Shown: in pieces, positions 1 to 64,000 of the stretch
Layout of the letters: the number at the start of each line of letters is the position of its first letter
Numbering within the stretch: position 1 is the stretch's first letter
Assembly: GCA_005888095.1 (NCBI GenBank)
Contig: VBKF01000140.1
Location: 4,602-68,601 of the forward strand
From: Deltaproteobacteria bacterium
GTDB taxonomy: Bacteria > Desulfobacterota > Binatia > DP-6
Length of the DNA: 64,000 nucleotides
Direction: 5' to 3'
Notes under the pieces: model-generated
What the model saw: the letters and a program-made list of their open reading frames with translations, nothing else
Database searches by the model: none
What the model was told of the DNA's origin: nothing
Position numbers and translations under genes: made by a program

Positions 1-64
1 CCCACGCGACCTGGAACTGCAGCCGCAGGGCGTCCGGGTCGAGCGCATTCCGGCCAGGGATCAC
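1..64 (-). CDS. partial hypothetical CDS (N-terminus only; gene continues beyond window start)
   Basis: Minus-strand frame reading VIPGRNALDPDALRLQFQVAW from a GTG near 64 with high GC3; not in the ORF track because it is truncated. Confidence 0.2.
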   Translation of the reverse strand, partial: MIPGRNALDPDALRLQFQVAW

Positions 65-488
65 CTCATTGAGGCACCCGGCGCAACGCCTTGGCTTCCT
101 CGACGGCCGTGAGTCGAAATTAGGCCGTGCCTGCGCTCGGGCCGCTTCGCCAAGGCCGGGACGCTCGACGTCTGCCCCTCGACGCCCCGTGTTAATGCGC
201 CGCGGTGAAAAACGGCAACGACGAATCGAAGGGCATCTCCAACCGCGGTCAGCCTCGAGCCGCGCCGCCCACTCGCGGGTCAGCCGGAAGAAGCGCCGCG
301 CGACGCGAAGCTGACCGCGAGACCTGCCCCCGGACTCACCGTCGCGGCGCGGGCCGCCTACCGAGAAGATTCGACCGAAATACCAGGAGTATTCGTCCGA
401 AATGGCGAGCCATGGAACTATCGCGCCCGCGGCTGGCCTCCTAGATTAGAGCACTCCGTTCACGGCACACGTCATTGGAGGAGACAGC

Positions 489-2720
489 ATGCGCGCTCGC
501 GGCTTGACCGTTCCACTGCTCTGCTCGCTCGCGATCGTCGCCGGCGCTCCGGCTGCGCTGGCGGGAGGGAGCTCGCTCTACAGCGGCCCCGATCCACGCC
601 CCGGACCCGACGTGCTCTACGGGGCGCCCGCGGTCGCGCCGCAGCTCGAGAACGTCGGCGTCTGGTCCGCCGCGCCCATCCTCGTCTCCGGGGCGAGCGC
701 CTACCGCAGCGGCGAGTTCCTCTACCAGGACTTCCTCTACGACGATCACGGAGCGGCCGAGGCGCCGGACCCGACGGATCCCAAGGGCGGCGGGAACCTG
801 TTCTCGAAGCCGAACGGCACCTACACCTATCCGACCGATCCGGCGTACGCGAACGACGCGGCCGACCTGGTCGAGCTGCGCGTGAAGCCGCTCGCCGACG
901 CAACCGCGTTCCGGCTCACGCTGAACACCTTGAAGGACGTCTCGCTGGTGGCCTTCTCGATCGCCCTCGGCGGCACGCCGGGCGTGCTGCGAGGCTTCCC
1001 CGCGGGCGCCAATGTCCGGGCGCCCGCCGATCTCTTCCTCACCGTGCACCCTGCGGGGTCGGGCATGGCCGGCGACCTCGTGGACGCCGCCACGGCGCGG
1101 CCCGTCGGCGGCCCCGCTCCGCTGGTCGCGGTCGACACCGGCCATCGCCAGATCGAGGTGCGTGTGCCGCACGCCGCCTGGGACCCCGGAAGCCAGCTGG
1201 TCCGCCTGGCCGCCGGCGTGGGCCTGTGGGACAAGGCAAACGGCCGCTACCTGCTGCCGCAGGCCGCGGCCGACGCGGCGCACCCCGGCGGCGCCGGAAC
1301 GGCGGTCAGCCCGGCCGGCTTCTTCAACGTCGCCTTCCGCTACGACGAGCCGATGCCCGAGGTGGGCGATCCGACCGGCACCGCCACGGGCCCGGCCTGG
1401 TGGCGCGACAAGCACCAGGGCGAGGCGCTCGCCGCGGGCGACATCAGCGCGCTCCACGCCGACGTCGACTTCGCGAAGCTCGCCGCCGCGGTCAACGACG
1501 ACATGCCCGGCCAGCCGGGCGGTGTACCGCAGACCGGCCCCATGGACCGCATCCTGGTGAGCCAGTTCGAGACCGGGCAGGGCGCGGATTTCTCCGTCAA
1601 CTGCTTCCCCGGGTCGACGAGCGGCGGCACCAACTGCCCGGGCCAGTACCAGGGCGTCCTCCAGCCGTATGCCATCTACGTTCCCTCGGGGCCGATGCCG
1701 CGGCGGGGCTACGGGATGACGCTGCTCCTGCACTCGCTGTCGACGAACTACAACCAGTACCTCGGCAGCCGAAACCAGTCGCAGTTCGGCGACCGCGACG
1801 GCGGCTCGATCGTCATCACGCCCGAATCGCGCGGTCCCGACGGGTTCTACGACAGCTACGCCGGGGCCGACGTCTTCGAGGTGTGGGCCGACGTCGCGCG
1901 CCGCTACCGCCTGGACCCCGACTGGAGCGTGATCACGGGCTACTCGATGGGCGGCCTCGGCACGTTCAAGCTCGCCGAGCAGTTCCCCGACCTGTTCGCA
2001 AAGGCGCAGCCGACCGTAGGCTTCAGCGGCGACGACAACCTGGTCGCCTCGCTGCGCAACATCCCGTTCCTGATGTGGAACTCGTTGGTCGACGAGCTGG
2101 TCCCGCCGACCGACTACATTCCCACCGCCGAGAAGTTCGACAGCCTCGGCTACCGCTACGAGCTCGACGTCTTCACGCCGAGCGAGCACCTGACGCTCGC
2201 GATCAACGATCAGTTCGCGCCGGCCGCCGCGTTCCTCGACCTGGTAAAGGTGAACCGCAACCCCGCGCACGTCACCTACGTGGTCGACCCGACCCTCGAC
2301 TACCCCGCGCTCGGCTTCGTCGCCGACCACGCGTACTGGCTGTCCGGCATCAAGCTGCGCAGCGCGACGCCGCCGGTCACCGGCGGCCACGCCCAGGGCA
2401 GCATCGACGCGCTCTCATACGGGTTCGGCACGGGCGACCCGACCCCGTCGGACACGCAGTTCGGCACGGGCACGCTCACCGGCGGCAACCTCCCCACGCC
2501 GCTCGTCTTCACCCGCCAGTTCCGGACGTGGGGCCCCGTGCCGAGCATCCCACGGCTGAGGCGCATCGACCTCGCCGCGCGGAACATCACCGCCGTCACG
2601 ATCAACGTCCGGCGGGCCAACGTGGGCTGCGGCGTCGACCTGCACGTCGACACCGACGGACCGATGACGATCGAGCTCGCCGGCTGCGGGCGGACGATCG
2701 CGGCGGGGGGCGGCGCGTAG
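489..2720 (+). CDS. secreted alpha/beta-hydrolase family protein (esterase/peptidase-like)
   Basis: 743-aa ORF with an N-terminal signal peptide (LLCSLAIVAGAPAALAGG), a GYSMGG nucleophile-elbow (GxSxG) motif and a GGAGG Shine-Dalgarno before the ATG; the long antisense ORF 441..2390 is an artefact. Confidence 0.7.
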   Translation: MRARGLTVPLLCSLAIVAGAPAALAGGSSLYSGPDPRPGPDVLYGAPAVAPQLENVGVWSAAPILVSGASAYRSGEFLYQDFLYDDHGAAEAPDPTDPKGGGNLFSKPNGTYTYPTDPAYANDAADLVELRVKPLADATAFRLTLNTLKDVSLVAFSIALGGTPGVLRGFPAGANVRAPADLFLTVHPAGSGMAGDLVDAATARPVGGPAPLVAVDTGHRQIEVRVPHAAWDPGSQLVRLAAGVGLWDKANGRYLLPQAAADAAHPGGAGTAVSPAGFFNVAFRYDEPMPEVGDPTGTATGPAWWRDKHQGEALAAGDISALHADVDFAKLAAAVNDDMPGQPGGVPQTGPMDRILVSQFETGQGADFSVNCFPGSTSGGTNCPGQYQGVLQPYAIYVPSGPMPRRGYGMTLLLHSLSTNYNQYLGSRNQSQFGDRDGGSIVITPESRGPDGFYDSYAGADVFEVWADVARRYRLDPDWSVITGYSMGGLGTFKLAEQFPDLFAKAQPTVGFSGDDNLVASLRNIPFLMWNSLVDELVPPTDYIPTAEKFDSLGYRYELDVFTPSEHLTLAINDQFAPAAAFLDLVKVNRNPAHVTYVVDPTLDYPALGFVADHAYWLSGIKLRSATPPVTGGHAQGSIDALSYGFGTGDPTPSDTQFGTGTLTGGNLPTPLVFTRQFRTWGPVPSIPRLRRIDLAARNITAVTINVRRANVGCGVDLHVDTDGPMTIELAGCGRTIAAGGGA

Positions 2721-2771
2721 ATCGCCCGGGCCCGGGCAGCGCGGCGCCCAGGTTGCACTCCGGCGCATCGG

Positions 2772-2800
2772 TTGATAGACCTATTTTCGGTCCGTAATCG
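2772..2800 (+). promoter_or_regulatory. sigma70-like promoter (TTGATA-17-TAATCG) overlapping two TCGGTCCG direct repeats, upstream of the phd/parE pair
   Basis: Read directly: TTGATA, 17-bp spacer, TAATCG; the TCGGTCCG repeats sit 11 bp apart over the -10 region, which looks like an antitoxin operator. Confidence 0.4.
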
Positions 2801-2812
2801 GTCCGACGAACC

Positions 2813-3094
2813 ATGAAGCCAAGCGTCGCCGTCAAACCCATAAGTCTCTTCAAGGCTCACGCCGCGGAGATTCTTCGTGACGTCTCCGAACGGCGCGGCA
2901 CGGTGATCCTCACGCAGAACGGCGAGGCGAAAGCGGTGATCCAGGACGTTCGGGATTGGGAGGATCTGCAGGAGAGCCTCGCGCTTCTGAGGATCGTTGC
3001 GCAGAGCCGCAAGAGCGTGCAGGCAGGACGCGTCGCCCCGCTGGACGTGGCGATGCGTCGGGTTCGCCGCCGCGTGCGGCCGCGTCGAGGGTGA
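2813..3094 (+). CDS. type II antitoxin, Phd/YefM family
   Basis: 93 aa; the SLFKAHAAEILRDVSERRGTVILTQNGEAKAVIQDVRDWEDLQESLALL core is typical of Phd/YefM; its stop overlaps the toxin start (GTGA). Confidence 0.8.
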   Translation: MKPSVAVKPISLFKAHAAEILRDVSERRGTVILTQNGEAKAVIQDVRDWEDLQESLALLRIVAQSRKSVQAGRVAPLDVAMRRVRRRVRPRRG

Positions 3095-3414
3095 CCCACC
3101 GGGTCCTCGTCGCCCGCGACGCCGAGGACGATCTCGTCGACCTCCACGGGTGGCTCGCTGCCCGCGAATCGGTCGAGCGCGCCGATGAGGTGCTCGACCG
3201 TATCCAGAACGCCTGCGCTGGCCTGCGGCGCCTGCCTGCGCGCGGCCATGTCACTCCCGAACTCGCGCGCGTCGGAGTGTTCGACTTCCGCGAGGTCCAT
3301 GTCGGGCCCTACAGGATCATCTACGAGATGGGCGGTCGGGTCGTTTGGGTCCTCGCCGTGCTCGACGGCCGACGCGACATCCAGGACGTCCTGGCCCGGC
3401 GGCTTCTGCGCTGA
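3091..3414 (+). CDS. type II toxin, ParE/RelE family
   Basis: GTG start overlapping the antitoxin stop; 107 aa ending ...GPYRIIYEMGGRVVWVLAVLDGRRDIQDVL, a ParE/RelE-like C-terminus. The track's 2956..3414 ORF overextends upstream. Confidence 0.75.
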   Translation: MTHRVLVARDAEDDLVDLHGWLAARESVERADEVLDRIQNACAGLRRLPARGHVTPELARVGVFDFREVHVGPYRIIYEMGGRVVWVLAVLDGRRDIQDVLARRLLR

Positions 3415-3568
3415 CCAAGGAGCGGGGAACCTCGAGAGGGGCCTCAGCTGGAGAGCGCCGCTTTGCCGGATCGACCGACCGGCCCCACCGCCCACCACCG
3501 GGCACAACACCTCGCGCTTCAGCCGCTGCCAACGCTTCCGCGGCTCGCACCTTGTTCGCCCATTTGAT

Positions 3569-4738
3569 ATGCGGGAAATTTCCACCGACCCGCTGCGTAT
3601 GCACGACATCCAGGGTAGACCCACGGTCGCCGAGGTGAGCCTCGGGGCGCTGCGCACGAATCTCCGTGCCGCCCGGGACCTCGTCGGTCCGGGGGTGAAG
3701 GTGCTCGCTGTCGTCAAGGCCGACGGGTACGGCCACGGCGCGGTCGCGGCGGCGCGCGCCTTCGTCGAAGCGGGGGCCGCGGCGCTCGGCGTGTCCACGG
3801 TCGAGGAGGGCACGGAGCTCCGGCGGGCGGGCGTCCGGGGCCCGGTCGTGGTGCTCGGGGGCGCTTTTCCGGGCGAGGAGACCGCCGTCGTCGCGGGCGA
3901 CCTCGAGGTCGCCGTCTGGACGCGCGCCGCAGCCGAGGCGCTGGCGGCGGCGGCCCGGGCGGCCGGGCGGATGATCGGCATCCATATCAAGGTGGAGACC
4001 GGCATGACCCGGCTCGGCCTCGACCCGGCCGACGTCGGCGCCTTCGGTGCCGCCGTCCGCGAGCTGCCCGGTCTGTCCATGGCAGGGGTCTTCTCCCACT
4101 TCGCCTCGGCCGACGCGGTCGACACCGCCTCGGCCCGCGCCCAGGTCGAGCGCTTTCGCGCGGCCGTCGAGGCGCTCGCTGCCGCCGGCGTGCGCCCGGC
4201 CGAGGTGCACCTCGCGAACAGCGCCGCGGTCCTCTCCGCGCCCGCCGCGCACTTCACGATGGTACGGCCGGGGATCATGCTCTACGGCTACGCGCCGGCG
4301 CCCCACCTTCGCGCGCAGGCACGTTTGCTCCCCGCCATGCGGCTGCAGACCCGCATCGCCCAGACGCGACGGGTCGCCGCGGGGACGCCCGTCGGCTACG
4401 CCGGCACCTGGCTGGCCGCGCGGCCGAGCACGATCGCTGTCCTGCCGCTCGGCTACGCCGACGGTTACCACCGGCTCGCGTCCAACCGCGCCCAGGTGCT
4501 CGTCCGGGGCCGGCGCGCGCCGGTTGCAGGCCGGGTCTGCATGGACCACACGATGATCGATGTGACCGACGCGGGCGAGGTGAGGGCAGGGGACCCGGTC
4601 GTCCTCTTCGGGAGCCAGGATGGCGCTTCCATCTGGGCGGACGAGCTGGCCGGCTGGGTGGAGACCATCGCCTACGAGGTCCTGACCTCGGTCGGGAAGC
4701 GCGTGCCGCGCGTGTATGTGGACGACTTCGATGCCTAG
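3569..4738 (+). CDS. alr: alanine racemase
   Basis: VLAVVKADGYGHGAVAAARA pyridoxal-phosphate-lysine motif; in-frame ATG at 3569 (MREISTDPL...); the upstream part of track ORF 3185..4738 is arginine/serine-rich junk. Confidence 0.85.
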   Translation: MREISTDPLRMHDIQGRPTVAEVSLGALRTNLRAARDLVGPGVKVLAVVKADGYGHGAVAAARAFVEAGAAALGVSTVEEGTELRRAGVRGPVVVLGGAFPGEETAVVAGDLEVAVWTRAAAEALAAAARAAGRMIGIHIKVETGMTRLGLDPADVGAFGAAVRELPGLSMAGVFSHFASADAVDTASARAQVERFRAAVEALAAAGVRPAEVHLANSAAVLSAPAAHFTMVRPGIMLYGYAPAPHLRAQARLLPAMRLQTRIAQTRRVAAGTPVGYAGTWLAARPSTIAVLPLGYADGYHRLASNRAQVLVRGRRAPVAGRVCMDHTMIDVTDAGEVRAGDPVVLFGSQDGASIWADELAGWVETIAYEVLTSVGKRVPRVYVDDFDA

Positions 4739-6278
4739 GGTTGCCCGCGCGCTTCTCAGCGTCAGCGACAAGCGCGGGCTCGTCGACTTCGCCCGTGGTC
4801 TCGCCGACGTCGACGTCGAGCTGCTGTCCACCGGCGGCACCGCCAAGCTCCTCGCCGACGCGGGTCTGCGGGTCACCCAGGTGAGCGACTACACGGGCTT
4901 TCCCGAGATGCTCGACGGCCGCGTGAAGACGCTCCACCCGAGGATCCACGCGGGGCTCCTCGGGCGCCGCGACGTCCCCACGCACGTCGCCGAGATGCGC
5001 GCCCACGCGATCGAGCCGATCGACCTCGTCGCCGTGAACCTCTATCCGTTCCGCGAGACCGTGGTCCGGCCGGGCACGACGCTCGACGACGCGATCGAGC
5101 AGATCGACATCGGCGGGCCCTCCATGCTGCGCTCGGCCGCCAAGAACCACGCGCACGTGACCGTCATCGTCGACCCGGACGACTACGAGCCCGTGCTCGC
5201 CGAGCTGCGGGCCGCGGGCGGCACGGTCTCCGTCGCCACCAACCGCCGCCTCGCCCAGAAGGTCTTCTGCGCGACGGCGTGCTACGACGGCGCGATCGCG
5301 GACTACCTGGGTGCGCTCGGGGAGGGGACGCGCTTCGGCGCCTCGTTCCACTGGGGCGGGCCGAAGGCGCTCGACCTGCGCTACGGCGAGAACCCGCACC
5401 AGGCGGCGTCGCTCTACGGGGACTTCCTGAAGGTCGCCGAGCCGCTGCACGGCAAGGAGCTCTCCTACAACAATGTGGTCGACATCGACGCCGCGCTCGC
5501 CCTCGCCGAGGAGTTCCGGGCGCGGCCGGAAGCGGCCGTCGCCATCCTCAAGCACAACACGCCGTGCGGCGTCGGCCTCGGGCGCGACCCGCTCGAGGCC
5601 TGGAAGCGGGCCTACGCGACCGATCCGGAATCGCCCTTCGGCGGCATCGTCGTCTCGACCAGGCCGTGGACGCTCCCGCTCGCATGGGCCGTCGACGAGA
5701 TCTTCACCGAGGTCCTGATCGCGCCCGGCTTCGAGCCCGACGCGCTCGAGCTGCTCGAGCGCAAGAAGCAGCGCAGGCTCGTGCGCTGGCATCCCGAGGC
5801 GAACGAGGTCCGCGCGCCCGCCATCCGCGGCGTGGTGCGCGGGGTGTTGGTCCAGGACCAGGACCGCGCGATCGAGGACCCGCGCGAGGCGCGCGTGGTG
5901 ACGCGGCGGCGGCCGACGCCCGAGGAGCTCCTGGCGCTCGCCTTCGCCTGGCGCGTCGTCAAGCACGTCAAGTCGAACGCCATCGCCTTCACCACCGCCG
6001 ACCGTACGCTCGCCCTCGGCGGCGGGCAGACCTCGCGCGTCGAGCCGGTGCGCAACGCGCGCGCCCGCGCCGAGCGGCTCGGCATCTCGCTCAGCGGCTC
6101 GGTGGTGGGCAGCGACGCCTTCTTCCCGTTCCCCGACGGCCTCGAGGAGGCGCTCGAGGCGGGTGCCACGGCCGTCATCCAGCCGGGCGGCAGCACGCGT
6201 GACGAAGAGGTCATCCGGGCGGCCGACGCGCGCGGCGCCGCGATGGTCTTCACCGGCGTGCGCCACTTCCGGCACTGA
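4731..6278 (+). CDS. purH: bifunctional AICAR transformylase / IMP cyclohydrolase
   Basis: ALLSVSDKRGLVDFARGL...VKTLHP MGS-like N-terminus and an AICARFT domain; the ATG at 4731 overlaps the alr stop. Confidence 0.9.
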   Translation: MPRVARALLSVSDKRGLVDFARGLADVDVELLSTGGTAKLLADAGLRVTQVSDYTGFPEMLDGRVKTLHPRIHAGLLGRRDVPTHVAEMRAHAIEPIDLVAVNLYPFRETVVRPGTTLDDAIEQIDIGGPSMLRSAAKNHAHVTVIVDPDDYEPVLAELRAAGGTVSVATNRRLAQKVFCATACYDGAIADYLGALGEGTRFGASFHWGGPKALDLRYGENPHQAASLYGDFLKVAEPLHGKELSYNNVVDIDAALALAEEFRARPEAAVAILKHNTPCGVGLGRDPLEAWKRAYATDPESPFGGIVVSTRPWTLPLAWAVDEIFTEVLIAPGFEPDALELLERKKQRRLVRWHPEANEVRAPAIRGVVRGVLVQDQDRAIEDPREARVVTRRRPTPEELLALAFAWRVVKHVKSNAIAFTTADRTLALGGGQTSRVEPVRNARARAERLGISLSGSVVGSDAFFPFPDGLEEALEAGATAVIQPGGSTRDEEVIRAADARGAAMVFTGVRHFRH

Positions 6279-6284
6279 GGCGGC

Positions 6285-7586
6285 ATGCGGGTCCTCGTGA
6301 TCGGCGGCGGCGGGCGCGAGCACGCGCTCTGCTGGAAGCTCCGGCAGAGCCCGCGGCTCACGGCGCTCTACTGCGCGCCCGGCAACGCCGGCATCGCGCG
6401 GGTGGCGGAGTGCGTGCCGGTCTCGGCCGACGACCTGAACAAGCTCCTCCGCTTCGCCAGGGAGCAGGCGATCGACCTGACGGTCGTCGGGCCCGAGCTG
6501 CCGCTGACCATGGGGCTCGTCGACCGCTTTGCCGCCGCGGGGCTCCGCGCCTTCGGCCCGACCGCCGCCGCGGCGCGCCTCGAGGGCTCGAAGGCCTTCA
6601 CCAAGGAGCTGCTCCGTCACGCGCGCGTGCCGACCGCGTTCTTCGGCGTATTCACCGAGGCCGACGACGCCGTGCGCTACGTCAACGAGGTCGGCGCGCC
6701 CGTGGTCGTCAAGGCCGACGGCATCGCCGGCGGCAAGGGCGTCTTCATCTGCCGCACGGTCGCCGAGGCGGAGGAGGCGATCGACGAGCTCATGCGCGGC
6801 CGTCTGTTCGGCGACGCGGGCAGCCGGGTGGTGGTCGAGGAATTCCTGGAGGGTGAGGAGGTGTCCTTCATGGCGCTCTCGGACGGCACGACCGTGGTGC
6901 CGCTCGCCACCTCGCAGGACCACAAGCGCGTGCTCGACGGCGACCAGGGCCCGAACACCGGCGGCATGGGCGCCTGCTCGCCCGCGCCCGTCGTGACCGC
7001 GGCGCTCGAGGCCGAGATCATGCAGCAGATCATCGAGCCGGTGGTCCAGGCGCTCGCGAAGCAGGGGACGCCGTACGCCGGCGTCCTCTACGCGGGCCTC
7101 ATGCTCCAGGACGGGCGCCCGAAGGTGCTCGAGTTCAACGTGCGCTTCGGCGACCCCGAGGCGGAGGTCATCCTCGCCCGCCTGCGCTCGGACCTGCTCG
7201 AGCTCCTGGTCCGCACCTGCGAGGGCCGGCTCGCGGGCGAGACGATCGAGTGGGACCCGCGCGCGGCGGTGTGCGTCGTGCTCGCCGCCGAGGGCTACCC
7301 GGGCGCGGTCGAACGGGGGCGAAGGATCGACGGGCTCGAGCACCTCGCGGGCTGGGCTCAAGGGATGGTCTTTCACGCCGGCACGCGGATCGACGACGGC
7401 CGGCTCGTCACCGACGGCGGGCGCGTGCTCGGCGTGACGGCGCTCGGCGACACGATCGACGCGGCGGTGGCCGAGGCCTACGCCGCCGTCGATCGCATCC
7501 GGTGGCCCGGGATGCACTTCCGGCGCGACATCGGGCACCGCGCCCTGGCCCGGGAGCGAAAGGACGGTCAGCATGGCGGTGCGTGA
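6285..7586 (+). CDS. purD: phosphoribosylamine--glycine ligase
   Basis: [15 protein letters not shown]... ATP-grasp protein with PurD-typical motifs. Confidence 0.9.
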
Positions 7587-8103
7587 AGGCCGGCCGCAGG
7601 TCGGCATCGTGATGGGCAGCGACAGCGACTGGGAGACGATGGAGGGGGCGGCGGAGCGTCTGGCAGCGTTCGAGATCCCCTACGAGGTCCAGGTCGTCTC
7701 GGCGCACCGCTCGCCGAAGGCCGTGATGCAATACGCGCAGAGCGCGCGGCGGCGCGGGCTCGGCGTGATCATCGCCGGCGCGGGCGGCGCGGCGCACCTG
7801 GGCGGCGTGGTTGCCGCCTACACGACGCTGCCGGTGATCGGTGTGCCCGTCGCGTCGACCCCGCTCCAGGGGCTCGACGCGCTGCTCGCCACCGTGCAGA
7901 TGCCGGGCGGCGTGCCGGTCGCCACCGTCGCCATCGGGCGGTCCGGGGCGGAGAATGCCGGCGTGCTGGCGGCGCAGATCCTGGCGCTTCGCAGCCGGCC
8001 GCTCCGCGAGCGGCTCGAGCGCTTCAAGACGGAGCTGGCCGAGAGCGTCGAGGGGAAGAACTTGCGCCTGCAGAGGAAGATCTCGCCTGAGAGCAACGAC
8101 TGA
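7573..8103 (+). CDS. purE: N5-carboxyaminoimidazole ribonucleotide mutase
   Basis: [14 protein letters not shown]...AHRSP...[17 protein letters not shown] PurE signature; overlaps the purD end by 14 nt. Confidence 0.9.
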
Positions 8104-8686
8104 GGCGGCGGTCGCGGCGCTCGCCGCCGGGGCGCTCGTCGTCTTCCCCACCGAGACGGTCTACGGCCTCGGCGCCGACGCGCTGTCGGCGGACGCGGTC
8201 GCGCGGCTCCTGGCCGTGCGAGGTCGAGAGGAGGGGAAGCCGATCCTGGTGCTGGTCGCGGACCTCGCGATGGCGGAGACGGTGGCGGCGGTGATCCCGC
8301 CGGCCGCGCGGCGGCTCGCGGCGCGCTTCTGGCCGGGGCCGCTGACTCTCGTGCTGCCGGCGCGCGCGCGCCTGCCGGCGCCGCTCACCGCGGGCTCCGG
8401 GACGATCGGCGTCCGCGTGCCGGGGCACCCCGTCGCCGCGGCGCTGGTCGCGGGCCTCGGCCGCCCGATCACGGCGCCGAGCGCCAATCCGCCGGGTCGG
8501 ACGCCCCCGAAGCTGATCGACGACGCGCGCGCCTGCTTCGGCGACGGTGTCGCCGTCTACCTCGACGGCGGCGAGCTCGCGGGCGGCGCCTCCACCGTCG
8601 CGGCGGTCGAGGAGGGGCGCGTGCGCGTGCTGCGCCCCGGGCGCGTGTCGAATGAGGCGCTCAGCCGGGCGCTCGAGGGCGACTGA
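8087..8686 (+). CDS. tsaC: L-threonylcarbamoyladenylate synthase (YrdC/Sua5 domain); start unresolved (no in-frame ATG/GTG/TTG after the purE stop; CTG at 8087 or a frameshift)
   Basis: [22 protein letters not shown]...GPLTLVL...SANPPG YrdC signature. The only in-frame ATGs (7841, 7955) would overlap purE by 148 to 262 nt. Confidence 0.6.
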
Positions 8687-8687
8687 G

Positions 8688-9878
8688 GTGGCCGTCGTCC
8701 GCCCGCTCCAGGGCCTTCGCTACGACCCGGCCCGCGCCGGCGACCTGGGCCTCGTGCTTGCCCCGCCTTACGACGTCATCACGCCGCGCGAGCAGGCCGA
8801 GCTCCACGCGCGGAGCCCGTACAACGTGATCCGGCTCATCCTGCCCGAGGAGGCGGACCGCGGCGCCGCAGCGGCGCGCACGCTCCGCGAGTGGGTGGCG
8901 CGGGGGCTCCTCGTGCGCGACCCGACGCCCGCGGTCTACCTCTACTCCCAGCGCTTCAGCCTGCCCGACGGCACGAGCCGCCGGCGCGACGGCCTCCTCT
9001 GCCGGCTCCGTCTCGAGAAGTTCGGCGCGGGCATCGTCCGCCCGCACGAGCGCACGCTGCCCGGCCCGAAGGCCGACCGCCTCGCGATCCTGCGCGCCAC
9101 GGGCGCCAACCTGAGCCCGATCTTCGGCCTCTACGCCCGCCCCGGCGAGCCCGTGCGCGCGCTCGTCGGGGCGCTCGGCGAGCCCGTCGTCGACGTGAAC
9201 GACTGGCACCAGCTCTGGCGGCTGACGGATCCCGCCGTGATCGCGCGCATCGAAGCCGCGCTCGCGCCCGAGACCATCATCATCGCCGACGGCCATCACC
9301 GCTACGAGACCGCGCTTCAGTACCGCGACGAGCAGCGCGGGAACGAGGCCGCGGCGTATGTCCTCGCCTACCTGGCCAACATGGAGGAGGAGGGGGTGGT
9401 GATCCTCCCCACGCACCGTCTGGTGCGGGGCCCGCTGCCGGCGCGCCTCGACGAGCGTCTCCGCGAGACATTCGAGGTGGAGCCGCTGCCGGCGGCGCGA
9501 CGTCGCGCGGGCGAGATCGACTGCGTGCTTCCCGACCGCCGCCTCCGCCTCCGTCCCCGGCCAGCCGCGCTCGCGCGCCTCGCTGCCCTGCCGGCAGTGC
9601 TCCGCACGCTCGACGTCGAGCTCCTGCACCGCGCGATCCTGGCGCCGATCCTCGGCGTCGACGCCGCCGTCCTCGAGTTCACGCACGACGACGACGAGGC
9701 GGCCGACGCCGTCGCGGCCGGGCATGCGGCGGCCGCCTTCCTCCTGAACCCGCCGTCGATCGCCGCGGTGCGCGCGGTGTGCCTGGCGGGCGAGCTGATG
9801 CCCGAGAAGTCGACCTACTTCTACCCGAAGCTCGCGACCGGCCTCGTCCTCTCGCTCGTCGGGCCGCCGTGGGTGTGA
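8688..9878 (+). CDS. DUF1015 family protein
   Basis: GTG at 8688 overlaps the tsaC stop; VRPLQGLRYD...LAPPYDVITPREQAELHARSPYNVIRLIL...ADGHHRYETAL matches the DUF1015 signature. Confidence 0.7.
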   Translation: MAVVRPLQGLRYDPARAGDLGLVLAPPYDVITPREQAELHARSPYNVIRLILPEEADRGAAAARTLREWVARGLLVRDPTPAVYLYSQRFSLPDGTSRRRDGLLCRLRLEKFGAGIVRPHERTLPGPKADRLAILRATGANLSPIFGLYARPGEPVRALVGALGEPVVDVNDWHQLWRLTDPAVIARIEAALAPETIIIADGHHRYETALQYRDEQRGNEAAAYVLAYLANMEEEGVVILPTHRLVRGPLPARLDERLRETFEVEPLPAARRRAGEIDCVLPDRRLRLRPRPAALARLAALPAVLRTLDVELLHRAILAPILGVDAAVLEFTHDDDEAADAVAAGHAAAAFLLNPPSIAAVRAVCLAGELMPEKSTYFYPKLATGLVLSLVGPPWV

Positions 9879-9928
9879 GGCGCTCGGGGCCTTTTGCGTC
9901 GTCGCCGGGCAACCCGTAAGAAGGCTCC

Positions 9929-10909
9929 GTGGAGACGCGCCGTCCGACGAACCCGGCCGCGGAGGAGATCCTCGGGCTCTACTTCCCGGTCCTCGACCAC
10001 GGCTTCGTTGCGCTCGTCGACTACATGGGCTCCGACGAGGACGTCGAGCGCGCGGCGCGTGTGTCGTACGGCTACGGGACCCGCCGCACCAGCGAGACGC
10101 GCGGGCTGATCCGCTACCTCCGGCGCCACCGGCACACGACACCCAGCGAGATGGTGGAGCTCAAGTTCCACTGCGCGATGCCGATCTTCGTCGCCAGGCA
10201 ATGGATCCGGCATCGTGTCGCAAGCGCGAATGAGTATAGCGGGAGATATAGCTTGCTACCTCTCCTGTTTTACAGGCCAGAGTCCGACGCCTTCCAGGCG
10301 CAGGCCGCGAGCAACCGGCAGGGCCGCGGCGGTGCGCCCCTGAGGGAGTTCCACGCGGACGCGGTCGCGCGCTGGGAGGCCGTTCGCCGGCTCGCGGCCG
10401 AGCAGTACGAGTGGCTGGTCGGCCACGACGTCGCGCGCGAGCTGGCGCGTATCGACCTGCCGCTCTCGACGTACACGCAGTGGTACTGGAAGATCGACCT
10501 CCACAACCTGTTCCACTTCCTGGCCGTGCGCGCCGACCCGCACGCGCAGCACGAGATCCGCGTCTTCGCCCGCGTGATCGCGGGCATGCTGAAGCGAGTC
10601 GCGCCGCTCAGCTTCGAGGCCTGGGTGGACTACGAGTTCCGCGGGACGCACCTCTCGCGCGGCGAGCTGGACGCGCTGCGCCGCGTGGTCAGTGTCGCGG
10701 ACGGGGGGCTCGAGGCGCGACCCGGGCGGGTGAGCCGCGAGGAGCTCGCCCGTCTGGGTCTCTCGAAGCGGGAGATCGAGGAGTTGCTGGCCAAGCTCGC
10801 CTCCTCCCCGGGCGACGAGGACTTCGACCTCGACCTCTCGGCCGCGCGTCCCGCCGAGCACTTCGCGCGCGAGATGGAGGCCGCGGTGCCGCGCGTCGAC
10901 CGGAGGTGA
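9929..10909 (+). CDS. thyX: flavin-dependent thymidylate synthase
   Basis: ThyX motif QWIRHRVASANEYSGRYS (RHR...S.RYS); 326 aa with a C-terminal extension beyond the usual ~250-aa fold. Confidence 0.85.
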   Translation: METRRPTNPAAEEILGLYFPVLDHGFVALVDYMGSDEDVERAARVSYGYGTRRTSETRGLIRYLRRHRHTTPSEMVELKFHCAMPIFVARQWIRHRVASANEYSGRYSLLPLLFYRPESDAFQAQAASNRQGRGGAPLREFHADAVARWEAVRRLAAEQYEWLVGHDVARELARIDLPLSTYTQWYWKIDLHNLFHFLAVRADPHAQHEIRVFARVIAGMLKRVAPLSFEAWVDYEFRGTHLSRGELDALRRVVSVADGGLEARPGRVSREELARLGLSKREIEELLAKLASSPGDEDFDLDLSAARPAEHFAREMEAAVPRVDRR

Positions 10910-11295
10910 CCACGGCCCGCCGCCTCGACGTCCCGCCCGACGTCGCCGCCGCCGTCCGCAGCGGCGTGCGGCTCTTCAACCGCGGCCGCTACCTCGAAGC
11001 CCAGCAGGTGTGGGAGGAGAGCTGGCGCGAGGCGCCATCCGCCGACCGGGCCTTCCTCGAGGCGCTCGTGCAGCTTGCGGCGGGCCTCCACCTGCGCACG
11101 CGCCGGGGCGCGACGCGTGGCGCGGTGCATCTCCTGGCACAGGCGGTGATCGCGCTCGAAGACTACCGGCCCGCCGCGCACGGCGTCGACGTCGAGGCGC
11201 TGATCGCCGACGTCGACGCCTGCATCGCCTGGCTGCGCACGCTCGACCGGCCGCACCGCTTCCTCGACCGCGCCCGGCTGCCCCGCATCCGCTGA
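10906..11295 (+). CDS. DUF309 domain protein
   Basis: GTG overlaps the thyX stop; LFNRGRYLEAQQVWEESWREAP...LVQLAAGLHL resembles the DUF309 core; the upstream part of track ORF 10411..11295 is an overlap artefact. Confidence 0.6.
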   Translation: MTTARRLDVPPDVAAAVRSGVRLFNRGRYLEAQQVWEESWREAPSADRAFLEALVQLAAGLHLRTRRGATRGAVHLLAQAVIALEDYRPAAHGVDVEALIADVDACIAWLRTLDRPHRFLDRARLPRIR

Positions 11296-12173
11296 TGGAG
11301 GTGACGCGCGAGCAGGTGCGCGACGGGCTGCGCGCCGCGCGCTACCTCACGACCCCGCGCGTCGAGACGGCGCTCTTCCTGGCGCTCGTGCTGGAGAAGC
11401 CGCTGCTCGCCGAAGGGCCGGCGGGCGCCGGGAAGACGGAGCTGGCCAAGGTGCTCGCCGAGATGCTCAGGACCGACCTCGTGCGGCTCCAGTGCTACGA
11501 GGGGCTCGACGAGGCGCGCGCGCTCTTCGAGTGGAACTATCAGAAGCAGCTGCTGCGCATCCAGACCGATCGTGCCGAGGGCCGCGGCTGGGACGAGGTC
11601 TCGCACCACATCTTCTCGCGCGAGTTCCTCCTCGATCGGCCGCTGTTACACGCCATCACGGCGCCGCGCCAGGTCGTCCTGCTGATCGACGAGGTGGACA
11701 AGGCCGATCCCGAGTTCGAGGCCTTCCTCCTCGAGGTGCTCTCCGACTTCCAGGTGAGCGTCCCCGAGCTGGGCACGCTCCGCGCCCGCGAGCGGCCGGT
11801 GGTCGTGCTCACCTCCAACCGCACCCGCGAGCTCTCCGAGGCCCTCGTCCGGCGCTGTCTCCACCTCTTCGTCGACTTCCCCGGCGTCGAGGTCGAGGCC
11901 GAGATCGTCGCCCTCAAGGTGCCCGAGCTCGACGAGCGGCTGCGCGTGCAGGTGGCGCGCTTCGTGGCGGGCCTCCGCAAGCTCGAGCTCCGCAAGGCGC
12001 CGAGCATCGCCGAGACGCTCGACTGGGCGCGCGGCCTCTGTGCGCTCGGCGTGCGCGAGCTCGACCCGGCGACCGTCCGCCAGACGCTTGCGCTCGTCGT
12101 CAAGCACGAGGAGGACCTCCGCAAGGCGGAGGGCAAGGTGAGCACGCTGCTCGCGGCGGCGACGCGGGGCTGA
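11295..12173 (+). CDS. MoxR-family AAA+ ATPase (CoxD-like)
   Basis: ATG overlaps the DUF309 stop (TGATG); Walker A GPAGAGKT, Walker B VLLIDEVDKA, sensor region; CoxD/MoxR architecture. Confidence 0.8.
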   Translation: MEVTREQVRDGLRAARYLTTPRVETALFLALVLEKPLLAEGPAGAGKTELAKVLAEMLRTDLVRLQCYEGLDEARALFEWNYQKQLLRIQTDRAEGRGWDEVSHHIFSREFLLDRPLLHAITAPRQVVLLIDEVDKADPEFEAFLLEVLSDFQVSVPELGTLRARERPVVVLTSNRTRELSEALVRRCLHLFVDFPGVEVEAEIVALKVPELDERLRVQVARFVAGLRKLELRKAPSIAETLDWARGLCALGVRELDPATVRQTLALVVKHEEDLRKAEGKVSTLLAAATRG

Positions 12174-12281
12174 CGCGCGACGTAGCGGTTTCGTCTCATC
12201 GATGGCGCAACGGGACGCCGGCGCCCTTCTGCAGACGAGGGCGGAGCGACTGGCACCGCCCTTGCAGCGGCATCCGCCCGG

Positions 12282-12599
12282 ATGGACGCGACGGAGCGCC
12301 GCCTGCATCAGCTCTTCCTCCTGAACCTCTGCCTGCAGATCTTCGACGGCGTAGCGACCTACCACGGGCTTCGCTTCTGGGGCGAAGGCAACCCGCTGGT
12401 CGCCGGCGTCATCCCGTACCTCGGCGTCGCCGGCACGCTCTGCCTCTTCAAGGCCAAGGCCTGCGGCTTCCTCGTGCTCCTCCGCCGCCTCGGCCCGCGC
12501 CCCCTCGTGCGCGAGTCGCTCGTGCTCCTGGCCACCGTCTACATGTTCTTCTCGTTCATCCCCTGGATGGCGCGGCTGCTGTCGCTCCTCTCCGCCTGA
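12282..12599 (+). CDS. small hydrophobic membrane protein (hypothetical)
   Basis: 105 aa with 3 predicted transmembrane segments, between the MoxR and VWA genes; GC3-rich codons. Confidence 0.5.
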   Translation: MDATERRLHQLFLLNLCLQIFDGVATYHGLRFWGEGNPLVAGVIPYLGVAGTLCLFKAKACGFLVLLRRLGPRPLVRESLVLLATVYMFFSFIPWMARLLSLLSA

Positions 12600-12617
12600 G
12601 CCGCTACCATCGCGGGG

Positions 12618-13787
12618 ATGCGGTCGCGCATCCTCGCCTTCGTCCAGGCGCTGCGCGCCGAGGGCATCGACGTCTCGCTCGCCGAGACGATGGACGCCGT
12701 ACGCGCAGTCGCGGCGGCGGGTGTCCAGCGCGAGGTGCTGCGCGAGTCCCTCGCCGCCTGTCTGGTGAAGGACGAGGAAGATCGCCCCGTCTTCGACCGG
12801 CTGTTTGACGCCTCGTTCCCGCTCGTCGGTGCCGAGCGCGAGGCGGGCCGACGGCGGAAGCGCGTCGCCGGCGGCGGGGGTGCACTCGCGACGGCGAGCG
12901 GGCGTGGGGCGGCCAGCGGCCGCGGCCGGCCGGCCGAGGAAGCCGCGGACCCGCGGCGGCGGGAGCCGTCGCCGGTGCGGACGCCGAGCGCGAGCCGTGA
13001 GACCGCTCGGGCCGAGCACGCACCCGCGCGGCGGGACACCTCGGACCAGGCCCGTCGCCCGGGCCGCCTGGCGCGACGGCTCGCGCTCATGCAGCTCCCG
13101 TTTCGCGACTTCACCGCGCGCGACGTGCAGGAGGCACGCGATCTCGTCCGCGAGCTCGGCCGCCGCCTGCGCGCGCGGCTCGCCCGCCGCCAGCGGCAGG
13201 CCCGGCGCGGCCGCCTCGACTTCCGGCGCACGATCCGCGCCTCGATGTCGAGCGGCGGCGTGCCCGCGCGCCCGCGCTTCCGCGCGCGCCGCCCGGCGCG
13301 CCCGGACCTGGTGGCGCTCTGTGACCTCTCGGGCTCGGTGGCGGCGGCGAGCGAGCTCATGCTCGGGCTCGTCGCCCCGGCGGCCGACTGGTTCCGGCGC
13401 GCCCACCTCTTCGCCTACGTCGACCGGCTCTGCCCGGTCTCGATCGAGGACGGGCACGTGGCGCCGGGCGGGCCGCTCGACCTCCACGCCCGCTCGGACT
13501 TCGGCCGCGTGCTCGACGAGCTGTGGCGCGAGCGGCGCGACCTGCTCACGCGCGCGACGCTGCTCCTCGTCCTCGGCGACGCGCGCAACAACCGCCGGCC
13601 GCCGCGGGCCGACCTCCTGCGCGCCGTCCGCGACCGCGTCGAGCGGCTGGTCTGGCTCGTCCCCGAGCCCCGCACCCGCTGGGACACGGGCGACAGCGTC
13701 CTCTCGCGCTACGCGCCGCTGTGCGACGCGCTGTTCGAGTGCATCGACCTGGCCGCCCTCGTCGCGGCCGTGCGGCGCACCCTGTGA
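12618..13787 (+). CDS. VWA-domain protein (CoxE-like)
   Basis: N-terminal MRSRILAFVQALRAEGIDVSLAETMDAV (CoxE family) and a C-terminal VWA-like region (LVALCDLSGSV = DxSxS MIDAS motif). Confidence 0.75.
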   Translation: MRSRILAFVQALRAEGIDVSLAETMDAVRAVAAAGVQREVLRESLAACLVKDEEDRPVFDRLFDASFPLVGAEREAGRRRKRVAGGGGALATASGRGAASGRGRPAEEAADPRRREPSPVRTPSASRETARAEHAPARRDTSDQARRPGRLARRLALMQLPFRDFTARDVQEARDLVRELGRRLRARLARRQRQARRGRLDFRRTIRASMSSGGVPARPRFRARRPARPDLVALCDLSGSVAAASELMLGLVAPAADWFRRAHLFAYVDRLCPVSIEDGHVAPGGPLDLHARSDFGRVLDELWRERRDLLTRATLLLVLGDARNNRRPPRADLLRAVRDRVERLVWLVPEPRTRWDTGDSVLSRYAPLCDALFECIDLAALVAAVRRTL

Positions 13788-13807
13788 GCCGCTAGAATGC
13801 GCGTCGC

Positions 13808-14161
13808 ATGACGGTGACCATCGCGCGGCTCGGTGAGCTCCGCCCCGGGGAGACGAAGAAGTTCCTCTTCCAGTGCGACGGGATCGAGATGGAAGGCTTC
13901 CTGCTCAACTGCGCCGGGCAGCACCACGCCTACGTGAACCGCTGCCGGCACGTGCCGATGAGCCTCGACTGGGTCGAGAACCAGTTCTTCACCGAGGACA
14001 AGCGCTTCGTGCAGTGCGCCACGCACGGCGCCTACTACCTGCCCGATACCGGCGAGTGCGTTGCGGGCCCGCCCTGCGGGCGGCGGCTCCACCGCATCCC
14101 GCTCCGCATCGAGGGCGACCAGATCCTCGGCGACTGCCCGGGGTCGCTGCCGGACGACTGA
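13808..14161 (+). CDS. Rieske [2Fe-2S] domain protein
   Basis: CRHV...CATHG (CxH...CxxH) Rieske ligand boxes; 117 aa. Confidence 0.75.
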   Translation: MTVTIARLGELRPGETKKFLFQCDGIEMEGFLLNCAGQHHAYVNRCRHVPMSLDWVENQFFTEDKRFVQCATHGAYYLPDTGECVAGPPCGRRLHRIPLRIEGDQILGDCPGSLPDD

Positions 14162-14168
14162 AGCGCCC

Positions 14169-14435
14169 TTACTCCGGCTCGTCGCCGAAGTGGGCGCGCG
14201 TGATGCGTTCCTTCAGGTACTCGAGCGTTCCGAGGTCTTCGACGATGTCGCCGCCGGTGTCGTAGAAGAAGATCTCGCCGCTCTTGTTCCGGCCGACGGC
14301 CACGAGCCACTCGAGGTCGTCCCGATCCTCGAGGAGGTAGTTGATGGTCTGGCTCACCCCGCGGCCCGGGATGATCGTGACCTTGGGGCGGGCAGGCTTC
14401 TCGTGCTGTTTGGGCATCGACGCCATGACCTCCAA
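14169..14435 (-). CDS. hypothetical small protein
   Basis: 88 aa with a non-arginine-rich, high-GC3 coding pattern (…KVTIIPGRGVSQTINYLLEDRDDLEWLVAVGRNKSGEIFFYDTGGD…); convergent with the Rieske gene. Confidence 0.45.
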   Translation of the reverse strand: MEVMASMPKQHEKPARPKVTIIPGRGVSQTINYLLEDRDDLEWLVAVGRNKSGEIFFYDTGGDIVEDLGTLEYLKERITRAHFGDEPE

Positions 14436-14489
14436 GGGCGCAGCGACGCACCCCGTACGCGAAAGATTGAGGATAGGAGCGCACCACCT

Positions 14490-15752
14490 TCAAGTCAATA
14501 GCAACAGGGTCACGCTCTCGACGTGGAACGTCTGCGGAAAGAGATCAATCGGCTGCACGCGCGCGACGCGGTAGCCGTGCGCCGCGAGCCGCTGCACGTC
14601 GCGCGCGAACGTGGCGGGATCGCACGACACGTAGGCGATGCGGCGCGCGCGGAGCGCGGCGAGCGCCCCGATCGCGTCCGCGGCGCCGGCGCGCGGCGGA
14701 TCGAGGATCACAGCGTCGGCCGTGGCAGGCGCCATGCGGCCGAGCGCTTCGGCGACGGCCGCGGTCTCGAACGTGACGTCGCCGAGTCCGAGGCGCGCGG
14801 CGTTGTCGCGCCCCGCCGCGGCGGCGACGGGATTGCGGTCGATGCCGCGGACACGCGCGCCGCGGCGCGCGACGGGCAGCGCGAAATTGCCTGCGCCCGA
14901 ATAGAGGTCGAGGACGCGCTCGCCGGGCGCGAAGGCGCCGAGCGCGACGACCGCAGCGACCAGGAGCCGGTTGGCGGCCGGGTTCACCTGCGTGAACACG
15001 TCGGCCGGCACCTCGAGGTCGAGCCCCGGCTCGAGCGTGACGCGGAGGCGCGGGTCGCCGACGACGAGCCGGCCGCGGCCCGTCGCCTCGGCGAGGACCG
15101 CGCCGCGGACGGTCGGCGTGCGGGCGAGGAGCGCCTCGGTCGCGTCGGCGTCGCGCGCGCCGGGCGGAGCGTCCGTGATCGCCGTCAGCACGACGCCGCC
15201 CGGAGCGACGGCGAGCGACACGCGCCGGAGCGGGACGCGCAGCGCGCCGATCCAGCTTCGCGCGGCGCCGAGGTGGGCGGAGAGCACGGGGTCGGCGATC
15301 GGGCAGTCCTCGATCTCGAGCAGGTGGTGCGAGCGCGCGCGGTGGTAGCCTGCGCGCCGGCCCTCGACCACCAGCGTGAGGCGCGCGCGGTAGTGCCAGT
15401 CGCCGCCCGCGGTGAGCGTCGGGAGGACCTCGGCGTCGCGCACGCCTGCCGTGCGGGCGAGCTGCTCGGCGACGATCGCCGCCTTCGCGTCGCGCTGCGC
15501 GGGCGGCGCGACGTGCTGCCACTGGCAGCCGCCGCAGGTGGGGAAGTAGCGGCAGCCGGGGAAGACGCGTGCGGGCCCCGGCTCGAGGACTTCGACGACG
15601 CGCGCGCGGGCGAAGCCCGCGTGCTGCTCCACGGTCTCGGCGGTGATCCGGTCGCCGGGCGCGGCGTAGGGCACGAAGACCACCTGGCGGTCGCGGTGCG
15701 CGAGCGCGTCGAAGCCGTAGGTGAGCCGCTCGACCGCGAGGACGTCAGTCAA
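14490..15752 (-). CDS. rlmD: 23S rRNA (uracil-5-)-methyltransferase, RumA/RlmD family
   Basis: TRAM domain plus an Fe-S cysteine cluster (CRYFPTCGGCQWQH) and a SAM methyltransferase fold (LDLYSGAGNFALPVA). Confidence 0.8.
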   Translation of the reverse strand: MTDVLAVERLTYGFDALAHRDRQVVFVPYAAPGDRITAETVEQHAGFARARVVEVLEPGPARVFPGCRYFPTCGGCQWQHVAPPAQRDAKAAIVAEQLARTAGVRDAEVLPTLTAGGDWHYRARLTLVVEGRRAGYHRARSHHLLEIEDCPIADPVLSAHLGAARSWIGALRVPLRRVSLAVAPGGVVLTAITDAPPGARDADATEALLARTPTVRGAVLAEATGRGRLVVGDPRLRVTLEPGLDLEVPADVFTQVNPAANRLLVAAVVALGAFAPGERVLDLYSGAGNFALPVARRGARVRGIDRNPVAAAAGRDNAARLGLGDVTFETAAVAEALGRMAPATADAVILDPPRAGAADAIGALAALRARRIAYVSCDPATFARDVQRLAAHGYRVARVQPIDLFPQTFHVESVTLLLLT

Positions 15753-16311
15753 AGCCGGGCTCGCCGAGCACGAGGAGCATCTCCTCGGCGGTGAAGAGCG
15801 ACGCCGCGAGCCGTCGCAGGAGGTCGCGCTCGACGACGCCGCGCGACGGCAGCTCGATGTGCCGGGGGATCACCTCGAAGACGCCGGGGAGGAGGAGCGC
15901 CTGGCTGCGGTCGATCGCCTCGATCGCGCTCGTGATCTTGAGGCTGGTGTCGGCCTCGCCCGCGGGCAGGAGGAAGAGCGTGTAGGCGACGGTGTACTCG
16001 GTGGCGCGCCCGAGGCCGGCGCCGCGCGCCGCGGAGAGGTCGGCGATGTCGCCGAGCTTCTTCAGCTCCTCGCGGCCGAATACGCGCCGGGCGCCGGTCT
16101 GGATCGCCCCGTGCGCCCGGTCGGCGCGCGCGACCCGCAGTCCCTCCTCCTCGAGCGCGCGCAGGATCTGCGGCCAGAGCCGGTCGACCGGGTCGTGGAT
16201 CATCCGGTAGTGCTCGCCGCGCACGTGCGCCTTCGGGTCGGGCGCGGGGCCGTGAAGCGGACCGCAGCCCACGGCGAGCGCGGCGAGCACGAGCGGCAGC
16301 GCCCGGTGCAT
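15745..16311 (-). CDS. lipoprotein (hypothetical)
   Basis: Signal peptide with lipobox LAALAVGCG; 188 aa. Confidence 0.55.
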   Translation of the reverse strand: MHRALPLVLAALAVGCGPLHGPAPDPKAHVRGEHYRMIHDPVDRLWPQILRALEEEGLRVARADRAHGAIQTGARRVFGREELKKLGDIADLSAARGAGLGRATEYTVAYTLFLLPAGEADTSLKITSAIEAIDRSQALLLPGVFEVIPRHIELPSRGVVERDLLRRLAASLFTAEEMLLVLGEPGFD

Positions 16312-16317
16312 GGCGCG

Positions 16318-17142
16318 TCAGTCCTTGGCGAACATCATCTTCACCTGCGGGAACGTCGAGGGGCTGGCCGCCGCGACCGCCGTCGCCGCCGGCCGCTCGA
16401 GCTGAGCCGCCCGCCGCTCGGCGTCCCGCATGCGGTCCTCCGAGAGCGGGTGGCTCGAGATGAAGCGCTCGACGACGCTCGGCAGGCTGCGCTGCTGCTC
16501 GGAGAGCTTCCGGAAGACCGACGCCATCGCCGTCGGGTCGTAGCCGGCGGCGTTCATGAGCCGGAGGCCGAGCCGGTCCGCCTCCGCCTCCTTGCCGCGG
16601 CTGTAGCGCAGCAGCGTCAGCACGTAGCCGAGCTTGGCCCCCTCCCAGGCGATGGGCGGGATGGGTATGGGAATCACGGAGATCGCCGCGATGATCGCGA
16701 GCTGGCTCAGGTTCTGCGTGGTCAGCATCTCGGTCGCGTGGCGCGCGGCGACGTGGCTCATCTCGTGCGCCATGACCGAGGCGAGCTCGTCCTCCGTGTC
16801 GCACACCTCGACGATCCCCATGTTGATGTAGACCGGCCCACCCGGGAGCGCGAAGGCGTTCACCTCGGGCGAGTCGACCACGTGATAGCTGTAGGGGAAG
16901 AGCTTGAAGGCGGGCTCGGGGCTCGCGTCGAGCAGGCGCCGGCCGACCGTGTTGACGAGCTGGTTGAGCGCGCTGTGACGGAGCAGCACGAGCTCGCCCT
17001 CGACCTCCTTGGAGAGCTGCTCGCCGAGGCGGATGTCGCCGTCGACCGAGTAGAAGTTCGGGTGGAAGCGATGCACGCCCGCGCAGCCGAGGGCCGCGGC
17101 GAGCGCGAGCGCGCCGCCGGCACGCACCGCGGCGCGCATCAC
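16318..17142 (-). CDS. M48-family zinc metallopeptidase
   Basis: HEMSHV (HExxH) with a downstream E; signal peptide with a lipobox-like AAALGCAG. Confidence 0.75.
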   Translation of the reverse strand: MMRAAVRAGGALALAAALGCAGVHRFHPNFYSVDGDIRLGEQLSKEVEGELVLLRHSALNQLVNTVGRRLLDASPEPAFKLFPYSYHVVDSPEVNAFALPGGPVYINMGIVEVCDTEDELASVMAHEMSHVAARHATEMLTTQNLSQLAIIAAISVIPIPIPPIAWEGAKLGYVLTLLRYSRGKEAEADRLGLRLMNAAGYDPTAMASVFRKLSEQQRSLPSVVERFISSHPLSEDRMRDAERRAAQLERPAATAVAAASPSTFPQVKMMFAKD

Positions 17143-18683
17143 GGGCCTCCCGTCCGGTTGAGCGCGCGCACGCTGCTCGGGTGCACCGCCAGGCGCGGGC
17201 CGGCGGCCAGCACGAGCGGGAGCCGGTCGCCCACCACCTCGCCCGAGACGCGGTCCCCGCTGCGCAGCACCACCTCGGCCTTGTTGCCGGCCTCGGTGAA
17301 GTCGATTCGCTCCACCTCGGCCGCCGAGACCTCCATCGTCCGCCCGCTGACGCGGACGCGGAGCGGCGCGAACGCCCCGGTCACGAGGAGGCTGTCGCCG
17401 TTGCGCATGAGGGCGCGAAAGGCCGCCGGCGGCGGGGCCGCGCCGCGGCCGGCACGGAGGCTCAGCTGCGCGATGGCGTCGACCGGCACGCTCTGCGTTC
17501 GGCCGCCGGCAGCGAGGTGGATCGCCTCGTTCTCGAGGAAGCCGCTCAGCGTGTCGCCGTTCGCGAGGACGATGCGGGCAAGTCCACGTTCGCCGGTGTC
17601 GAAGAGGACGGTGGCCACGGCCTCGCGCCCGAGCTCGACCGCGCCGTACGCGGTGCGCACGCGGAGGTGGGGGTCGGTGAGCGTGCCGCGCAGGGTGTCG
17701 CCGCTGCGCAGCTTGGCGGTGTCGACGTCGGCGCCGCCACGCACCTGCTGCGCCAGGCGGAGCCGTCCCGGCGCCGCGATGTCGGCCGGCAGCGCGAGCG
17801 TCCAGATCTCCCAGCCCTTCTCACCCCGGTGCTGGAAGGCGAGCGTGCGCCCGTCGGGCGACCAGGCGGGATGGAGCGCCGGGGCGGGCGCGGCCGTGAG
17901 CTCGATCGGGGCGGTGCCGTCGGCGTTCGCGACCCACGGCGTCGCGTCGCTCGTGCGGCCGTGCGCGGGCCAGCGGGTGAAGGCGAGCTTGGTGCCGTCG
18001 CGCGACCACGCGGGCCGCGCCTCGTGATCGGGCGAGACGACGAGCGGCGCCGTGCGCCCGTCGCGGACGTCGATGGTATAGATGTCGAAGTTGCCGTTCA
18101 CGTCGGTCACGTAGGCGATCGTGTCGCCCGACGGATGCCAGGCGGGGAAGATCTCGTTGGCCGGGGTGGTCGTCAGCCGCCGCCGCCCGCTGCCGTCGGC
18201 GTACATGAGCCAGAGGTCGAAGCTGCCGCCCTCCTTCGGAAAGGCGGCGTAGACGATCTGCCGCCCGTCGGGCGACCAGGCGGGCTGGTCCTCGGTGCCC
18301 GGATCGTCGGTCAGGGGGACCGCGTTCTGGCCGTCGAGGTCGGCGATCCAGATGTCGCGCGAGCCGTTCAGCTCGGAGACGAAGAGGAGCTTCTTGCCGT
18401 CGGGCGAGACGGCCGGGTGGTACTCGTCCTTGGTGCCCTTGGTGAGCTGCCGCTCGCCCGAGCCGTCGGTGGAGACGATCCAGATGTTGCGCGCCGCGAT
18501 GCCGCGCTGCTTCTCCTCCTTGCGCCGCGAGTGGAAGACGAGGTGCGTGCCGTCGGGGGTCCAGGACGGCATGGCGCTCGAGCCGGCGGTCACGACGGCG
18601 CGGGCGCTGCCGTCCTCGGCGAGGCTCGGCGAGGTGGCGGCGAGGCAGAGTAGCCCGAGCGCGAGCGCCGTCCGCCCCGTCAT
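17139..18683 (-). CDS. TolB-like beta-propeller (PD40 repeat) periplasmic protein
   Basis: Signal peptide followed by repeated PxWSPDG PD40 motifs; its stop overlaps the M48 start (ATGA). Confidence 0.7.
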   Translation of the reverse strand: MTGRTALALGLLCLAATSPSLAEDGSARAVVTAGSSAMPSWTPDGTHLVFHSRRKEEKQRGIAARNIWIVSTDGSGERQLTKGTKDEYHPAVSPDGKKLLFVSELNGSRDIWIADLDGQNAVPLTDDPGTEDQPAWSPDGRQIVYAAFPKEGGSFDLWLMYADGSGRRRLTTTPANEIFPAWHPSGDTIAYVTDVNGNFDIYTIDVRDGRTAPLVVSPDHEARPAWSRDGTKLAFTRWPAHGRTSDATPWVANADGTAPIELTAAPAPALHPAWSPDGRTLAFQHRGEKGWEIWTLALPADIAAPGRLRLAQQVRGGADVDTAKLRSGDTLRGTLTDPHLRVRTAYGAVELGREAVATVLFDTGERGLARIVLANGDTLSGFLENEAIHLAAGGRTQSVPVDAIAQLSLRAGRGAAPPPAAFRALMRNGDSLLVTGAFAPLRVRVSGRTMEVSAAEVERIDFTEAGNKAEVVLRSGDRVSGEVVGDRLPLVLAAGPRLAVHPSSVRALNRTGGP

Positions 18684-18751
18684 GCCGGCACGCTTATCGG
18701 GTCGCGACGGATTTGCAATACACGTGCTCGGAGGCTAGGCGAAACAGGCCC

Positions 18752-19195
18752 ATGGCGGCGCGACTCCTTCCCGGGACGACCACGCGAGTGCGGCGCGGGC
18801 GGCGCCACGACTTCCCCCACGTGCAGGCCGTCCTCGGGCGAGCGGGCGGCGATCGCGCCGAGCGGCTCTACCACCGCATGATGCGCGACCTCGGGACGGA
18901 CCTCTACGTGGCCGAGGAAGAAGGCGGGACGATCGTGGCGGTGATCGCGCTCGCCTACGGACGGTCGCTCGGCGCCGGCGGACTCGTGGCCGTGCTCGAG
19001 GTGGCGCGGTGCTCGACGGAGCCCCGGCTCGGCGAGGGGCTCGTCGCCTTTGCCGAGGAGCGGGCGCGGCGGCGCGGCTGCCGCGAGCTCACCGCCCGCA
19101 TGGACGGCGCCGACGCGGAGCTCCGCGCGGTGCTGGTCGCGCGCGGCTTCCGGCCCGCCGACGTCCTCGTGACCGAGCTCGTCCCGGCGGTCTGA
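18752..19195 (+). CDS. GNAT-family N-acetyltransferase
   Basis: Acetyl-CoA-binding-like motif (RRRGCRELTARMDGADAELRAVLVARGFRP); the in-frame ATG at 18752 is preferred over the track start. Confidence 0.6.
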   Translation: MAARLLPGTTTRVRRGRRHDFPHVQAVLGRAGGDRAERLYHRMMRDLGTDLYVAEEEGGTIVAVIALAYGRSLGAGGLVAVLEVARCSTEPRLGEGLVAFAEERARRRGCRELTARMDGADAELRAVLVARGFRPADVLVTELVPAV

Positions 19196-22100
19196 TGCCG
19201 ACCGACGAGCAGCGCGGGACGCGCGGGCCGGCAGTCGTCGGCGAGCGGCTGCACGCGCTGCTCGAGCGGCGGGCGAGCGGCGCCGAGGCGGCGCCGCTCG
19301 AGACGTTCGCGCGGCTCCTCCTCCACCGCGCCCACGACTACGTCGACACGCTGGCCGACGAGGAGGTGGCGGCGCTCGTCGCCTCGGCGTTCCGCTTCTA
19401 CGCGGCGCCGGGCGAGGAGCTGCGCGCGCGCGCGATCGCGCCGACCTACGTGACCGAGGGCTGGGACGCGTCCGTCTCGGTGGTCGAGACGGTCATGCCC
19501 GACCGTCCGTTCATCGTCGACACCATCCAGGCTGCGCTCGAGGCCGAGGGTGTGGAGCGGCGGGCCTTGCTCCACCCGATCCTGGCCGCGGAGCGCGACC
19601 TGACGGGGCGGCTCATCTCGCTCGCTCCGCCGAACGGCGGCGCGCGGCGCGAGTCGTTCGTGCACGTCGCCGTCCCGCGCATGACCGACGTCGCCGCCCT
19701 CGCCGGGCTGGAGCAGCTGATCCGCGACCGCCTCGGCGACGTGCGGCTCGTGACCGACGACTTCCGGGCCATGCTCGCGCGTGCCCAGGAGGCCGCCGCC
19801 GAGCTCGACGGGCTCGCGCGGAGCGGTGCCGGCGCGGGCGCGGACGCGAGCGCCGCGGCCGACTTCCTCCACTGGCTGGTCGACGGCAGCTTCGTGTTCC
19901 TCGGCTACCGCGAGTACCAGGTCATGACCCTCGGCGGCACGCGGGTCCTGCTGGTCCGCTCCGGCTCCGGGCTCGGCCTCTTGCGCCGCGAGAGCCGCTC
20001 GGCGTTCTCCCGCCCGCGCCCGCTGGCCGAGCTGCCTGAGGCCGTCCGCGTGCGGCTCCTCGGCGACCGGCTGCTGACCATCACCAAGACGATCGCCGAG
20101 TCGCCCGTCCACCGCCGCGCTCGCATGGACGACGTCGGCATCCGCCAGCTCGACGCCACCGGCCACGTGATCGGCGAGCGCCGCTTCCTCGGCCTCTTCA
20201 CGTCGAAAGCGTACGCCGAGGAGGCGGCCGAGATCCCGCTGCTGAGACGGGTCCTGCGGCAGATCCTGGCCGCCGAGCAGGTGGTCCCCGGCAGCCACGA
20301 CTACAAGGAGATGGTCGCGATCTTCAACGTCCTCCCGAAGGACGACCTGTTCGCGGCGACGCCGGCCGAGATCCGCGCCGACATCGAGGCCGTCATGGCG
20401 GCCGGCCGGACGGGCGACGTCGTCGTCTCGCTGCGCCCGCGCCCGACCGGCTTCTCGACCCTCGTCGTGCTGCCGCGCGACCGGCTGTCGGGCGAGGCGC
20501 GCCAGCGGATCCTGGAGACGCTGGCCCGGCGCGCCGGCGGTCCCTGCCTCGGCGATCACCTCGTGCTGCTCGAGGACCGGGCGCTCCTCTCCTTCACCTT
20601 CGCCGGCGACGGCCCGGCCCCCACCGGGGCCGAGCTGGCAGACGTGCAGGAGGCCGTGCGCGACCTCGTCCGGGGCTGGCGGGAGCGGCTCGAGGACGAG
20701 CTGCGCGCGCGGCACGGCGCCGCCGAGGCGGCACGGCTCGCCGCGCGCTACCGCGCCGCCTTCCCCGACGAGTATCGGGCGTCGACGCCGCCGGCGCGCG
20801 CCGCGGTCGACGTCGCGCTCCTCGAGGCCGCGCTCGGCGAGGGCGCGATGCGCGTCGCGCTCGGCGACGACCGCGCGCTTCCCGACACGAGCGCGCTTCG
20901 CCTCTACGTGCCGGGCGAGCCACTCGTCCTCTCCGAGTTCGTGCCGGTGCTCGAGAACCTCGGGCTCCGCGCGCTCGCCGAGGATCAGGTGGTGCTGACG
21001 CCGCACGGGGCGCCGCGTCTCTTCGTGCAGACGTTCTTCGTGCAGGACCGGCAGGGGCGGCGGCTCGACGCCGCGGCCGGTCCGCGCCTGGTCGACGCGC
21101 TCCTCGCGGTGCGGGCCGGCAGGGCGGCGAGCGACGCCCTCGGCCGCCTGGTCCTGGAGGCGGGGCTCGACTGGCGGGCGGTCGACTGTCTCCGCGCCTA
21201 CGCGGGGCATGCCGCGCAGGGCGGCGTGGGTCCGCGCGGGCTGGTGATCGACGCGCTCGCCCGCCATCCCGAGGCTGCGGCCTCCCTCTTCGAGTGCTTC
21301 GCGGCGCGCTTCTCGGGGCGGGCCGACACGGCGCCGCTCCGCCAGCGTTTCCTCGAGAGCCTCGACACGGTGGAGAGCCTGCGCGACGACGTCACGCTGC
21401 GGGCGCTCTGCGACACGGTCGAGGCGACCGTGCGGAGCAACTACTTCGCCACGCCCGTGGCCGAGACGCTCGCCTTCAAGATCCGCTCCTCCGGCCTCGC
21501 TCACCTGCCGCGTCCGCGCCCGCTGTACGAGATCTACGTCCACGGCCCGGCGGTGGAGGGCATTCACCTGCGCGCCGGCCTCGTGGCCCGGGGCGGCATC
21601 CGTCACAGCGACCGCCCGGAGGACTTCCGCACGGAGGTCCTCGGCCTCATGAAGACGCAGACCGTGAAGAACGCGGTCATCGTACCGGTCGGGGCCAAGG
21701 GCGGCTTCGTCGTGCGGCGCGGGACGCCCGCCGACGCCTACCGGACCTTCGTCGGCGCGCTGCTCGACTTGACGGACAACGTGGTCGCCGGCCGGGTCGT
21801 CCCGCCGCGCGGCCTCGTCGTGCACGATGACGAGGATCCCTATCTGGTGGTCGCCGCCGACAAGGGGACGGCGAGCTTCTCCGATCTGGCCAATGCCATC
21901 GCGCAGGCCCGCGGCTTCTGGCTGGGCGACGCCTTCGCCTCGGGCGGCTCGCACGGCTACGACCACAAGGCGCTCGGCGTGACCGCGCGCGGCGCGTGGG
22001 AGTGCGTGCGAGCGCATTTCCGGGAGCTCGGCGTCGACGCCGACACGGCGCCGCTCTCGGTGGCCGGCATCGGCGACATGAGCGGCGACGTCTTCGGCAA

Positions 22101-23916
22101 CGGGCTCCTCCGCTCCTCGCACCTCCGCCTCCAGGCGGCCTTCAACCACCGTCACGTCTTCCTCGACCCCGATCCCGACCCGACGGCGAGCTTCGCCGAG
22201 CGGGAGCGGCTCTACCGCGCCGGCCTCGGCTGGGACGCGTACGACCCGGCCGCGCTCTCGCCGGGCGGCGCCGTCGTGGCGCGGACGGCCAAGCGCGTCG
22301 TGCTCTCGCCCGAGGCGCAGCGTCTCCTCGGCCTCGCGAGCCCGGAGGCGAGCGGCGAGCGGCTGGTCCAGGCCGTCCTCACGCTCGACGCCGACCTCCT
22401 CTTCAACGGCGGCATCGGCACCTACGTCAAGGCGGCGGCGGAGACGCACGCCGAGGTCGGCGACCCGGCGAACGACGCGGTCCGGGTGAACGCCGAGGCG
22501 CTGCGCGGGCGCGTCGTGGCCGAAGGCGGGAACCTCGGCTTCACGCAGCGGGCGCGGATCGCCTTCGCGCTCGCCGGCGGCCGCATCAACACCGACGCCA
22601 TCGACAACTCGGCCGGCGTCGACCTCTCGGACCACGAGGTGAACCTCAAGATCTGCCTCCGGCCCGTGGTCGAGGCGGGGGAGCTCGCTCCCGACGCCCG
22701 CCACGCGCTCCTCCAGGCGGTGACGGACGACGTCGTCGAGCGCGTGCTCGCCCACAACCGCCGGCAGAGCCGGCTGCTCGACCTGGACCAGCTCCGGAGC
22801 CGGAGCCGGCTCGCCGACTTTCGCGACCTGATCGCCGAGCTCGAGCGGACCGCGGGCCTCGACCGCGCGCTCGAGGCGCTGCCCGACCGCGAGGCGCTGC
22901 GCGCCCGGCGCGGCACCTTCCTCGGGCTCACGCGTCCGGAGCTGGCCGTGCTCACCGCGTACGCGAAGATCCATCTCCAGCGAGAGATGCTCGCCTCACC
23001 CCTGCCCGACGACCCGCTCGTGGAGTCGTACCTGCTCGCCTACTTCCCGGCCGACGTCGTCGCTCGCTACCCGGCGGCCGTGCGGGCCCATCGCCTGCGC
23101 CGCGAGATCATCGCCGCCGAGGTGGCGAACGCGCTCGTCGACCACATGGGCGTGACCTTCGTCTCCCGCATCGTCCACGACACCGGGGCCGCCGTGGTCG
23201 GCGTGCTGCGCGCGTGGGCCGTCGGCTGGCGGCTCGGGGGCGGCGACGCGCTCGCCGCGGCGATCGCCGCGAGCGCCGCCGCGGTCGACGTCGAGAGCGC
23301 CTGCCGGCTGGCCCTCGAGGCGAGCGCCGAGCGGGTCACCAAGTGGGTCCTCGCCAACACCGATGCCGAGCGCCCGGCGGCCGGCATGGTGGCCGACCTC
23401 GGCCCGGCGGTCGCGGCCATCCGTGGCCGTCTACCCGACTGGGTGACGGGCGCCGAGGCGGAGACCTTCCACAAGCGCGTCTCGGAGCTGACGATCGCCG
23501 GGCTGCCCCCCGAGCTCGCGCGCGACCTCGCGACGGCCGAGTGGCTCGTCGGCCCGCTCGACGTGGTGACCGTCGCGCGACGGACGCGTACCGAGCCCGA
23601 CGCGGCAGGCGCCGCCTACTACGCGCTCGGCCAGCACGTCGACTTCGGCTGGGTGTTCGCGCGGCTCGCCGAGACCGCCGCCGACGACCGCTGGCAGCGG
23701 CGCGCGGCGGAGGGCCTCGTCGAGGACCTGCTCCGCGCCCGCCGGCGCCTCGCGTGCCGGCGCCTCGAGGAGCCGCCCGGTGCGCTGCCGGAGCGGGCGC
23801 TCGGCGCCGTCCAGGCGCTCATCCGCGATCTCCGCGCCGCGCCACGCGTCTCGCTGGCGGCGCTCCAGGTGGTGGTGCGGGAGATCCGGCGGCTGGCCGA
23901 GGAGGGAGGAGACTGA
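19195..23916 (+). CDS. gdh: NAD-specific glutamate dehydrogenase, large (~1570 aa) Bac_GDH family
   Basis: ATG overlaps the GNAT stop (TGATG); HGYDHKALGVTARGAWE...GIGDMSGDVFGNGLL catalytic-core motifs typical of 180-kDa NAD-GDHs. The antisense ORF 18955..22974 is an artefact. Confidence 0.85.
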   Translation: MPTDEQRGTRGPAVVGERLHALLERRASGAEAAPLETFARLLLHRAHDYVDTLADEEVAALVASAFRFYAAPGEELRARAIAPTYVTEGWDASVSVVETVMPDRPFIVDTIQAALEAEGVERRALLHPILAAERDLTGRLISLAPPNGGARRESFVHVAVPRMTDVAALAGLEQLIRDRLGDVRLVTDDFRAMLARAQEAAAELDGLARSGAGAGADASAAADFLHWLVDGSFVFLGYREYQVMTLGGTRVLLVRSGSGLGLLRRESRSAFSRPRPLAELPEAVRVRLLGDRLLTITKTIAESPVHRRARMDDVGIRQLDATGHVIGERRFLGLFTSKAYAEEAAEIPLLRRVLRQILAAEQVVPGSHDYKEMVAIFNVLPKDDLFAATPAEIRADIEAVMAAGRTGDVVVSLRPRPTGFSTLVVLPRDRLSGEARQRILETLARRAGGPCLGDHLVLLEDRALLSFTFAGDGPAPTGAELADVQEAVRDLVRGWRERLEDELRARHGAAEAARLAARYRAAFPDEYRASTPPARAAVDVALLEAALGEGAMRVALGDDRALPDTSALRLYVPGEPLVLSEFVPVLENLGLRALAEDQVVLTPHGAPRLFVQTFFVQDRQGRRLDAAAGPRLVDALLAVRAGRAASDALGRLVLEAGLDWRAVDCLRAYAGHAAQGGVGPRGLVIDALARHPEAAASLFECFAARFSGRADTAPLRQRFLESLDTVESLRDDVTLRALCDTVEATVRSNYFATPVAETLAFKIRSSGLAHLPRPRPLYEIYVHGPAVEGIHLRAGLVARGGIRHSDRPEDFRTEVLGLMKTQTVKNAVIVPVGAKGGFVVRRGTPADAYRTFVGALLDLTDNVVAGRVVPPRGLVVHDDEDPYLVVAADKGTASFSDLANAIAQARGFWLGDAFASGGSHGYDHKALGVTARGAWECVRAHFRELGVDADTAPLSVAGIGDMSGDVFGNGLLRSSHLRLQAAFNHRHVFLDPDPDPTASFAERERLYRAGLGWDAYDPAALSPGGAVVARTAKRVVLSPEAQRLLGLASPEASGERLVQAVLTLDADLLFNGGIGTYVKAAAETHAEVGDPANDAVRVNAEALRGRVVAEGGNLGFTQRARIAFALAGGRINTDAIDNSAGVDLSDHEVNLKICLRPVVEAGELAPDARHALLQAVTDDVVERVLAHNRRQSRLLDLDQLRSRSRLADFRDLIAELERTAGLDRALEALPDREALRARRGTFLGLTRPELAVLTAYAKIHLQREMLASPLPDDPLVESYLLAYFPADVVARYPAAVRAHRLRREIIAAEVANALVDHMGVTFVSRIVHDTGAAVVGVLRAWAVGWRLGGGDALAAAIAASAAAVDVESACRLALEASAERVTKWVLANTDAERPAAGMVADLGPAVAAIRGRLPDWVTGAEAETFHKRVSELTIAGLPPELARDLATAEWLVGPLDVVTVARRTRTEPDAAGAAYYALGQHVDFGWVFARLAETAADDRWQRRAAEGLVEDLLRARRRLACRRLEEPPGALPERALGAVQALIRDLRAAPRVSLAALQVVVREIRRLAEEGGD

Positions 23917-24224
23917 TGGCGGTCGTGCGGGTGCTGTTCGCGTTGCTGCTCGGCTTCATCCTGGGCGTCGGGGCGACGGTCTGGGTCCTCCAGTCGGGTG
24001 CCGGCGTCGCATTCCTGCGCGCCACCGAGCCGGTCCAGGACCTGGAGCGGCGGCTGCGCGACATGGAGCAGCAGCGCGATCAGCTCGCGCGGCAGCTCGA
24101 GGACGTCGTGGCGCGCGCGGGCCGCATGGAGAGCTCGTTCACCGAGCTCGAGCGGCGCTTCCACGACCTCCAGCGCGAGCTCGACGAGCGGCGTCGGCCG
24201 GCGGGGGCGGGAGCGCCGCCGTGA
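23916..24224 (+). CDS. small membrane-anchored coiled-coil protein (hypothetical)
   Basis: ATG overlaps the gdh stop; one N-terminal transmembrane helix (VLFALLLGFILGVGATVWVL) followed by a charged coiled-coil region. Confidence 0.5.
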   Translation: MAVVRVLFALLLGFILGVGATVWVLQSGAGVAFLRATEPVQDLERRLRDMEQQRDQLARQLEDVVARAGRMESSFTELERRFHDLQRELDERRRPAGAGAPP

Positions 24225-24227
24225 CCG

Positions 24228-24527
24228 CTACCAGCGCGGGCCGGCGGCACCGAGCGCCGCGAGCTTGAGGACGAGGCAGATGGCGAGCGCGCCGACGATG
24301 CTCGGCAGGACCGGGTGGCCGAGGATGGCCGGGCCGGGGGACCAGCCGCCGAGCGCCCACAGCCAGCCCCCGGCGTAGAGACCTGCCAACCCCGCGAGCA
24401 GGGACACGCCGCGCACGTTCACGCCGGGACGCAGGATCCGCTCGGCCGCCGCCCCCGCTGCAGCGGAGACCAGGAGCAGCTGCGCCAGGCGGGAGGCCTC
24501 GCCGAGCAGTTCCGGGTCCGGCCGCAT
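24228..24527 (-). CDS. GlsB/YeaQ/YmgE-family transglycosylase-associated membrane protein
   Basis: ~99 aa glycine-zipper membrane protein (GVSLLAGLAGLYAGGWLW...IVGALAICLVL); start trimmed to an internal ATG. Confidence 0.55.
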   Translation of the reverse strand: MRPDPELLGEASRLAQLLLVSAAAGAAAERILRPGVNVRGVSLLAGLAGLYAGGWLWALGGWSPGPAILGHPVLPSIVGALAICLVLKLAALGAAGPRW

Positions 24528-24654
24528 TAGTGATAGGGAGAGCAAGGGATATGCCAGCACGATGCCTCTTGGCGTCCCGCGGGGACCGGACCAGGGCCGG
24601 CGCGGACGTGACACCACGTTCACGGCTGTGCGGGCGGGAAGGAGTCGGACGTTG

Positions 24655-25389
24655 GTGCGGGTGACGGTGCTCGGCTCGGGCGACGCCTTCGGGTCGGGCG
24701 GGCGCCTGCACAGCGCCTACCTGGTGGAGAGCGCCGGCGCGACGTTCCTGCTCGATTGCGGTCCGACGATCCTTCAATCTTTGAAATCCGCCGGTCACGA
24801 CACCGGCCGCATCGACTTCGTGCTCGTGTCGCATCTGCACGGCGACCACTTCGGAGGCGTCCCGTTCCTCTTCATGGAGTACATCTACGAGCGGCCGCGC
24901 ACGCGTCCGCTCGGCGTCCACGGGCCGCCCGGGACCGAACGCCGCGTCCGCGCCCTGTTCGCCGCCCTCTACGAGAAGAACGCCCAGATGCCGACACCCT
25001 TTGCCGTGCGTTTCGAGGAGCTGGAACCGGGGACGACGCGCGACCTGGGCGGTGTCCAGGTGAGCGCCTTTCGCGTGCCGCACACGCCGGAGCTCGTCGC
25101 GCTCGGCTACCGGATCGAGGCCGGGGGCCGGTCCATCCTCTACTCGGGCGACTCGGCCTGGACGGAGGAGTTCATCGTGCAGTCCCGCGGCGCCGACCTG
25201 TTCATCTGCGAGTGCTCCACCTACGAGACGCGGCTCGACATCCACGTCTCGTATCCCGAGATCGCGGCCCGTGCACGCGAGCTCGGGTGCAAGCGACTCC
25301 TCCTCTCGCACCTCGGCGCGGAGCCGCTGCGACACCTGCCGGACATCACCCTCGAGTGTGCCCGGGACGGGATGACCGTCGAGCTCTGA
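24655..25389 (+). CDS. MBL-fold metallo-hydrolase
   Basis: HLHGDHFGG (HxHxDH) motif; GGAGT Shine-Dalgarno before the GTG/TTG at 24652 to 24655. Confidence 0.75.
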   Translation: MRVTVLGSGDAFGSGGRLHSAYLVESAGATFLLDCGPTILQSLKSAGHDTGRIDFVLVSHLHGDHFGGVPFLFMEYIYERPRTRPLGVHGPPGTERRVRALFAALYEKNAQMPTPFAVRFEELEPGTTRDLGGVQVSAFRVPHTPELVALGYRIEAGGRSILYSGDSAWTEEFIVQSRGADLFICECSTYETRLDIHVSYPEIAARARELGCKRLLLSHLGAEPLRHLPDITLECARDGMTVEL

Positions 25390-26512
25390 GCGCCTCCGCG
25401 GGTGTGAGGACGAGCGCTCCCTCGCGCTCGGGCTCGGGGGAAGCGAAGAGGCCCTCGACGCCGGCGCCGACGAGCGCGGCGACGAACGGCACCTCGTGCG
25501 CGCGCGCCGGCGCCTCGCGCACGGCGGCCGCCACGGCGAGCGCGAGGCGCGCCGCGGCGGGCCGCCTCGTCTCCGCCAGCACGTAGGCGGTGCCCGCGAG
25601 CCGCCGCGCCAGCGTGGCGGGCGGGTAGAGGGCCGCGGCGGCGCGCGCCAGGACCTCGCGCAGGCGCTCTTGCTGCTGGAGCGGCGTCAGCACGATCGGG
25701 CTCTGCCGGATGGCGTCGACCTCCTCCACGTACGGCGCCGCCGCCTCGGGGGCGGGACCCCAGGCGCGGAACTCCGGTTCCTTGATGAGCTGGATCGAGT
25801 CGGCGGCCAGGGCGGCCGCCTCCTCGGCGCCGCCGGGCGGCTGCGCGTGCGACGAGACGGGCTCGGCCGGCGGTGCCGGTGGTTCGGTGGTCAGTCGCGG
25901 CCGCACGCGCAGGTAATCGTGCCCCGGCTCCGCGGTCCCGGCGCGCTCCTGTGCTTCGACGAGCAGCGCGTCGAGGACGCGCCAGCTTGCCGCCACCAGC
26001 CGGAGCCCTTCCGACTCGATCCGCTGGCGGGTGGTGCGGAGCTGCTTGCGGCCGACGTCGACGACCTGGAGATCGCGGAGTCCCGCCGGCTCGTTCACCT
26101 GCGCGGCGACGAGCAGCGTGCCGGTCGCGAGCGGACGCATGAGCCACAGGATGCGATCGCCACGCCCGTCGACGGCCGACACCAGGCCCTCGAGCTCGAC
26201 GGCGGCCGGGCGCGACTGCTCGGGCTCGGGAGGCGCCGCGGGCCGTGGCACGCCGCGCTGGGCGAGGCGGTAGAGCGCCCGCCGGATCGCCTTGCGCACG
26301 GCCTTCTCCGGCGCGCGCGCCTCGAGCCGCACGAGCAGCGCGGCGACCTCCGGGCTCGGCAGGTCGCCGAGGGCGTCGGCGAGGGCGCCGCCATCCGGGC
26401 CGGCGAGCAGCGCGAGCACGCGATCCTCGGTCGCATGACCGGCGACCAGCTCCGCGGCATCGAGCCCGAGGCGGGCGAGCGTCTCCGTGCCGGGGACGCG
26501 CCGCTCCGTCAA
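25346..26512 (-). CDS. hypothetical Ala-rich protein (unknown function), coupled to the M23 peptidase
   Basis: The 3'-proximal ~388 aa of track ORF 25346..27916 are protein-like (not arginine-rich); putative TTG start overlapping the M23 stop (TTGA). Confidence 0.45.
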   Translation of the reverse strand: MTERRVPGTETLARLGLDAAELVAGHATEDRVLALLAGPDGGALADALGDLPSPEVAALLVRLEARAPEKAVRKAIRRALYRLAQRGVPRPAAPPEPEQSRPAAVELEGLVSAVDGRGDRILWLMRPLATGTLLVAAQVNEPAGLRDLQVVDVGRKQLRTTRQRIESEGLRLVAASWRVLDALLVEAQERAGTAEPGHDYLRVRPRLTTEPPAPPAEPVSSHAQPPGGAEEAAALAADSIQLIKEPEFRAWGPAPEAAAPYVEEVDAIRQSPIVLTPLQQQERLREVLARAAAALYPPATLARRLAGTAYVLAETRRPAAARLALAVAAAVREAPARAHEVPFVAALVGAGVEGLFASPEPEREGALVLTPAEALRARRSSRPGHTRG

Positions 26513-27861
26513 TGAGCGGCCCCCGCGCGCGGGAAGGCGGCCAGCCGCGTCTCGACGTGGTCGTGGATCCAGTGGGCGTCCCACCACTCGACCGGGTCGA
26601 CGTGGACGCCGTGGATCATGACGCTGAAGTGGAGATGATCGCCGCCGGCGAGGCCGGTATCGCCGGTCTTGCCGAGGACGTCGCCGCGGTGGAGGGTCGT
26701 CCCGGCGGTGACCTTCACCTCGCTCAGGTGCCCGTACAGGGAGAAGAGGCCGAGGCCGTGGTCCAGGATGACGGCGTTGCCGTAGATGCCGAGCGGCCCC
26801 GCGAAGACGACGCGTCCCGTGTTGCCGGCGGGCACGGGGCTGCCGCGCAGGGAGGCGAGGTCGAAGCCGAGGTGCGTCTGATGGTCGATCGCCTGGCCGC
26901 GGTACACGTAGGTCCGGCGGTCGGCGAAGCCGGAGAGCGGCGCCGAGTCGGGCAGGCGCAGGAAGGCGCCCTCCCAGAGCGGCTCGGCCGCGCTCTCGCG
27001 GCAGAGCTCGCGCACCCGCTTCTCGGTGGCGAGGCGGAGCTCGCGGTTGATGCGCAGGTACCCCGCCACGAGGTCGCCGTCGCTCGGGAGCCCGTTGGCC
27101 TCGAGCAGCTCGGGGACCTTGCGGGCGAGGAAGTCCTCGCTCAGCTCGAGCGTCTTCTCGGCGAAGCGCCGCGGCCGCACGACGGCGTCGAGGCGGACGG
27201 CGCGCCGGTTGCCGGCCTGGTCGGCCGCGACCACGGTCGGCACGGCTCCCGACGGCGCGTCCGGCGGCACGGCGAAGAGCGTGGCGCGGAGCGCCCGGTC
27301 GGCGAAGAGCCCCGGCGCGCCCGGGAAGTTCACCTCGCCCACCGCGACGCCGGTCTCGACGGCGTCGGTGCCGACGCGGTAGACGGCGCACTCCGAGCCC
27401 CCGAGACGCACGACGTGCTGCTGCGAGAGCACCTCGAGCGTCGGTGGCGTCAAGTCGACGGTCACGGGGCGGGTGAGCCGCGGCGCGCGACGCAGCGCGC
27501 TCAGCCACGAGTGGTCGGTGGCGACGACCTCGAGGCGGCCCGGGCCCTCGGCCAGGTGCGCCGCCGCGGCGTCGACGGTCGGCGTCAGCCGGACCTCGTG
27601 GACGCCGCTGCCGAGCCAGGAGCGGCGCGGGAAGTCCTCGCTCGCGACCACCGCCGGCGCGCCTCCGGCCCCGCCCGCGAGTCGCACCTCGACGTGCGCG
27701 AGGCCGGTGCCCCGGTCGCGCGCGATCACCACGAGCGGTGTCGCCCGGCCGACCACGTCGACCGGCGTCTCGAGCGCGACCGTCGGCGCCAGCGGCTCGG
27801 CGCGCGTCACGAGCAGCGCGATCGCGATGGCGAGCAGCGTGATGAAAAGGAACCGTCGCAT
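26509..27861 (-). CDS. M23-family (LytM-type) metallopeptidase with N-terminal membrane anchor
   Basis: HLGFD...GDHLHF LytM motifs; N-terminal transmembrane MRRFLFITLLAIAIALLV; the rest of track ORF 26509..29568 is antisense junk. Confidence 0.8.
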   Translation of the reverse strand: MRRFLFITLLAIAIALLVTRAEPLAPTVALETPVDVVGRATPLVVIARDRGTGLAHVEVRLAGGAGGAPAVVASEDFPRRSWLGSGVHEVRLTPTVDAAAAHLAEGPGRLEVVATDHSWLSALRRAPRLTRPVTVDLTPPTLEVLSQQHVVRLGGSECAVYRVGTDAVETGVAVGEVNFPGAPGLFADRALRATLFAVPPDAPSGAVPTVVAADQAGNRRAVRLDAVVRPRRFAEKTLELSEDFLARKVPELLEANGLPSDGDLVAGYLRINRELRLATEKRVRELCRESAAEPLWEGAFLRLPDSAPLSGFADRRTYVYRGQAIDHQTHLGFDLASLRGSPVPAGNTGRVVFAGPLGIYGNAVILDHGLGLFSLYGHLSEVKVTAGTTLHRGDVLGKTGDTGLAGGDHLHFSVMIHGVHVDPVEWWDAHWIHDHVETRLAAFPRAGAAH

Positions 27862-28436
27862 CAGCCGAGCGTCCGCACCACGGCGAGCAGGTTTCGCGTG
27901 ATGCGGTGGGTGGCACCCCAGATGATGTGCTCGCCGACCGGATAGCAGTCGATCGGCACCTGCCGGCCCTCGAAGTCCCAGAGCTCGCGCCGCTCGGCGC
28001 CGGGTGCGTCCAGGAGGCGGAGCGGCACGGTGAAGACGGCCTCGACCTCGTCCCGGCAGAGCGTCCATCGGTAGGGGTGAGGGACGAGGCCGACGAACGG
28101 CGTGATCACGAACTCGGTCGCCATGGTCTCGATGTCGTCGAGCGGACCGAGCAGGCGAACGTCGGCGGGGTCGAGCCCGATCTCCTCGCGCGCCTCGCGC
28201 AGCGCCGTCGCCACCAGGTCGGCGTCGTCGGGATGGCAGCGGCCGCCCGGGAACGCGACCTGCCCCTGATGCTGGCGCAGCAGGCGGGAGCGGCGGGTGA
28301 AGAGGAGGTGCGGCTCCCCGTCGACGGGGAGGAGCGGGACCAGCACGGCGGCCGGCGTCTTCCCCGGCCGCACGAGCACGGCGCGCTCGCGCGCGGCGAG
28401 GGCCGGCGCGAGTGCCTCCGCGAGGCGTTCGGTCAT
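27861..28436 (-). CDS. NUDIX hydrolase, CoA pyrophosphatase-like
   Basis: Nudix box GQVAFPGGR...TALREAREEIGL; its stop overlaps the M23 start (ATGA). Confidence 0.75.
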   Translation of the reverse strand: MTERLAEALAPALAARERAVLVRPGKTPAAVLVPLLPVDGEPHLLFTRRSRLLRQHQGQVAFPGGRCHPDDADLVATALREAREEIGLDPADVRLLGPLDDIETMATEFVITPFVGLVPHPYRWTLCRDEVEAVFTVPLRLLDAPGAERRELWDFEGRQVPIDCYPVGEHIIWGATHRITRNLLAVVRTLG

Positions 28437-28479
28437 GCGTTGTCGGATGAGAGTAGCATCTGTGGTAGGAGTGAGGCCA

Positions 28480-29709
28480 ATGGGCGCCGGTCACGTGATC
28501 GTGCTGCGCTACCACGAGATCGCGCTCAAGGGGCGCAACCGGCCCTTCTTCGTGCGCCGGCTGGTGGACAACATCGTGCGCGCCACCGCCGGCCTGCCCG
28601 TCGGCGCGATCGCGCGCGCCTCGGCGCGCCTGCTGCTGCCGCTCGGGGACGTCACCGCCTGGCCGGAGGCGCGGGCGCGGCTCGCGCGCGTGTTCGGCCT
28701 CGCCAACCTCTCGCTCGCGCACGAGGTGGCCCTCGCCGGCGAGGCCGGCGCGGCCCTCGAGCGCCTCGGCGCGAGGATCGTCGAGCGGCTCGGCGGGGTG
28801 TCCGTGCCGAGCTTTCGCGTCCAGACCAAGCGGGCCGACAAGCGCTTCCCGTTCCCGTCGCCCGAGGTGAGCCGGCGGCTGGGGCACGTGATCCAGGCGG
28901 CCACCCGCTCGCGCGTCGACCTCGAGCACGCGGCGGTGACGGTGGCCGTCGACATCCTGCCCGGGCGCGCCTTCTTCTCGCTCGAGAAGGTGGCGGGCGC
29001 GGGCGGGCTGCCGGTCGGGACGAGCGGGCGGGTGCTGGCCCTCCTCTCGGGCGGCATCGACTCGCCCGTCGCCGCCTGGCGGATGATGCGGCGCGGGTGC
29101 GCCGTCGACTTCGTGCACTTCCACAGCGCGCCCTTCCACGATCGGACGAGCCAGGAGAAGGCGCGCCAGATCGCCGCCGAGCTCGTCCGCTGGGAGCTCG
29201 ACGCCGCGCTCCACCTGGTCGCCTTCGGCGAGGTTCAGCGCCAGATCGTCGCAGCGGTCGGGCGGCCGCTGCGCGTCGTCCTCTACCGGCGGATGATGCT
29301 CCGCATCGCCGAGGCGATCGGGCGGCCGGCAGGCGCCGAGGCGCTGGTGACGGGCGAGAGCCTCGGCCAGGTCGCGTCGCAGACGCTCCCCAATCTTGCG
29401 GTGATCGAGGCGGCGGTGCCGCTGCCGGTCCTCCGCCCGCTGATCGGCATGGACAAGGGCGAGATCTCCGCCGAGGCCGCGCGGCTCGGCACGTTCGAGA
29501 CCTCGGTCATCCCCGACCAGGACTGCTGCCAGCTCTTCGTGCCGCCACACCCGGCCACGCGGGCGCATCCCGAAGACGTGGCGGCGGCGGAGTCGCGGCT
29601 CGACGTCCCGGCGCTCGTCGCGCTCGGCGTGGCGGGCACCGAGCGCGTGCGGCTGTGCTGGCCCGCGGAACCGGCGGAGCCGCCGGCGCGCTCAGTCGTC
29701 GGCCGCTAG
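28480..29709 (+). CDS. thiI: tRNA 4-thiouridine(8) synthase
   Basis: THUMP domain plus PP-loop SGGIDSPVAAW; ATG at 28480 with a GGAGTGAGG Shine-Dalgarno. Confidence 0.8.
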   Translation: MGAGHVIVLRYHEIALKGRNRPFFVRRLVDNIVRATAGLPVGAIARASARLLLPLGDVTAWPEARARLARVFGLANLSLAHEVALAGEAGAALERLGARIVERLGGVSVPSFRVQTKRADKRFPFPSPEVSRRLGHVIQAATRSRVDLEHAAVTVAVDILPGRAFFSLEKVAGAGGLPVGTSGRVLALLSGGIDSPVAAWRMMRRGCAVDFVHFHSAPFHDRTSQEKARQIAAELVRWELDAALHLVAFGEVQRQIVAAVGRPLRVVLYRRMMLRIAEAIGRPAGAEALVTGESLGQVASQTLPNLAVIEAAVPLPVLRPLIGMDKGEISAEAARLGTFETSVIPDQDCCQLFVPPHPATRAHPEDVAAAESRLDVPALVALGVAGTERVRLCWPAEPAEPPARSVVGR

Positions 29710-30009
29710 CACGACGAAGATCCGGCGGATCGCCTCGCGGCCGAGGCGCGCGTTCAGACGTGAGCGGAGCTCGTGCTTCAGGAACTGCAGCTCCTGCATC
29801 CACTCGGAGCTGTCGACGGCGACGAGGAGCACGCCGCGCGCGAGCCGCCGCGGGCGCGCGTGGCGCGCGAGCGTCGCCCCGACCGCGGCATCCCACTCGC
29901 TCCACACCGCCCAGTCCTCGAGCCCCGCGCCCGTGGGCAGGCGGGCGAGCACCGTGCGCAGCACGTCGCCGAGGCGCGTGGGAACGCGCGCCGGCCGCGG
30001 TCGGGTCAC
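29692..30009 (-). CDS. DUF721/DciA-like protein
   Basis: LGDVLRTVLARL...LLVAVDSSEWMQELQFLKHELRSRLNARLG...IRRIFVVL resembles the DUF721 core; start trimmed to a GTG (the proline-rich N-terminus of the track ORF is doubtful). Confidence 0.5.
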   Translation of the reverse strand: MTRPRPARVPTRLGDVLRTVLARLPTGAGLEDWAVWSEWDAAVGATLARHARPRRLARGVLLVAVDSSEWMQELQFLKHELRSRLNARLGREAIRRIFVVLAADD

Positions 30010-30035
30010 GGCCGCGCCCCCTTGCAAAAAATCGC

Positions 30036-30064
30036 TTGACAACACAACATGTGGTGGTATATGC
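30036..30064 (+). promoter_or_regulatory. nrdJ promoter (TTGACA-16-TATATG) with an overlapping NrdR-box-like palindrome CACAACATGTGGTG
   Basis: Read directly; the imperfect palindrome centred on CATG resembles the NrdR box consensus (acaCwAtATaTwGtgt). Confidence 0.4.
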
Positions 30065-30095
30065 GCCTCCGCACACCATACCTGGGAGGGGCTTG

Positions 30096-32888
30096 ATGGC
30101 GAGGGAGCCGGTGGGCGAGGTGCTGGACGGGGGGCTGTCGGGGGCGGAGGCGGGGCCGGCACCGGGGCGCCGCGGCCTGGCGATCGCGCGGCAGTTCACC
30201 ACGGCGGGCACGAGCCCGTTCGACGAGGTCGAGTGGGAGATCCGTGCTGCCGTGATCCAGGGCGAGGGCGGCGAGACGGTCTTCGAGCAGCGTGACGTCG
30301 AGGTGCCGCGCCGCTGGTCGCAGCTTGCGACCAACGTCGTCGTCTCGAAATACTTCCGCGGGCCGCTGGGGAGCCCGGCCCGGGAGCGGAGCGTCCGCCA
30401 GCTCGTCGCCCGGGTGGTGAACACGATCGGCTCCTGGGGTGCGGAGCAGGGCTACTTCGCCACGCCCGACGACGCCCGCGCGTTCACCGACGAGCTGACG
30501 CACCTCCTGCTGCATCAGAAGCTCTCCTTCAACAGCCCGGTCTGGTTCAACGTCGGCGTCGAGGCGAAGCCGCAGTGCTCGGCCTGCTTCATCCTCTCGG
30601 TCGACGACACCATGGATTCGATCCTCGACTGGTATCGCAGGGAGGGCGTCATTTTCAAAGGCGGCTCGGGCTCGGGCGTGAACCTCTCGCGGCTCCGCTC
30701 GTCCAAGGAGCGCCTTGGCGGCGGCGGCACGGCGTCGGGGCCCGTGTCGTTCATGCGGGCGGCCGACGCCTCGGCCGGGGTCATCAAGTCCGGCGGGAAG
30801 ACGCGACGGGCGGCCAAGATGGTGGTCCTCAACGCCGACCACCCGGACATCGTGGAGTTCATCCGCTGCAAGGCCGAGGAGGAGCGCAAGGCGTGGGCGC
30901 TCATCGCCGCGGGCTACGACCGTTCCCTCGACGGGCCGGCATACGGCTCGATCTTCTTCCAGAACGCCAACAACTCCGTGCGGGTGACTGACGAGTTCAT
31001 GCGGGCGGCGCTCGAAGGGCGTCCGTGGAGCACCCGCTTCGTGACCAGCGGCGAGGTGGCGGAGACGATGCCGGCGCGCACCATCCTGCGCCTGATCGCC
31101 GAGGCCACCCACCAGTGCGGCGATCCGGGGATGCAGTTCGACACCACCATCAACGACTGGCACACCTGCCCGAACTCGGGGCGCATCAACGCGTCCAACC
31201 CGTGCTCGGAGTACATGCACCTCGACGACAGCGCCTGCAATCTCGCGAGCCTGAACCTCATGCAGTTCATCGACGCCGCGGGCGTCTTCGACGTCGCCGC
31301 CTTCCGGCACGCGGTCGACATCGCCATCACCGCGCAGGACATCGTCATCGACCGCTCGAGCTATCCGACGTCCGAGATCGCGGCCAACGCGCATGCCTAC
31401 CGCGAGCTCGGCCTCGGCTACGCCAATCTGGGCGCGCTCCTGATGTCGCTCGGCCTGCCCTACGACTCGGACGCGGGCCGGGAGTACGCGGGAGCGCTGA
31501 CCGCGCTCATGTGCGGCGAGGCCTACCTGCAGTCGACGCGTCTGGCGGCCGCGCTCGGGCCGTACGAGGGCTTCGCGCGCAACCGCGAGCCGCAGCTGCG
31601 CGTCGTCGACAAGCACCGCGCGCACGCCCACCGGCTCGACCCGGCGCTGGTGCCCCTCGACCTCCTCGCGGCCGCGCGCGAGGTCTGGGACACGGGGCTC
31701 GCGGAAGCGCGCGCGCACGGCGTGCGCAACTCGCAGGTGACCGTGCTCGCGCCCACCGGCACGATCGCCTTCATGATGGACTGCGACACGACGGGGGTGG
31801 AGCCCGACATCGCGCTCGTCAAGTACAAGAAGCTGGTCGGCGGCGGCGTGCTGAAGATCGTCAACACGACGGTGCCGCGGGCGCTTCGCCGCCTCGGCTA
31901 CGACTCGCGCGAGGTGCAGGAGATCGTCGAGTACATTGACGAGCACGAGACGATCGAGGGGGCCCAGGCGCTCCGGCCCGAGCACCTCCCGGTCTTCGAC
32001 TGCGCCTTCCGGCCGGCGCGCGGCAGCCGGTCGATCCATCCGCTCGGCCACATCCGGATGATGGCCGCGGTGCAGCCGTTCATCTCGGGGGCGATCTCGA
32101 AGACGATCAACGTCCCCGAGCAGGCGACCGTGGAAGACATCGAGGAGGCGTACGTCGAGTCCTGGCGCCTCGGCTTGAAGGCGGTCGCGATCTACCGCGA
32201 CGGCTGCAAGAAGACGCAGCCGCTCAACACCGTGAAGCCCGGCGCGCAGCGCGCCGACGCCGACAGGGGCGAGGTGAAGGCGGCGGCACCGGAGCCGGCC
32301 AGGCGGATCACGGGAGGGGCGGAGGGGAAGCCGGAGCCGGTCAGGCGGCGGCTTCCAACCAACCGACATGCCCTCTGCCACAAGTTCGACATCGCCGGCC
32401 ACGAGGGCTACATCCACGTCGGCTTCCACGAGGACGGCACGCCCGGCGAGATCTTCATCAAGATGGCCAAGGAGGGAAGCACGATCTCCGGCCTGATGGA
32501 TACGATCGGCGTCCTCACCTCGATGGCGCTGCAGTACGGCGTGCCGCTCGAGGTGCTGGTTTCCAAGTTCAGCCACGTGCGCTTCGAGCCGTCGGGCTTC
32601 ACCAAGAACCCGGACATCCCGATCGCGAAGTCTCTCATCGACTACATCTTCCGCTTCCTCGGCACTCGGTTTCTGGGCGCCGAGCAGCGCGTGGCGATCG
32701 GCCTGGCCGAGCGCCCCGAGCCGGCGCCGGTGACGACGCCGGCGGTGACGGCGACCTCCACCCGGGCCCCGCTCGCCTTCAGCCCGCAGGCGGATGCGCC
32801 GAGCTGTCCGGACTGCGGGTCGCTGATGATCCGCAACGGCTCCTGTTACAAGTGCCTCAACTGCGGCGCGACGAGCGGCTGCTCGTAG
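30096..32888 (+). CDS. nrdJ: vitamin B12-dependent ribonucleotide reductase (class II)
   Basis: ATG at 30096 with a GGGAGGG Shine-Dalgarno; ~930 aa with class II RNR motifs (NPCSEY..., GGSGSGVNLSRLR) and a C-terminal CxxC...CxxC zinc ribbon. Confidence 0.85.
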   Translation: MAREPVGEVLDGGLSGAEAGPAPGRRGLAIARQFTTAGTSPFDEVEWEIRAAVIQGEGGETVFEQRDVEVPRRWSQLATNVVVSKYFRGPLGSPARERSVRQLVARVVNTIGSWGAEQGYFATPDDARAFTDELTHLLLHQKLSFNSPVWFNVGVEAKPQCSACFILSVDDTMDSILDWYRREGVIFKGGSGSGVNLSRLRSSKERLGGGGTASGPVSFMRAADASAGVIKSGGKTRRAAKMVVLNADHPDIVEFIRCKAEEERKAWALIAAGYDRSLDGPAYGSIFFQNANNSVRVTDEFMRAALEGRPWSTRFVTSGEVAETMPARTILRLIAEATHQCGDPGMQFDTTINDWHTCPNSGRINASNPCSEYMHLDDSACNLASLNLMQFIDAAGVFDVAAFRHAVDIAITAQDIVIDRSSYPTSEIAANAHAYRELGLGYANLGALLMSLGLPYDSDAGREYAGALTALMCGEAYLQSTRLAAALGPYEGFARNREPQLRVVDKHRAHAHRLDPALVPLDLLAAAREVWDTGLAEARAHGVRNSQVTVLAPTGTIAFMMDCDTTGVEPDIALVKYKKLVGGGVLKIVNTTVPRALRRLGYDSREVQEIVEYIDEHETIEGAQALRPEHLPVFDCAFRPARGSRSIHPLGHIRMMAAVQPFISGAISKTINVPEQATVEDIEEAYVESWRLGLKAVAIYRDGCKKTQPLNTVKPGAQRADADRGEVKAAAPEPARRITGGAEGKPEPVRRRLPTNRHALCHKFDIAGHEGYIHVGFHEDGTPGEIFIKMAKEGSTISGLMDTIGVLTSMALQYGVPLEVLVSKFSHVRFEPSGFTKNPDIPIAKSLIDYIFRFLGTRFLGAEQRVAIGLAERPEPAPVTTPAVTATSTRAPLAFSPQADAPSCPDCGSLMIRNGSCYKCLNCGATSGCS

Positions 32889-33012
32889 CCGCGGCGGCTT
32901 CGATGTGTGGAGGCGGCGGCGGAGTGGTGGGGCGGTAGGCCTCCTCGGCGGGGTGGTGGTCCGCGGGGCGGACGCGGGGCGCCTTTCGAGGCGCCCCGCG
33001 GCGGCGGGCGGC

Positions 33013-33040
33013 TTGACAGCGTGAGAACCGCTTCTATAAG
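33013..33040 (+). promoter_or_regulatory. putative gcvH-like gene promoter (TTGACA-16-TATAAG)
   Basis: Read directly, ~55 nt upstream of the ATG. Confidence 0.35.
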
Positions 33041-33093
33041 AGGCCGCAGCCGGCCGGATTCGAGCCCGCACGCCCGTCGACGAGGAGCCACCG

Positions 33094-33480
33094 ATGGCGG
33101 AAACCCTGAAGTTCACCGAGGACCACCTGTGGGTGCGCGTGGAGGGGAACCGCGCGCACCTTGGGATCTCGGAGTACGGTCAGGCCGACCTCGGCGAGGT
33201 AATCGCGGTGGAGCTGCCCGACGTCGGCGATGAGCTCGAGAAGGGCGAGCCCTTCGGCGAGATCGAGTCCGTGCGCACCGTCTCCGAGCTGCTCGCGCCG
33301 CTGAGCGGCACGGTCGTCGCGACCAACACCGAGCTCGACGACCACCCGGCGATCGTCAACGAGGATCCCTACCACGAGGGCTGGCTCGTGGAGGTCGAGA
33401 TGACGGACGAGGCGGAGCTCGAGGACCTGATGGATGCCGACGAGTACGAAGAGTACGCCGCCGGCGAAGAGGAGAGCTGA
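33094..33480 (+). CDS. gcvH: glycine-cleavage H-protein-like lipoyl-domain protein with Arg in place of the lipoyl-Lys
   Basis: 128 aa, alignable over its length with E. coli GcvH; the conserved ESVK lipoylation site reads ESVR (codon cgc). Confidence 0.75.
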   Translation: MAETLKFTEDHLWVRVEGNRAHLGISEYGQADLGEVIAVELPDVGDELEKGEPFGEIESVRTVSELLAPLSGTVVATNTELDDHPAIVNEDPYHEGWLVEVEMTDEAELEDLMDADEYEEYAAGEEES

Positions 33481-33483
33481 GGC

Positions 33484-33795
33484 CTAGCGTCGCTGGCGGC
33501 CGTCGCGCGACGAGCTGCGGAAGCGATAGACGATCTCGCCAGGCTTGACGAGCCCGAGCTGCCGGCGGGCGAGCTCCTCGAGGTAGAGGTCGTCGTCCTT
33601 GAGTCGCGCGAGGTCCTCGCGGAGCCGCGCGTTCTCTTCGAGCAGCGCGAACGCCGTCCGCCCCAGGTCCTGCCGCTCGGCGCGCAGCCGGAGGAGATGC
33701 GGGACGCCGTGCTCGCCGATCAGAGCCGACACCGTCACCGTGGCGATGGCCAGCAGCAGCACCGCGCTCAGCACTCGCCCGCTCGCCATCCGCAC
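33484..33795 (-). CDS. ftsB: septum formation initiator FtsB/DivIC-family protein
   Basis: One transmembrane helix followed by a coiled coil (RLRAERQDLGRTAFALLEENARLREDLARLKDD) and a C-terminal ...GEIVYRF. Confidence 0.65.
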   Translation of the reverse strand: MRMASGRVLSAVLLLAIATVTVSALIGEHGVPHLLRLRAERQDLGRTAFALLEENARLREDLARLKDDDLYLEELARRQLGLVKPGEIVYRFRSSSRDGRQRR

Positions 33796-33964
33796 CGCGA
33801 AGAGTGGTAACGGAAAGCGTGCACGGAGGCAACGGCGAAGAAGTAGAACGTCCTGCTACTCCCCGCTGTCCGAGAGAGGGGAACGCCATTCTAGGGTCGG
33901 GATGATCGAGCGCGGACGCCGAGCGCCGGTTTAAAAAAAAATTTCCAAAACGGCGGTCGTCTAT

Positions 33965-33993
33965 TGACTCTTGCGCCGACGCACCTCTATACT
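33965..33993 (+). promoter_or_regulatory. near-consensus sigma70 promoter TTGACT-17-TATACT preceded by an A/T-rich UP-like tract (TTTAAAAAAAAATTTCCAAAA)
   Basis: Read directly; an A9 run is extremely unusual in this ~70% GC sequence. Confidence 0.55.
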
Positions 33994-34080
33994 TCGTGCC
34001 GTGGTGGTTGAGGTGTGGAGTGGCTTCTCGCCTGAGAGAGGGACGGAAGGGAACGTTCTCGATTCCAACAGGAGGTAACC

Positions 34081-34173
34081 ATGGCGGCAAAGAAGAAGGC
34101 GAAGAAGGCGAAGAAGAAGAGCAAGGCGAAGAAAAAGGCCCCCTCGAAGAAGAAGGGGTCGAAGAAGAAGTAG
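34081..34173 (+). CDS. 30-aa lysine/alanine-rich micro-protein (MAAKKKAKKAKKKSKAKKKAPSKKKGSKKK)
   Basis: AGGAGG Shine-Dalgarno 6 nt before the ATG; strong promoter ~85 nt upstream; intrinsic terminator ~100 nt downstream; the overlapping E/G-rich frame in the track (33996..34217) has no Shine-Dalgarno. Confidence 0.55.
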   Translation: MAAKKKAKKAKKKSKAKKKAPSKKKGSKKK

Positions 34174-34270
34174 TGAGCGCGTTGGCTGCATCCGATCCGC
34201 AGTTGCTAGGCACGTAAGACCCAAGGATTTCATCTCAGGCGAGAATGGGCCCGTTGGCCGGGCCCACGGA

Positions 34271-34301
34271 AAGGCCCTTCGAGTCACGAAGGGCCTTTTT
34301 C
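34271..34301 (+). terminator. rho-independent terminator (11-bp perfect stem AAGGCCCTTCG/CGAAGGGCCTT, 5-nt loop, T5 tail)
   Basis: Read directly; preceded by a second GC hairpin GGGCCCG-TTGGC-CGGGCCC at ~34248..34266. Confidence 0.7.
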
Positions 34302-34324
34302 GTTGGAGCGCCAAAGGCTCGCCC

Positions 34325-35110
34325 ATGCTGAGCGCCGACATCGTCCGCCCCGAGAGCGCGCGCTACACGACGTCGCTCCTCTGCATTCCCGGCCTCTGGG
34401 CGGGGCCTGACGTCTGGCGCGCCTTCGCGGGCTACCTGGCGCACCGGGGCTGGGAGAGCCACCTGCTCGACGTGCGGGCGCTCGATGCGGGCGTCGCGGA
34501 GCGAGCGGCCGCCGTGGCGGCGCATGCGGCGGCGCTGCCCACCCCGCCCGTGCTGCTCGGCCACGACCTGGGAAGCCTGGTCGCCCTCGCCGCCGCGGCG
34601 CGCACCCGGACCGCCGCCGTGGTGCTCCTGGCCCCGCTCGTGCCGGGCAGCGCCCCGGCCCGTGCCCTCGCGCTCCGGCCGGGGACCTTCCTGCAGCTCC
34701 TGCTCGCGCGGCCGGTGCCGCCGCCGGGCGTCCGCGCGGCGGCGCCGCTGTGCGGCGAGCTCGCGGCGCCGCTCGGCCGCGCCGTCGTCGCGAGCCTCGC
34801 CCCGGAGAGCCCGCGCGTGCTGCGCGAGGTGGTGCGGCCGCGAACGCCGCCGGCCGCCGTCGCCGGCGTCCCCGCGCTCGTCGTCACGGGCGACCGCGAC
34901 CCGCTGCTGCCCGCGCCGGCGGCTGCCGCCTTCGCCCGCGCTCTCGGCGCGGAGCATCAGTCGCTCGACGGCGCCGGTCACTGGCTGTTCGCGGGTCCCG
35001 CCTGGCAGCGCGGCGTCGGGCTCGTGCACCGCTGGATCATCCAGCGGCTGGGCGAGCCGCTGCTCGAGCGCTACGCCGAGGCGATGACCGAGCGCGAGGA
35101 GGACCGCTGA
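34325..35110 (+). CDS. alpha/beta-hydrolase fold protein
   Basis: HDLGS nucleophile elbow and a C-terminal ...GAGHWLF catalytic His region. Confidence 0.6.
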   Translation: MLSADIVRPESARYTTSLLCIPGLWAGPDVWRAFAGYLAHRGWESHLLDVRALDAGVAERAAAVAAHAAALPTPPVLLGHDLGSLVALAAAARTRTAAVVLLAPLVPGSAPARALALRPGTFLQLLLARPVPPPGVRAAAPLCGELAAPLGRAVVASLAPESPRVLREVVRPRTPPAAVAGVPALVVTGDRDPLLPAPAAAAFARALGAEHQSLDGAGHWLFAGPAWQRGVGLVHRWIIQRLGEPLLERYAEAMTEREEDR

Positions 35111-35248
35111 CTCGCTAGGCTAGTCAGGAGCTCGACTCGAGATGGAATCTCCGCGCGCGCCGCGCGCGCGGCCGAGCGCAGCGAGCGGGGAGTGAGGACC
35201 CGGCGGGCTCCGCCCGCCGGGGCGAGGGGCGGGAAGCCCCTCGCTGAT

Positions 35249-36022
35249 CTAGGTTGCCTTGGGCTCGAGGAACGTGTGCAGGCCGCACTCCGTCTTGGCC
35301 TGCCCGGCCCAGCGGCCGCTCCGCTCGTCGCCGCCGGCGAGCGGCGGCCGCGTGCACGGCGCGCAGCCGATGCTCGTGTACCCCTGCTCGAAGAGCGGAT
35401 GGGTGGGGATACCGTGACGCTCGAGGTAGTAGAACGTGTCCTTCGACGTCCACGACGCCAGCGGGTTCACCTTGTAGAGGGCGCCCTGCTGGAGCTCCTC
35501 GACGATCGGGATCGCTGCCCGCGTCGACGCCTGATCCCGCCGCCGACCGTTGACCCAGGCACGCACGCTCGGGAGATAGCGCTTGAGCGGCTCGACCTTG
35601 TTGATGTGGCAGCAGAGGTCCGGGTTGCGCGCGTAGAGGTCGAGGCCGTAGCGCGCGGCGAACTCGGGGCGCGGCATGATCGGCTCGAGCTCGACGAGCC
35701 GGAGTCCCAGGCGGCGCACGATCTCGTCACGGTAGGCGAGGGTCTCGGGGAAGTGGAACCCCGTGTTGATGAACACGATCGGCGCCTCGGGGGCGATCGC
35801 ATGCAGCATGTGGGCGAGGACGACGCCGTCGTGCTGGAAGGAGCAGGTGAGCATCACGTCGGGCCGAAAGCGCTCCCACGCCCACGCGAGAATCCCTTCC
35901 GGAGTCGCATGCTCGAGCTCGCGGTTCCACTCGGTGACCGACACGTTGCGACCGTAACACAGGGGTATGGCACGGGCAACGCAGCCCGACGTCTCTCGCA
36001 TCAGCGCGCTCCACTTTGACAC
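35249..36022 (-). CDS. cysH: phosphoadenosine phosphosulfate (PAPS/APS) reductase family protein
   Basis: Alignable with E. coli CysH (…MLTCSFQHDGVVLAHML…FINTGFHFPETLAYRDE…NKVEP…GYTSIGCAPCT). Confidence 0.75.
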   Translation of the reverse strand: MSKWSALMRETSGCVARAIPLCYGRNVSVTEWNRELEHATPEGILAWAWERFRPDVMLTCSFQHDGVVLAHMLHAIAPEAPIVFINTGFHFPETLAYRDEIVRRLGLRLVELEPIMPRPEFAARYGLDLYARNPDLCCHINKVEPLKRYLPSVRAWVNGRRRDQASTRAAIPIVEELQQGALYKVNPLASWTSKDTFYYLERHGIPTHPLFEQGYTSIGCAPCTRPPLAGGDERSGRWAGQAKTECGLHTFLEPKAT

Positions 36023-36051
36023 GGCTCGACGGGGCTGTTAGCCCTCGATGG

Positions 36052-37194
36052 ATGAACGCCTACATCATCGACGCCTGCCGGACGCCCCGCGGTCGCCGTG
36101 GCGCCGGCCTTGCCGGTGTGCACCCGATCGACCTCTGCACCGTGCCGATGCACGCCATCGTGGCGCGCACCGGCGTGGATGCGACCCGCATCGACGACGC
36201 GATCATCGGCTGCGTCACCGAGACGGGCGAGCAGGGCGCCTGCGTCGCGCGCGCCGCGGTGCTGGCCGCCGGCTGGCCGATCGAGATCGCCGGCGTCAGC
36301 CTGAACCGCTTCTGCGGCTCGGGCCAGACGGCCGTCAACCTGGCGGCGCAGGGGGCGGCGTCGGGCGCCTACGACCTGGTCTACGCGGGCGGCGTCGAGA
36401 GCATGAGCCGCTGCCCGATGGGCTCGGACATGGGCCCGCTGCCGCCGAGCCTGACCGAGCGCTACAACCTCGTGCCGCAGGGCATCTCGGCCGAGATGAT
36501 CGCCGAGCGCTGGAACTACTCGCGCGAGCAGCTCGACCGCTATGCCCTCGAGAGCCAGCGCCGCGCCTGGCAGGCGATCCAGGAGGGCCGCTTCGAGAAG
36601 AGCCTCGTCCCGGTCGCGGACGCGCCGCAGCCGGACGGCTCCCGCAAGACCGTGAAGGTCGACGAGCACCCCCGGCCGCAGACGACGCTCGAGGGGCTCA
36701 TGGCGCTCAAGCCCTCGTTCAAGGCCGACGGCAAGATCCACGCCGGCAACTCGAGCGGGATCGTCGACGGCGCGGCCGGCGTGCTCATCGCCTCCGGCCG
36801 CGGCGTCGACGAGCTCGGCCTTACGCCGCGGGCGCGCATCGTCGACACCGTCATCGTCGGCTCCGAGCCCGTGATCATGCTGACCGGCCCCATCCCGGCC
36901 ACCGAGAAGATCCTCCGCCGCACGGGCATGACGATCGCCGACGTGGATCTGGTCGAGATCAACGAGGCATTCGCGCCCGTGCCGATGATCACCATGCAGG
37001 AGGTCGGCATCCCGCCCGAGAAAGTGAACGTGAACGGCGGCGCGATCGCCCTGGGCCATCCGCTCGGCGCAACGGGCGCCATGCTGATCGGCACGCTGCT
37101 CGACGAGCTCGAGCGCCAGGACAAGACCGTCGGCCTGTGCACCATGTGCATCGGCTACGGCATGGGCATCGCGACGATCATCGAGCGGGTGTAG
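36052..37194 (+). CDS. acetyl-CoA C-acyltransferase (thiolase)
   Basis: NRFCGSGQ active-site Cys region, C-terminal GGAIALGHPLGATG and CIGYGMG motifs; ATG at 36052. Confidence 0.85.
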   Translation: MNAYIIDACRTPRGRRGAGLAGVHPIDLCTVPMHAIVARTGVDATRIDDAIIGCVTETGEQGACVARAAVLAAGWPIEIAGVSLNRFCGSGQTAVNLAAQGAASGAYDLVYAGGVESMSRCPMGSDMGPLPPSLTERYNLVPQGISAEMIAERWNYSREQLDRYALESQRRAWQAIQEGRFEKSLVPVADAPQPDGSRKTVKVDEHPRPQTTLEGLMALKPSFKADGKIHAGNSSGIVDGAAGVLIASGRGVDELGLTPRARIVDTVIVGSEPVIMLTGPIPATEKILRRTGMTIADVDLVEINEAFAPVPMITMQEVGIPPEKVNVNGGAIALGHPLGATGAMLIGTLLDELERQDKTVGLCTMCIGYGMGIATIIERV

Positions 37195-37215
37195 GTCGTC
37201 GCTGTAGTCGCGCGG

Positions 37216-37335
37216 CGGCGGGCGGGGCCGGGGGCCGGCGCTCCGCGCTCTCGCCGGTCATCGACGCCGCGGCCACGGGCCCACCGCGTGTCCGGCTCGA
37301 GAGGTCGCGGCGGCCCCCGGCCCCGCCCACCGCCG
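37216..37335. repeat. long-range GC-rich inverted repeat (GGGCGGGGCCGGGGGCCG ... CGGCCCCCGGCCCCGCCC) forming a large potential stem-loop downstream of the thiolase gene
   Basis: Read directly; ~18-bp arms separated by ~65 nt. Confidence 0.4.
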
Positions 37336-37368
37336 CGGGTCACGACAACGCCGGCCCCCGCTCGATAC

Positions 37369-37548
37369 TCCTCTACTGGAGACGAGTGGAGATGTCCTCG
37401 AAGCGCAGCCTGCACGTGCGAAGGGCCGCGAGACCCGAGCCCCGGGCGGGGGTGGCCCCCGCCGCGATCTCTCGAGCCGGACGCGCAGGTCGGCCCTGGT
37501 CGAGGCGTCGATGACCGGCGAGAAGGTGAGCGGAGTGAGCTCGCCCGC
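37369..37548 (+). repeat. direct repeat copy 1 (~180 bp; ~97% identical to copy 2 over the first ~140 bp, then diverging)
   Basis: TCCTCTACTGGAGACGAGTGGAGATGTCCTCGAAGCGC...CCCGGGCGGGGGTGGCCCCCGCC...GGTCGAGGCG recurs at 38383; it contains a GC hairpin and a conserved ~40-codon arginine-rich frame with a GGAG before the ATG. Confidence 0.7.
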
Positions 37549-37575
37549 ATCACCAAGCTAACTGTGAACTGTGGC

Positions 37576-37761
37576 ATGCCGCTGGTCGCGAAGAGCAATG
37601 AGATCTTCGCGCGAGATCCGGAAGTCTTAGCGGGCAGCAAAGAGGCGTACCTCACCTCAGAGATCCAGTGGATCTTGGGTGGATCTAAAAACCGTAGTAA
37701 ATACAATGGGTTAGGCTTGCACCGTCTCGGACCCCATGTTACGGTTAGGCCGTCTCGGTGA
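37576..37761 (+). CDS. hypothetical 61-aa ORF inside the low-GC islet (MPLVAKSNEIFARDPEVLAGSKEAYLTSEIQWILGGSKNRSKYNGLGLHRLG...)
   Basis: In-frame ATG at 37576 in the ~50% GC segment; no clear Shine-Dalgarno; overlaps palindromic GATC-containing motifs. Confidence 0.25.
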   Translation: MPLVAKSNEIFARDPEVLAGSKEAYLTSEIQWILGGSKNRSKYNGLGLHRLGPHVTVRPSR

Positions 37762-37796
37762 TCAGCGCAACCTTCTAGCAAGAAAGAGGGCCAGCG

Positions 37797-38354
37797 ATGG
37801 CGGAAAAGGCGAACCCATTTCGCGACGCGCTCTACGATGCGTTAGGGAGGAGAGGAGTCCGTTGGGTGCGGGACTTTGGCGGGGGGCGGCACGCCGAACT
37901 CTACACGCGCGAGGATCGGTGGCTTGCTCTCCTTGTCCAAAAGACCCTGTCCGCCCAGCCCTGGTGGAACATTCCGCACTACTTCGAAGAGCTACACGCG
38001 CTAGAACAAGAGCATCCGGCATACCTGGTCGTCGAAGTCTTCCAAGACGACCCGCAGGGTGGCACCGTGCTCACCGGAAAGGAGCTTGAGCCGCTGTTCA
38101 TGGCGGGCTCCGCAGACCGCTTCAGAAATGTGAAGGTGCTGCCGAGCGATCTCAGCGCCGGAACATACCTCAGGGGAGCCGAGCGTATGGCGGACTTCAT
38201 CCAGGCGCTTCTGACCGAGCTTCCGCCGGAACCAGGGCTTACACCCACCCAGCTCATTCCTGCGTCGCCACGCCGCCGGCGGCGCAGTCGATGGATGCGG
38301 GAGCTCTTCGGGGAAGAGGATAGCCAGAGCCTCGATCTCCGAGACAAGGATTGA
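37797..38354 (+). CDS. hypothetical protein of unknown function, atypical (lower-GC) codon usage
   Basis: 185 aa with an AGAAAGAGGG Shine-Dalgarno; mixed A/T third positions unlike neighbours; a possible degenerate nuclease-like core (…VRDFGGGRHAELYTREDRWLALLVQK…YLVVEVFQDD…) is speculative. Confidence 0.6.
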   Translation: MAEKANPFRDALYDALGRRGVRWVRDFGGGRHAELYTREDRWLALLVQKTLSAQPWWNIPHYFEELHALEQEHPAYLVVEVFQDDPQGGTVLTGKELEPLFMAGSADRFRNVKVLPSDLSAGTYLRGAERMADFIQALLTELPPEPGLTPTQLIPASPRRRRRSRWMRELFGEEDSQSLDLRDKD

Positions 38355-38382
38355 AGGAGCCGACGTGATGCTCGCGACGCCG

Positions 38383-38562
38383 TCCTCTACTGGAGACGAG
38401 TGGAGATGTCCTCGAAGCGCCGCCTGCACGTGCGAAGGGCCGCGAGGCCCGAGCCCCGGGCGGGGGTGGCCCCCGCCGCGATCTCTCGAGCCGGACGCGC
38501 AGCTCGGCCGTGGTCGAGGCGAGAATAACCGGCGAGAGCGTGAGCGGAGGGGGCCACCCCCG
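38383..38562 (+). repeat. direct repeat copy 2
   Basis: See copy 1; differs by four substitutions in the core and then diverges (…GGCGAGAATAACCGGCGAGAGCGTGAGCGGAGGGGGCCACCCCCGCCCGGGG). Confidence 0.7.
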
Positions 38563-38586
38563 CCCGGGGCGAGCGTCCTACAGCCC

Positions 38587-39939
38587 CTACGCGACGTGCA
38601 GGCTGCGCTTCGGGACGTCCCGCATGAGGATGTCGTCGGGCGACTCGCTGGGCTCGGCGCGCGTCAGGCGCTCGACGCCCTCGCGGACCTCCCGGCGGGT
38701 CATCTGGATCCCGTAGCTCTGCAGGATCTGGCGCATCAGCTCGTAGTGCGTCTCGATCGACTGCGTGACCGAGAGATAGCCGTGGGCACCGGCGCTGCGG
38801 CTGGCCCAGAAGTCGAGCGCCGCCATCTTGAAGAACGCGAGGTCCGTCTCGGCGGGCTCGAGCAGGATGATGTCGCCCTGGAAATTCGGGTCGTCCTGGT
38901 ACTGCCGGATGCCGAGCTGCAGCCGCGAGTGGAGCAGCGTGCGCAGCACCTGGTTGAGGACCACGAGCATGCCCTGGTCCGCCAGCGGCTTGCCCTCGAT
39001 CGTGTACTCGTGCCGCTCGGGATTGTAGCGGCGCGCCACCCGGTTCGAGAACGGGCGGAACGGGTTGTAGCAGATGACGAGGTCGGCGCCGTGTTCGATC
39101 GCCGTGTCGAGGTTCGCCGTCCGGCGCACGCCGCCGTCGACGTAGTCGACGCCCTTGATGCGGGCCGGCTTGTAGAAGCCGGGGAGCGCGGTCGACGCCT
39201 GCACGGCCTCGGAGATGGTGAGCGAGGTGTCCTCGTCGTGCCCGAACACGACGCGCTCGGCGGTGTCCAGGTTCATGGCGACGATGTAGAGCTCGACGCC
39301 GCGCAGCCGGTGCAACACCCGGAAGTCGTTGGAGAGGCCGCGCCGCTCGATGTTGTGGCGGAGGTAGCGCTCGAGCGACGAGTTGTCGAAGAGGCCCGAC
39401 GGCAGATACGCGAGCGGGAAGGGGAACTCGCGCGCGGAGCCGATGGCGTCGATCAGCGGCTTCACGCACTCGACCATGTTGCCGAGCGATGGCTGGCGGC
39501 GGCACTGCTCGAGCGGTTCCTTCAGCTGGCTCACCAGCTCGGGCGTGCGCGAGATGAAGCCGTAGAGGAGGCCGGGAACGTAGGTGGCGAGGTCGACCAC
39601 GAACTCGAGGGGCTTCCGCACGAACTCGGAGACGTTCAGACGGTAGAACTCGAGCGCGCTCAGCTGGGTGAAGTCCTCCGAGGTGCCGTCGATCGAGCGG
39701 AGCATCTCCACCGGGGTGACACCGCCGGCGAGCGGTGCGGCCAGGAAGGCCCCCGCCGACAGCCCGACGTAGATGTCAAAGTCGGTCGTCTTGCGGTTGA
39801 CGAGGAAGTCGTCGAGCGCCTTCAGGCCGCCGAGCTTGTAGGCCCCGCCCGTGACTGCCCCGCCCGCCAGGACGAGAGCTATCCGCGGGTCTCGCTTCCG
39901 CGTCCAGAGGTCGCTCTTGTGAACGATGGTGAGCCCCAT
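38587..39939 (-). CDS. patatin-like phospholipase with C-terminal extension
   Basis: GGAVTGG oxyanion motif and GLSAG (GxSxG) nucleophile, DGG-containing catalytic Asp region; 450 aa. Confidence 0.8.
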   Translation of the reverse strand: MGLTIVHKSDLWTRKRDPRIALVLAGGAVTGGAYKLGGLKALDDFLVNRKTTDFDIYVGLSAGAFLAAPLAGGVTPVEMLRSIDGTSEDFTQLSALEFYRLNVSEFVRKPLEFVVDLATYVPGLLYGFISRTPELVSQLKEPLEQCRRQPSLGNMVECVKPLIDAIGSAREFPFPLAYLPSGLFDNSSLERYLRHNIERRGLSNDFRVLHRLRGVELYIVAMNLDTAERVVFGHDEDTSLTISEAVQASTALPGFYKPARIKGVDYVDGGVRRTANLDTAIEHGADLVICYNPFRPFSNRVARRYNPERHEYTIEGKPLADQGMLVVLNQVLRTLLHSRLQLGIRQYQDDPNFQGDIILLEPAETDLAFFKMAALDFWASRSAGAHGYLSVTQSIETHYELMRQILQSYGIQMTRREVREGVERLTRAEPSESPDDILMRDVPKRSLHVA

Positions 39940-40229
39940 GTGCCCTCACTACTGCCGGAATTGCCGCATTCCTTGTCCGGCTGTCTACACCCACCTCGGC
40001 CAGCAATCATTATGCCAGCCCCCACCTTGGTGCGCTCGCGTGACTTCCTGGACCCCCCTGAGGCCATGGCGCGCTGCAGCAATCGCCTACTAGGCCGCGG
40101 CGTACAAGTCAAGAAAACCGAGACAGCCTCTTGGGGCATCCCCGCACATGCGCGCGCTTCCGACGGCCGATTTCGTGCAGCCGCCCCACATCTGGCCCGG
40201 CTGCGCGATAGAGGTTGTTTCGGGGTGTT

Positions 40230-40958
40230 TCAGAAGCGGAAAGGGGCGGTGCGGAGAGTCAGATCGGCAGCAGCGAGCGCCCGGGGGGTGTCGATGTTGA
40301 CCCAGCGGGCCGGGGTCAGAAAACCGTAAACCGACATCCCGGCGGCCAACAGCTTGACATAGGTGGTGCGGATCACGCTGTAGGCCGCGTCGGGTTCCAT
40401 CCACCCGAAGATATCCGGCTCGAACACGTGGAGGCCGGGGAACATGAAGCCGCGGAAGGTTCCCTCGACCCCGGGCGGCAGCCCGACGACACGCCGCACC
40501 CGGTCCTCGGCATCGAGCTCGATGAGGCCGTAGCGCGCGGCTTCCGGGTCGGGTCGCACCACCATCGTCGCCAGGGCGCCGCGGGCCCGATGGAAGGCGA
40601 CGACGTCCTCCAGGTGGAGCTCGAGGAGGCTGTCGCCGTTCACCACCACGAACGGCTCCCCCCCGAGCAATGGCTCGGCACGCTTGATGCCGCCGCCCGT
40701 GTCGAGGATCGGATCCTCCCAGGAGTATTGGATGCGGAGCCCGAAGCGACGACCGTCACCGAGGCGCTCCTCGATCGCGTGGCCCAGGTGATGGAGGTTG
40801 ATCACCACCTCGCGGATGCCGCCGGCGTGCAGGAACTCCAGGATGTGCTCGAGCAGCGGCCGCCCCGCGACCGGGAGGAGCGGCTTCGGCGTCGTGTCGG
40901 TGAGCGGCGCGAGGCGCGTCCCCCGCCCCGCGGCGAGCACCATGGCGCGACGGATCAC
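40230..40958 (-). CDS. sugar-1-phosphate nucleotidyltransferase (MurU-like)
   Basis: MVLAAGRGTRLAPLTDTTPKPLLPV nucleotidyltransferase signature; GTG overlaps the upstream kinase stop (GTGA). Confidence 0.7.
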   Translation of the reverse strand: MIRRAMVLAAGRGTRLAPLTDTTPKPLLPVAGRPLLEHILEFLHAGGIREVVINLHHLGHAIEERLGDGRRFGLRIQYSWEDPILDTGGGIKRAEPLLGGEPFVVVNGDSLLELHLEDVVAFHRARGALATMVVRPDPEAARYGLIELDAEDRVRRVVGLPPGVEGTFRGFMFPGLHVFEPDIFGWMEPDAAYSVIRTTYVKLLAAGMSVYGFLTPARWVNIDTPRALAAADLTLRTAPFRF

Positions 40959-42055
40959 GCCGGCCGCTCCTCGCCGAGCTCCGGCACCCAGGCGCCGACC
41001 CGCGCGGCTGCCGTCGCCAGCGCGGGCTCGGCGCGGAGCATCCGGCGCGCGACGCCGTAGACCGCCGGCAGGTAGGCGAGGTAGCCGGGCTTCCCCTTGA
41101 CGCGTTCGAGGAAGTAGAACCGACCGATCACCTTGAGCGCCCGCTGCAGCGCGCACCGGCGGTAGCGCTCGGCGAAGCCCGGGGCCACGGGCACGCCGGC
41201 GGCCGCTCGACCCTCGACGAATCGCTCGGTGAGCGACGCCTCGAGCGCCGGGGGGACGAGCTCCGCGGTGGTGCGGTCGGTCAGGAGCGAAGCCAGGTCG
41301 TAGGCGTCGGGGGCGAGGAGCGCGTCCTGGAAGTCCAGGATCCTGAGCCGGCCATCCTGCACGTGGAGGTTCCAGGCGTGGAAGTCGCGATGCGCGAGCA
41401 CCGGTGTGGCGCGCTCGAACGGCTCGGCGAGCGGCGCCAGCGCCTCGAGGAGCGCCGCGCGCTCGGCGGCGGGGAGCCGGTGCCCGTGGCGGGTCTCGAT
41501 GCCGTGCTCGACGAAGTGCTCGAGCTCCCAGCGTGCCAGCCGGCCGTCGAACCGCTGGCGGAACGCGTAGCAGGCGGGCGCGGGACGCTGCGCGCCCGCG
41601 GCCTGGAGCGCAACCAGCAGGTCGACCGCCGCGCCGAACAATTCGGACACGCGCGCCGCGTCGGCGCGCGCCGCGGCCCAGAGCGTGGTGTCGCCGACAT
41701 CCTCGAGGAGCAGGAAGGTGGGGGTCTGATGATAGACGGCAGGGACCGGGAGGCCGCAGCCGCCGAGATAGCGGCCGACGTTGACGAACGGCAGCTCGTC
41801 GCCGCCCGCCACGCCGCCGATCTCCTCCGAGCCGAGCGGCAGGCGATCGGCGCCGAGCAGCATCGCGACCGCCGTCGGCGCCTCGGCGGCGCCGGCCAGC
41901 CGCAGGCGCACGTAGCGCCGGGTGGACGCGTCGCCCGCGAGCGGCTCGGCGGCGACGATGCGGGCGCCCGCGCCGAACGCCGCCCGCACGGCCGGCGCGA
42001 GCGCCTCGAGCGGCATCGGTTCCGACATCGCCCGAAGAGGCGCGTACCAGAGCAT
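40955..42055 (-). CDS. aminoglycoside-phosphotransferase-fold kinase (AmgK-like anomeric sugar kinase)
   Basis: HRDFHAWNL (HxDxxxxN) catalytic loop and a DFQDA Mg-binding motif; pairing with the nucleotidyltransferase mirrors AmgK/MurU. Confidence 0.6.
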   Translation of the reverse strand: MLWYAPLRAMSEPMPLEALAPAVRAAFGAGARIVAAEPLAGDASTRRYVRLRLAGAAEAPTAVAMLLGADRLPLGSEEIGGVAGGDELPFVNVGRYLGGCGLPVPAVYHQTPTFLLLEDVGDTTLWAAARADAARVSELFGAAVDLLVALQAAGAQRPAPACYAFRQRFDGRLARWELEHFVEHGIETRHGHRLPAAERAALLEALAPLAEPFERATPVLAHRDFHAWNLHVQDGRLRILDFQDALLAPDAYDLASLLTDRTTAELVPPALEASLTERFVEGRAAAGVPVAPGFAERYRRCALQRALKVIGRFYFLERVKGKPGYLAYLPAVYGVARRMLRAEPALATAAARVGAWVPELGEERPA

Positions 42056-42139
42056 CGGCGCGGAGTCAAAAGACGCGAGCTCGTCCTTGACAGCCCTGGT
42101 GGATTGCCATTAGTTGGCCTTTCCGACCTGGAGCTGGCG

Positions 42140-42496
42140 ATGAAGTTCCAGTACGTTCCCGTGCTGATCGCGTTCGGGATCGGGGGGCTGGTGGTGGCGG
42201 TGTTCATCGCCGCCGGCATGTTCCTCGGGCCACGCCGCAGCTCGCCCGTCAAGACCACCGCGTTCGAGTGCGGCAATCCCCCGAGCGGTCCTGCGTGGGG
42301 CCGCTTCTCGGTGAAGTTCTACCTCACCGCCATCCTCTTCATCGTGTTCGACGTCGAGGTGGTGTTCATGTACCCGTGGGCGGTCCTCTTCCGTCCGCTC
42401 GGCGTCTTCGGCTTCGTCGAGATGAGCGTCTTCATCCTCGTGCTCGCGCTCGGGCTCGTCTACGTGTGGCGCAAGGGCGCGCTCGAGTGGGACTGA
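42140..42496 (+). CDS. nuoA: NADH-quinone oxidoreductase subunit A
   Basis: 118-aa 3-transmembrane protein with FECG...KFY...FDVE...FMYPW motifs. Confidence 0.85.
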   Translation: MKFQYVPVLIAFGIGGLVVAVFIAAGMFLGPRRSSPVKTTAFECGNPPSGPAWGRFSVKFYLTAILFIVFDVEVVFMYPWAVLFRPLGVFGFVEMSVFILVLALGLVYVWRKGALEWD

Positions 42497-42523
42497 CGGC
42501 GCGCGCGACGCGCCGATCGCTGC

Positions 42524-43039
42524 ATGACCCAAGCGGACCTACTTGATCGGCTGCCCGCGATCCTCCCCGCCAGCGCGCTCCAGGGGGGCGAGCTCGTCCG
42601 CGGGCAGGCCATCGCCCGGGTCGACCGCGCCGTGATCCGGGAGGCGCTCGCGGCGCTCCGCGACCATCCCGAGACGCGCTTCGACATGCTCACGGATCTG
42701 ACCGTCGTCGACTACCTGGGGCGCGCGCCGCGCTTCGAGGTGGTCTACCAGCTCTACTCGCTCGGCCGGAACCACCGCCTCCGCGTGAAGGCGGCGGTCC
42801 CGGAAGAGGATCCGCTCGTCCCCTCCGTCTCGTCGCTCTGGAAGGCCGCGCTCTGGGCCGAGCGCGAGGCGTGGGACATGTTCGGCATCCGTTTCGCCGG
42901 GCACCCCGACCTGCGGCGCATCCTCATGTACCCGGAGTTCGAGGGCCACCCGCTGCGCAAGGACTACCCCCTCATGCGCCGCCAGCCGCTGGTGCCCGAG
43001 CGCGATCCGCTCGAGCGGCCGTGGTCCCCGCGGGCATGA
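42524..43039 (+). CDS. nuoC: NADH-quinone oxidoreductase subunit C (30 kDa)
   Basis: NuoC-like (…TDLTVVDY…FEVVYQLYS…EREAWDMFGIRFAGHPDLRRIL…). Confidence 0.8.
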   Translation: MTQADLLDRLPAILPASALQGGELVRGQAIARVDRAVIREALAALRDHPETRFDMLTDLTVVDYLGRAPRFEVVYQLYSLGRNHRLRVKAAVPEEDPLVPSVSSLWKAALWAEREAWDMFGIRFAGHPDLRRILMYPEFEGHPLRKDYPLMRRQPLVPERDPLERPWSPRA

Positions 43040-43104
43040 GCGTGAGCGAAGAATACTGATGAGCGTGAGCGAAGAATACTGATGAGCGTGAGCGAAGAAT
43101 ACTG
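43036..43104 (+). repeat. perfect 3 x 23-bp tandem repeat ATGAGCGTGAGCGAAGAATACTG at the nuoC/nuoD junction
   Basis: Read directly; the nuoC stop lies in copy 1 and the nuoD ATG is the start of a truncated 4th copy; each unit encodes a mini-ORF MSVSEEY-stop whose TGA overlaps the next ATG. Confidence 0.8.
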
Positions 43105-44331
43105 ATGAGCGCGGCGCGGGCGCCGGGAGCGGTGACACCGGAGCGCGTTGTCGAGGCCGATCCGACGTCGGAGGTGATGGCGCTCCAGATGGGGCCGTCG
43201 CACCCCGCGTCGCATGGCACCATCAAGTTCAACCTCCGGCTCGACGGCGAGACGATCCTCGACGTCGACGTCGAGATCGGCTACCTCCACCGCGGTTTCG
43301 AGAAAATGTGCGAGCAGGGGACGTGGAACCACGTCTTCCCCTACGCCGATCGGCTGAACTACGCCTCCCCGCTGCTCAACAACGTGGGCTTCGCGCTCGC
43401 GGTCGAGCAGCTCGCCGGCATCACGGCGCCCGAGCGCTGCCAGTACATCCGGGTGATCACCGGCGAGATGTCGCGCGTCACCGACCACCTCACCTGTCTC
43501 GGCATGGCGGCCAACGAGATCGGCGCGATCTCGGCCGGCTTCTACATGCTCGAGGCGCGCGAGTTCCTCTACGACCTGGTCGAGGCGGTCACCGGGGCGC
43601 GGCTCACCGTGACCTACTGCCGGCTCGGCGGGGTCGTGAAGGACCTGCCCGCCGACATGGCCGAGCGCACGCGCTTCGCGCTCAAGCAGATCCGCCGCGT
43701 CCTCGCCGACTGCGACCGGCTCCTGTCCCGCAACCGCATCTTCGTCGATCGCATGGTCGGCGTCGGGAAGCTCGCGCAGGCCGACGCGATCTCGTGGGGC
43801 CTCACCGGCCCGCTGCTGCGCGCCACCGGCGTGCCGTACGACGTGCGCAAGGCCGAGCCCTACCTCGTCTACGACCGGATGGACTTCGAGGTGCCGACCG
43901 GCACGTCGGGCGACAACTACGATCGCTTCATGGTGCGCTTCGCCGAGCTGGAGCAGAGCATGCGCATCATCGAGCAGGCGCTCGCCCGCATCCCCCCCGG
44001 ACCGATCCTGGCCGACGACCCGCGCTTCGTGCTGCCGCCGAAGCAGGAGGTCTACACGACCATCGAGGGGCTCATGAACCACTTCAAGCTCGTCATGGAG
44101 GGCCAGAAGGTGCCCGCCGGCGAGGTCTACGTGGCCACCGAGGGGGGCAACGGCGAGCTCGGCTTCTACCTGGTGAGCGACGGCAGCGGCCGGCCCTACC
44201 GCGTCCGCGTGCGACCTCCCTGCTTCTACGGGATGGCGGCGCTCGGCGAGATGCTGCGCGGGCACATGGTGGCGGACATCATCACCACCTTCGGCCAGGT
44301 CAACATGATCGGGGGCGAGTGTGACCGCTGA
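43105..44331 (+). CDS. nuoD: NADH-quinone oxidoreductase subunit D (49 kDa)
   Basis: MGPSHPASHGTIKF...IGYLHRGFEKM NuoD N-terminal signature; 408 aa. Confidence 0.9.
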   Translation: MSAARAPGAVTPERVVEADPTSEVMALQMGPSHPASHGTIKFNLRLDGETILDVDVEIGYLHRGFEKMCEQGTWNHVFPYADRLNYASPLLNNVGFALAVEQLAGITAPERCQYIRVITGEMSRVTDHLTCLGMAANEIGAISAGFYMLEAREFLYDLVEAVTGARLTVTYCRLGGVVKDLPADMAERTRFALKQIRRVLADCDRLLSRNRIFVDRMVGVGKLAQADAISWGLTGPLLRATGVPYDVRKAEPYLVYDRMDFEVPTGTSGDNYDRFMVRFAELEQSMRIIEQALARIPPGPILADDPRFVLPPKQEVYTTIEGLMNHFKLVMEGQKVPAGEVYVATEGGNGELGFYLVSDGSGRPYRVRVRPPCFYGMAALGEMLRGHMVADIITTFGQVNMIGGECDR

Positions 44332-44812
44332 GGGCCCGCGCTTCTCCGACGCCGTCCTCGTCGAGTACCGGGCGATCCTCGCCCGCTACCCCGAGCGCCG
44401 CGCGGCCCTGCTGCCGACGCTCTGGCTCGCGCAGCGCGAGTTCGGGTGGCTCTCGCTGCCGGTCCTCGAGTACGTGGCCGAGCTGATGGAGCTGCCGCTC
44501 GCGTGGGTGACCGCCACCGCGTCGTTCTACACCATGTACTGGAAGCAGCCCCCGGGCCGCTGGCACCTCCAGGTCTGCCGCAACCTGCCGTGCGCGCTGC
44601 GCGGGGCGGACGACGTCCGGGCCGCGCTCGAACAGCGCCTCGGCATCTGTCCCGGCGAGAAGACCGCGGACGGACGGTTCTCGCTCGAGGAGGTCGAGTG
44701 CCTCGCGTCCTGCGACACGGCGCCCGTGCTCCAGGTCAACAACTCGGAGTACCACGAGAACCTGACCGTCGAGCGGACGCTCGCCCTGATCGAGCGCCTG
44801 GCCAGCACCTAG
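44321..44812 (+). CDS. nuoE: NADH-quinone oxidoreductase subunit E (24 kDa, 2Fe-2S)
   Basis: CRNLPC...CLASCDTAP cysteine ligands (thioredoxin-like [2Fe-2S]); GTG start overlapping nuoD. Confidence 0.8.
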   Translation: MTAEGPRFSDAVLVEYRAILARYPERRAALLPTLWLAQREFGWLSLPVLEYVAELMELPLAWVTATASFYTMYWKQPPGRWHLQVCRNLPCALRGADDVRAALEQRLGICPGEKTADGRFSLEEVECLASCDTAPVLQVNNSEYHENLTVERTLALIERLAST

Positions 44813-44813
44813 C

Positions 44814-45911
44814 GTGACGCCCGACGTCGCCATCGCGGCGGCGAAGGTCCTCTTCGCCCTCTTCCTCGCGCTCCAGGTGATGGGCCTGGGGGTGTTCTTC
44901 GAGCGCAAGGTGAGCGCGCTGATCCAGGACCGGATCGGCGCCAACCGCGCCGCCATCTTCGGCTTTGCCGGGCTCGGCCTGGTGAACACGCTGGTCGCCG
45001 ACCCGATCAAGTTCCTCCTGAAGGAGGACATCACGCCGGCCGAGGCCGACCGGCTGCTCCACTTCCTGGCGCCGTGCGCGAGCCTCGTGCCCGCGCTCGC
45101 CACCTTCGCCGTGGTGCCGTTCGGCGACGTGCTCGAGGTGGGCGGGCGCGTGATCAACCTGCAGGGGGCGGAGCTGAGCGTCGGCCTCCTCTTCGTGCTC
45201 GCGATGGCGTCGCTCGGCGTGTACGGCGTGGTGCTGGGCGGCTGGGCGTCGAACAACCGCTGGTCGCTGCTCGGCGGCATCCGCGGCTCGGCGCAGATGA
45301 TCTCCTACGAGATCGCCATGGGGCTCGCGCTGATCGGCGTCGTCCTCACCTACAACACGCTCGACCTCCAGGAGATCGCGCGCGCCCAGGGCCGCCTCGT
45401 GTGGGGATGGCTGCCCGCCTGGGGCATCCTCTACCAGCCGCTCGCCTTCATCATCTTCCTCGTCGCCGGCGTCGCGGAGAGCAAGCGCATCCCTTTCGAC
45501 CTCCCGGAGAGCGAGTCCGAGCTGGTGAGCGGGTACTTCACCGAGTACTCCGGCGCCAAGCACCTGATGTTCATGATGAGCGACTTCGTCGAGGTCGTGC
45601 TCGTCGCCGCCCTCGTGACGACGCTCTTCTTCGGCGGGTGGCAGGTCCCGTATCTCGGGCGCGACGGCTTCCACTTCCCCGGCGGCGCGACCCTCGGGCT
45701 GCCGTCGCTCGCCGTCGTCGTCCTCCAGGTCACGGCCTTCGCGCTGAAGGTGATCGCCTTCACCTGGCTCCAGATCGTCATCCGCTGGACGCTCCCGCGC
45801 TTTCGCTACGACCAGCTCATGCGGCTCGGGTGGCAGGGCTTGCTGCCGCTCTCGCTCGCCAACGTGATGATCTCGGCACTGGTCGTGCTGCTCGTGGAGC
45901 GGGGCGCGTGA
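44814..45911 (+). CDS. nuoH: NADH-quinone oxidoreductase subunit H
   Basis: NuoH/ND1 motifs (…GWASNNRWSLLGGIRGSAQMISYEIAMG…AESKRIPFDLPESESELVSGYFTEYSG…). Confidence 0.9.
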   Translation: MTPDVAIAAAKVLFALFLALQVMGLGVFFERKVSALIQDRIGANRAAIFGFAGLGLVNTLVADPIKFLLKEDITPAEADRLLHFLAPCASLVPALATFAVVPFGDVLEVGGRVINLQGAELSVGLLFVLAMASLGVYGVVLGGWASNNRWSLLGGIRGSAQMISYEIAMGLALIGVVLTYNTLDLQEIARAQGRLVWGWLPAWGILYQPLAFIIFLVAGVAESKRIPFDLPESESELVSGYFTEYSGAKHLMFMMSDFVEVVLVAALVTTLFFGGWQVPYLGRDGFHFPGGATLGLPSLAVVVLQVTAFALKVIAFTWLQIVIRWTLPRFRYDQLMRLGWQGLLPLSLANVMISALVVLLVERGA

Positions 45912-46402
45912 GCGCGCTCATCTTCCTCCTCCTGGCCGCGCTGGTCCTGGCGGCGGCGCTGACGGTCGTGGTGCACCCGAGCCCGGTCTACAGCGCGTGC
46001 GCGCTGGTCGTGACGCTCTTCCTCCTCTCGGTCTTCTTCGTCGCCCTCGATGCGCAGCTCGTCGCGGTGCTCCAGGTGATCGTCTACGCCGGGGCGATCG
46101 TCGTGCTCTTCCTCTTCGTCATCATGCTGCTCAACCTGACCCAGACGGAGCCGCGCCCGACGGCCGGCGCGCCGCTGGTCGCCGTCGCCGTGGGGGGCGG
46201 CGTCGCCGTCGTGGCGCTGGTGGCCACCGTGCTCCGCCGGGTCGCGCCGCCGGGTACGCCGGTGCTGCCCGCAGGCTTCGGCGACACCGCGGCGCTCGGC
46301 CGCCGGCTGTTCACGGCCTATCTGCTGCCCTTCGAGCTGACGTCGGTCCTGCTGCTCGTCGCCATCGTCGGGGCGGTGGGGCTGGCCAAGCGGAGGCCGT
46401 GA
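45908..46402 (+). CDS. nuoJ: NADH-quinone oxidoreductase subunit J
   Basis: 164-aa ND6-like membrane protein; GTG overlaps the nuoH stop. Confidence 0.8.
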
Positions 46403-46403
46403 C

Positions 46404-46715
46404 GTGCCGCCGACGGCGCCCCTCACCTGGTACCTCGGGCTCAGCGCCGTGCTGTTCGCGATCGGCGCCATCGGCGTGCTCATCCGCCGCAACGTCATCG
46501 TCATCTTCATGGCGATCGAGCTCATGCTGAACGCCGTCAACCTGACCTTCGTGGCGCTCGCCCGGAGCCTCGGCTCGATGGACGGGCAGGTGATCGTCTT
46601 CTTCGTGATGACCGTCGCCGCCGCCGAGGCGGCCGTCGGCCTCGCGATCATCATCGCGCTCTTCCGCAACGGCGAGACGATGAACGCGGACGAGCTGGTG
46701 ACGCTGCGGTGGTGA
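46404..46715 (+). CDS. nuoK: NADH-quinone oxidoreductase subunit K
   Basis: ~103-aa ND4L-like protein (…[29 protein letters not shown]…). Confidence 0.85.
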
Positions 46716-48592
46716 CGCCGACGACGCTCCTCCGCTGGATCATCCTCCTGCCGGCCGCGGGCGTGCTCTTCCACGTCTTCCTCGGGCGGCGGGCGACGGC
46801 GGCCGTGAAGCTCGTCGGCCCGGGGCTCGTGGGCGCGGCGTTCGCGGTGGCCGTGGCGGCCGCGCTCCGGCTCCGCGCGCTGCCCGAGGGCGGGCTCCTC
46901 CGCGACCACCTCTACACCTGGATCGCCGCGGGGCCCTTCCGCGCCGAGGCCGCGCTCCGGTTCGACGCACTCTCGGCGGTCATGGCGCTCGTGGTGACGG
47001 GCGTCGGCTTTCTCATCCACGTCTACTCGGTCGGCTACATGCACGGCGATCGGGGCTTCGCGCGCTACTTCGCCTACCTGAACCTGTTCACGACCGCGAT
47101 GCTCATCCTCGTGCTCGCCGACAACCTGCCGCTCCTCTTCGTCGGCTGGGAGGGCGTGGGGCTCTGCTCCTATCTCCTGATCGGCTTCTGGTACGAGAAG
47201 ACGGAGAACGCCGCGGCGGGGAAGAAGGCCTTCCTCGTGAACCGCATCGGCGACGCGGGCTTCCTCCTCGGCCTCTTTCTCCTCGCGTGGACGCTCGGCC
47301 GCCACGGCTACTGGACCCTCGACTTCGCGGCGATCGAGCGTCACCTGGACGTTCTCGCGACGGCGACCGTCGGCGGCTGGCCGGTGCCGCTCGTGGTCGG
47401 CCTCCTCCTCTTCGTCGGTGCGACGGGGAAGTCGGCCCAGATCCCCCTCTACGTCTGGCTGCCCGACGCCATGGCGGGCCCGACGCCCGTCTCCGCGCTC
47501 ATCCACGCCGCCACCATGGTCACGGCGGGTGTCTACATGATCGCGCGCCTGCACGCCGTCTATGCGCTGGCGCCCGCCGCGCTCACGGTCGTGGCCGTGG
47601 TCGGCGCCGCGACCGCGCTCTTCGCCGCGGTCATCGCCACCGCGCAGACCGACATCAAGCGCGTGCTCGCCTACTCGACCGTCAGCCAGCTCGGCTACAT
47701 GTTCCTCGGCCTCGGCGTCGGCGCGACGGGCGCCGCCATCTTCCACCTGGTGACGCACGCCTTCTTCAAGGCGCTGCTCTTCCTGGGCGCCGGGAGTGTG
47801 ATCCACGGCCTCGGCGGCGAGCAGGACATGCGCCGCATGGGGGCTCTCCGGACGCGCCTGCCGGTCACGTTCTGGACGATGACCGCGGCCGCGCTGGCCA
47901 TCGCCGGCGTGCCGCCGCTCTCGGGCTTCTTCAGCAAGGACGAGATCTTATACAGCGCGTTCGCTGGCGCGAACGCGCGGCCCATCCTCGGCGTCGTCGG
48001 CCTCGTCGCGGCGGCGCTCACCGCCTACTACACGGGGCGGCTCGTCTGCCTGACCTTCCTCGGGGAATCGCGCGTGTCGCCCGAGGCCGCGCACCACCTC
48101 CACGAATCGCCGCCGGTGATGACCGTGCCCCTCGCCGTGCTGGCGGTCGGCGCCGTCGTCGGGGGCTTCCTCCCCGTGCCGGCGCTCCTCGGTCACACGG
48201 GCGAAGGAGGACCACCCCTGGCGCTCATGGCGCTCGCCACCGGGCTCGCTGCAGGCGGCCTCTGGCTCGCGTACCAGCTCCACGTCGTCCGCCCAGACGT
48301 CCCCGAAGCGATCGCGGCGCGCCTCGGCGGCTTCTATGGGCTCGTGCGCGACAAGTTCCGCGTCGACGAGCTCTACGACGCGCTCGTCGTCCGGCCGCTG
48401 TTCGCGGCCGCCGACCTCGGGGCGCGCGGCATCGACCCGAAGCTCATCGACGGCGTCGTGAACGGCACGGGCGTGCTCGTGGCCGCGACGAGCGGGCTCT
48501 GGCGCCGGGTCCAGACCGGCAACGTCCAGCACTACGCGCTCTCCTTCCTGATCGGCGCCCTCCTGCTGCTCGGGTACTACGTCGGGCGCTGA
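46709..48592 (+). CDS. nuoL: NADH-quinone oxidoreductase subunit L
   Basis: 627-aa ND5-like antiporter-type subunit (…[19 protein letters not shown]…). Confidence 0.9.
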
Positions 48593-50112
48593 TGGCGACG
48601 GTGCCGCTGCTCACGCTGCTCGTCTTCGCGCCGCTCGTGGGCGCGGTGCTCCTGGCGCTCCTCCCGCGCGAGCCGCTCGCCGGCGTGCGGCGCGCGGCGC
48701 TCGTCTTCTCGCTCGTCCCGTTCGCGCTCTCGCTCTGGATGCTCGGCCGCTTCCGCCCCGGCGAGGCGGAGTTCCAGCTGGTCGAGCGCGCGGCGTGGAT
48801 CCCCGCCTGGGGCATCGAGTACCGCCTCGGGGTGGACGGCGTGAGCCTCTTCCTCGTCCTCCTGACGGCCTTTCTCACGCCGCTCGTCGTGCTCGCCTCG
48901 TGGGGCGACATCCACCGCCGCGTGAAGGAGTTCTTCGCGCTGCTCCTCGTGCTCGAGACCGGCATGCTCGGCACCTTCCTCGCCCTCGACCTCTTCCTCT
49001 TCTACGTCTTCTGGGAGGTCATGCTCGTCCCGATGGCGTTCCTGATCGGCGTCTGGGGCGGGCCCCAGCGCGTCTACGCGGCGATCAAGTTTGTCCTCTA
49101 CACGATGACCGGCAGCCTCCTCATGCTGGTCGGCATCCTCTACCTCGCCTGGCAGGTGAAGGTGCAGACGGGCGCCTTCGCCTTCGGCTACGAACGCTTT
49201 CTCGCCCTCCACCTGGGCGCGCGCGAGCAGCTCTACCTGTTCGCGGCCTTCGCCCTGGCCTTCGCCATCAAGGTGCCGCTCTTCCCGTTCCACACCTGGC
49301 TTCCCGACGCGCACGTCGAGGCGCCGACCGGCGGCTCGGTGATTCTCGCCGGGGTGCTGCTCAAGATGGGCACGTACGGCTTCCTCCGCTTCGCGATCCC
49401 GCTCTTCCCGGCGGCGGTCGCGACCGCGTCGCCCGCCGTCGTGGCGCTCGCCGTCGCGGGCATCGTCTACGGCGCGTTGGTGGCGACGGTGCAGCCCGAC
49501 CTGAAGAAGCTCGTCGCGTACTCCTCGGTGTCGCACTTGGGCTTCGTGATGCTCGGGCTCTTCGCGCTGACGCCGACGGCGGTGTCGGGCGGCGTCTACC
49601 AGATGCTGAACCACGGGCTCTCGACCGGCGCGCTCTTCCTGCTGGTCGGCATGATCTACGAGCGCCGGCACACGCGCATGATCGCCGACTTCGGGGGGCT
49701 GTGGACCGCGGTGCCGGTCTATGCCGCCTGCTTCCTCGTCGTCATGCTCGCCTCGGTCGGGCTCCCGGGCCTCAACGGCTTCGTCGGCGAGTTCCTGATC
49801 CTGCTCGGCGCCTTCGGCCCGTGGCCCTGGGCGACGGCGGTGGCCACCAGCGGCGTCGTGCTGGGGGCGCTCTACCTCCTCTGGATGTACGAGCGCGTCA
49901 TCTTCGGGCCGCTCGTCCGCCCGGAGAACGCCGCGCTCGAGGACCTCCGCGGACGCGAGCTCGCCGTGCTCGTGCCGATCATCGCCCTCTGCTTCGTGAT
50001 GGGCCTCTACCCGGCGCCCTTCCTCAGGCGCATGCAGCCGTCGGTCGACCGCATCCTGGCACGCGTCCAGAGCGTGGAGGCGCCACGGCTCGCGGCCGGG
50101 GGACGGCGATGA
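48592..50112 (+). CDS. nuoM: NADH-quinone oxidoreductase subunit M
   Basis: ND4-like; ATG overlaps the nuoL stop (TGATG). Confidence 0.9.
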   Translation: MATVPLLTLLVFAPLVGAVLLALLPREPLAGVRRAALVFSLVPFALSLWMLGRFRPGEAEFQLVERAAWIPAWGIEYRLGVDGVSLFLVLLTAFLTPLVVLASWGDIHRRVKEFFALLLVLETGMLGTFLALDLFLFYVFWEVMLVPMAFLIGVWGGPQRVYAAIKFVLYTMTGSLLMLVGILYLAWQVKVQTGAFAFGYERFLALHLGAREQLYLFAAFALAFAIKVPLFPFHTWLPDAHVEAPTGGSVILAGVLLKMGTYGFLRFAIPLFPAAVATASPAVVALAVAGIVYGALVATVQPDLKKLVAYSSVSHLGFVMLGLFALTPTAVSGGVYQMLNHGLSTGALFLLVGMIYERRHTRMIADFGGLWTAVPVYAACFLVVMLASVGLPGLNGFVGEFLILLGAFGPWPWATAVATSGVVLGALYLLWMYERVIFGPLVRPENAALEDLRGRELAVLVPIIALCFVMGLYPAPFLRRMQPSVDRILARVQSVEAPRLAAGGRR

Positions 50113-51572
50113 CGCCGATCGACGTCGGCCCCTTCGCCGCCCACTGGGAGGTGGCGCTGCCCGGGCTCCTGGTCGCCGCGACGGCGATGCTGGTCATGGT
50201 CGCCGACCTGGTCAGCACCGACCCGGATCGCGAGTCGCTCGCCGGCGTCGCCCTCGTCGGGCTGGCGACGGCGGCGGGGGCGGCGCTCTGGCTGTGGGCG
50301 GGCGGGAACGGCGCCGGCGGCTTCGGGGAGACGCTCCGCGCCGACCGCTACGCGCTCTTCTTCGCGCTCCTCCTGATCGCCGCCACGGCCCTCACCATCC
50401 TCCTCTCCGTCGACTTCCTCCGCCTGCACGCGCTGCCGGCGGGCGAGTACTACGCGCTCATGCTGCTCTCGACGAGCGGCATGGTGTTCATGGCCGCGGC
50501 CAACGACCTGATCGTGATCTTCCTCGCGCTCGAGATCATGTCGGTGGCGGTCTACGTGCTGGTCGGCATGCTCCGGCGCGAGGTCCGCTCGAACGAGGCG
50601 TCGCTCAAGTACTTCCTGCTCGGCGCCTTCGCGACCGGGTTCCTGCTCTACGGGATCGCCTTCTTCTACGGCGCCACGGGGAGCACCCGGCTCGACGTCG
50701 TGGCGCAGGCGGTCGCACGCGACGGGCTCACGCCCTTCCTGCTCCTCGGTCTCGCCCTCGTTCTGGTCGGCTTCGGGTTCAAGGTGGCGCTCATCCCGTT
50801 CCACGTCTGGACGCCCGACGTCTACGAGGGCGCCCCGACGGCGGTGACGGCCTTCATGGCGGTCGGCGTCAAGGCGGCGGCCTTCGCCGCCTTCGCGCGC
50901 GTGTTCGCGGGTGCGCTCGTGTCGGTGGCGGCGAGCTGGACGGGCGTCCTCTGGGTGCTCGCGGCGCTCACCATGACGGTCGGCAACGTGGGCGCCGTGA
51001 CGCAGCGGAACGTCAAGCGGATGCTCGCCTACTCGAGCATCGCGCACGCCGGCTACGCGCTCGTGGGACTCGTGACCGCGACCAAGGCGGGCGAGGCCGC
51101 GCTCCTCTACTACCTCGTCGTCTATGCCGTGATGAACCTCGGTGCCTTCGGTGTGCTGATCGCGCTCGGCCGCCGCGGCGAGCCGAACGAGATGCTCCAG
51201 GACTTCGCCGGCGTCGGCTTCCGCCAGCCCGTGCTCGGGCTCACGATGGCCGTCTTCATGCTGTCGCTCGCCGGCATCCCGCCCACGGCGGGCTTCGCGG
51301 GCAAGTTCTACCTCTTCAGCGCCGCGGTGGACGCCGGCTACGTGGGACTCGCCGTGATCGGCGTGCTGAACAGCGTGATCTCGGTCTACTACTACCTCGG
51401 TGTCCTCGTGCAGATGTACATGACCGAGGGCACGCGCCCGATCGACGCCCCGGCGACGCGGCCGTACCTGCTGGCGACGATCCTGTTCGCAGGCGTCGCG
51501 ACGCTGCTGCTCGGCGTCTTCCCGTCGGGCACCATGGAGCTGGCGCGAGTCTCCGTGGCGTCGCTGCGGTAA
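50109..51572 (+). CDS. nuoN: NADH-quinone oxidoreductase subunit N
   Basis: ND2-like; ATG overlaps the nuoM stop. Confidence 0.9.
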   Translation: MTPIDVGPFAAHWEVALPGLLVAATAMLVMVADLVSTDPDRESLAGVALVGLATAAGAALWLWAGGNGAGGFGETLRADRYALFFALLLIAATALTILLSVDFLRLHALPAGEYYALMLLSTSGMVFMAAANDLIVIFLALEIMSVAVYVLVGMLRREVRSNEASLKYFLLGAFATGFLLYGIAFFYGATGSTRLDVVAQAVARDGLTPFLLLGLALVLVGFGFKVALIPFHVWTPDVYEGAPTAVTAFMAVGVKAAAFAAFARVFAGALVSVAASWTGVLWVLAALTMTVGNVGAVTQRNVKRMLAYSSIAHAGYALVGLVTATKAGEAALLYYLVVYAVMNLGAFGVLIALGRRGEPNEMLQDFAGVGFRQPVLGLTMAVFMLSLAGIPPTAGFAGKFYLFSAAVDAGYVGLAVIGVLNSVISVYYYLGVLVQMYMTEGTRPIDAPATRPYLLATILFAGVATLLLGVFPSGTMELARVSVASLR

Positions 51573-51739
51573 GCGCGCGCGTCGGTGTGCGGAAGCAGGG
51601 GTGCCGGCTCCGTTCGACCACGTGGGGCAGGTCCGACGGGTGGCGAGTTCGGGACGACCTCGACGGCGACCCGCTGGCGCTGCGGCGGGATCGGGCGTTC
51701 GCAGCCGAGCACTACCACTTGATCTGCCCCATTCAAGTC

Positions 51740-52582
51740 ATGCGACGCTCGATCCAGCTTCCGTTGCGCCCTCGGACCTGGGGCGGGGCCCGCGCGGGCG
51801 CCGGCCGCCCCGCCGGGGCGCGCCGCCGGGTCCCGCACCGTCGCCGCCCGCCGCACGAGGCGCGGTACCCGGTGCACGGCACCCTCCGCGTCCGGGCGGC
51901 GCTACCCTCCCTCCGCGGCGCTGGCGTCTTTCGCGCCGTCAGCGACGCGCTGGCCGCCTCCTCGCGCCGCGGCTTCCGCGTGCTCGAGTTCTCGGTCCAG
52001 TCCAACCACATCCACCTGCTCGTCGAGGCCGACGATCGCACCCGGCTCTCGCGCGGACTCCAGGGGCTGAAGATCCGCATCGCGCGGGCGGTGAACGGGA
52101 CGCTGCATCGCCGGGGGACCTTCTGGGCCGAGCGCTACCATGCCCGGGCGCTGGCGACGCCGCGGGAGGTCCGGACCGCGCTGGTCTATGTGCTGCGAAA
52201 CGGGCACAGGCACGGCACGTGCCGCCGCGGATTCGATCCGTGCTCGTCGGCGGCATGGTTCACGGGGTGGAAATGCTCGCGGCCTCGGCCCATCTGTCTG
52301 GCACCGGTCGTGCGGCCGCAGACGTGGCTCGCGTCGGTCGGGTGGCGCCGACATGGGCTCATCGGAATCGCGGAAGAACCGGTCCCCGCCGGGCGGGTAG
52401 CTCGGCGCGGAGCGCTGCCATGGTACGCCGGTCGACCCGCGGGCTGCTTCCCGCTTCCCCGCCGCAGGACGTGCGTCACACCCGCGACGCAGGGTCGAGG
52501 CATGCGAGGAGCGCGAGCAGCACGCGGTTCACCGGGACGGGCACGCCCGCACGCGCAGCGGCGCGCACGACGGCGCCGTTGA
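51740..52582 (+). mobile_element. IS200/IS605-like Y1 (HUH) transposase-like gene, solitary (possibly a domesticated REP-associated RAYT type); 3' end uncertain
   Basis: HUH motif SVQSNHIHLLVEA and a catalytic-Tyr region REVRTALVYVLRNGHRHG; no second transposase or obvious terminal inverted repeats; its 3' ~100 nt is antisense to the panE end. Confidence 0.5.
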
Positions 52583-53396
52583 GGGCATCGTGCTCGAGGC
52601 GCCGGCCGCGCCGGTAGTCCTGCAGCATCGAGGTCTCGAAGTCGGGCAACCCCGCGACGCTGTCGGCGAGGACCGCTCCCGTGCGGGTGCGCCGGACCGG
52701 GATGCCGAGGGCGGTCGCCACCGCGTCGACCTCCTCCATGGCGGTGACGACGAGGTCGCCGCTCGCCGGGTCGGCGAGCACGTCGGCCACGCTCGACTGG
52801 GTGAGCGTGGTGACGGCGTTGAACCCGGAGTTCCAGGCGAGCTTCTCCCAGGCGGGGACGAGGATCTCGGAGTGAAGCTGGTTCGGGACCCCGGCGGCGC
52901 CGAGCGCCTCGGCGACGCGCCGTGCGCGCGACGTCTCGCGTCCGTCGGGCTCGCCGAAGACGATGGTGCCACGCCCGCTGTACTCGATCGTCGCTGGGGC
53001 GACGAGCGCCACGCCGATGCGAGTGAAGGCGATCATGAGAGGCGGGAGGCCGAGCGCGCGGGCGAGGACCTCCTCGTTCTCGATGCCGTTCTGGAGCGAG
53101 AGGACGATCGTCTCCGGACCGACGACCGGACGCAGCGCGGCCGCCGCAGCGGCGGTGTCGTACGACTTGACGCAGACGAGCACGAGGTCGGACCGCGGGG
53201 CGTGCGCGGGGTCGCCGACGGCGTGCACGGGTGCCAGGTGGAGGGTGCGCTCGGCGAGCCGCACGGTGAGGCCGTCGCGCCGGAGCGCTTCGAGGTTCTC
53301 GCCGCGCGCCACGAAGGTCACGTCGTGGCCGCCCTTGGCGAGGCGCGCGCCGAAATAGCCACCGACGGCGCCGGCTCCCAGGACGAGGATCCGCAT
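52476..53396 (-). CDS. panE: 2-dehydropantoate 2-reductase
   Basis: MRILVLGAGAVGGYFGARLAKGGHDVTFVAR Rossmann N-terminus and an ApbA-like C-terminal domain; the 83-codon N-terminal extension in the track is rejected. Confidence 0.8.
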   Translation of the reverse strand: MRILVLGAGAVGGYFGARLAKGGHDVTFVARGENLEALRRDGLTVRLAERTLHLAPVHAVGDPAHAPRSDLVLVCVKSYDTAAAAAALRPVVGPETIVLSLQNGIENEEVLARALGLPPLMIAFTRIGVALVAPATIEYSGRGTIVFGEPDGRETSRARRVAEALGAAGVPNQLHSEILVPAWEKLAWNSGFNAVTTLTQSSVADVLADPASGDLVVTAMEEVDAVATALGIPVRRTRTGAVLADSVAGLPDFETSMLQDYRRGRRLEHDALNGAVVRAAARAGVPVPVNRVLLALLACLDPASRV

Positions 53397-53608
53397 CAGT
53401 CCCCGACCGTCTCCCAGTGGACGTCCCAGAACTCCGGCACGGGCGGCCGGAGCTCCGTGTGGCCACCGAAGCACTCGAAGCTCGGGCGGTGCCGGAGGCG
53501 CTCCTCGAGCAAGTGAAGGTACTCCGCGGTCGTCTGGTCCGGCGGCGGCGTGCCGATATCGACCCGGCTCCGCCGGCGGCAGCGCTTGCACGACACGTCC
53601 ACCCGCAT
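53396..53608 (-). CDS. hypothetical 70-aa protein with a CxxC motif, coupled to panE
   Basis: Its stop overlaps the panE start (ATGA); the C-terminal half is protein-like (…DQTTAEYLHLLEERLRHRPSFECFGGHTELRPPVPEFWDVHW…). Confidence 0.3.
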   Translation of the reverse strand: MRVDVSCKRCRRRSRVDIGTPPPDQTTAEYLHLLEERLRHRPSFECFGGHTELRPPVPEFWDVHWETVGD

Positions 53609-53654
53609 CGGCAGCGACGGTAGGCCGGGGCGCGCAGCCAGGCAACCCGCCGAT

Positions 53655-54065
53655 TCACGGCGCGATGCGCTCGAACCCTTCGCTCTTCACCAACCCTTCG
53701 ACCCGCCGGCGAATCTCGTCGCGGATCTCGCGTACGCGCTCGGGCGGCTGTCCCTTCGGGTCCGGCAGGTTCCAGTCCTCCCGGCGCAAGCCCGGCACGA
53801 ACGGGCACGCGTCGCCACACCCCATGGTGACGAGGAGCTCGGCGCCGGCGGCCAGCTCGGCCGTGAGGAGCCGAGGGGTGACGTGGCCGATCTCGATGCC
53901 CGCCTCGCGCATTGTGGCCACGACCTCGGGGTGAACGCGCGAGGCCGGGGCGGTGCCGGCCGAGAGGGCCCGCGCCCTCCTGGGATCGGCGAGCGCGTTG
54001 AAGAAGGCCGCGGCCATCTGCGAGCGCCCGGCGTTTTCGACGCACGCGAAGATCACGGTCGTCAT
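53655..54065 (-). CDS. arsC: arsenate reductase (low-molecular-weight phosphatase family)
   Basis: CVENAGRSQMA CX5R P-loop and a downstream Cys pair (MGCGDACP); start trimmed to the internal ATG (MTTVIFACVEN…). Confidence 0.75.
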   Translation of the reverse strand: MTTVIFACVENAGRSQMAAAFFNALADPRRARALSAGTAPASRVHPEVVATMREAGIEIGHVTPRLLTAELAAGAELLVTMGCGDACPFVPGLRREDWNLPDPKGQPPERVREIRDEIRRRVEGLVKSEGFERIAP

Positions 54066-54097
54066 GGTCGGCGTACCGGGCCGCTCGATCCTGCTAG

Positions 54098-54397
54098 GGT
54101 TGCCGCGGTACCAGGAGAACCTATCACACATTCACCACCACCACGCTCGGCGTTCCGAATTGTGGTGGCAACGGACCATCGTGCTTTGGACTTTGCCCGA
54201 ATGCGCACCAGTGCGTCACGAACCCGAGCACGAACCTCTGCGAGTGCAGCGGTGCCCCGCTGCCCTGCGGTGTCGTGACGGCGGACGGCATGTGCGGGGG
54301 AACGTGTCCTGCCGGGCAGGCATGCCAACTCTACACCCCAACCCTGCCGAACGGCTGCCCGGACTATCCGCGCTGCGCCTGCATCCTCGCGCAGTAG
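54098..54397 (+). other. open cysteine-rich reading frame (16 Cys in 99 codons) with no canonical start codon until late; possible disrupted or unconventional small secreted cysteine-rich peptide gene
   Basis: Translation: …NCGGNGPSCFGLCPNAHQCVTNPSTNLCECSGAPLPCGVVTADGMCGGTCPAGQACQLYTPTLPNGCPDYPRCACILAQ-stop. First in-frame GTG/ATG at 54275/54290; upstream stop at 54095. Confidence 0.3.
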
Positions 54398-54455
54398 AAA
54401 CGCGCACCGAGATGGAGCCGGCGGATGTGCGTAGGTCCGATCCAGAATCAGCTAG

Positions 54456-55085
54456 TCAGCGGCCCCCTCCCCCGACGCAGTGATCCGTGTACAGCTTGCG
54501 CTCCTCCGGGGTCATCGGCGGCGGGGCGACGAAGAACAGCGCGAAGGCTTCGCACTTCACGCCTTTGCAGCTCGTTTGGGAATAGAACCAATTCGGTGAG
54601 CTCCCCGTCTCCTTGATGGTCCACCACTTGTCGCTCGCCGCCGGGGACGGGCGAATCGGGCACCGCGCGGGCTGCAATGCCAATCCGCGATGGGTCAACG
54701 CGGCGAGCACCGTGTCCTCGCCGATCGCCTCACCCTGGTTGCGGAAGTAGACGTTGGTCACCGTCGAGCGTGTCCCGGCGGCCTTGACGGCGACGCGCCG
54801 TCCGGCGATCGTCGCCACACCGTCGCGGGAAAACATCGCGCCGCCGGGCAGTGGCGTGGACAGCATCGTCGGTGGCAGGGGTTGCCAGCGAATCTGCTCG
54901 ACGGCGTCGAGATCCTTCCACATCGAGCCCACGTCCCCTGGCGGGATCAACGCGGCGACGATCTGCGCGAAGGTGTCCTGTGGAGTCTCCGCGTGGACCA
55001 TCGCGCAGGTCCAGACGAGCATGGCTCGGACGAGGAAGGATCGTCGCACCAGGCGCGCTCGAGGTGCTGTGTCGCGTGCTGGCAC
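54456..55085 (-). CDS. secreted hypothetical protein
   Basis: Signal peptide (RRSFLVRAMLVWTCAMVHA) followed by a protein-like sequence of unknown function. Confidence 0.5.
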   Translation of the reverse strand: MPARDTAPRARLVRRSFLVRAMLVWTCAMVHAETPQDTFAQIVAALIPPGDVGSMWKDLDAVEQIRWQPLPPTMLSTPLPGGAMFSRDGVATIAGRRVAVKAAGTRSTVTNVYFRNQGEAIGEDTVLAALTHRGLALQPARCPIRPSPAASDKWWTIKETGSSPNWFYSQTSCKGVKCEAFALFFVAPPPMTPEERKLYTDHCVGGGGR

Positions 55086-55216
55086 GTCCGGAGTACCCTA
55101 TGGGGTAATCAGGTTCGAGAACGAGGTCTTCGCGTGCGCCGTCTCGGGCTCGTCAATTCCCCGACGCTCGGTCACCAATATCTCCTCCCCGCTCTTCACG
55201 AGACGCAGATACCGAC

Positions 55217-55786
55217 TCAGTTCGGCGACGGCTGCCGCGTCCCCTGCGTCCCGAAGTCCACCTTCGGCACCTTCTTCGCCTCCTCCGGCGCCTCGAAGTA
55301 CTGCTGGGGCTGGAAGCCGAACGCCCGCGCGTAGACCACGGCCGGCACGCTCTTGATGTACGCGTTGTACTCGCGGACCGCGTCGTTGTACCGCATACGC
55401 TCGACGGCGATGCGGTTCTCGGTGCCGGCGAGCTCGTCCGAGAGGCGCGCGAACTGCTGGTTGGCCTTGAGATCGGGATAGCGCTCGGCGATGGCGAGGA
55501 GTCGCCCGAGGGCGCCCGAGAGCTGGTTGGCGGCCTCGATCCGTTGCTCGCGCGTGCCGCCGGCGATCAGCCGCGCCCGCGCGTCGGCGACCCGGTCGAA
55601 GACCTCGCGCTCGTGCGTGGCGTAGCCCTTGGTCACCTCGACGAGGTTGGGGATCAGGTCGTTGCGCCGCTGGAGCTGGTTCTCCACCTGCGCCCACGAC
55701 GAGTCGACGCGCTCCTTGAGGGTCACGATGGTGTTGTAGCCGCAGCCGCCGAGCAGCGTCGCCAAGAGGACCAGAAGCCTCGCCAT
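55217..55786 (-). CDS. lemA: LemA-family protein
   Basis: Lipobox LLGGCG plus the LemA core (…RRNDLIPNLVEVTKGYATHER…RYNDAVREYN…). Confidence 0.8.
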   Translation of the reverse strand: MARLLVLLATLLGGCGYNTIVTLKERVDSSWAQVENQLQRRNDLIPNLVEVTKGYATHEREVFDRVADARARLIAGGTREQRIEAANQLSGALGRLLAIAERYPDLKANQQFARLSDELAGTENRIAVERMRYNDAVREYNAYIKSVPAVVYARAFGFQPQQYFEAPEEAKKVPKVDFGTQGTRQPSPN

Positions 55787-55795
55787 GTCTCCTCC

Positions 55796-56536
55796 TCACC
55801 AGCTCCGTCCGGCGCCGCCGCCGCCGAAGCTGCCGCCGCCGAAGCCCCCGAAGCCGCCCCCGCCGCCGCCGAAGCCGCCCCCGAAGCCGCCGAAGGGGCC
55901 GACGGGGTAGAAGCCGCCGCGCCGGAAGCGGGCCGGGCCGGTGGACGCCTGATATAGCACGAGCGCTGCGAAGGCGAGGATGATGAGGAGCAGGACCCAG
56001 CCCGGGAGCGGGGCCGGGGCCGGAGCACGCGGCCGCGGGGTCCCGGTGAGGACGACGCCGCGCGCGTCGGCGATGCGCGTGGCCAGCGCGGCGACGCCCC
56101 GCCACACGCCCTCGTCGATGCGGCCGGCGCGGAAGGCGGGCATGACCTCTCGATCCTCGATCTCGCCGACGAGGCCGTCGGGCAGGATGCCCTCGAGGCC
56201 GTAGCCGACCAGGATGCGGAGCTTGCGGTCGCGGGTGGCGACGAGGAAGACGACGCCGGTGTCCTCTCGCTTTCGCCCGGGCTTCCAGGCGTCGGCGATG
56301 CGCATGGCGTAGGTGAAGTCGTCGAGGGGCGCCGTCGTGTCGACGGCGACGACGGCGATCTCGGCGCCCGTCTTGTCGCGCAGCTCCTCGTTCAGGCGCT
56401 CGATCCGTGCCCGGACGTCGGGGCGGATGACGTGCGGGAGGTCGGTCACGTAGCCCCGCGGCACGGGCACCGGCGGCTCGGCCGCGCGCGCCGCCGTGAC
56501 GAGCGCCAGGGCGAGGAGCGCGACGAGGCTATGCAT
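55796..56536 (-). CDS. TPM-domain (YgcG-like) protein with Gly-rich C-terminal tail
   Basis: Signal peptide, TPM phosphatase-like domain (GYVTDL…EIAVVAV…VVFLVATRDRKLRI), a transmembrane helix and a FGGGFGGGGG tail; canonical LemA partner. Confidence 0.75.
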   Translation of the reverse strand: MHSLVALLALALVTAARAAEPPVPVPRGYVTDLPHVIRPDVRARIERLNEELRDKTGAEIAVVAVDTTAPLDDFTYAMRIADAWKPGRKREDTGVVFLVATRDRKLRILVGYGLEGILPDGLVGEIEDREVMPAFRAGRIDEGVWRGVAALATRIADARGVVLTGTPRPRAPAPAPLPGWVLLLIILAFAALVLYQASTGPARFRRGGFYPVGPFGGFGGGFGGGGGGFGGFGGGSFGGGGAGRSW

Positions 56537-57257
56537 CGAGCGCGTCGAGGGCCGCGACGATGCGCTCGACCTCGGCGAGGTAGCCGCCGAACTCCGCGCG
56601 CAGCGCGGCGGCGCCGAGCCGGGCTTCGCCGGCGCGGTGGTCGAGGAGCCGCTGCATGACGGGGAGGGGTCCGAGGAGCCGCGCGCCGGCGGCCAGCACC
56701 TCGCCGTAGCCGTTCGCCTCCTCGGCGCCGCGCAGCTTGATGAGGTGCCTCAGCACGACGAGGAAGCTCTTCAGCGACTCCACCATGAGCTGCTCGAGCG
56801 CGGCCGGCCGTCCCGCCGCGTCGAGGAAGAGCGCGCGCAGCCGGAGAAGCTTGCCCCGGGCCTCGTGCTCGCACTGGCGTCTCAGCGCCGCGCGCTCCAC
56901 GACGACGGCTGCGAACGGGTCGGCACCGGCGAGCACGCGGTGCTGGCGGCGGATGTCGTCGAGCTCCATGGGGAAGGCGTCGCGCGCCGACTCGAGGTAC
57001 TCGCGATCGGCGACGAGCGGCAGGGCGAAACGCTTCTTGCGCCACCGGGCGATGACCGGGACGAGCGCCTCGAGCACGTCGGGCGTGACACGCGGCACGA
57101 CCACGGCGACGTTCAGGTCCGACCGGTGCGTCACCCAGTCGTCGCCCAATGCGCTGCCGTAGAGGACGAGCGACACGAGCCGGTCGCCGAGCGCTGCCTG
57201 GACGTCGCGAGTGAAGGCGGCGATCTGCGCCTCGACCGCCGCGTCGGGGCGAGGCAT
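56529..57257 (-). CDS. nucleotidyltransferase-domain protein (Pol-beta superfamily) with helical C-terminal domain
   Basis: LYGSALGDD...SDLNVAVVV (GS...D.D) minimal nucleotidyltransferase motif. Confidence 0.6.
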   Translation of the reverse strand: MPRPDAAVEAQIAAFTRDVQAALGDRLVSLVLYGSALGDDWVTHRSDLNVAVVVPRVTPDVLEALVPVIARWRKKRFALPLVADREYLESARDAFPMELDDIRRQHRVLAGADPFAAVVVERAALRRQCEHEARGKLLRLRALFLDAAGRPAALEQLMVESLKSFLVVLRHLIKLRGAEEANGYGEVLAAGARLLGPLPVMQRLLDHRAGEARLGAAALRAEFGGYLAEVERIVAALDALDA

Positions 57258-57340
57258 GCGCTGTCCTGATACTGGCGAGGGGCGGGCGCCGCAAGCGACG
57301 GTCTATTGACCGAGCGCGCGCGCCCCGTTAGGCGCCGCGC

Positions 57341-58051
57341 GTGGCGCTCGCCGAGGAGCTTCGTGAAGCCGTCGGCTCGCTCACGGTCTTCGGCCGCTCC
57401 GACGCCCGTGCGCGGCCGCAGACGCTTGCCGCGGCGCTCGCGTTCTATCCGGCCGTCGGCCTGCTGCTCGGCCTGGTGGCGAGCGGCGTCGCCTGGGCGG
57501 TGGATCAGGGCTGCCCGGGGTTCGCCGGAGCGGCCGGTGTCCTCGTCCTTGCCGCGCTGAGCGGCGCCCGCGTCTCGCGTGCCCTCGCGGCAGCGGGTGC
57601 GCTCGGCCTCTCGACGGCGGGGCTCGCGTTCGCGGCCAAGCTGTGGTCGGTCACGGGGCTTCCGGCGCCGGCGCGCACCGCGGCGCTTCTCCTTGCCCCG
57701 ATGCTCGGCCGCTGGGCGATCGCCGTCCAGTGCTACGGGGGTATGCCCGCCGCGGCCTCCGGGCCTGCGGCGCTCGCGGGCCGAGCACGGTTCCGCGAGT
57801 TCGGCATCGCGAGCGTGACCGCCTTCGCCGTGACGCTCGCCGTCGCCGACGCGGCGGGGCTGCTCGTCCTGGTCGCCGCGGCGCTCGCAACGGTGGCGCT
57901 GCGCGTCTACGCATACCGCGGTGCCGGCAGGATGACGGAGCGGCTGCTCGCCGCGGCCGCAGAGCTCGTCGAGACGGTGGTGATGGTCGCCTTCGCGCTG
58001 CTCGCCTCGCCGCACGAGCCGGGCGCGGCCCTGGCCCGCGGGCCATCTTGA
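57341..58051 (+). CDS. polytopic membrane protein, possibly CobS-like (adenosylcobinamide-GDP ribazoletransferase); weak
   Basis: GTG start; PAVGLLLGLVASG resembles the CobS FPLIGLLLG region; ~6 transmembrane segments. Confidence 0.35.
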   Translation: MALAEELREAVGSLTVFGRSDARARPQTLAAALAFYPAVGLLLGLVASGVAWAVDQGCPGFAGAAGVLVLAALSGARVSRALAAAGALGLSTAGLAFAAKLWSVTGLPAPARTAALLLAPMLGRWAIAVQCYGGMPAAASGPAALAGRARFREFGIASVTAFAVTLAVADAAGLLVLVAAALATVALRVYAYRGAGRMTERLLAAAAELVETVVMVAFALLASPHEPGAALARGPS

Positions 58052-58087
58052 CATGGCGCCGGTTCGCGACCATCCCCAGCACGACGG

Positions 58088-58708
58088 ATGGGCTTCTACG
58101 CGGACCACATCTTCCCGCGCCTCATGGACTGGACCCTTCGGGGCCCGGTGCACCAGGCCGAGCGGGAGAAGGCTCTCGAGTCCGTCCGCGGTGAGGTGCT
58201 GGAGGTGGGGTTCGGCACCGGGCTGAACCTCCGGCACTATCCGCCCGGCGTGACCCGGCTCACGGCCATCGACGTCGCGAAGATGCTCGAGCTCCGGGTC
58301 GCGCGGCGCATCGCCGCGGCGCCGTTTCCTGTCGAGCGCGCGCGGCTCAGCGGCGATGAGCTACCGTTTCCCGATGACCGGTTCGATTGCGTGGTGACGA
58401 CGTTGACCCTCTGCAGCATCAGGGACCCGGTCGCGGCGTTGCGTCAGATCCGCCGCGTCCTGAAACCCGAGGGGACGTACGTGTTCCTCGAGCACGGACG
58501 CAGCGACGACGAGCGCGTTGCCCGCCGCCAGGACTTCTTCAACCCCCTCCAGCGACGGGTTGCGTGCGGCTGCAACATCAACCGCCGGATCGACGCGCTC
58601 ATTCGCGAGGCCGGTCTCGAGGTCCGGAGCCTCGAGCGCTACGTCCTCCGGGGTAATCCCCGGATCATGGCGGAGATGTACCGGGGGACTGCCGGGCGGA
58701 TGGAGTGA
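58088..58708 (+). CDS. class I SAM-dependent methyltransferase
   Basis: VLEVGFGTG motif I, ...DCVV... motif II, LKPEGTYVFLEH motif. Confidence 0.75.
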   Translation: MGFYADHIFPRLMDWTLRGPVHQAEREKALESVRGEVLEVGFGTGLNLRHYPPGVTRLTAIDVAKMLELRVARRIAAAPFPVERARLSGDELPFPDDRFDCVVTTLTLCSIRDPVAALRQIRRVLKPEGTYVFLEHGRSDDERVARRQDFFNPLQRRVACGCNINRRIDALIREAGLEVRSLERYVLRGNPRIMAEMYRGTAGRME

Positions 58709-60057
58709 TGAGCCTCGAAGAGCTGTCCAAGTGGAGCGGCGAGTCGACGGAGCACCTCCTCGAGTGGCGGTCGCTCGGGCTCGTGGGCGGCGGTCGCGAC
58801 GACTTCGGCCCCGAGGATGTCGAACGCGCGCGGCTCATTCGCTTCCTCTTGCGCCGCGGGATCCGTCTCGAGGCGATCGTGAAGGTCGACCGTGAGCAGG
58901 ACCTCCTCGCCTCCCACGTAAGGGCCGCCTTCGCGTCCGGGGTGGGGCGGTCGTACTCCCTGGAGGAAGCGGTCGGCATCGTCAGACTGGACCTCGCGAC
59001 AGTCCGGAGGTTCTGGCGGTCGATGAGCTTCGGCGCGCAGGGCGAGCGGCTCTACGAGGAGGACGTGCAGGCGCTGAAGACGTTGAAGGTCGCGCTCGAC
59101 GCGGGGTTTCCGGAGGAGGCCCTGCTGCAGCTGGTACGCGTCTACGCCGACGCCCTCGGGCGCGTCGCGGAGGCAGAGGTCCGCCTCTTTCACTTCTACG
59201 TCCACGAGCGGCTGAAGGCGGGGGGACTCGCGGGCCGGGAGCTCATCGAGGCCACCGACGCGTCGGGCGACCGCATGAGACCGATCATCGAGCCCGTGCT
59301 GCTGTACTTTCACCAGAAAGGAATGGAGCAGGCGGCGAGGGAAGACGTCCTCCTGCACTGGCAAGAGGAGGCGGGCCTCGAGGGCACGGCGGAAGTGCCG
59401 GCGCAGCTGCGGGCAGCGGTGTTCTTCGTCGATCTCTCCAGCTTCACGCCGCTCGCCGAGGCGATGGGCGACGCGGCCGCGGCGGAGGTGCTTGCCCGCT
59501 TCTCGCAGCTCGTGCGGGAAGCGGTGAGCCGCTGCGAAGGACGTGTCATCAAACAGATCGGGGATGCCTTCATGCTGGTGTTCTCGGACGCACGCGCCGC
59601 AGTCACCTGCGCGCTCGAGATCGAGCAGCGGACGGCGCAGGAGCCCCAGTTCCCAGCCGCGAGGAGCGGCGGTCATTATGGCCCGGTGCTCTACCGCGAG
59701 GGCGATTACCTCGGCGTCACCGTGAACGTCGCGGCGCGCCTGGCCGACGAGGCGGGCCGTCATCAGGTGCTGGTGAGCGAAGCGCTCAGGCGGGAGGCCG
59801 CCGGCGCGCCGGACGTGGAGTTCGTGCCGCTCGGCAGGCGGCGTCTGAAGGGCGTAGCCGACGAGGTCGAGCTCTTCGAGGCCGTGCGCCGTACGGAGGC
59901 CGGGGCAGGCCGGCGCCAGGTCGATCCCGTGTGCGGCATGGAGCTCGGCCCGGGAGAGTCGGCGGCGAGGCTCGTGTTCGACGGGCGCGAGCAGGTGTTC
60001 TGCTCGCAGGGGTGCCTGCAGCGCTTCGTCGCGACGCCGGAGCGATACGGGGGATGA
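58705..60057 (+). CDS. MerR-type HTH / class III nucleotide cyclase / YHS(TRASH)-like metal-binding domain fusion protein
   Basis: N-terminal MSLEELSKWSGESTEHLLEWRSLGLV (MerR-like HTH); cyclase core AAVFFVDLSSFTP…IGDAFMLVF; C-terminal DPVCGMELG…FCSQGC. Confidence 0.7.
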   Translation: MMSLEELSKWSGESTEHLLEWRSLGLVGGGRDDFGPEDVERARLIRFLLRRGIRLEAIVKVDREQDLLASHVRAAFASGVGRSYSLEEAVGIVRLDLATVRRFWRSMSFGAQGERLYEEDVQALKTLKVALDAGFPEEALLQLVRVYADALGRVAEAEVRLFHFYVHERLKAGGLAGRELIEATDASGDRMRPIIEPVLLYFHQKGMEQAAREDVLLHWQEEAGLEGTAEVPAQLRAAVFFVDLSSFTPLAEAMGDAAAAEVLARFSQLVREAVSRCEGRVIKQIGDAFMLVFSDARAAVTCALEIEQRTAQEPQFPAARSGGHYGPVLYREGDYLGVTVNVAARLADEAGRHQVLVSEALRREAAGAPDVEFVPLGRRRLKGVADEVELFEAVRRTEAGAGRRQVDPVCGMELGPGESAARLVFDGREQVFCSQGCLQRFVATPERYGG

Positions 60058-60174
60058 GCCCGGCGGCGCTACGGGATTTCCCGCGCTCCCGACGTTCTAC
60101 CTGCTCGCGCACCAACGGACGAGGGTCTAGCGCACCCACTGGGTTCATCGCGCGGCGGGTGGTACAGCGGGCGC

Positions 60175-60942
60175 ATGCTGACGCTCTACGACGACGTGTT
60201 CAGTCCCTACGCGAGGAAGGTGCGCATCGCGCTCTACGAGAAGGGCGTCGCCTTCGAGCGCGTGCGCGCGCTGCACGGCGACTGCAACCGGACCGACTTC
60301 CTCCACGTGAACCCCCGCGCGGAAGTGCCGGCGCTCGTCGACGGGGACATCCACCTCTACGACTCGACCGTCATCTGCGAGTACCTGGAGGATTGCTATC
60401 CCGCGCCGCCCATCTATCCGCGGGACCCGGCTGCGCGCGCGCAGTGCCGGCTTCTCGAGGACCTCGCGGACACGCAGCTCGACGGCGCGCTCTATGCGGT
60501 CGCCATCGTCGAGATGGGGCGAGGCGAAGCGCATCCGGCCATCCACGAGGCCACGGGACGAGACCTTCTTCGCCTCTACGACGAGCTGGAGCGCCGGGCG
60601 CGCGAGCCCTTCTTCTGCGGCGACTTCTCCGTCGCGGACATGGCGCTCGCGCCGCACCTCATGGCCGCGATGTTTCTCGGCTTCCCGCTCGACCCGTCAC
60701 GGCACCCGAAGGTCACGGCGTGGATGGACCGCGTGCAGGCGCGGCCCTCGGTCGCCCGCGACAACGCGGACGTGATGGAGACGCTACAACGGCTCCAAGC
60801 CGCGGGACAGCCGGGCTTCGACCCGTACCGGGTGCAGTGGAGAAGCGACCGGCTGGAGTGGGTGATGAAGAACGGCCTCGCCGAGTGGTTCATGGAGGAG
60901 GTGCGAGCCGGCCGCGTCTTCTTCCCGCTCTCGCTCGGGTAG
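60175..60942 (+). CDS. glutathione S-transferase family protein
   Basis: N-terminal thioredoxin-like LYDDVFSPYARKVRIAL…VPAL and a C-terminal GST helical domain. Confidence 0.7.
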   Translation: MLTLYDDVFSPYARKVRIALYEKGVAFERVRALHGDCNRTDFLHVNPRAEVPALVDGDIHLYDSTVICEYLEDCYPAPPIYPRDPAARAQCRLLEDLADTQLDGALYAVAIVEMGRGEAHPAIHEATGRDLLRLYDELERRAREPFFCGDFSVADMALAPHLMAAMFLGFPLDPSRHPKVTAWMDRVQARPSVARDNADVMETLQRLQAAGQPGFDPYRVQWRSDRLEWVMKNGLAEWFMEEVRAGRVFFPLSLG

Positions 60943-60945
60943 AGA

Positions 60946-61989
60946 GTGCCGCGCAGCGGGGCCGGGATGTACGGTCTTCTCCTCGCGCTCGTCTCCGCCG
61001 CGCTCTTCGGCGCTGCGACGCCGGCTGGCAAGGTGCTGCTGGCCGACTTCACCCCCTTTCAGCTCGCCGGGCTTCTCTACGTCGGGGCGGCGCTCGGTGT
61101 CGGTCCCATCGCCGCGCTCGACCGTCGGGCCACACCCGGGCTCGACCGCACGAACCGCATGCGTCTCGCGGGCGCGGTGTTGTTCGGTGGCATCGTGGGC
61201 CCGGTCCTCCTCCTCTTCGGGCTCCGATTCACGGCCGCGGGGTCCGTCGCCCTGCTGCTGAACTTCGAGATGGCGGCGACGGCGGTGCTCGGGGTGGCGC
61301 TCTTCGGCGAGCATCTCGGTGGGCGAGGGTGGCTCGGCGTGGCCGGCGTCGTCGCCGCCGGAGGCGTGCTCGCATGGGCGAGCGGATGGCCGGGAGCGGT
61401 CTCCGCGTCGTTGGTCGCGGGTGCGTGCGTCTGCTGGGGGCTCGACAACAACCTGACCGCGCTCATCGACGGCATGTCGCCGAGCCTGACCACGTTCGGG
61501 AAGGGCATCATCGCGGGCACGACGAATCTCCTCCTCGGCGCCTGGCTGGCTCCGCTCACCGCTCCGGCGTTCCACGTCGCGGTCGCGCTCGTCGTCGGCG
61601 CACTCTGCTACGGCGCGAGCATCGCGCTCTACATCACGGCCGCCCATCACGAGGGCGCCACGCGGACGCAGGCGGTCTTCGCGAGTGCGCCGTTCATCGG
61701 CGCCGCGTTGTCGTGGCTCGTGCTCGGGGAAACGCTGGAGGGGCCGTACCTTCTGGCGGGTAGTGTCTTCGTTTCGTCCGTCGCCCTGCTCCTGCTCGAC
61801 CGCCACGATCACTTCCATGCCCACGAGCCGCTCGCCCACGTCCACAGCCATCGGCACGACGACGGCCACCATCTCCACGAGCATCCGGGGCTGCCGGCGT
61901 CCGAGCGGCACTCGCACTGGCACGAGCATCAGCCGCTGGGGCACGTTCACCCGCACGGCTCGGACCTCCATCACCGACACGGACGGTGA
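60946..61989 (+). CDS. EamA/DMT-family transporter with His-rich C-terminal tail
   Basis: 10-transmembrane duplicated EamA topology; tail HDHFHAHEPLAHVHSHRHDDGHHLHEHPGLPASERHSHWHEHQPLGHVHPHGSDLHHRHG. Confidence 0.7.
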   Translation: MPRSGAGMYGLLLALVSAALFGAATPAGKVLLADFTPFQLAGLLYVGAALGVGPIAALDRRATPGLDRTNRMRLAGAVLFGGIVGPVLLLFGLRFTAAGSVALLLNFEMAATAVLGVALFGEHLGGRGWLGVAGVVAAGGVLAWASGWPGAVSASLVAGACVCWGLDNNLTALIDGMSPSLTTFGKGIIAGTTNLLLGAWLAPLTAPAFHVAVALVVGALCYGASIALYITAAHHEGATRTQAVFASAPFIGAALSWLVLGETLEGPYLLAGSVFVSSVALLLLDRHDHFHAHEPLAHVHSHRHDDGHHLHEHPGLPASERHSHWHEHQPLGHVHPHGSDLHHRHGR

Positions 61990-62052
61990 GACGCCGGGCT
62001 CATCACACGCAGTGCTGCATGAATCTGCCCTCGACGCCTCGCAGACACCGGG

Positions 62053-63468
62053 TCAGTTGGTGACGTTGACCAGCGTCATCATCCCTGACTCGGCGTGCTC
62101 CAAGACGTGGCAGTGCAGCATCCATGTCCCGCGGTCCTGCGGGACCAGCCCAACGTCCACCGTCTCCTTCGCATGCAGGAGGACGGTATCGCGCCAGAAA
62201 GGCTCCTCGACGCGTTCGCCGTTGCGGGCGAGCACCTTGAAGAACTGCCCGTGGATGTGCATCGGGTGCAGCCGGAACGAGTCGTTCGCGAAGCGAAGCT
62301 TGCTCCACTCGCCGTACGGCAGGGTTTGCATGTTCCGCGGCCGTGCCCCGTGGTCCGCGTGGTCGTAGGCCTCACCGTTGATCGTCCACTGGATGCCGAA
62401 CGGGCCGCCCGCGCGTGCGTCGAGCCGATACTCGGCGCGGGTGGCGAGCTCCCGCGTGTTCCCCCACGCGGGCACGTGTGCGCGCGCCGGCGAAGCGAAG
62501 TCCGGCGTAGCGACGACCGCGTCGGTCACGACGATCTCGGCGAGGGGGATGGGCTGCTGGGTGAAGCGGTCTACCACCACGACGCGTTGCCCGCCCCGGT
62601 TGGCGGCAACGGTGATGTCGAGATCCAGCCGGTTGCCCGGTGCTAACTCGAATCCGACGGGGTCAATCGGCCGCGCCGCGTACATGCCGTCGACGGCGAT
62701 CACCTTGGCGTCGAGCCCAGAGAGGTCCGGTCTGAAGACGCGACCGTTGGCGACATTCAGCAGCCGGAGCCGGATCCGTTCGCCGGCCTTGACGAAGAGC
62801 TGCTCGCGGGTCCGGCCATTCACCGTGACGACGTTGCCCCAGCGGCCGTCGTGGGCGAGGTCGTGGCGGGTGTTGAACTGCGGGAAGATTTCACCCTCCG
62901 ATGTCAGCAGCCAGTCGTCGAGCACCCACATCACGTCCTGCGAGTAGGGCCGCGGTTCGACATCCTCGACGACGAGCACCCCGAACAGCCCCCGCTCGAC
63001 CTGCTCGCTGGCTCTCACGTGGGGATGGAACCAAAACGTCCCAGCATCCTTCGGGGTGAACTCGTAGACGAACGTCTCGCCCGGTTGGACGGCAGGCTGC
63101 GTCACGCCCGGTACCCCGTCCATGGCGTTCGGCACACGCACCCCGTGCCAGTGGATCGTCGTGGGTTGAGGAAGCCGGTTGGTCAGCGTCGCCCGGACGG
63201 TCTCGCCAAGCCGAACACGAAGCACGGGTCCCGGGACCTGTCCGTTGTAGGCCCACACCTGGAGTGGCCGGCCGTCAAACAGCGTGACGGTGGCCGGGGC
63301 GGCCGTCAGCGAAAACTCGCGGGTAACGCCAACGGGAGTGGCATCGGCGGGGTAGGAGCCCGCGAACTCCCGTAGCTCTGGCGAGCTCCTGCACGATACC
63401 AGCGCTCCGAAGACGGCCGCGCCGCCGACTGCAACGAGGCAGACGCGCGGAGTTCCGACGGTTCCCAT
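62053..63468 (-). CDS. multicopper oxidase
   Basis: Copper-site motifs HWHG (type 2/3), HPMHIHG and HCHVLEHAESGM (type 1/3); start trimmed to the ATG at 63468. Confidence 0.8.
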   Translation of the reverse strand: MGTVGTPRVCLVAVGGAAVFGALVSCRSSPELREFAGSYPADATPVGVTREFSLTAAPATVTLFDGRPLQVWAYNGQVPGPVLRVRLGETVRATLTNRLPQPTTIHWHGVRVPNAMDGVPGVTQPAVQPGETFVYEFTPKDAGTFWFHPHVRASEQVERGLFGVLVVEDVEPRPYSQDVMWVLDDWLLTSEGEIFPQFNTRHDLAHDGRWGNVVTVNGRTREQLFVKAGERIRLRLLNVANGRVFRPDLSGLDAKVIAVDGMYAARPIDPVGFELAPGNRLDLDITVAANRGGQRVVVVDRFTQQPIPLAEIVVTDAVVATPDFASPARAHVPAWGNTRELATRAEYRLDARAGGPFGIQWTINGEAYDHADHGARPRNMQTLPYGEWSKLRFANDSFRLHPMHIHGQFFKVLARNGERVEEPFWRDTVLLHAKETVDVGLVPQDRGTWMLHCHVLEHAESGMMTLVNVTN

Positions 63469-63691
63469 CTGGGGCCGGGGTAGCAGTCGGCGGCTCGAGA
63501 GACAAACGTGGCTCCCGACCTGAACCCGCAAGAGGAACGGCGCAGCTGGAACGCCCTCCGCGCCAGCGCCTCACGGGGTCGCGTAGCCCGCGTGCGCATG
63601 AGGTCGACGGCGGTTGTGCCAGCGGTGCAGCCCGAGAGCGCGACGGCCAATGTGCTAGTATCGGAATGATCCCAAGCCGACGGGGATGGGT

Positions 63692-64000
63692 TCACTCTCC
63701 GAACGACCTCGGCAACAGCTCGCCCGCCTCCCGCATGGCCGTGATGATCGCGCGCTGCCGCGGTGTCCACGCGCCCCGCATGGCGCGCGCTTCCTGGACG
63801 AGCATCCGTTCCTGGTCGTAGTCCTCCTTGGCGACGTGGAAGGTCTTCATGTTCGCCTGGCGACCGCTGTAGTCGAGCGGACGAGGCAGGTCCGGGCCGG
63901 TGTAGCGGTACGCCAGGTTGTCGGCATACGCGATCTTGTTGGCGAGCATGTCGAGCGCGGGGACGAGCTCGCGCGGTCGTCCCTCGGCATCGGCGCGCAG
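63692..64000 (-). CDS. partial hypothetical CDS (C-terminal part; gene starts beyond window end)
   Basis: Protein-like frame (…LANKIAYADNLAYRYTGPDLPRPLDYSGRQANMKTFHVAKEDYDQERMLVQEARAMRGAW…) continuing to the window edge. Confidence 0.4.
   Translation of the reverse strand: MRADAEGRPRELVPALDMLANKIAYADNLAYRYTGPDLPRPLDYSGRQANMKTFHVAKEDYDQERMLVQEARAMRGAWTPRQRAIITAMREAGELLPRSFGE

Follow-up and report, generated by a model that had tools for sequence, protein, structure and literature searches.

The micro-ORF MAAKKKAKKAKKKSKAKKKAPSKKKGSKKK occupies positions 34081..34173 (ATG to TAG, 30 codons plus the stop, plus strand) of the window, the 64-kb stretch of DNA analysed here. Judged from its sequence, it is a real, conserved protein-coding gene. 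The original prediction of a self-contained coding micro-gene with strong expression signals is borne out by selection acting on the Lys frame and by retention of the UP-like tract, the promoter, the Shine-Dalgarno (SD) sequence, the start and stop codons and the terminator in related genomes. The gene is monocistronic and has been inherited vertically within Binatia, a candidate class of uncultured soil bacteria, and no function has been described for its peptide so far. In appearance the peptide resembles a nucleic-acid-binding tail of the kind carried by larger proteins, produced here as a free molecule.

All elements of the expression unit are present between 33930 and 34300 on the plus strand, where they had been predicted. 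The unit starts with the UP-like A/T tract TTTAAAAAAAAATTTCCAAAA (33930..33950), located 13 nt upstream of the -35 hexamer. The tract is unique: it is the sole 20-mer with at least 16 A/T and the sole A/T homopolymer of at least 7 nt in the 64-kb, 72% GC window. The AAAAAAAAATTTCCAAAAC(G) part of the tract is nearly invariant among loci that were not selected for it, and is also found in two more distant relatives, L065 and L139. The tract may be an UP-like element with a putative contact to the alpha subunit of RNA polymerase and, because it lies between divergent promoters, it may serve both. It shares with the UP-element promoter rrnB P1 of E. coli the layout of an A-tract, a T-tract and AAAA upstream of a near-consensus -35 hexamer, but lies about 8 nt farther from that hexamer than does the E. 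coli UP-element consensus.

The -35 hexamer TTGACT (33964..33969), identified by the promoter scan, is kept in all aligned loci, and the -10 hexamer TATACT (33988..33993), identified by the scan and the alignment, varies to TATAAC in L021 and to TATAGT in L027. The combination TTGACT-18-TATACT has 10/12 matches and is the only promoter-like site in 33000-35200, where 0.1 would be expected from shuffles. Both predicted hexamers of the near-consensus promoter stand, and the spacer is corrected from 17 to 18 nt. The leader, first estimated at about 85 nt, is about 80 nt long if transcription starts about 6 nt past the -10 hexamer, a start placed from the position of that hexamer and not from a mapped 5' end. 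The Shine-Dalgarno sequence AGGAGG (34070..34075) is perfect, as predicted, and ends 5 nt rather than 6 nt before the ATG. GGAGG and ATG are found at the same spacing in 24 of 24 distinct loci as well as in L032-L035 and L156.

The peptide has the predicted 60% lysine content, with 18 Lys among 30 residues, encoded by 17 AAG codons and one AAA codon. Random codons would yield at least 18 Lys in 29 with a probability of about 4e-30, and no other K-rich small ORF is present in the 64-kb window. The window peptide, Lys/Ala-only in composition, has neither Arg nor aromatic residues and is probably a disordered polycation. Across loci its length varies from 21 to 32 aa by indels that are all in frame, and the core S[KR]AKKKAP[AS]KKK is kept despite this variation. 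The C-terminal core of about 17 residues is fixed in length and sequence; the N-terminal half differs among loci by as many as 9 residues. The Lys frame has a pN/pS ratio of 0.19 (pS 0.47). Four other frames give 1.0-1.9, and the antisense frame that has its wobble positions in common with the Lys frame gives 0.31, a pattern that indicates that the Lys frame is under purifying selection. In L004 the peptide is 100% identical to that of the window, and the neighbouring proteins GcvH, DivIC, the hydrolase and PAPS reductase are 84, 58, 49 and 37% identical, respectively. None of the neighbouring genes compared is as conserved in its coding sequence as the micro-ORF.

The overlapping E/G-rich frame, with a pN/pS of 1.0, is rejected as a gene, as the original prediction had it. 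The antisense hydrophobic ORF, an unlikely gene, is rejected as well: its start, its SD and its length (34-129 aa) are not conserved.

Gene calls at the locus are erratic. Nine loci (L011-L014, L032-L035 and L156) were reached through homologues of the downstream hydrolase gene, and the full unit is present in 9/9. The micro-ORF is called correctly in one of them (L014), is replaced by a spurious minus-strand or other-frame ORF in four (L012, L032, L033 and L156) and is left uncalled in the other four (L011, L013, L034 and L035). The claim that standard callers miss or mis-frame the gene thus holds for 8/9 sampled loci; it does not hold everywhere, since the exact peptide is called in 479 metagenome blocks. 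Proteins of less than about 30 residues are systematically lost, and trypsin-based proteomics would reduce this peptide to single residues and dipeptides.

The micro-gene is carried by 16 species-level Binatia MAGs. Because the search pattern that retrieved their loci included two of the 3' motifs, the invariance of those two motifs in these 16 loci is by construction, and 3' motif invariance was counted only from independently found loci. One of the 17 genome matches to the pattern, L030 from an Alphaproteobacteria MAG, is a chance match with no ORF. All Binatia loci retrieved have the unit flanked by ftsB/divIC on one side and an alpha/beta-hydrolase gene on the other. Loss of synteny had been named beforehand as grounds for refuting the gene, and synteny is conserved in every locus examined. 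Among the relatives, L065 and L139 retain the hydrolase adjacency with different upstream genes, and in L054 and L111 the micro-gene follows enolase and has no hydrolase gene beside it.

The alpha/beta-hydrolase-fold gene (34325..35110, plus strand; Pfam Abhydrolase_6) starts 24 nt past the terminator and matches generic Abhydrolase families only. All Binatia loci, and L065 and L139 too, have it adjoining the 3' motifs of the micro-gene in the same orientation. As there is no room for a promoter of its own, its transcription probably depends on RNA polymerase reading through the terminator. The conserved pairing may point to a more specific role of the micro-gene. The hydrolase-like neighbour is acidic-tailed. 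The fixed link to the hydrolase was not part of the original prediction.

A short ORF made up largely of one codon, then a terminator, then a gene on the same strand with no space for a promoter: this order is also that of a leader-peptide attenuator, in which the speed of the ribosome on the 18 Lys codons would sense charged tRNA-Lys and set the read-through into the hydrolase gene. The his, thr, pheA and trp leaders share the short one-codon ORF, the intrinsic terminator and the same-strand gene, and the adjacency to the hydrolase is kept even in L065 and L139 despite their differing upstream genes. Such leaders, however, rely on an alternative antiterminator, and none is conserved here: in 24 loci the left terminator arm has at best an upstream partner of 5-8 bp, at scattered positions, and the alignment fold contains no antiterminator. 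The stop codon lies about 95 nt ahead of the terminator, and the arms of the long-range helix described below lie clear of both the ORF and the terminator. Conservation extends to residues other than Lys (the A-P-[AS] motif), the downstream gene is a generic hydrolase rather than a gene of the lysine pathway, and the hydrolase is missing beside the micro-gene of L054 and L111. We regard attenuation as very unlikely.

The transcript is predicted to carry a conserved helix of 12-13 bp that joins the 5' UTR with the 3' UTR. In the window its 5' arm UUCUCGCCUGAGA (34025..34037) is the perfect complement of its 3' arm UCUCAGGCGAGAA (34233..34245), and a helix of this quality was found in 0 of 300 shuffles. 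UTR pairing was scored by a longest-helix test, as RNAduplex on whole UTRs gave long, messy duplexes. The helix is also present in the RNAalifold consensus, and in 20 sequences 98.8% of its cells are paired. All 19 one-sided changes (19/19) yield G-U pairs, and one pair is U-A, U-G or C-G in different sequences. Covariation is thin within Binatia because 8 of the 12 pairs never vary there. Relatives have different complementary arms at the same position: CUUGCCUG/CAGGCAAG in L111, UCUGAGGG/CCCUCAGA in L065, AGGGAAGGGA/UCCCUUCCCU in L139 and CGCCUCG/CGAGGCG in L054, each individually marginal, as it is reached by 3-30 of 300 shuffles. A DNA-level inverted repeat or MITE was considered and rejected, because the one-sided arm changes are all transitions that permit G-U pairing, and because the locus is syntenic and present as a single copy. 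The mRNA is a clean natural case of conserved 5'-3' UTR pairing in bacteria.

The helix encloses the SD and the ORF, abuts a 7-bp hairpin and the terminator, and leaves the SD itself unsequestered. It is preceded by a G/U-rich leader at the predicted 5' end of the transcript (33999..34024, plus strand), which contains repeated GG tracts and the SD-like words GGUGG and GAGGU. In the 25-33 nt that precede the 5' arm, the mean content is 58% G and 25% U over 24 loci, each of which fits a pattern of four G2 tracts. The G/U-rich character is common to L065, L139, L093 and L111. The helix, the G/U-rich 5' end and the 3' UTR motif discussed below are all absent from the original prediction.

A helix near the ends of the transcript that encloses the coding part is likewise found in the fbi element of hok mRNA and in the processing stalks of stable RNAs. 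A type I toxin-like module, in which a hok-like fold-back silences a toxic ORF (either the polycation or an antisense hydrophobic FFFAFF peptide), would account for long-range pairing around a small ORF, and the antisense frame has a lowish pN/pS of 0.31. The locus, however, is single and syntenic across the whole class and is neither mobile nor multicopy. Unlike that of hok, the helix leaves the SD free; the analysis found no antisense RNA, and the Lys peptide is not a hydrophobic one. The promoter scan of 33000-35200 revealed no minus-strand promoter-like site, and the antisense frame, 34-129 aa long, lacks a conserved start or SD. The toxin module is extremely unlikely. Comparison with RNase III substrates is limited by size: classical substrates are longer than the 12-13 bp helix, even when it is stacked on the 7-bp hairpin.

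The 3' UTR contains a 12-nt motif, m1 (GCUAGGCACGUA, 34205..34216, plus strand), which is invariant. The string GCTAGGCACGT is exact in all loci found without using the motif (L001-L014, L032-L035 and L156), and L065 and L139 keep only CUAGGC. The motif is predicted to be unpaired and lies upstream of the hairpin and then the terminator. No partner for the motif, whose complement is UACGUGCCUAGC, was found in its own RNA, including the alignment fold, in the 64-kb window or in about 35 Binatia loci. The hairpin (34247..34265) has 7 bp, all G+C, begins 1 nt past the 3' arm and could stack on the long-range helix; 91% of its cells are paired, and two of its pairs have changes on both sides. The intrinsic terminator (34270..34300) is the stem-loop AAAGGCCCUUCG-AGUCA-CGAAGGGCCUUU running into U5, with 97.5% of cells paired and compensatory changes in two pairs (UA/CG and CG/GC). 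The two hairpins followed by T5 are thus present as predicted. The terminator scan did not list this plus-strand terminator, probably because its stem takes up some of the T run; the hairpin is plain from the sequence itself and from both the single-sequence and the alignment folds.

This 3' anatomy of a predicted unpaired motif, a hairpin and a terminator is sRNA-like, and in independently found loci m1 and the helix arms exceed the synonymous sites of the ORF (pS 0.47) in conservation. The RNA could therefore be the main product, or one of two, with the transcript or a 3' fragment carrying m1 acting as a base-pairing sRNA or a protein sponge and translation being secondary. Against this, selection is seen at the amino-acid level, both SD and ATG are conserved in perfect form, Rfam contains no matching family, and no complementary target of m1 was found in the window or in the Binatia loci searched. 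The distant relatives retain the peptide and the helix and not the full m1, of which L065 and L139 have only CUAGGC. An RNA-centred function is distinctly improbable.

Searches of sequence collections placed the peptide in no known family, as had been anticipated. It has 0 matches at E up to 10 in NCBIfam and Pfam and in PDB chains, solved ribosomes included. A phmmer search of 1.84 billion representatives also gave 0 matches, which for so short and biased a query is uninformative on absence. The exact peptide is not listed in a clustered protein collection. In Rfam 15 no family reaches its gathering score in the whole window, and the sub-threshold hits in 33400-34800 are at chance level only; the window contains no tRNA genes. 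A literature search on lysine-rich small proteins, the m1 string and Binatia found no description of such a gene.

A resemblance that did emerge is to protein tails. The 9-mer KKKAPAKKK forms terminal tails of Pfam-confirmed HU, Ku, trigger factor, uS2, uS9, bL17 and uL22. The likeness may be convergent, because the peptide is of low complexity, and it gives no information on which polyanion is bound. The C-terminal domain of mycobacterial HupB is a K/A/P-rich, histone H1-like tail. Proteins with such tails also include Hc2 of Chlamydia (PMC2848022), AlgP of Pseudomonas (PMC9239181) and DdbA of Streptomyces (PMC3643593). The micro-peptide has the same composition and KKxAPAKK-type units, including the identical 9-mer of the HU, Ku and ribosomal-protein tails, and presumably shares electrostatic, disordered binding to DNA, RNA or polyphosphate. 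It differs in being a separate product of 21-32 aa with its own promoter, SD and terminator, and is neither an appendage of a folded domain nor a repeat protein of more than 100 aa.

The best reading of the gene, which we consider somewhat the better bet, is that its product is a free polycationic peptide, abundant in the cell, with RNA, DNA or polyphosphate as its ligand. Both the high expression and the binding to nucleic acid or ribosomes are suggested by the signals of the unit and by the composition of its product. The unit would be expressed at a high level from the strongest expression signals in the 64 kb. The 5'-3' helix would close a short, purine-rich mRNA, providing nuclease protection, a feedback site or both, and the G/U-rich 5' end with its SD-like words could be a ribosome standby site. 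The peptide would be the free-standing form of the K/A/P-rich tail (KKKAPAKKK) that is fused elsewhere to HU, Ku, trigger factor and ribosomal proteins; as such, it would bind polyanions (rRNA or ribosomes, DNA, polyphosphate) electrostatically and act as a diffusible counter-ion or condensing factor. The gene is found across Binatia, a candidate class common in soils, and its peptide, if abundant, would supply their ribosomes, nucleoid or polyphosphate with a major cation that has gone unrecognised. The invariance of m1 has no explanation in the free-polycation model.

The tiny ribosomal proteins bS22, bL37 and bTHX of bacteria and eL41 of eukaryotes and archaea are similar in length (about 24-33 residues), have a very high positive charge and are easily missed in annotation. 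These known proteins have both aromatic residues and Arg, whereas the window peptide has neither. A bS22/eL41-like protein had been suggested originally, and searches of NCBIfam, Pfam and PDB chains, solved ribosomes among them, found no homology to any ribosomal protein. The peptide could nevertheless be a stoichiometric, lineage-specific ribosomal protein in an rRNA pocket, with the helix, m1 or both mimicking its rRNA site for autoregulation of the kind known from ribosomal-protein operons. The size and charge, the promoter with its UP-like tract, the strong SD and the fixed C-terminal core all fit a ribosomal protein, as do the K/A/P tails on four ribosomal proteins and trigger factor, and this reading would explain why otherwise unexplained structured UTR elements are kept. 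The N-terminal half, however, differs by as many as 9 residues, and the gene lies outside ribosomal-protein operons and not beside translation genes. We consider a ribosomal protein unlikely, though worth keeping in view. The protein bS22 is described in PMC10081302.

The free-polycation reading can be extended beyond Binatia, tentatively and with considerable reserve, to one in which free polylysine-type micro-proteins are widespread, overlooked bacterial polycations, a "tail without a body". Taken together, such an extension would make the peptide a linker-histone- or protamine-like condenser or a new ribosome component, the Binatia 5'-3' clamp and m1 a sensor of free peptide, the acidic-tailed hydrolase its partner or chaperone, and the micro-ORFs of other lineages its analogues. 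Other lineages do encode similar stand-alone lysine-rich micro-ORFs, which suggests a general phenomenon and which the original prediction did not mention. Those in other soil lineages include MPSKKKAPAKKKATKKKK and MKNATKKAAAKKKAPAKKKK, each with its own promoter and terminator.

The unit occupies 33930-34300 on the plus strand of the window and has the layout originally predicted. An A9T3 tract within TTTAAAAAAAAATTTCCAAAA (33930-33950) is followed by a promoter, also found by a promoter scan, with a -35 element TTGACT (33964-69) and a -10 element TATACT (33988-93), by a Shine-Dalgarno (SD) sequence AGGAGG (34070-75) and by the micro-ORF, which starts at ATG 34081, stops at TAG 34173 and codes for MAAKKKAKKAKKKSKAKKKAPSKKKGSKKK. 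A G+C hairpin (34247-65) and a terminator hairpin extending into T5 (34270-34300) complete the unit. Two distances in the original prediction were off by one nucleotide: the promoter spacer is 18 nt rather than 17, and the SD-to-ATG gap is 5 nt rather than 6. The leader, put at ~85 nt, is ~80 nt if transcription starts ~6 nt past the -10 element. These features are well beyond chance. The promoter is the sole promoter-like site in 2.2 kb, against 0.1 expected. The A/T tract is the sole 20-mer with at least 16 A/T in the 64-kb window (72% GC) and holds its sole A/T homopolymer of at least 7, and the micro-ORF is its sole K-rich small ORF. The probability of at least 18 Lys codons among 29 random codons of this composition is ~4e-30. 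The micro-gene is real, and its support is stronger than could be known from the first reading. Upstream, the block GAACGCCATTCTAGGG (33882-33897) is kept in all aligned loci. Read on the minus strand it is CCCTAGAATGGCGTTC, with a TAGAAT -10-like box ~90 nt ahead of where divIC/ftsB starts (33795, minus strand). The block is probably a divergent ftsB promoter, and the A/T tract would therefore sit between two back-to-back promoters.

In the assembly collection, 479 blocks have the exact peptide as a called gene, and the neighbours are constant in all of them: class II ribonucleotide reductase, GcvH, DivIC/FtsB (minus strand), the micro-ORF, alpha/beta hydrolase and PAPS reductase. A DNA pattern made from two conserved 3' UTR blocks matched 17 species-representative genomes, and 16 of them carry the micro-ORF in the same synteny; the remaining match, L030, was a chance one. 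Conserved synteny had been proposed as a test of the gene, and the same order is found in these 16 MAGs, which are labelled Candidatus Binatia (a candidate class of the candidate phylum Binatota), 'delta proteobacterium' or 'Thermodesulfobacteriota'. This sample is biased toward the two 3' UTR motifs, and loci were therefore also sought through hydrolase homologues with 43-56% identity. All nine loci reached in this way contain the 5' arm of the long-range helix described below, SD-ATG, a K-rich ORF, GCTAGGCACGT, CTCAGGCGAG and the terminator; each has an UP-like tract or the -35/-10 elements, and most have both. One hydrolase homologue, P0061 (locus L156, contig Ga0066903_100006146), is labelled by one source 'Candidatus Nitrosopolaris sp.', an archaeon; the contig carries the full Binatia synteny and the micro-gene (MAAKKKAKKAKKKSKAKKKAPAKKKKKK) and looks mis-binned. 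In L025, a Binatia-type contig of 1888 bp from a MAG labelled 'Thermodesulfobacteriota', a deletion in the 1535-1600 region shortens the peptide to MAKKKAKKAKKKSKAKKKSKR, with loss of the AP core and retention of all UTR elements. This reflects an assembly error or else degeneration of the copy.

The peptide variants, of 21-32 residues (for example MAMRKKASKAKKKAPAKKKAAKKKK, MAAKKGKAKKKAPAKKKAAKKKK and MAAKKKAKKATKKKSKAKKKAPAKKKGAKKKK), have the common core S[KR]AKKKAP[AS]KKK, and all length changes among them are in frame. Over 24 distinct sequences, the Lys frame of the micro-ORF has a pS of 0.47 and a pN of 0.09. Its pN/pS of 0.19 compares with 1.0-1.2 for the two other sense frames, one of which is the E/G-rich frame of the six-frame track, evidently non-coding. 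Two antisense frames give 1.2-1.9; the value of 0.31 for the antisense frame with wobble positions common to the Lys frame is expected from this geometry. This antisense frame, which reads FFFAFF, was rejected as a gene: the position of its first start codon, counted from the Lys stop, varies between -50 and +127, it has no SD and its length ranges over 34-129 aa. The peptides of L004 and the window are 100% identical, compared with 84% for GcvH, 58% for DivIC, 49% for the hydrolase and 37% for PAPS reductase, and none of the neighbouring genes compared is as well conserved in its coding sequence as the micro-ORF. The micro-gene is a conserved coding gene under selection, with conserved expression signals and 5'-3' helix, and it is very probably translated. 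Public calls have the micro-ORF right at one of the nine hydrolase-reached loci (L014). The expectation that standard callers would miss or mis-frame it is largely borne out, since a spurious minus-strand or other-frame ORF replaces it at four loci and it is left uncalled at another four; the exact peptide is, however, called elsewhere. Around the ribonucleotide reductase gene, frames of 1660 aa (27906-32888, plus strand) and 1036 aa (30006-33116, minus strand) overlap. Reductase-like sequence starts only about half-way into the former and the latter is rich in Arg, Ala and Pro; both appear to be artefacts of high GC. A long open frame is no evidence of a gene here, and that is how callers come to overwrite the micro-ORF.

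Three UTR elements beyond those originally described are visible in the alignment: a helix, a 3' UTR motif and a G/U-rich 5' end. The 5' arm of the helix, UUCUCGCCUGAGA (34025-37, plus strand), is the exact complement of the 3' arm, UCUCAGGCGAGAA (34233-45, plus strand). None of 300 shuffles of the 3' UTR reached an equal helix. The native helix is present in the RNAalifold consensus, with 98.8% of cells paired (20 sequences). Within Binatia, 8 of 12 pairs are invariant, and all 19 one-sided changes are transitions leaving a G-U pair (A-U/G-U, divided 10:10, at one pair; U-A becoming U-G; and C-G becoming U-G). A single pair is U-A, U-G or C-G depending on the sequence. This substitution pattern argues for RNA pairing over a DNA inverted repeat. 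More distant relatives from the metagenome scan have arms that differ yet are complementary at the same positions: CUUGCCUG/CAGGCAAG in L111, UCUGAGGG/CCCUCAGA in L065, AGGGAAGGGA/UCCCUUCCCU in L139 and CGCCUCG/CGAGGCG in L054. Each is individually marginal, but taken together they amount to covariation. The arms of a further relative, L093, are those of Binatia. A 7-bp hairpin follows 1 nt past the 3' arm, and then the terminator, with compensatory changes in both. The helix, stacked on this hairpin, would close the short mRNA and thereby stabilise it, and could also offer a feedback site. Such 5'-3' pairing, and that alone, is shared with hok-like type I modules, and the locus is unlikely to be one.

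The 3' UTR motif GCUAGGCACGUA (34205-16, plus strand) is invariant in every independently found locus; L065 and L139 retain CUAGGC alone. The invariance keeps alive the alternative that the transcript is an sRNA or a dual-function RNA, against which stand the selection on the peptide and the absence of any partner or target for the motif in the transcript, the 64-kb window or the compared loci. In all loci the predicted transcript opens with 25-33 nt that average 58% G and 25% U and contain recurring GG tracts and SD-like words (GGUGG/GAGGU). This stretch, which has the same character in the relatives, may be a ribosome standby site or a two-tetrad G-quadruplex. The micro-ORF is 82% purine and hence probably has little internal RNA structure.

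The alpha/beta-hydrolase-like gene (34325-35110, plus strand) starts 24 nt past the terminator. There is no room for a promoter of its own, and it is probably expressed by terminator read-through. All Binatia loci have it beside the micro-gene, as do L065 and L139 despite other upstream genes in these two. A Lys-codon attenuator controlling the hydrolase would fit the outer anatomy of the locus. This reading is unlikely, as the defining antiterminator is absent, ~95 nt separate the stop codon from the terminator, the downstream gene has no relation to lysine and the hydrolase is missing from two relatives. In the alignment of the hydrolase-like family (A4), most members have Asp at the nucleophile elbow (GHDxG; GHDLG), one clade (P0090, P0095 and P0098) has Gly there (GHGAG), and the GHW motif has a conserved His (position 219). 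Given these elbow residues, catalysis may not be conserved and the protein may be non-catalytic. The C-terminal motif HRWLVQRLGEPLLE is almost invariant and is followed in all members by a short acidic tail (such as EREEDR or DEDEGEDEG). The acidic-tailed protein, encoded beside a polycation gene, could be its physical partner, which is no more than a suggestive lead.

As originally noted, the peptide matches no known family: searches of Pfam, NCBIfam, PDB chains, 1.84 billion representative proteins and Rfam were empty, although the short, biased protein query makes this weak evidence. A metagenome scan for DNA encoding KKKAPAKKK gave at least 120 loci. Among the 120 matches listed, most are terminal tails of larger proteins, confirmed by Pfam for uL22, uS2, bL17, uS9, HU, Ku and trigger factor; several more were judged by eye to be topoisomerase I. 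KKKAPAKKK is thus a generic appendage of proteins working on DNA or the ribosome. By analogy, the Binatia peptide can be regarded as a variant of this known lysine-rich nucleic-acid-binding module which, unlike the tails, is free-standing. The unit would yield a disordered polycation (net charge ~+18) in large quantity, and the free peptide would act like the fused K/A/P tails, binding electrostatically to rRNA or ribosomes, DNA or polyphosphate; the chances of such a polyanion-binding function are about even. A dedicated ribosomal protein is a plausible alternative in view of the size, charge and promoter, but homology and ribosomal gene context are lacking, the composition is atypical and the N-terminal length is variable. 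The Binatia micro-proteins form a new, unnamed family whose mRNA architecture is both unusual and conserved. Another recurring small-protein family (L047 248-673, L039, L064, L128 and L154; also L136, L073 and L149) couples an N-terminal half that is strongly acidic (MSFDDPTLY...EEEEEEEE) to a basic, K/A/P-rich C-terminal half; Pfam gave sub-threshold matches only for it (DUF4604, YL1).

Fourteen of the 120 matches listed are free-standing micro-ORFs of 18-36 codons, each preceded by an SD. Relatives of Binatia account for some of them: L093 has the GcvH-DivIC synteny, L111 and L054 have the micro-gene after enolase, L054 with GcvH and DivIC nearby and its own 5'-3' arms, and L065/L139 share the UP tract and are followed by the hydrolase. 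The others differ in GC content and in neighbouring genes, and neither the Binatia UTR motifs nor the 5'-3' helix is present in them. An intrinsic terminator follows MPSKKKAPAKKKATKKKK (L048 493-549(+), L079 and L147 3145-3201(+)), MKNATKKAAAKKKAPAKKKK and MKSATKKAAPKKKAPAKKKK (L049 8134-8196(+), L129, L066 1375-1437(+) and L146 3933-3995(+)), MKNATKKKAPAKKKAAPKKKK (L083 and L117) and the micro-ORF of L054 (minus strand, 3811-3906 on the reverse complement). The micro-ORFs of these loci, of which MATAKKKTTAKKPMMKKPAAKAKKKAPAKKK is another example, have 18-31 codons. The MKN/MKS group has its own TTGAC-type promoter too, and L066 and L146 differ by eight synonymous changes only, so that their peptides are identical. 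In L146 (~4040-4165) and L083, a terminator-like unit (GGCCCCG...CGGGGCC, a T run and ~40 nt) is present in 2-3 tandem copies 3' of the group-B micro-ORF.

Follow-up and report, generated by a model that had tools for sequence, protein, structure and literature searches.

A single-gene insertion with a long native duplication at the thiolase/patatin locus of a soil Binatia bacterium

In a 64-kb stretch of DNA from a member of the Binatia (the window, i.e., the whole sequence that was analysed), a segment of lower GC content lies between two near-identical direct repeats, with a thiolase gene on one side and a patatin-like phospholipase gene on the other. This raises the question of what kind of event placed it there. 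The initial annotation had offered several answers, among them a horizontally acquired cassette, a defence module that includes the patatin, and a repeat that is itself a mobile element, a small gene or a structured RNA. We find that the locus is an unusual insertion scar, and neither a defence island nor a multi-copy repeat element. It provides a clean example, with matching empty sites, of a single foreign gene entering a core intergenic region in this uncultured soil phylum.

Occupied and empty forms of the locus

The two repeats around the lower-GC segment are present as described, copy B at 37369-37540 and copy C at 38383-38554, both on the forward strand. They are 172 nt long and 93% identical at a spacing of 1014 nt, and BLAST delimits them at 167 nt and 94% identity. 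Their divergence follows the pattern reported earlier, with four differences in the first ~140 nt and a decay over the last ~30-40 nt. A 49-nt core of the repeat occurs exactly twice in the 64-kb window, as compared to 0 expected, and BLAST found no further copy of the repeat there. The core has no match in GTDB species-representative genomes, and in the JGI metagenomes it is found on five contigs, every one of which is the thiolase/patatin locus. These searches of the window, the GTDB representatives and the JGI metagenomes go against reading the repeat as a MITE, a multi-copy att site or the end of a mobile element, since it is single-copy native DNA in relatives and its core occurs at one locus only. 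We likewise rejected a MITE or REP-like repeat: dispersed copies were found neither in the window nor in the GTDB representatives or the JGI metagenomes, the repeat itself is present once in three of three empty sites, and what is missing from these is the DNA between the copies.

The empty sites came from the comparison of orthologous loci. In three relatives, L024 (92-94% identical to the window), L023 (88-90%) and the GTDB species representative L028 (85-86%), the thiolase/patatin locus is the same but holds a single repeat copy and lacks the islet. Their alignment to the window reaches ~37531-37548 and resumes at 38383, the two parts meeting on one overlapping stretch of 165-178 bp, and in a multiple alignment they show the left flank of copy B and the right flank of copy C. 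The thiolase gene (36052-37194, forward strand; Pfam Thiolase_N/C, gene call transferred from L001) adjoins the single-copy repeat in all three. In contrast to these, the locus is occupied in all contigs that encode an identical version of the islet's protein, which we call X185. Since the three relatives carry a single repeat copy without the islet, ~847 bp (37536-38382, forward strand) entered the locus together with a duplication of 167-172 bp of native sequence. The initial annotation had held that a local duplication of native sequence would argue against its reading; the duplication is indeed local and native, but it was created by the insertion.

Copy B is the orphan of the pair, a duplicate of native sequence on the thiolase side. 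Its left flank agrees with the empty sites, the duplicated block ends at ~37535, and its tail leaves native sequence after GTGAGCGGAG. Copy C remains joined to the patatin gene and continues into native sequence exactly as the empty sites do in the multiple alignment. Some of the substitutions in copy B are absent from every empty site. The central tract of copy C is of the B type in most strains, which argues for gene conversion between the copies, while in the window, L001 and L009 this tract is nearer to that of the empty sites.

The islet is foreign in composition. Its GC content is 60.4% as compared to 72% in the window, the 261 bp before the X185 gene standing at 55% and the gene itself at 62%, such that the 50-55% given initially fits the non-coding part, but neither the gene nor the islet as a whole. 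The deviant codon usage was confirmed, the X185 gene having a GC3 of 0.715 versus 0.81-0.96 in seven neighbouring genes. The segment 37609-38359 is 79-81% identical to modules in other contexts (L017-L020), beside a Zn-ADH and a RelE/HTH pair. The proposed horizontal acquisition of the 37.5-38.4 kb segment hence holds, given its absence from three relatives that share the locus, its foreign composition and the occurrence of its relatives only in unrelated, partly plasmid-like contexts. A donor with sequence identical to the islet ends (37536-37608 and 38360-38382) did not turn up, and for this reason microhomology at the junctions is no more than hinted at, by a weak ACTTGG/ACTGG similarity. 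As to terminal inverted repeats, TCGCCCGCATCAC (37541-37553) has an inverted counterpart at 38365-38377 that agrees at 11 of 13 positions, and a 14/15 inverted repeat surrounds the L017 module. We rejected these as a clean boundary of an element, because the homology among L017-L019 extends 80 bp beyond the right arm and the arms show no significant folding.

Palindromes, the patatin gene and the source of the repeat

The direct repeat belongs to two related palindromes, P1 and P2, and the three best inverted repeats of the whole 64 kb all map to the thiolase/patatin locus. P1 (37180-37366) lies just past the thiolase stop and has arms that are 94% complementary. It matches itself over 37211-37366 versus 37337-37180, its inner hairpin is formed by 37211-37241 with 37307-37337, and 37246-37328 reproduces the inner part of the repeat in inverted and diverged form, with 85% identity to 37444-37523. 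P2 (38405-38619, reverse strand), which copy C completes, is a long hairpin of ~215 nt at the 3′ end of the patatin transcript. It covers the last ~8 codons of patatin, the outer stem taking the last ~25 nt of the coding sequence; the inner stem joins 38453-38494 with 38529-38570, and the patatin stop codon sits in an internal loop. The predicted RNA fold has an energy of -170.2 kcal/mol (z = -10.4). P2 is conserved in the clade, and at 6 of the 84 predicted pairs a compensatory, both-sides change is seen in at least one sequence. This structured 3′ end survived the insertion intact because it was duplicated.

The C-terminus of patatin, PKRSLHVA, is kept in L021, a locus without the palindrome, which indicates that the inverted copy within the repeat derives from patatin. 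The 40-codon frame in the repeat, initially taken for a possible gene, is the mirror image of this C-terminus, and since 1-nt indels break it in L023 and L028, it is no gene. The suggestion of a structured RNA found no Rfam family to back it: at the gathering threshold and at E <= 1, Rfam returned nothing but a spurious match to a miRNA hairpin, which at E 0.085 stays far under the threshold.

The patatin gene itself (38587-39939, reverse strand; PF01734, E 2.5e-26) is convergent, encodes 450 aa and lies beyond the second repeat, as had been noted, but outside the inserted module. The protein has 2423 homologues at E < 1e-50, most of the best-listed ones also being 450 aa long, and it is 57-94% identical across 80 loci from species-representative genomes, mostly Binatia or "delta" MAGs. 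Gene calls were examined in three relatives, and in these its murU/amgK-like and nuo neighbours are unchanged; the gene is also present in the empty-site genomes, i.e., without the islet. Patatin thus is a core Binatia gene and not a linked effector of an anti-phage or toxin system, as had been suggested. We also rejected a CBASS CapV-like system with a patatin effector, as neither a patchy, island-like distribution nor a link to a sensor or cyclase was found. What could be said for the earlier alternatives, in which the repeats are of the MITE, att or small-RNA type or the islet and patatin form a defence or toxin module, is that the repeat is rich in hairpins, that the islet adjoins a patatin gene, and that patatin has weak matches to PADLOC phospholipase effector models (partial, E 9e-9 to 8e-5) and to the NCBIfam model CBASS_lipase (partial, 24.7 bits versus a cut-off of 200). 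However, these matches stay far below the NCBIfam cut-offs, X185 has no match in PADLOC, and the single-copy state of the repeat, its broken reading frame and the synteny of patatin all speak against such alternatives, which we consider very improbable. For annotation in general, a patatin gene beside an islet of this kind is no evidence of a defence system.

The derivation of the repeat also bears on a Campbell-type integration, in which a circular cassette, or a larger element that was later deleted, carried its own ~170-bp copy and recombined with the chromosomal copy, either site-specifically or homologously, to leave repeats resembling attL and attR. Integrative elements that restore the 3′ end of their target, e.g., phage HP1, typically have direct repeats of 50-180 bp. 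As with elements that target, e.g., the 3′ end of a tRNA gene, the ~170-bp direct repeats bracket foreign DNA and are single-copy in the empty site, and one copy keeps the structured 3′ end of its target gene intact. Furthermore, both copies become less similar at their inner edges, and the copy B substitutions found in no empty site could come from an element-borne copy. Unlike such elements, however, the islet carries no integrase or recombinase; the insert is one gene, without family match, and its neighbours are thiolase and patatin. Nothing like the repeat was found in the donor-like modules L017-L020, L011 and L013, and the repeat, which contains an inverted copy of the host's own patatin 3′ end, occurs nowhere else in the GTDB representatives or the JGI metagenomes. 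Being unique and patatin-derived, it could have been obtained by a donor only from this same locus. It would also be less parsimonious for a deletion remnant to have kept, by chance, exactly one intact promoter-plus-gene unit. We thus hold a Campbell-type origin to be improbable.

X185 and its upstream region

The X185 gene (37797-38354, forward strand) corresponds to the 185-aa reading frame of the initial annotation. It has a ribosome binding site, GAAAGAGGG, at 37782-37790. A dN/dS of 0.13-0.18 against its closest homologues shows it to be a real gene under purifying selection. The 61-codon reading frame upstream of it, in contrast, was dismissed as non-coding, since homologous upstream regions vary by indels of 1, 2 and 7 nt. 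That X185 belongs to no recognisable family stands, as Pfam (E <= 0.01), NCBIfam, PADLOC and PHROGs all gave no match. In tblastn, 72,556 plasmids and 50,697 phages likewise gave no match, and no family members were found in IMG/VR. A profile search of 1.84 billion representatives added the short relatives P0131 and P0132 as well as the marginal P0138 (E 6e-4), whereas histidine kinases with multiple PAS_7 domains, whose scores sum five to eight weak stretches, were judged spurious.

Structure prediction places X185 in the PD-(D/E)XK fold of the Hjc/RecU type, as a new and very small family. The predicted order of elements, alpha, three beta, short beta, alpha, two beta, alpha, contains the core of alpha, three beta strands, alpha and beta. 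In a register based on secondary structure, D10 in helix 1 corresponds to Hjc E12, E34 falls near D42, and V47-Q48-K49, the lysine standing at the end of strand 3, coincides with E55-x-K57. There are differences to Hjc and RecU as well. Sequence similarity is not detectable, a PDB sequence search with the family profile returning only noise and hhalign of the family against Hjc no signal. X185 has an extra, disordered basic/acidic tail of ~45 residues. Moreover, it resides on mobile-element-like DNA with a putative palindromic operator of its own, and not as a housekeeping repair gene. The position of the catalytic Glu55 of Hjc appears to be taken by a near-invariant valine in the family, and K49 is lacking in 2 of 10 members, the two most divergent ones; both observations imply that the label "nuclease" may be wrong. 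With V-Q-K in place of the canonical E-x-K, X185 may no longer cut DNA, although an acidic residue elsewhere, with E64 as a candidate, might have taken over.

Upstream of the gene, five RGATCY hexamers form a cluster at 37601-37686 (5 sites in 86 bp versus about 1 per kb across the window), which is a putative operator or cognate binding site. Within it, the perfect 15-bp palindrome AGATCCAGTGGATCT at 37661-37675 has one copy in the window, where 0.01 are expected. The corresponding motif, AGATCC-N2-4-GGATCT, is conserved in the family: sequence comparison finds it in front of members from four sequence lineages (down to 51% identity) and at 0 of 85 other loci, though not upstream of the divergent members P0010 and P0132. 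A promoter-like element follows at 37717-37745 (forward strand; TTGCAC, a 17-nt spacer and TACGGT) and is conserved in every aligned upstream region, the first hexamer reading TTGACA in L011 and L013. A role as the promoter is probable on these grounds, while scans for a strict sigma-70 consensus and for terminators called nothing. X185 may bind, as a dimer, the palindrome that precedes its promoter and so regulate itself, and it may have acted on DNA on behalf of its original mobile-element host. A restriction enzyme for RGATCY was rejected, because the sites are not depleted in the host (62 observed versus 62 expected) and BstYI, BglII and BamHI are absent from the fold matches. X185 thus stands for a very rare PD-(D/E)XK/Hjc-like family that had so far gone unrecognised. 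Its putative cognate palindrome is conserved, and this makes the family a tractable place to look for a new specificity in DNA binding or DNA cutting.

Possible routes of insertion

On balance, we favour a horizontal insertion of one gene with an unusually long target duplication, most likely in a single illegitimate event, and do so with moderate confidence. The ancestral locus in this soil Binatia lineage consisted of convergent thiolase and patatin genes, ~380 bp apart, the space between them being made up of the two related palindromes. The ~847 bp of foreign DNA entered on the distal side of P2 while 167-172 bp of native sequence were duplicated, leaving copy C to close the patatin hairpin and copy B orphaned behind thiolase; gene conversion may then have exchanged sequence between the copies. 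The cargo is a complete transcription unit, comprising the RGATCY cluster with its AGATCC-N3-GGATCT palindrome, a probable promoter, ribosome binding site and 185-aa gene. As to the joining, a stalled replication fork could have switched template at the hairpin-prone site, or a break could have been repaired with some synthesis. By either route, a small fragment of a resident plasmid or conjugative element would have been copied before the ends rejoined, 167 bp upstream of the point of departure.

A purely accidental, one-off event does not predict that flanking repeats should recur in the family. However, direct repeats flank family genes in three of six independent contexts, with 167 nt in the window, 51 nt in L109 and about 62 nt in L011, each of which scores higher than any of 263 control genes and exceeds the 99th percentile of 1500 random placements. 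This hints at an insertion mechanism specific to the family. X185 might thus belong to a self-mobilising one-gene module, in which the Hjc-like protein, alone or with host replication and repair, makes the ends that drive insertion of its own gene, be it by primer-template switching (the mechanism suggested for Rpn/YhgA nucleases) or through staggered cuts in a hairpin or cruciform, with variable long target duplications as the result. In keeping with this, the window repeat is duplicated target DNA, stable hairpins lie within the repeats of both the window and L011, the L011 repeat sequence is present once behind radC on another plasmid-like contig, apart from that contig's family gene, and junction-resolving and homing nucleases share the fold. 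On the other hand, the contexts L013, L017 and L019 have no flanking repeat. Empty sites come from the window context; for L011, one was sought through the neighbouring protease, the closest homologues of which, at 52-55% identity, were too distant to be of use. The duplication edges, 38383 and 38549, are asymmetric about the palindrome centre at ~38512, which is not what cruciform resolution predicts. The ExK motif is degenerate, and there is one copy per contig, with no sign of recent movement within the population. A self-mobilising module is therefore unlikely in our view, if less so than the alternatives discussed above, and it is with equal scepticism that we raise the wider notion of the X185 family as a new minimal mobile unit, one Hjc-like gene with a palindromic operator of its own that promotes its insertion beside or into hairpin-forming terminator DNA, with duplications of about 50-170 bp.

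There is a precedent for such behaviour in the Rpn proteins of E. coli (YhgA-like, transposase_31), solitary PD-(D/E)XK genes that migrate horizontally, lie in intergenic positions between core genes and have been proposed to promote RecA-independent gene acquisition by providing 3′-OH ends for primer-template switching (PMC5350276). RpnA showed little sequence specificity (PMC5350276). X185 is likewise solitary, horizontally moved and intergenic, but the resemblance concerns lifestyle and possible mechanism only: X185 has no PF04754 match (Pfam, E <= 0.01), is much smaller at 185 aa, and has a specific conserved palindrome upstream. Primer-template switching of this type would be expected to leave flanking duplications of variable length. 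To our knowledge, the template switching proposed for Rpn has never been documented structurally. If the recurrent bracketing does reflect a dedicated mechanism, it would represent a new route of gene insertion, akin to nuclease-promoted template switching, and would account for some of the patterns in genomes where an orphan gene lies between repeats; a self-inserting X185 unit would leave a scar that matches no known transposase or integrase.

In this context, free-standing PD-(D/E)XK homing endonucleases such as I-Ssp6803I and I-Bth0305I also resemble X185, the gene of which stands alone, looks selfish and is polymorphic for its presence at one locus. However, X185 lies outside any intron or intein, and homing via double-strand-break repair leaves no 167-bp duplication of its target. 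A free-standing homing endonuclease gene was rejected, since occupied and empty alleles are seen at one locus only, and the other family copies do not share this target. They lie in six unrelated contexts, and the neighbours of the distant homologues are ParA/ParB/Rep_O/HicAB, or TrwB/RadC/PDDEXK, or a KAP NTPase together with a ParA-like gene.

Insertion of the islet and duplication of its target

The islet beside the 3′ end of the patatin gene holds a one-gene unit that belongs to a rare new Hjc-like family; it came with a target duplication of about 170 bp, which is verified by empty sites in relatives. It is bracketed by two direct repeats, copy B on the thiolase side (37369-37540) and copy C on the patatin side (38383-38554), which are 93% identical over 172 nt (167 nt and 94% by BLAST) and spaced 1014 bp start to start. 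The repetition is real, in that the window has exactly two occurrences of a 49-nt core versus zero expected, and the alignment of the copies displays the described core of about 140 nt with four substitutions, followed by a decaying tail. GC content does drop between the repeats, though to 54-62% (window, 72%) rather than the roughly 50 to 55% given by the initial annotation, and the 185-aa ORF is present there (X185; 37797-38354, plus strand), with a GC3 of 0.715 versus 0.81-0.96 in neighbouring genes.

Comparison of orthologous loci revealed three relatives, L024 (92-94% identical to the window), L023 (88-90%) and the species-representative MAG L028 (85-86%), in which the locus is otherwise kept, with thiolase and patatin separated by a single repeat copy and the islet missing. 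The window aligns to each empty site up to about 37531-37548 and again from 38383, with the two alignments sharing one stretch of 165-178 bp there; in the multiple alignment, the one copy is flanked on its left as copy B is and on its right as copy C is. Because these relatives are nested outgroups and the composition of the islet is foreign, a single gain is far more parsimonious than three losses; the proposal of a horizontally acquired cassette is supported. About 847 bp (37536-38382) were inserted, and 167-172 bp of target, from CCTCTACTGG to GTGAGCGGAG, were duplicated. The occupied arrangement is found in all contigs encoding an identical X185 protein.

The idea that the repeat is a MITE, an att duplication, a small gene or an RNA is not supported. 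Its core has no match in GTDB species-representative genomes and lies on five contigs in the JGI metagenomes, all of them this same locus, and the repeat has no match in Rfam, so that it counts neither as a dispersed element nor as a known RNA gene. The supposed 40-codon frame (MSSKRSLHV…) corresponds to the patatin tail (…PKRSLHVA) in reverse complement, and it is interrupted by 1-nt indels in relatives. Variants are shuffled patchily between copies B and C among occupied strains, which points to ongoing gene conversion. In most of the strains with the same locus (L001-L010, L027) a central tract of copy C is converted to the B type, though which copy bears which variants differs by strain; copy B of L027 carries a 12-bp deletion.

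The X185 family

X185 had no match in Pfam, NCBIfam, PADLOC or PHROGs, nor among PDB sequences, plasmids or phages. Searches of 5.8 billion clusters and of 1.84 billion representatives yielded only 10 and 12 relatives, respectively, several of the 12 being spurious PAS-repeat kinases. Five giant multi-PAS_7 histidine kinases (P0133-P0137) each align to positions ~71-160 of the family profile through 5-8 separate stretches (E-values 1e-11 to 5e-5), which probably reflects additive weak similarity and not homology. The gene is under constraint of dN/dS 0.13-0.18 relative to its closest relatives.

An AlphaFold2 model from the family alignment (pLDDT 84.9, pTM 0.78) gave the Holliday-junction-type protein Hjc as the best Foldseek match in the PDB (E 8e-5); among viral structures, uncharacterised phage proteins came first (E 5e-4), and Hjc-type resolvases followed from E 3e-3. 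In the secondary-structure register, D10 and K49 of X185 correspond to E12 and K57 of Hjc and E34 lies near D42, whereas the position of the catalytic E55 is a near-invariant valine in the family. Because of this valine, and because K49 is missing in two members, catalysis is uncertain. In full-length members the disordered tail (residues 141-185) keeps the pattern LPPEPGLT…(L/I)P…RRRRRSRW…EED, in which an acidic patch comes after a basic one; it may serve as a peptide that binds a partner or DNA.

DNA homology to independent contexts (37609-38359, 81%, in L019/L020; 37652-38362, 79%, in L017/L018) covers the X185 gene plus 150-190 bp upstream. The noted cluster of GATC-containing palindromes is found upstream of the gene, with five RGATCY hexamers in 86 bp, including the perfect palindrome AGATCCAGTGGATCT, which is unique in the window. 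AGATCC-N2-4-GGATCT precedes family genes with protein identities as low as 51%, belonging to four sequence lineages (window/L017-L020, L011/L012, L013-L016); none of 85 other loci has it, and it is absent upstream of the divergent members P0010 (L108) and P0132 (L109). Downstream of the palindrome follow a promoter-like element, TTGCAC/TTGACA-N17-18-TACGNT, and an RBS. Indels of lengths not divisible by three exclude a conserved upstream peptide. The most economical reading is that X185 is a sequence-specific binder of the conserved palindrome.

The family belongs to a pool of genes from mobile elements and accessory regions: P0006 neighbours ParA, ParB, Rep_O and HicAB; P0008 a TrwB coupling protein, RadC and a PDDEXK_1 protein; P0132 adjoins a KAP NTPase and a ParA-like gene; and P0003 comes after a Zn-ADH and ahead of a RelE/HTH pair.

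Hairpins at the target and the route of insertion

The best three inverted repeats of the entire 64 kb all lie at the thiolase/patatin locus, and two palindromes there are bound up with the direct repeat. P1 (37180-37366) follows the stop of the thiolase (36052-37194, plus strand) and also extends about 12-15 nt into its 3′ end (atcgagcggg… pairs with …cccgctcgat). P2 (38405-38619) takes in the final ~8 codons of patatin, copy C contributing its distal arm, loop and part of its proximal arm; folded as RNA in the patatin sense, it reaches -170 kcal/mol (z = -10.4). The inner part of P1 matches that of P2, in inverted orientation, at 75-85% identity, so these terminator-like palindromes of convergent genes are paralogous.

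Classical att recombination is argued against by the duplicated DNA, which is host-specific and missing from donor-like modules, and by the lack of a recombinase in the islet. Since the target forms hairpins to an extreme degree and a G5-CCA-C5 mini-hairpin has one junction at its foot, we favour fork stalling with template switching, or alternatively break repair with limited synthesis, by which a small plasmid fragment would have been captured and rejoined 167 bp upstream. Microhomology at the junctions is only hinted at. The patatin hairpin is intact after insertion and hairpins flank the new gene on both sides, which may have aided persistence of the allele.

A one-off insertion does not predict that bracketing recurs. 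The best direct repeat between 450 nt upstream and 320 nt downstream of each family gene scored 142 in the window (167 nt), 26.5 in L109 (51 nt) and 21.5 in L011 (about 62 nt, with a hairpin of 10-11-bp stem), all above the 99th percentile of 1500 random placements (17) and the maximum of 263 high-GC3 control genes (20.5). The family might therefore promote its own insertion, leaving long duplications of variable length, in functional similarity to the action suggested for Rpn PD-(D/E)XK nucleases, whose 3′-OH ends are proposed to serve primer-template switching (PMC5350276). L013, L017 and L019 have no flanking repeat by the same scoring. For L109 and L011 no empty sites were found, so self-promotion is a minority reading that we regard as unlikely. 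The L011 sequence of ~65 nt, a hairpin GAGCCAACCC-N3-4-GGGTTGGCTC and a conserved tail with AAGGAGGTGA, occurs three times on two plasmid-like contigs (L011:5570-5631, L011:6608-6673, L013:8947-9017). Two copies bracket the X185 homologue in L011; because the third stands alone after radC on the L013 contig, the repeat behaves as a target-type sequence.

Patatin and its neighbourhood

The convergent 450-aa patatin gene (38587-39939, minus strand) was confirmed; its proposed partnership with the islet in a defence module was not. Patatin has 2423 homologues at E < 1e-50, with near-full-length relatives of ~450 aa and 57-94% identity at 80 fetched loci from species-representative MAGs, mostly Binatia. 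It has the same murU/amgK-like and nuo neighbours in the three relatives with inspected gene calls and is retained in empty-site genomes, and its matches to defence models are partial and far under NCBIfam cut-offs. Its tail is native, since strain L021 has RDVPKRNLHVA without any palindrome. L021 shares 97.9% identity with the window from 43962 as far as the patatin stop codon itself and then enters unrelated DNA (L021:5354 onward, compared with window 38587), with a thioredoxin-like ORF of 108 aa, a different PAPS reductase and no thiolase; the switch is a recombination breakpoint where the window has the palindrome.

A distant patatin orthologue (61% aa identity) in L096 (VBKW01000202.1, a DP_19 MAG) ends in a near-perfect palindrome of ~208 bp (5222-5429). 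The final codons of the orthologue's own CDS form its outer arms (24/24), its inner arms (61 nt, 95% complementary) are unrelated in sequence to the window's, and its RNA fold reaches -217.6 kcal/mol (z = -22); about 75 other Binatia patatin loci have no palindrome of this type. This reflects either independent origin or selection for a 3′ hairpin enclosing the stop codon. Between nuoC and nuoD (43036-43111) lies a perfect 23-bp tandem repeat of 3.3 copies (ATGAGCGTGAGCGAAGAATACTG), and a 23-bp shift of the nuoD start between strains L001 and L002 suggests that its copy number is polymorphic.

Follow-up and report, generated by a model that had tools for sequence, protein, structure and literature searches.

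A ten-gene nuo cluster without nuoB, nuoF, nuoG and nuoI in a soil Binatia genome, most likely part of a complex I with dispersed genes

The genome of an uncultured soil bacterium (a Candidatus Binatia MAG, 72% GC) contains, in the 64,000-nucleotide stretch of DNA analysed here (the window), ten nuo genes in the order nuoA-C-D-E-H-J-K-L-M-N (42140-51572), and nuoB, nuoF, nuoG and nuoI are missing from this cluster. We consider, with a probability of about 0.68, that the cluster belongs to a functional complex I whose nuo genes are dispersed and which receives the subunits missing here in trans, from genes at other sites. Most likely this is an unusually scattered operon and not a stripped-down enzyme, with the missing genes elsewhere in the genome, since nuoB does lie elsewhere in close relatives. 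In these relatives, which have the identical gene order, a dedicated nuoB is placed in an Fe-S-assembly neighbourhood, and for the window genome we infer that nuoB is likewise encoded elsewhere, and nuoI, nuoF and nuoG too. Dispersed nuo gene sets have been documented (PMC3144371, PMC4758237, bioRxiv 10.1101/2025.03.13.643058).

The ten open reading frames are intact and on the same strand (Table 1). Each protein matches its own Pfam family alone, far above the cut-off, and the curated NCBIfam cut-offs are exceeded by NuoC, D, E, H, K, L, M and N. NuoD aligns over its full length with the 49-kDa subunits of solved complex I (E=3.6e-106), its quinone-ligand His (SHPASHG) and Tyr (DRLNYAS) matching the NDUFS2 equivalents in the alignment. 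Its C-terminus (GGECDR) is Cys-poor like that of the aligned 49-kDa subunit (...GEIDR), and the hydrogenase-type Cys pair is absent from it. The family models, the GC3 of the ten frames (0.94-1.0), the coupled starts and stops, the NuoD quinone ligands and the NuoE cysteines establish that the genes are real and intact. Moreover, six independent assemblies of the organism show the same order, with 99-100% amino-acid identity.

Table 1. Features of the nuo cluster in the window, with Pfam and NCBIfam matches
Feature	Position	Strand	Description	Pfam	NCBIfam model, score (cut-off) in bits
nuoA	42140-42496	+	118 aa, membrane subunit	Oxidored_q4, 1.3e-38	
nuoC	42524-43039	+	171 aa, 30-kDa Q-module subunit	Complex1_30kDa, 2.1e-47	TIGR01961, 146.5 (122.45)
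tandem repeat	43036-43111	+	perfect 23-nt unit ATGAGCGTGAGCGAAGAATACTG, 3 copies		
nuoD	43105-44331	+	408 aa, 49-kDa quinone-site subunit	Complex1_49kDa	TIGR01962, 489 (459)
nuoE	44321-44812	+	163 aa, thioredoxin-like [2Fe-2S] N-module subunit	2Fe-2S_thioredx, 1e-49	TIGR01958, 164 (142)
nuoH	44814-45911	+	365 aa	NADHdh, 1.4e-102	NF004741, 310.5 (305)
nuoJ	45908-46402	+	164 aa	Oxidored_q3, 1.8e-37	
nuoK	46404-46715	+	103 aa	Oxidored_q2, 2.6e-27	NF004320, 117.8 (57)
nuoL	46709-48592	+	627 aa, antiporter-like, C-terminal extension	Proton_antipo_N/M, NADH5_C	NF005141, 709 (556)
nuoM	48592-50112	+	506 aa	Proton_antipo_M	TIGR01972, 626 (264)
nuoN	50109-51572	+	487 aa, last gene of the cluster	Proton_antipo_M	TIGR01770, 448 (333)

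An earlier, sequence-only reading of this DNA had described ten tightly coupled nuo genes in this order, and the family matches and overlaps bear it out. The nuoA gene begins with ATG, with GGAGCTGG just before it. The junctions range from -11 to +27 nt with the exception of the 65-nt nuoC-nuoD spacer; nuoE and nuoD share 11 nt, and a GTGA overlap joins the nuoH stop to the nuoJ start. Since the pairs D/E, H/J, K/L, L/M and M/N all overlap, translational coupling across the cluster is plausible. The nuoC-nuoD spacer is made of the tandem repeat, which covers the nuoC stop through the nuoD start, contains a 7-codon mini-ORF per unit and varies by strain between 0, 1, 2 and 3 copies. Scans of the whole cluster for sigma-70 promoters and for terminators gave none above chance. 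No family of abundant dispersed repeats occurs in the window, and the idea of sampling the genome through REP elements was dropped.

The same reading had stated that nuoB, nuoF, nuoG and nuoI are absent with no room for them, and this was also confirmed. The 27 nt between nuoA and nuoC could not hold nuoB, the nuoE stop is separated from nuoH by 1 nt, and as nuoJ starts on the nuoH stop, nuoI is not between these two. No NuoB, NuoF or NuoI motif was found in a six-frame scan of the window, and tblastn with three types of NuoB, three types of NuoI, NuoF and NuoG gave no window match at E<1e-4. Among 40 other open reading frames of the window, Pfam showed only housekeeping genes. Contigs of the same organism that reach about 7.8 kb beyond its left end and about 9 kb beyond its right end contain none of the four genes, and about 80 kb around the cluster are free of them. 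The possibility that all this is an annotation artefact, with nuoC and nuoE being in fact nuoB and nuoI, or with the missing subunits hidden in fusions, is practically refuted: every protein belongs to one family from end to end, Oxidored_q6, Fer4, Complex1_51K and NADH-G domains are absent from all ten, and motifs of B, I and F occur in no frame. The nuoC and nuoE assignments survived this test for misassignment, both being genuine by Pfam and NCBIfam.

The gene order of the window (here T1) recurs in representatives of about 24 Binatia species whose NuoD identity goes as low as about 70%; complete chromosomes (those behind loci L019, L060 and L079) are among them. A derived group nested within the T1 clade has the locus reduced to A-C-D (T2), and a third type has the order A-C-D-E-F-G-H-J-K-L-M-N (T3), with nuoF and a short nuoG exactly in the slot between nuoE and nuoH. 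T1 and T2 species outnumber T3 by about 4:1 among the loci retrieved. In up to 10 kb on each side of the cluster of 43 T1/T2 relatives no nuoB, nuoI, nuoF or nuoG was found; PGCPP and GGAGF motif matches at L019, L018 and L015 were due to chance and lie in unrelated reading frames. The sequence-only reading had proposed a phylogeny of NuoD and NuoH; in neighbour-joining trees the T1 loci form one clade including T2, T3 is basal and the Bdellovibrionota clusters (C-D-E-F-G-H-J..N, without nuoB and nuoI) are the sister group. Because the T3 sister lineage has nuoF and nuoG in the expected slot, their absence here is derived, a removal from the cluster through either relocation or loss. In the order of events proposed here, the departure of nuoB and nuoI preceded the split between the Binatia and Bdellovibrionota-type enzymes, and nuoF-nuoG would then have been removed as a block from the E-H slot at the base of the clade holding the window genome. 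Other relatives are even more fragmented (A-C-D alone, or clusters without L and M or without M), which shows that gene dispersal is a habit of this lineage.

The dedicated nuoB (Bx) is a gene of 175-176 aa of the Oxidored_q6 family, remote from the T1 cluster in the relatives. At seven loci (L211-L214, L216, L218 and L219) it is found in the row Mrp-DUF971-Mrp-Fer2-FNR-like-NifU-Bx-Rrf2, and a separate nuo operon of 11 genes follows immediately downstream. The L211 contig has 4,312,128 bp, the same size as the L019 chromosome, and the T1 cluster lies about 1.5 Mb away. There are 245 database members of Bx, many of them on contigs of 4-5 Mb, one of which matches the L060 chromosome in size. 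Bx is about 90% conserved across T1 genomes and has the N2 ligand motifs CC...C...C. Its identity is 60-68% to NuoB encoded within the clusters of Myxococcota and Syntrophobacteraceae, groups that are likewise the relatives for NuoD and NuoH of the window (58-61%), and just 41-44% to NuoB of the 11-gene operon; in the tree it branches with NuoB of the relatives of the cluster, apart from that of the operon. An alternative electron input through the neighbouring Fer2 and FNR-like genes was considered, but these are better read as partners in ISC-type Fe-S assembly, given the IscU, Rrf2 and Mrp genes of the same row. The position of the dedicated nuoB between IscU-like and Rrf2/IscR-like genes suggests that expression of the N2 subunit may be tied to Fe-S supply.

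The 11-gene operon (A-B-C-D-H-I-J-K-L-M-N) is a second, paralogous nuo set of Binatia. It is distantly related, with 37-50% identity between its subunits and those of the window cluster (37% for both NuoD and NuoH), and its NuoI is about 30% identical to NuoI of the relatives of the cluster. A high-GC Binatia contig, L215, which neither sample overlap nor tetranucleotide similarity ties to the window species, has this operon and no Bx upstream of it, so that Bx is placed differently in the clade nearest the window. Amino-acid composition was tried as a means of recognizing the 11-gene-operon NuoB of the window organism, for which NuoB is too conserved.

Neither a nuoF or nuoG orthologue nor a dedicated nuoI was found in the T1 loci (flanks up to 10 kb) and the seven Bx loci. 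The sequence-only reading had left the choice between a split operon and a variant complex and had proposed looking for the four genes elsewhere; the split is directly supported for nuoB by the chromosomes of relatives, and not for nuoF, nuoG and a dedicated nuoI in these regions. In a protein search with T3 NuoF the best 120 matches listed were all of T3 type with at least 73% identity, T1 sequences being outside this view, and the one match checked for its context (P0047) is an in-cluster T3 gene. Metagenome DNA was also scanned for the NuoF motif PTVVNNVETLAx[LVI]PW, back-translated into GC-rich codons; this motif is common in other high-GC phyla as well. Among at least 120 loci the scan gave nine T3 nuoF and none with the identity above 63% expected of a T1 orthologue, although it is motif-dependent and T1 sequences that differ at just one of the 15 motif residues would escape it. 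A standalone nuoF (L118) and two E-F-G sets (L119 and L170) have no specific relation to the Binatia NuoF. All nuoI genes seen in Binatia are part either of the 11-gene operon or of a third module, A-B-C-D-I. A standalone NuoI-like gene near Bx (L216) was rejected as the dedicated nuoI, being 94% identical to that of L230 in the A-B-C-D-I module and belonging to this module. NuoE-NuoF fusion genes adjoining ferredoxin-like proteins were also found on Binatia-related contigs.

That NuoE is kept without nuoF had been regarded as especially odd. It is an old and stable state of the entire clade and no peculiarity of this genome. The four cysteines are conserved in 24 T1 sequences, and (1-idE)/(1-idD) has a median of 1.48 among T1 pairs, against 1.55 among T3 pairs; NuoE is equally constrained with or without an adjacent nuoF. 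The related claim that NuoE alone would carry Fe-S clusters is unwarranted because nuoB exists elsewhere in the relatives.

In canonical complex I the FMN is bound by NuoF, the Fe-S chain runs through NuoG, NuoI and NuoB, quinone is bound in a NuoD/NuoB/NuoH pocket and protons are translocated by the membrane subunits. Of such a proton-pumping NADH:quinone oxidoreductase the cluster encodes the entire membrane arm (A, H, J, K, L, M and N), together with C and D from the Q-module and E from the N-module. Once completed from other loci, the enzyme would pass electrons from NADH to FMN in NuoF, through NuoG, NuoI and NuoB (N2) and on to quinone in the NuoD/NuoB/NuoH pocket, with protons translocated via NuoL, M and N and via H, A, J and K.

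Subunits might also be shared, the ten-gene set borrowing NuoI, and possibly one NuoF/NuoG pair, from loci that serve the 11-gene enzyme too. This would fit the presence of the 11-gene operon in Binatia, including a high-GC member, its position about 5 kb upstream of a B/I-less cluster in one T3 genome, its direct adjacency to the dedicated nuoB and the failure to find a dedicated nuoI in the T1 and Bx loci. Moreover, one nuoEFG set for two enzymes has been proposed in Syntrophobacter fumaroxidans (Spero et al. 2015, PMC4453560). Nevertheless we regard sharing as unlikely, since for NuoB it is contradicted by the conserved Bx, the low identities of NuoI, NuoD and NuoH point to anciently diverged interfaces, and the 11-gene operon could not lend E, F or G, which it lacks itself. 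The cluster might instead be the decaying, non-functional remnant of a complex I on its way to being lost, with the 11-gene enzyme taking its place. The stepwise gene loss over the clade, which begins with F-G and goes on to E-N, L-M or M, could be read in this way, but ten intact frames with a strong coding signal that are 99-100% identical across many samples, the retained catalytic residues, a relative rate of NuoE as in complete clusters, the 90% conserved dedicated NuoB and an arrangement stable over deep divergence make it very improbable.

Quite unlikely as well is a variant complex, in which T1 and T2 would have lost NuoF and NuoG and NuoE would dock a non-orthologous input partner such as a NuoF-like flavoprotein or a dehydrogenase module. 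The retained and constrained NuoE is consistent with it, and so are the lack of T1-type nuoF among the motif-scan loci that yielded nine of T3 type, despite the excess of T1 and T2 species, and the NuoE-NuoF fusions beside ferredoxin-like proteins. That lack depends, however, on a scan of at least 120 loci from which a single motif substitution would remove T1 sequences; no candidate module is conserved beside the cluster, where window and flanks hold housekeeping genes, and the fusion is part of a separate A-B-C-D-I module with 31-33% identity to NuoF. In addition, we know of no wire from flavin to NuoI in the absence of NuoG. Modified input modules are nonetheless known in Campylobacter (PMC4453560). 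A T1/T2 complex I of mixed gene sets, with its own membrane arm, NuoC, NuoD, NuoE and NuoB, and with NuoI and a flavoprotein/NuoG shared or with F/G replaced via NuoE, is a rather doubtful possibility; if true, it would be a natural 'mix-and-match' complex I and a new solution for electron input.

Under the preferred reading, a complex I with dispersed genes, the cluster also bears on genome annotation. Pathway-completeness calls for uncultured bacteria usually seek contiguous nuo operons, and by that measure an abundant soil class would be credited with a 'partial' complex I, even though nuoB, at least, has its place in another part of the genome. In this lineage operon break-up can be followed as a natural series of graded steps (B and I first, then F-G, then E-N, L-M or M in sub-lineages), which can be used to probe which subunit genes have to remain neighbours for assembly, and what keeps nuoE beside nuoD and nuoH once its partner nuoF leaves. 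If NuoF and NuoG are truly absent, this would point to an undescribed electron-input module.

To our knowledge this specific gene order has not been described for Binatia. A genome survey of the Binatota says of complex I merely that it is present (PMC8262859). Compared with the canonical 14-subunit enzyme (Thermus thermophilus Nqo1-14, E. coli Nuo), the ten subunits are orthologous in family and length and share the NuoD quinone-site His/Tyr, the NuoE [2Fe-2S] ligands and the three antiporter-like subunits, whereas the genes here do not form one operon and B, F, G and I are absent from the cluster. The Bdellovibrio nuo set has been called 'split' (PMC4758237); the Bdellovibrionota sets, the phylogenetic sister of the window cluster, also lack nuoB and nuoI, but there A is missing and F and G still separate E from H, while the window cluster keeps A and E and has no F-G. 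The system described in 2015 (PMC4453560), with N-module genes apart from, and possibly common to, two membrane/Q-module sets, is a precedent, although there E, F and G are together and here E has stayed beside the genes of the membrane arm and Q-module. Campylobacter jejuni, where flavodoxin-accepting proteins replace NuoE and NuoF, is an example of an altered input module; its replacements are inside the operon and NuoG is kept, whereas the window cluster has no replacement genes. Like the Nuo11 enzymes (no E, F or G) the cluster lacks F and G, but it has E and lacks B and I, which places it outside that class; the true Nuo11 operon of Binatia is a different paralogue. In accordance with Nuo14, all seven membrane-arm subunits are present by Pfam and NCBIfam, and C and D form a Q-module with the quinone His/Tyr and without NiFe cysteines. 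Membership among [NiFe] hydrogenases or Mrp antiporters does not apply either, as NuoD, L, M and N score far higher on Nuo models than on Mrp, Hyf or Fpo models.

The nuo cluster of the window consists of ten ORFs with a third-position GC of 0.94-1.0, the starts and stops of successive ORFs abutting or overlapping. Each ORF matches one complex I family in Pfam (NuoA, C, D, E, H, J, K, L, M and N, in that order), and C, D, E, H, K, L, M and N also exceed the curated NCBIfam cut-offs. NCBI lists the proteins as TMB42057-TMB42059, on a contig of 71,154 bp. These assignments and the ORF boundaries agree with the gene calls and coordinates of the sequence-only reading; its proviso that nuoC or nuoE might be mis-assigned B or I genes does not hold, each belonging to its own single family. 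A gap of 27 nt separates nuoA from nuoC, the nuoE stop lies 1 nt from nuoH, and nuoJ starts within a GTGA shared with the nuoH stop. These junctions (A-C, E-H and H-J) are so tight that nuoB, nuoF/nuoG and nuoI have no room at their canonical positions. Moreover the quinone ligands of NuoD (His and Tyr) are intact and the identical ten-gene order was found in dozens of soil assemblies of the same organism. The genes are identified, intact and conserved, and the observed gene set is a real feature.

Coordinates and gene orders of the nuo loci and neighbouring features
Feature	Sequence	Coordinates (strand)	Order or content
Ten-gene nuo cluster	window	42140-51572 (+)	A-C-D-E-H-J-K-L-M-N
Tandem repeat over nuoC stop and nuoD start	window	43036-43111	3 perfect copies of 23 nt (ATGAGCGTGAGCGAAGAATACTG)
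APH-family kinase and NTP-transferase pair	window	40230-42055 (-)	divergent, directly upstream of nuoA
Same pair in a T2 relative	L015	6437-8568	synteny kept
Y1_Tnp gene	window	51740-52582	280 aa, 167 nt 3' of nuoN
Repeat/ORF unit	window	37211-38586	172-nt direct repeat and ORF
172-nt direct repeat	window	37369-37540; 38383-38554	copies 93% identical
185-aa ORF	window	37797-38354
T1	~24 Binatia species, including complete chromosomes L019, L060, L079		A-C-D-E-H-J-K-L-M-N
T1 sub-variant	L033, L039, L040		A-C-D-E-H-J-K-N, without L and M
T1 sub-variant	L055, close high-GC relative of the window organism		A-C-D-E-H-J-K-L-N, without M
T3	~11 Binatia		A-C-D-E-F-G-H-J-K-L-M-N; nuoF and short 523-aa nuoG exactly between E and H
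T2	19 Binataceae loci, e.g. L026		A-C-D only
Bdellovibrionota			C-D-E-F-G-H-J-K-L-M-N, without A, B, I
Syntrophobacteraceae and Desulfosoma			A-B-C-D-H-I-J-K-L-M-N
Myxococcota	L059-L086 loci		A-B-C-D-(gap ~1.7-2 kb)-H-I
Myxococcota-type locus	L084	2455-7157	A-C-D-G-I, without B
Bx row	L211; likewise L212-L214, L216, L218, L219	4268-9536 (L211)	Mrp/ApbC, DUF971, Mrp/ApbC, Fer2, FNR-like, NifU/IscU, Bx, Rrf2, then nuoA of the 11-gene operon
Bx row	L019 chromosome	1.61-1.64 Mb
T1 cluster	L019 chromosome	3.09-3.11 Mb
11-gene operon end and 12-gene cluster	L087 (T3 genome)	1-7704	~5 kb apart
Third module	L230	6730-16617	A-B-C-D-I; no H, no J-N
Third module	L216	1-4636	A-B-C-D-I; no H, no J-N

The missing subunits are not encoded nearby. 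In six frames of the window, a motif scan found no NuoB motif (CC..E / PGCPP), no double CxxCxxCxxxCP motif of NuoI and no NuoF motif (GGAGF, SCGxCxPCR), and tblastn of the 64 kb with relatives' NuoB and NuoI (three kinds of each), NuoF and NuoG gave no match. The 40 further ORFs of the window are ordinary housekeeping genes (among them alr, purH/D/E, thyX, a large NAD-GDH, thiI, gcvH, thiolase, patatin, the APH/NTP-transferase pair, panE, LemA/TPM, GST and multicopper oxidase), and none is a candidate electron-input module. Contigs of the same organism that run past the window, by ~7.8 kb on its left and ~9 kb on its right, bring in no nuo genes. For the T1 and T2 clusters the fetched flanks, which reach up to 10 kb on either side, are likewise free of B, I, F and G homologues.

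A NuoD scan with one genome per species gave closest species of 79-84% identity and ~70% GC, and sequence comparison places the window organism in Candidatus Binatia (Binatota). In neighbour-joining trees of NuoD+NuoH and NuoC+NuoD the Binatia are monophyletic and sister to the Bdellovibrionota group; within them T3 is basal, T1 forms one clade and T2 is nested in T1. Because the trees are distance-based and carry no support values, the order of break-up is what we infer from them. In the simplest history a single exit of B and I from the cluster would precede the divergence of the Binatia enzyme from that of Bdellovibrionota, a single removal of F-G would mark the base of T1+T2, and the later breaks (L+M, M, or all after D) would be lineage-specific.

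Shuffled nuo genes are also seen in Myxococcota-type relatives, one locus of which lacks B (L084). The gap of the Myxococcota order is probably a short G, and a separate E-F-J-K-L-M set on high-GC metagenome contigs of unassigned taxon (L155, L183, L185, L191) may be the remainder of the Myxococcota complex I. Several further metagenome loci (L110, L176) have no nuoI between H and J. In long-read MAGs, nuoH and nuoM of L020 and nuoD of L079 are each split into two neighbouring HSPs whose frames differ, probably through homopolymer sequencing errors and not pseudogenes.

Following a nuo operon that ends 5' of one T3 cluster led to a separate 11-gene operon of the Binatia (A-B-C-D-H-I-J-K-L-M-N), which is also present on the high-GC Binatia contig L215 (GC 0.74). 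Compared with the window's subunits, its identity runs from only 37% (D, H) to 50% (L, M); compared with the relatives of the window cluster, it is ~48% for NuoB and ~30% for NuoI. In that T3 genome (L087), GST, groES/groEL and a trypsin-like gene lie between the operon and the B/I-less 12-gene cluster, and such near-adjacency of two complex I sets was not seen in other genomes. A third nuo-like module has a NuoD ~40% identical to both other Binatia sets and stands beside genes for a NuoE-NuoF fusion (677-707 aa), a Fer4 and cyclic-nucleotide-binding (cNMP) protein and a Methyltransf_28 (NDUFAF7-like) protein.

Searching with the NuoB of the 11-gene operon, and then looking at the genomic contexts of the matches, revealed a second, standalone NuoB gene of 175-176 aa (Bx) in a conserved row of genes immediately 5' of that operon. 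Matches fell on contigs as long as the T1 chromosomes of L019 (4,312,128 bp) and L060 (5,193,919 bp). On the L019 chromosome (taking the two records of equal length to be one sequence) this row lies far from the T1 cluster. Bx shares 60-68% identity with the in-cluster NuoB of Myxococcota and Syntrophobacteraceae, in parallel with the 58-61% of NuoD, versus 41-44% with the NuoB of the adjoining operon. In the NuoB tree it falls within the Myxococcota and Syntrophobacteraceae group, distant from the 11-gene type and the third type. Moreover its identity among divergent T1 genomes is ~90%, the cysteine motifs that ligate N2 are kept, and it falls into database clusters of 213 and 32 sequences, many of which come from contigs of 4-5 Mb. 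A dedicated NuoB is therefore present in the relatives, and its sequence identifies it as the missing subunit of their B-less enzyme, moved and not lost; the genome of the window organism would be expected to carry it too. A complex I Fe-S subunit gene sits amid ISC-like assembly and regulator genes, and the Mrp/NBP35-type proteins of the row are reminiscent of Ind1/NUBPL, which serves Fe-S assembly of complex I in eukaryotes. In L216 a gene of the NuoI family close to Bx was considered as a dedicated NuoI and rejected, being part of the third module (as in L230).

Across 24 T1 NuoE sequences conservation reaches 95% or more at 49 positions, the four [2Fe-2S] cysteines included. Scaled to NuoD, NuoE diverges equally in T1 pairs (median ratio 1.48) and in T3 pairs (1.55), in which nuoF is adjacent, so it is under normal constraint. 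To our knowledge all characterised NuoE-type proteins act with a NuoF-type flavoprotein, so that a partner probably exists. NuoF and nuoG genes and a dedicated nuoI were not found for any T1 genome in the flanks, Bx loci and NuoF searches covered. T3-type sequences fill the best 120 matches listed in the NuoF protein search, with no T1 type among those. When metagenomes were scanned for one NuoF motif back-translated with GC-rich codons, the matches listed included at least nine T3 nuoF and none of T1 type, for which more than 63% identity was expected, set beside the 61-63% between T3 and Bdellovibrionota. For this reason two alternatives remain, both of low to moderate probability: NuoI (and F/G) may be shared with other enzymes, or F/G may have been replaced by a non-orthologous partner.

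A functional complex I with scattered genes is the most likely explanation, a non-canonical or shared electron-input and connecting module being a residual possibility. The ten genes encode the full proton-pumping membrane arm together with NuoE and the quinone-site pair C and D. A separate locus would provide NuoB (N2), presumably other loci would do so for NuoI, NuoG and NuoF, if these exist, and all would co-assemble into a standard complex I. Dispersed nuo genes are documented, so the phenomenon is known: the complex I of Bdellovibrio was termed "split" by Degli Esposti (PMC4758237), and a 2025 survey found split and single-cluster complex I mixed in most clades (bioRxiv 10.1101/2025.03.13.643058). 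A survey of Binatota genomes recorded complex I as present and nothing further (PMC8262859). What appears to be undescribed is that E stays in place while F/G depart, that a dedicated nuoB lies in an Fe-S assembly neighbourhood next to a paralogous 11-gene operon, and that the cluster breaks up step by step across a whole class.

The upstream APH/NTP-transferase pair is AmgK/MurU-like by domain content. The IS200/RAYT-like tyrosine transposase gene (Y1_Tnp) after nuoN is present in strains L001, L006 and L226 and not in L003 and L227, which makes the 3' boundary a variable spot. The nuoC-nuoD repeat has two copies in strains L001, L003 and L006, one in L004 and L005, and none in L002, in which the nuoD start codon overlaps the stop of nuoC (ATGA). 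The AT content of the unit is far above that of the genome. Since every unit encodes a 7-codon mini-ORF (MSVSEEY*) terminating in TGATG, copy number may tune re-initiation at nuoD. Farther upstream, nested GC-rich inverted repeats and the 172-nt direct repeat flank a 185-aa ORF which has no Pfam match and is missing between the thiolase and patatin genes of strain L004; this unit may be a small mobile insertion.
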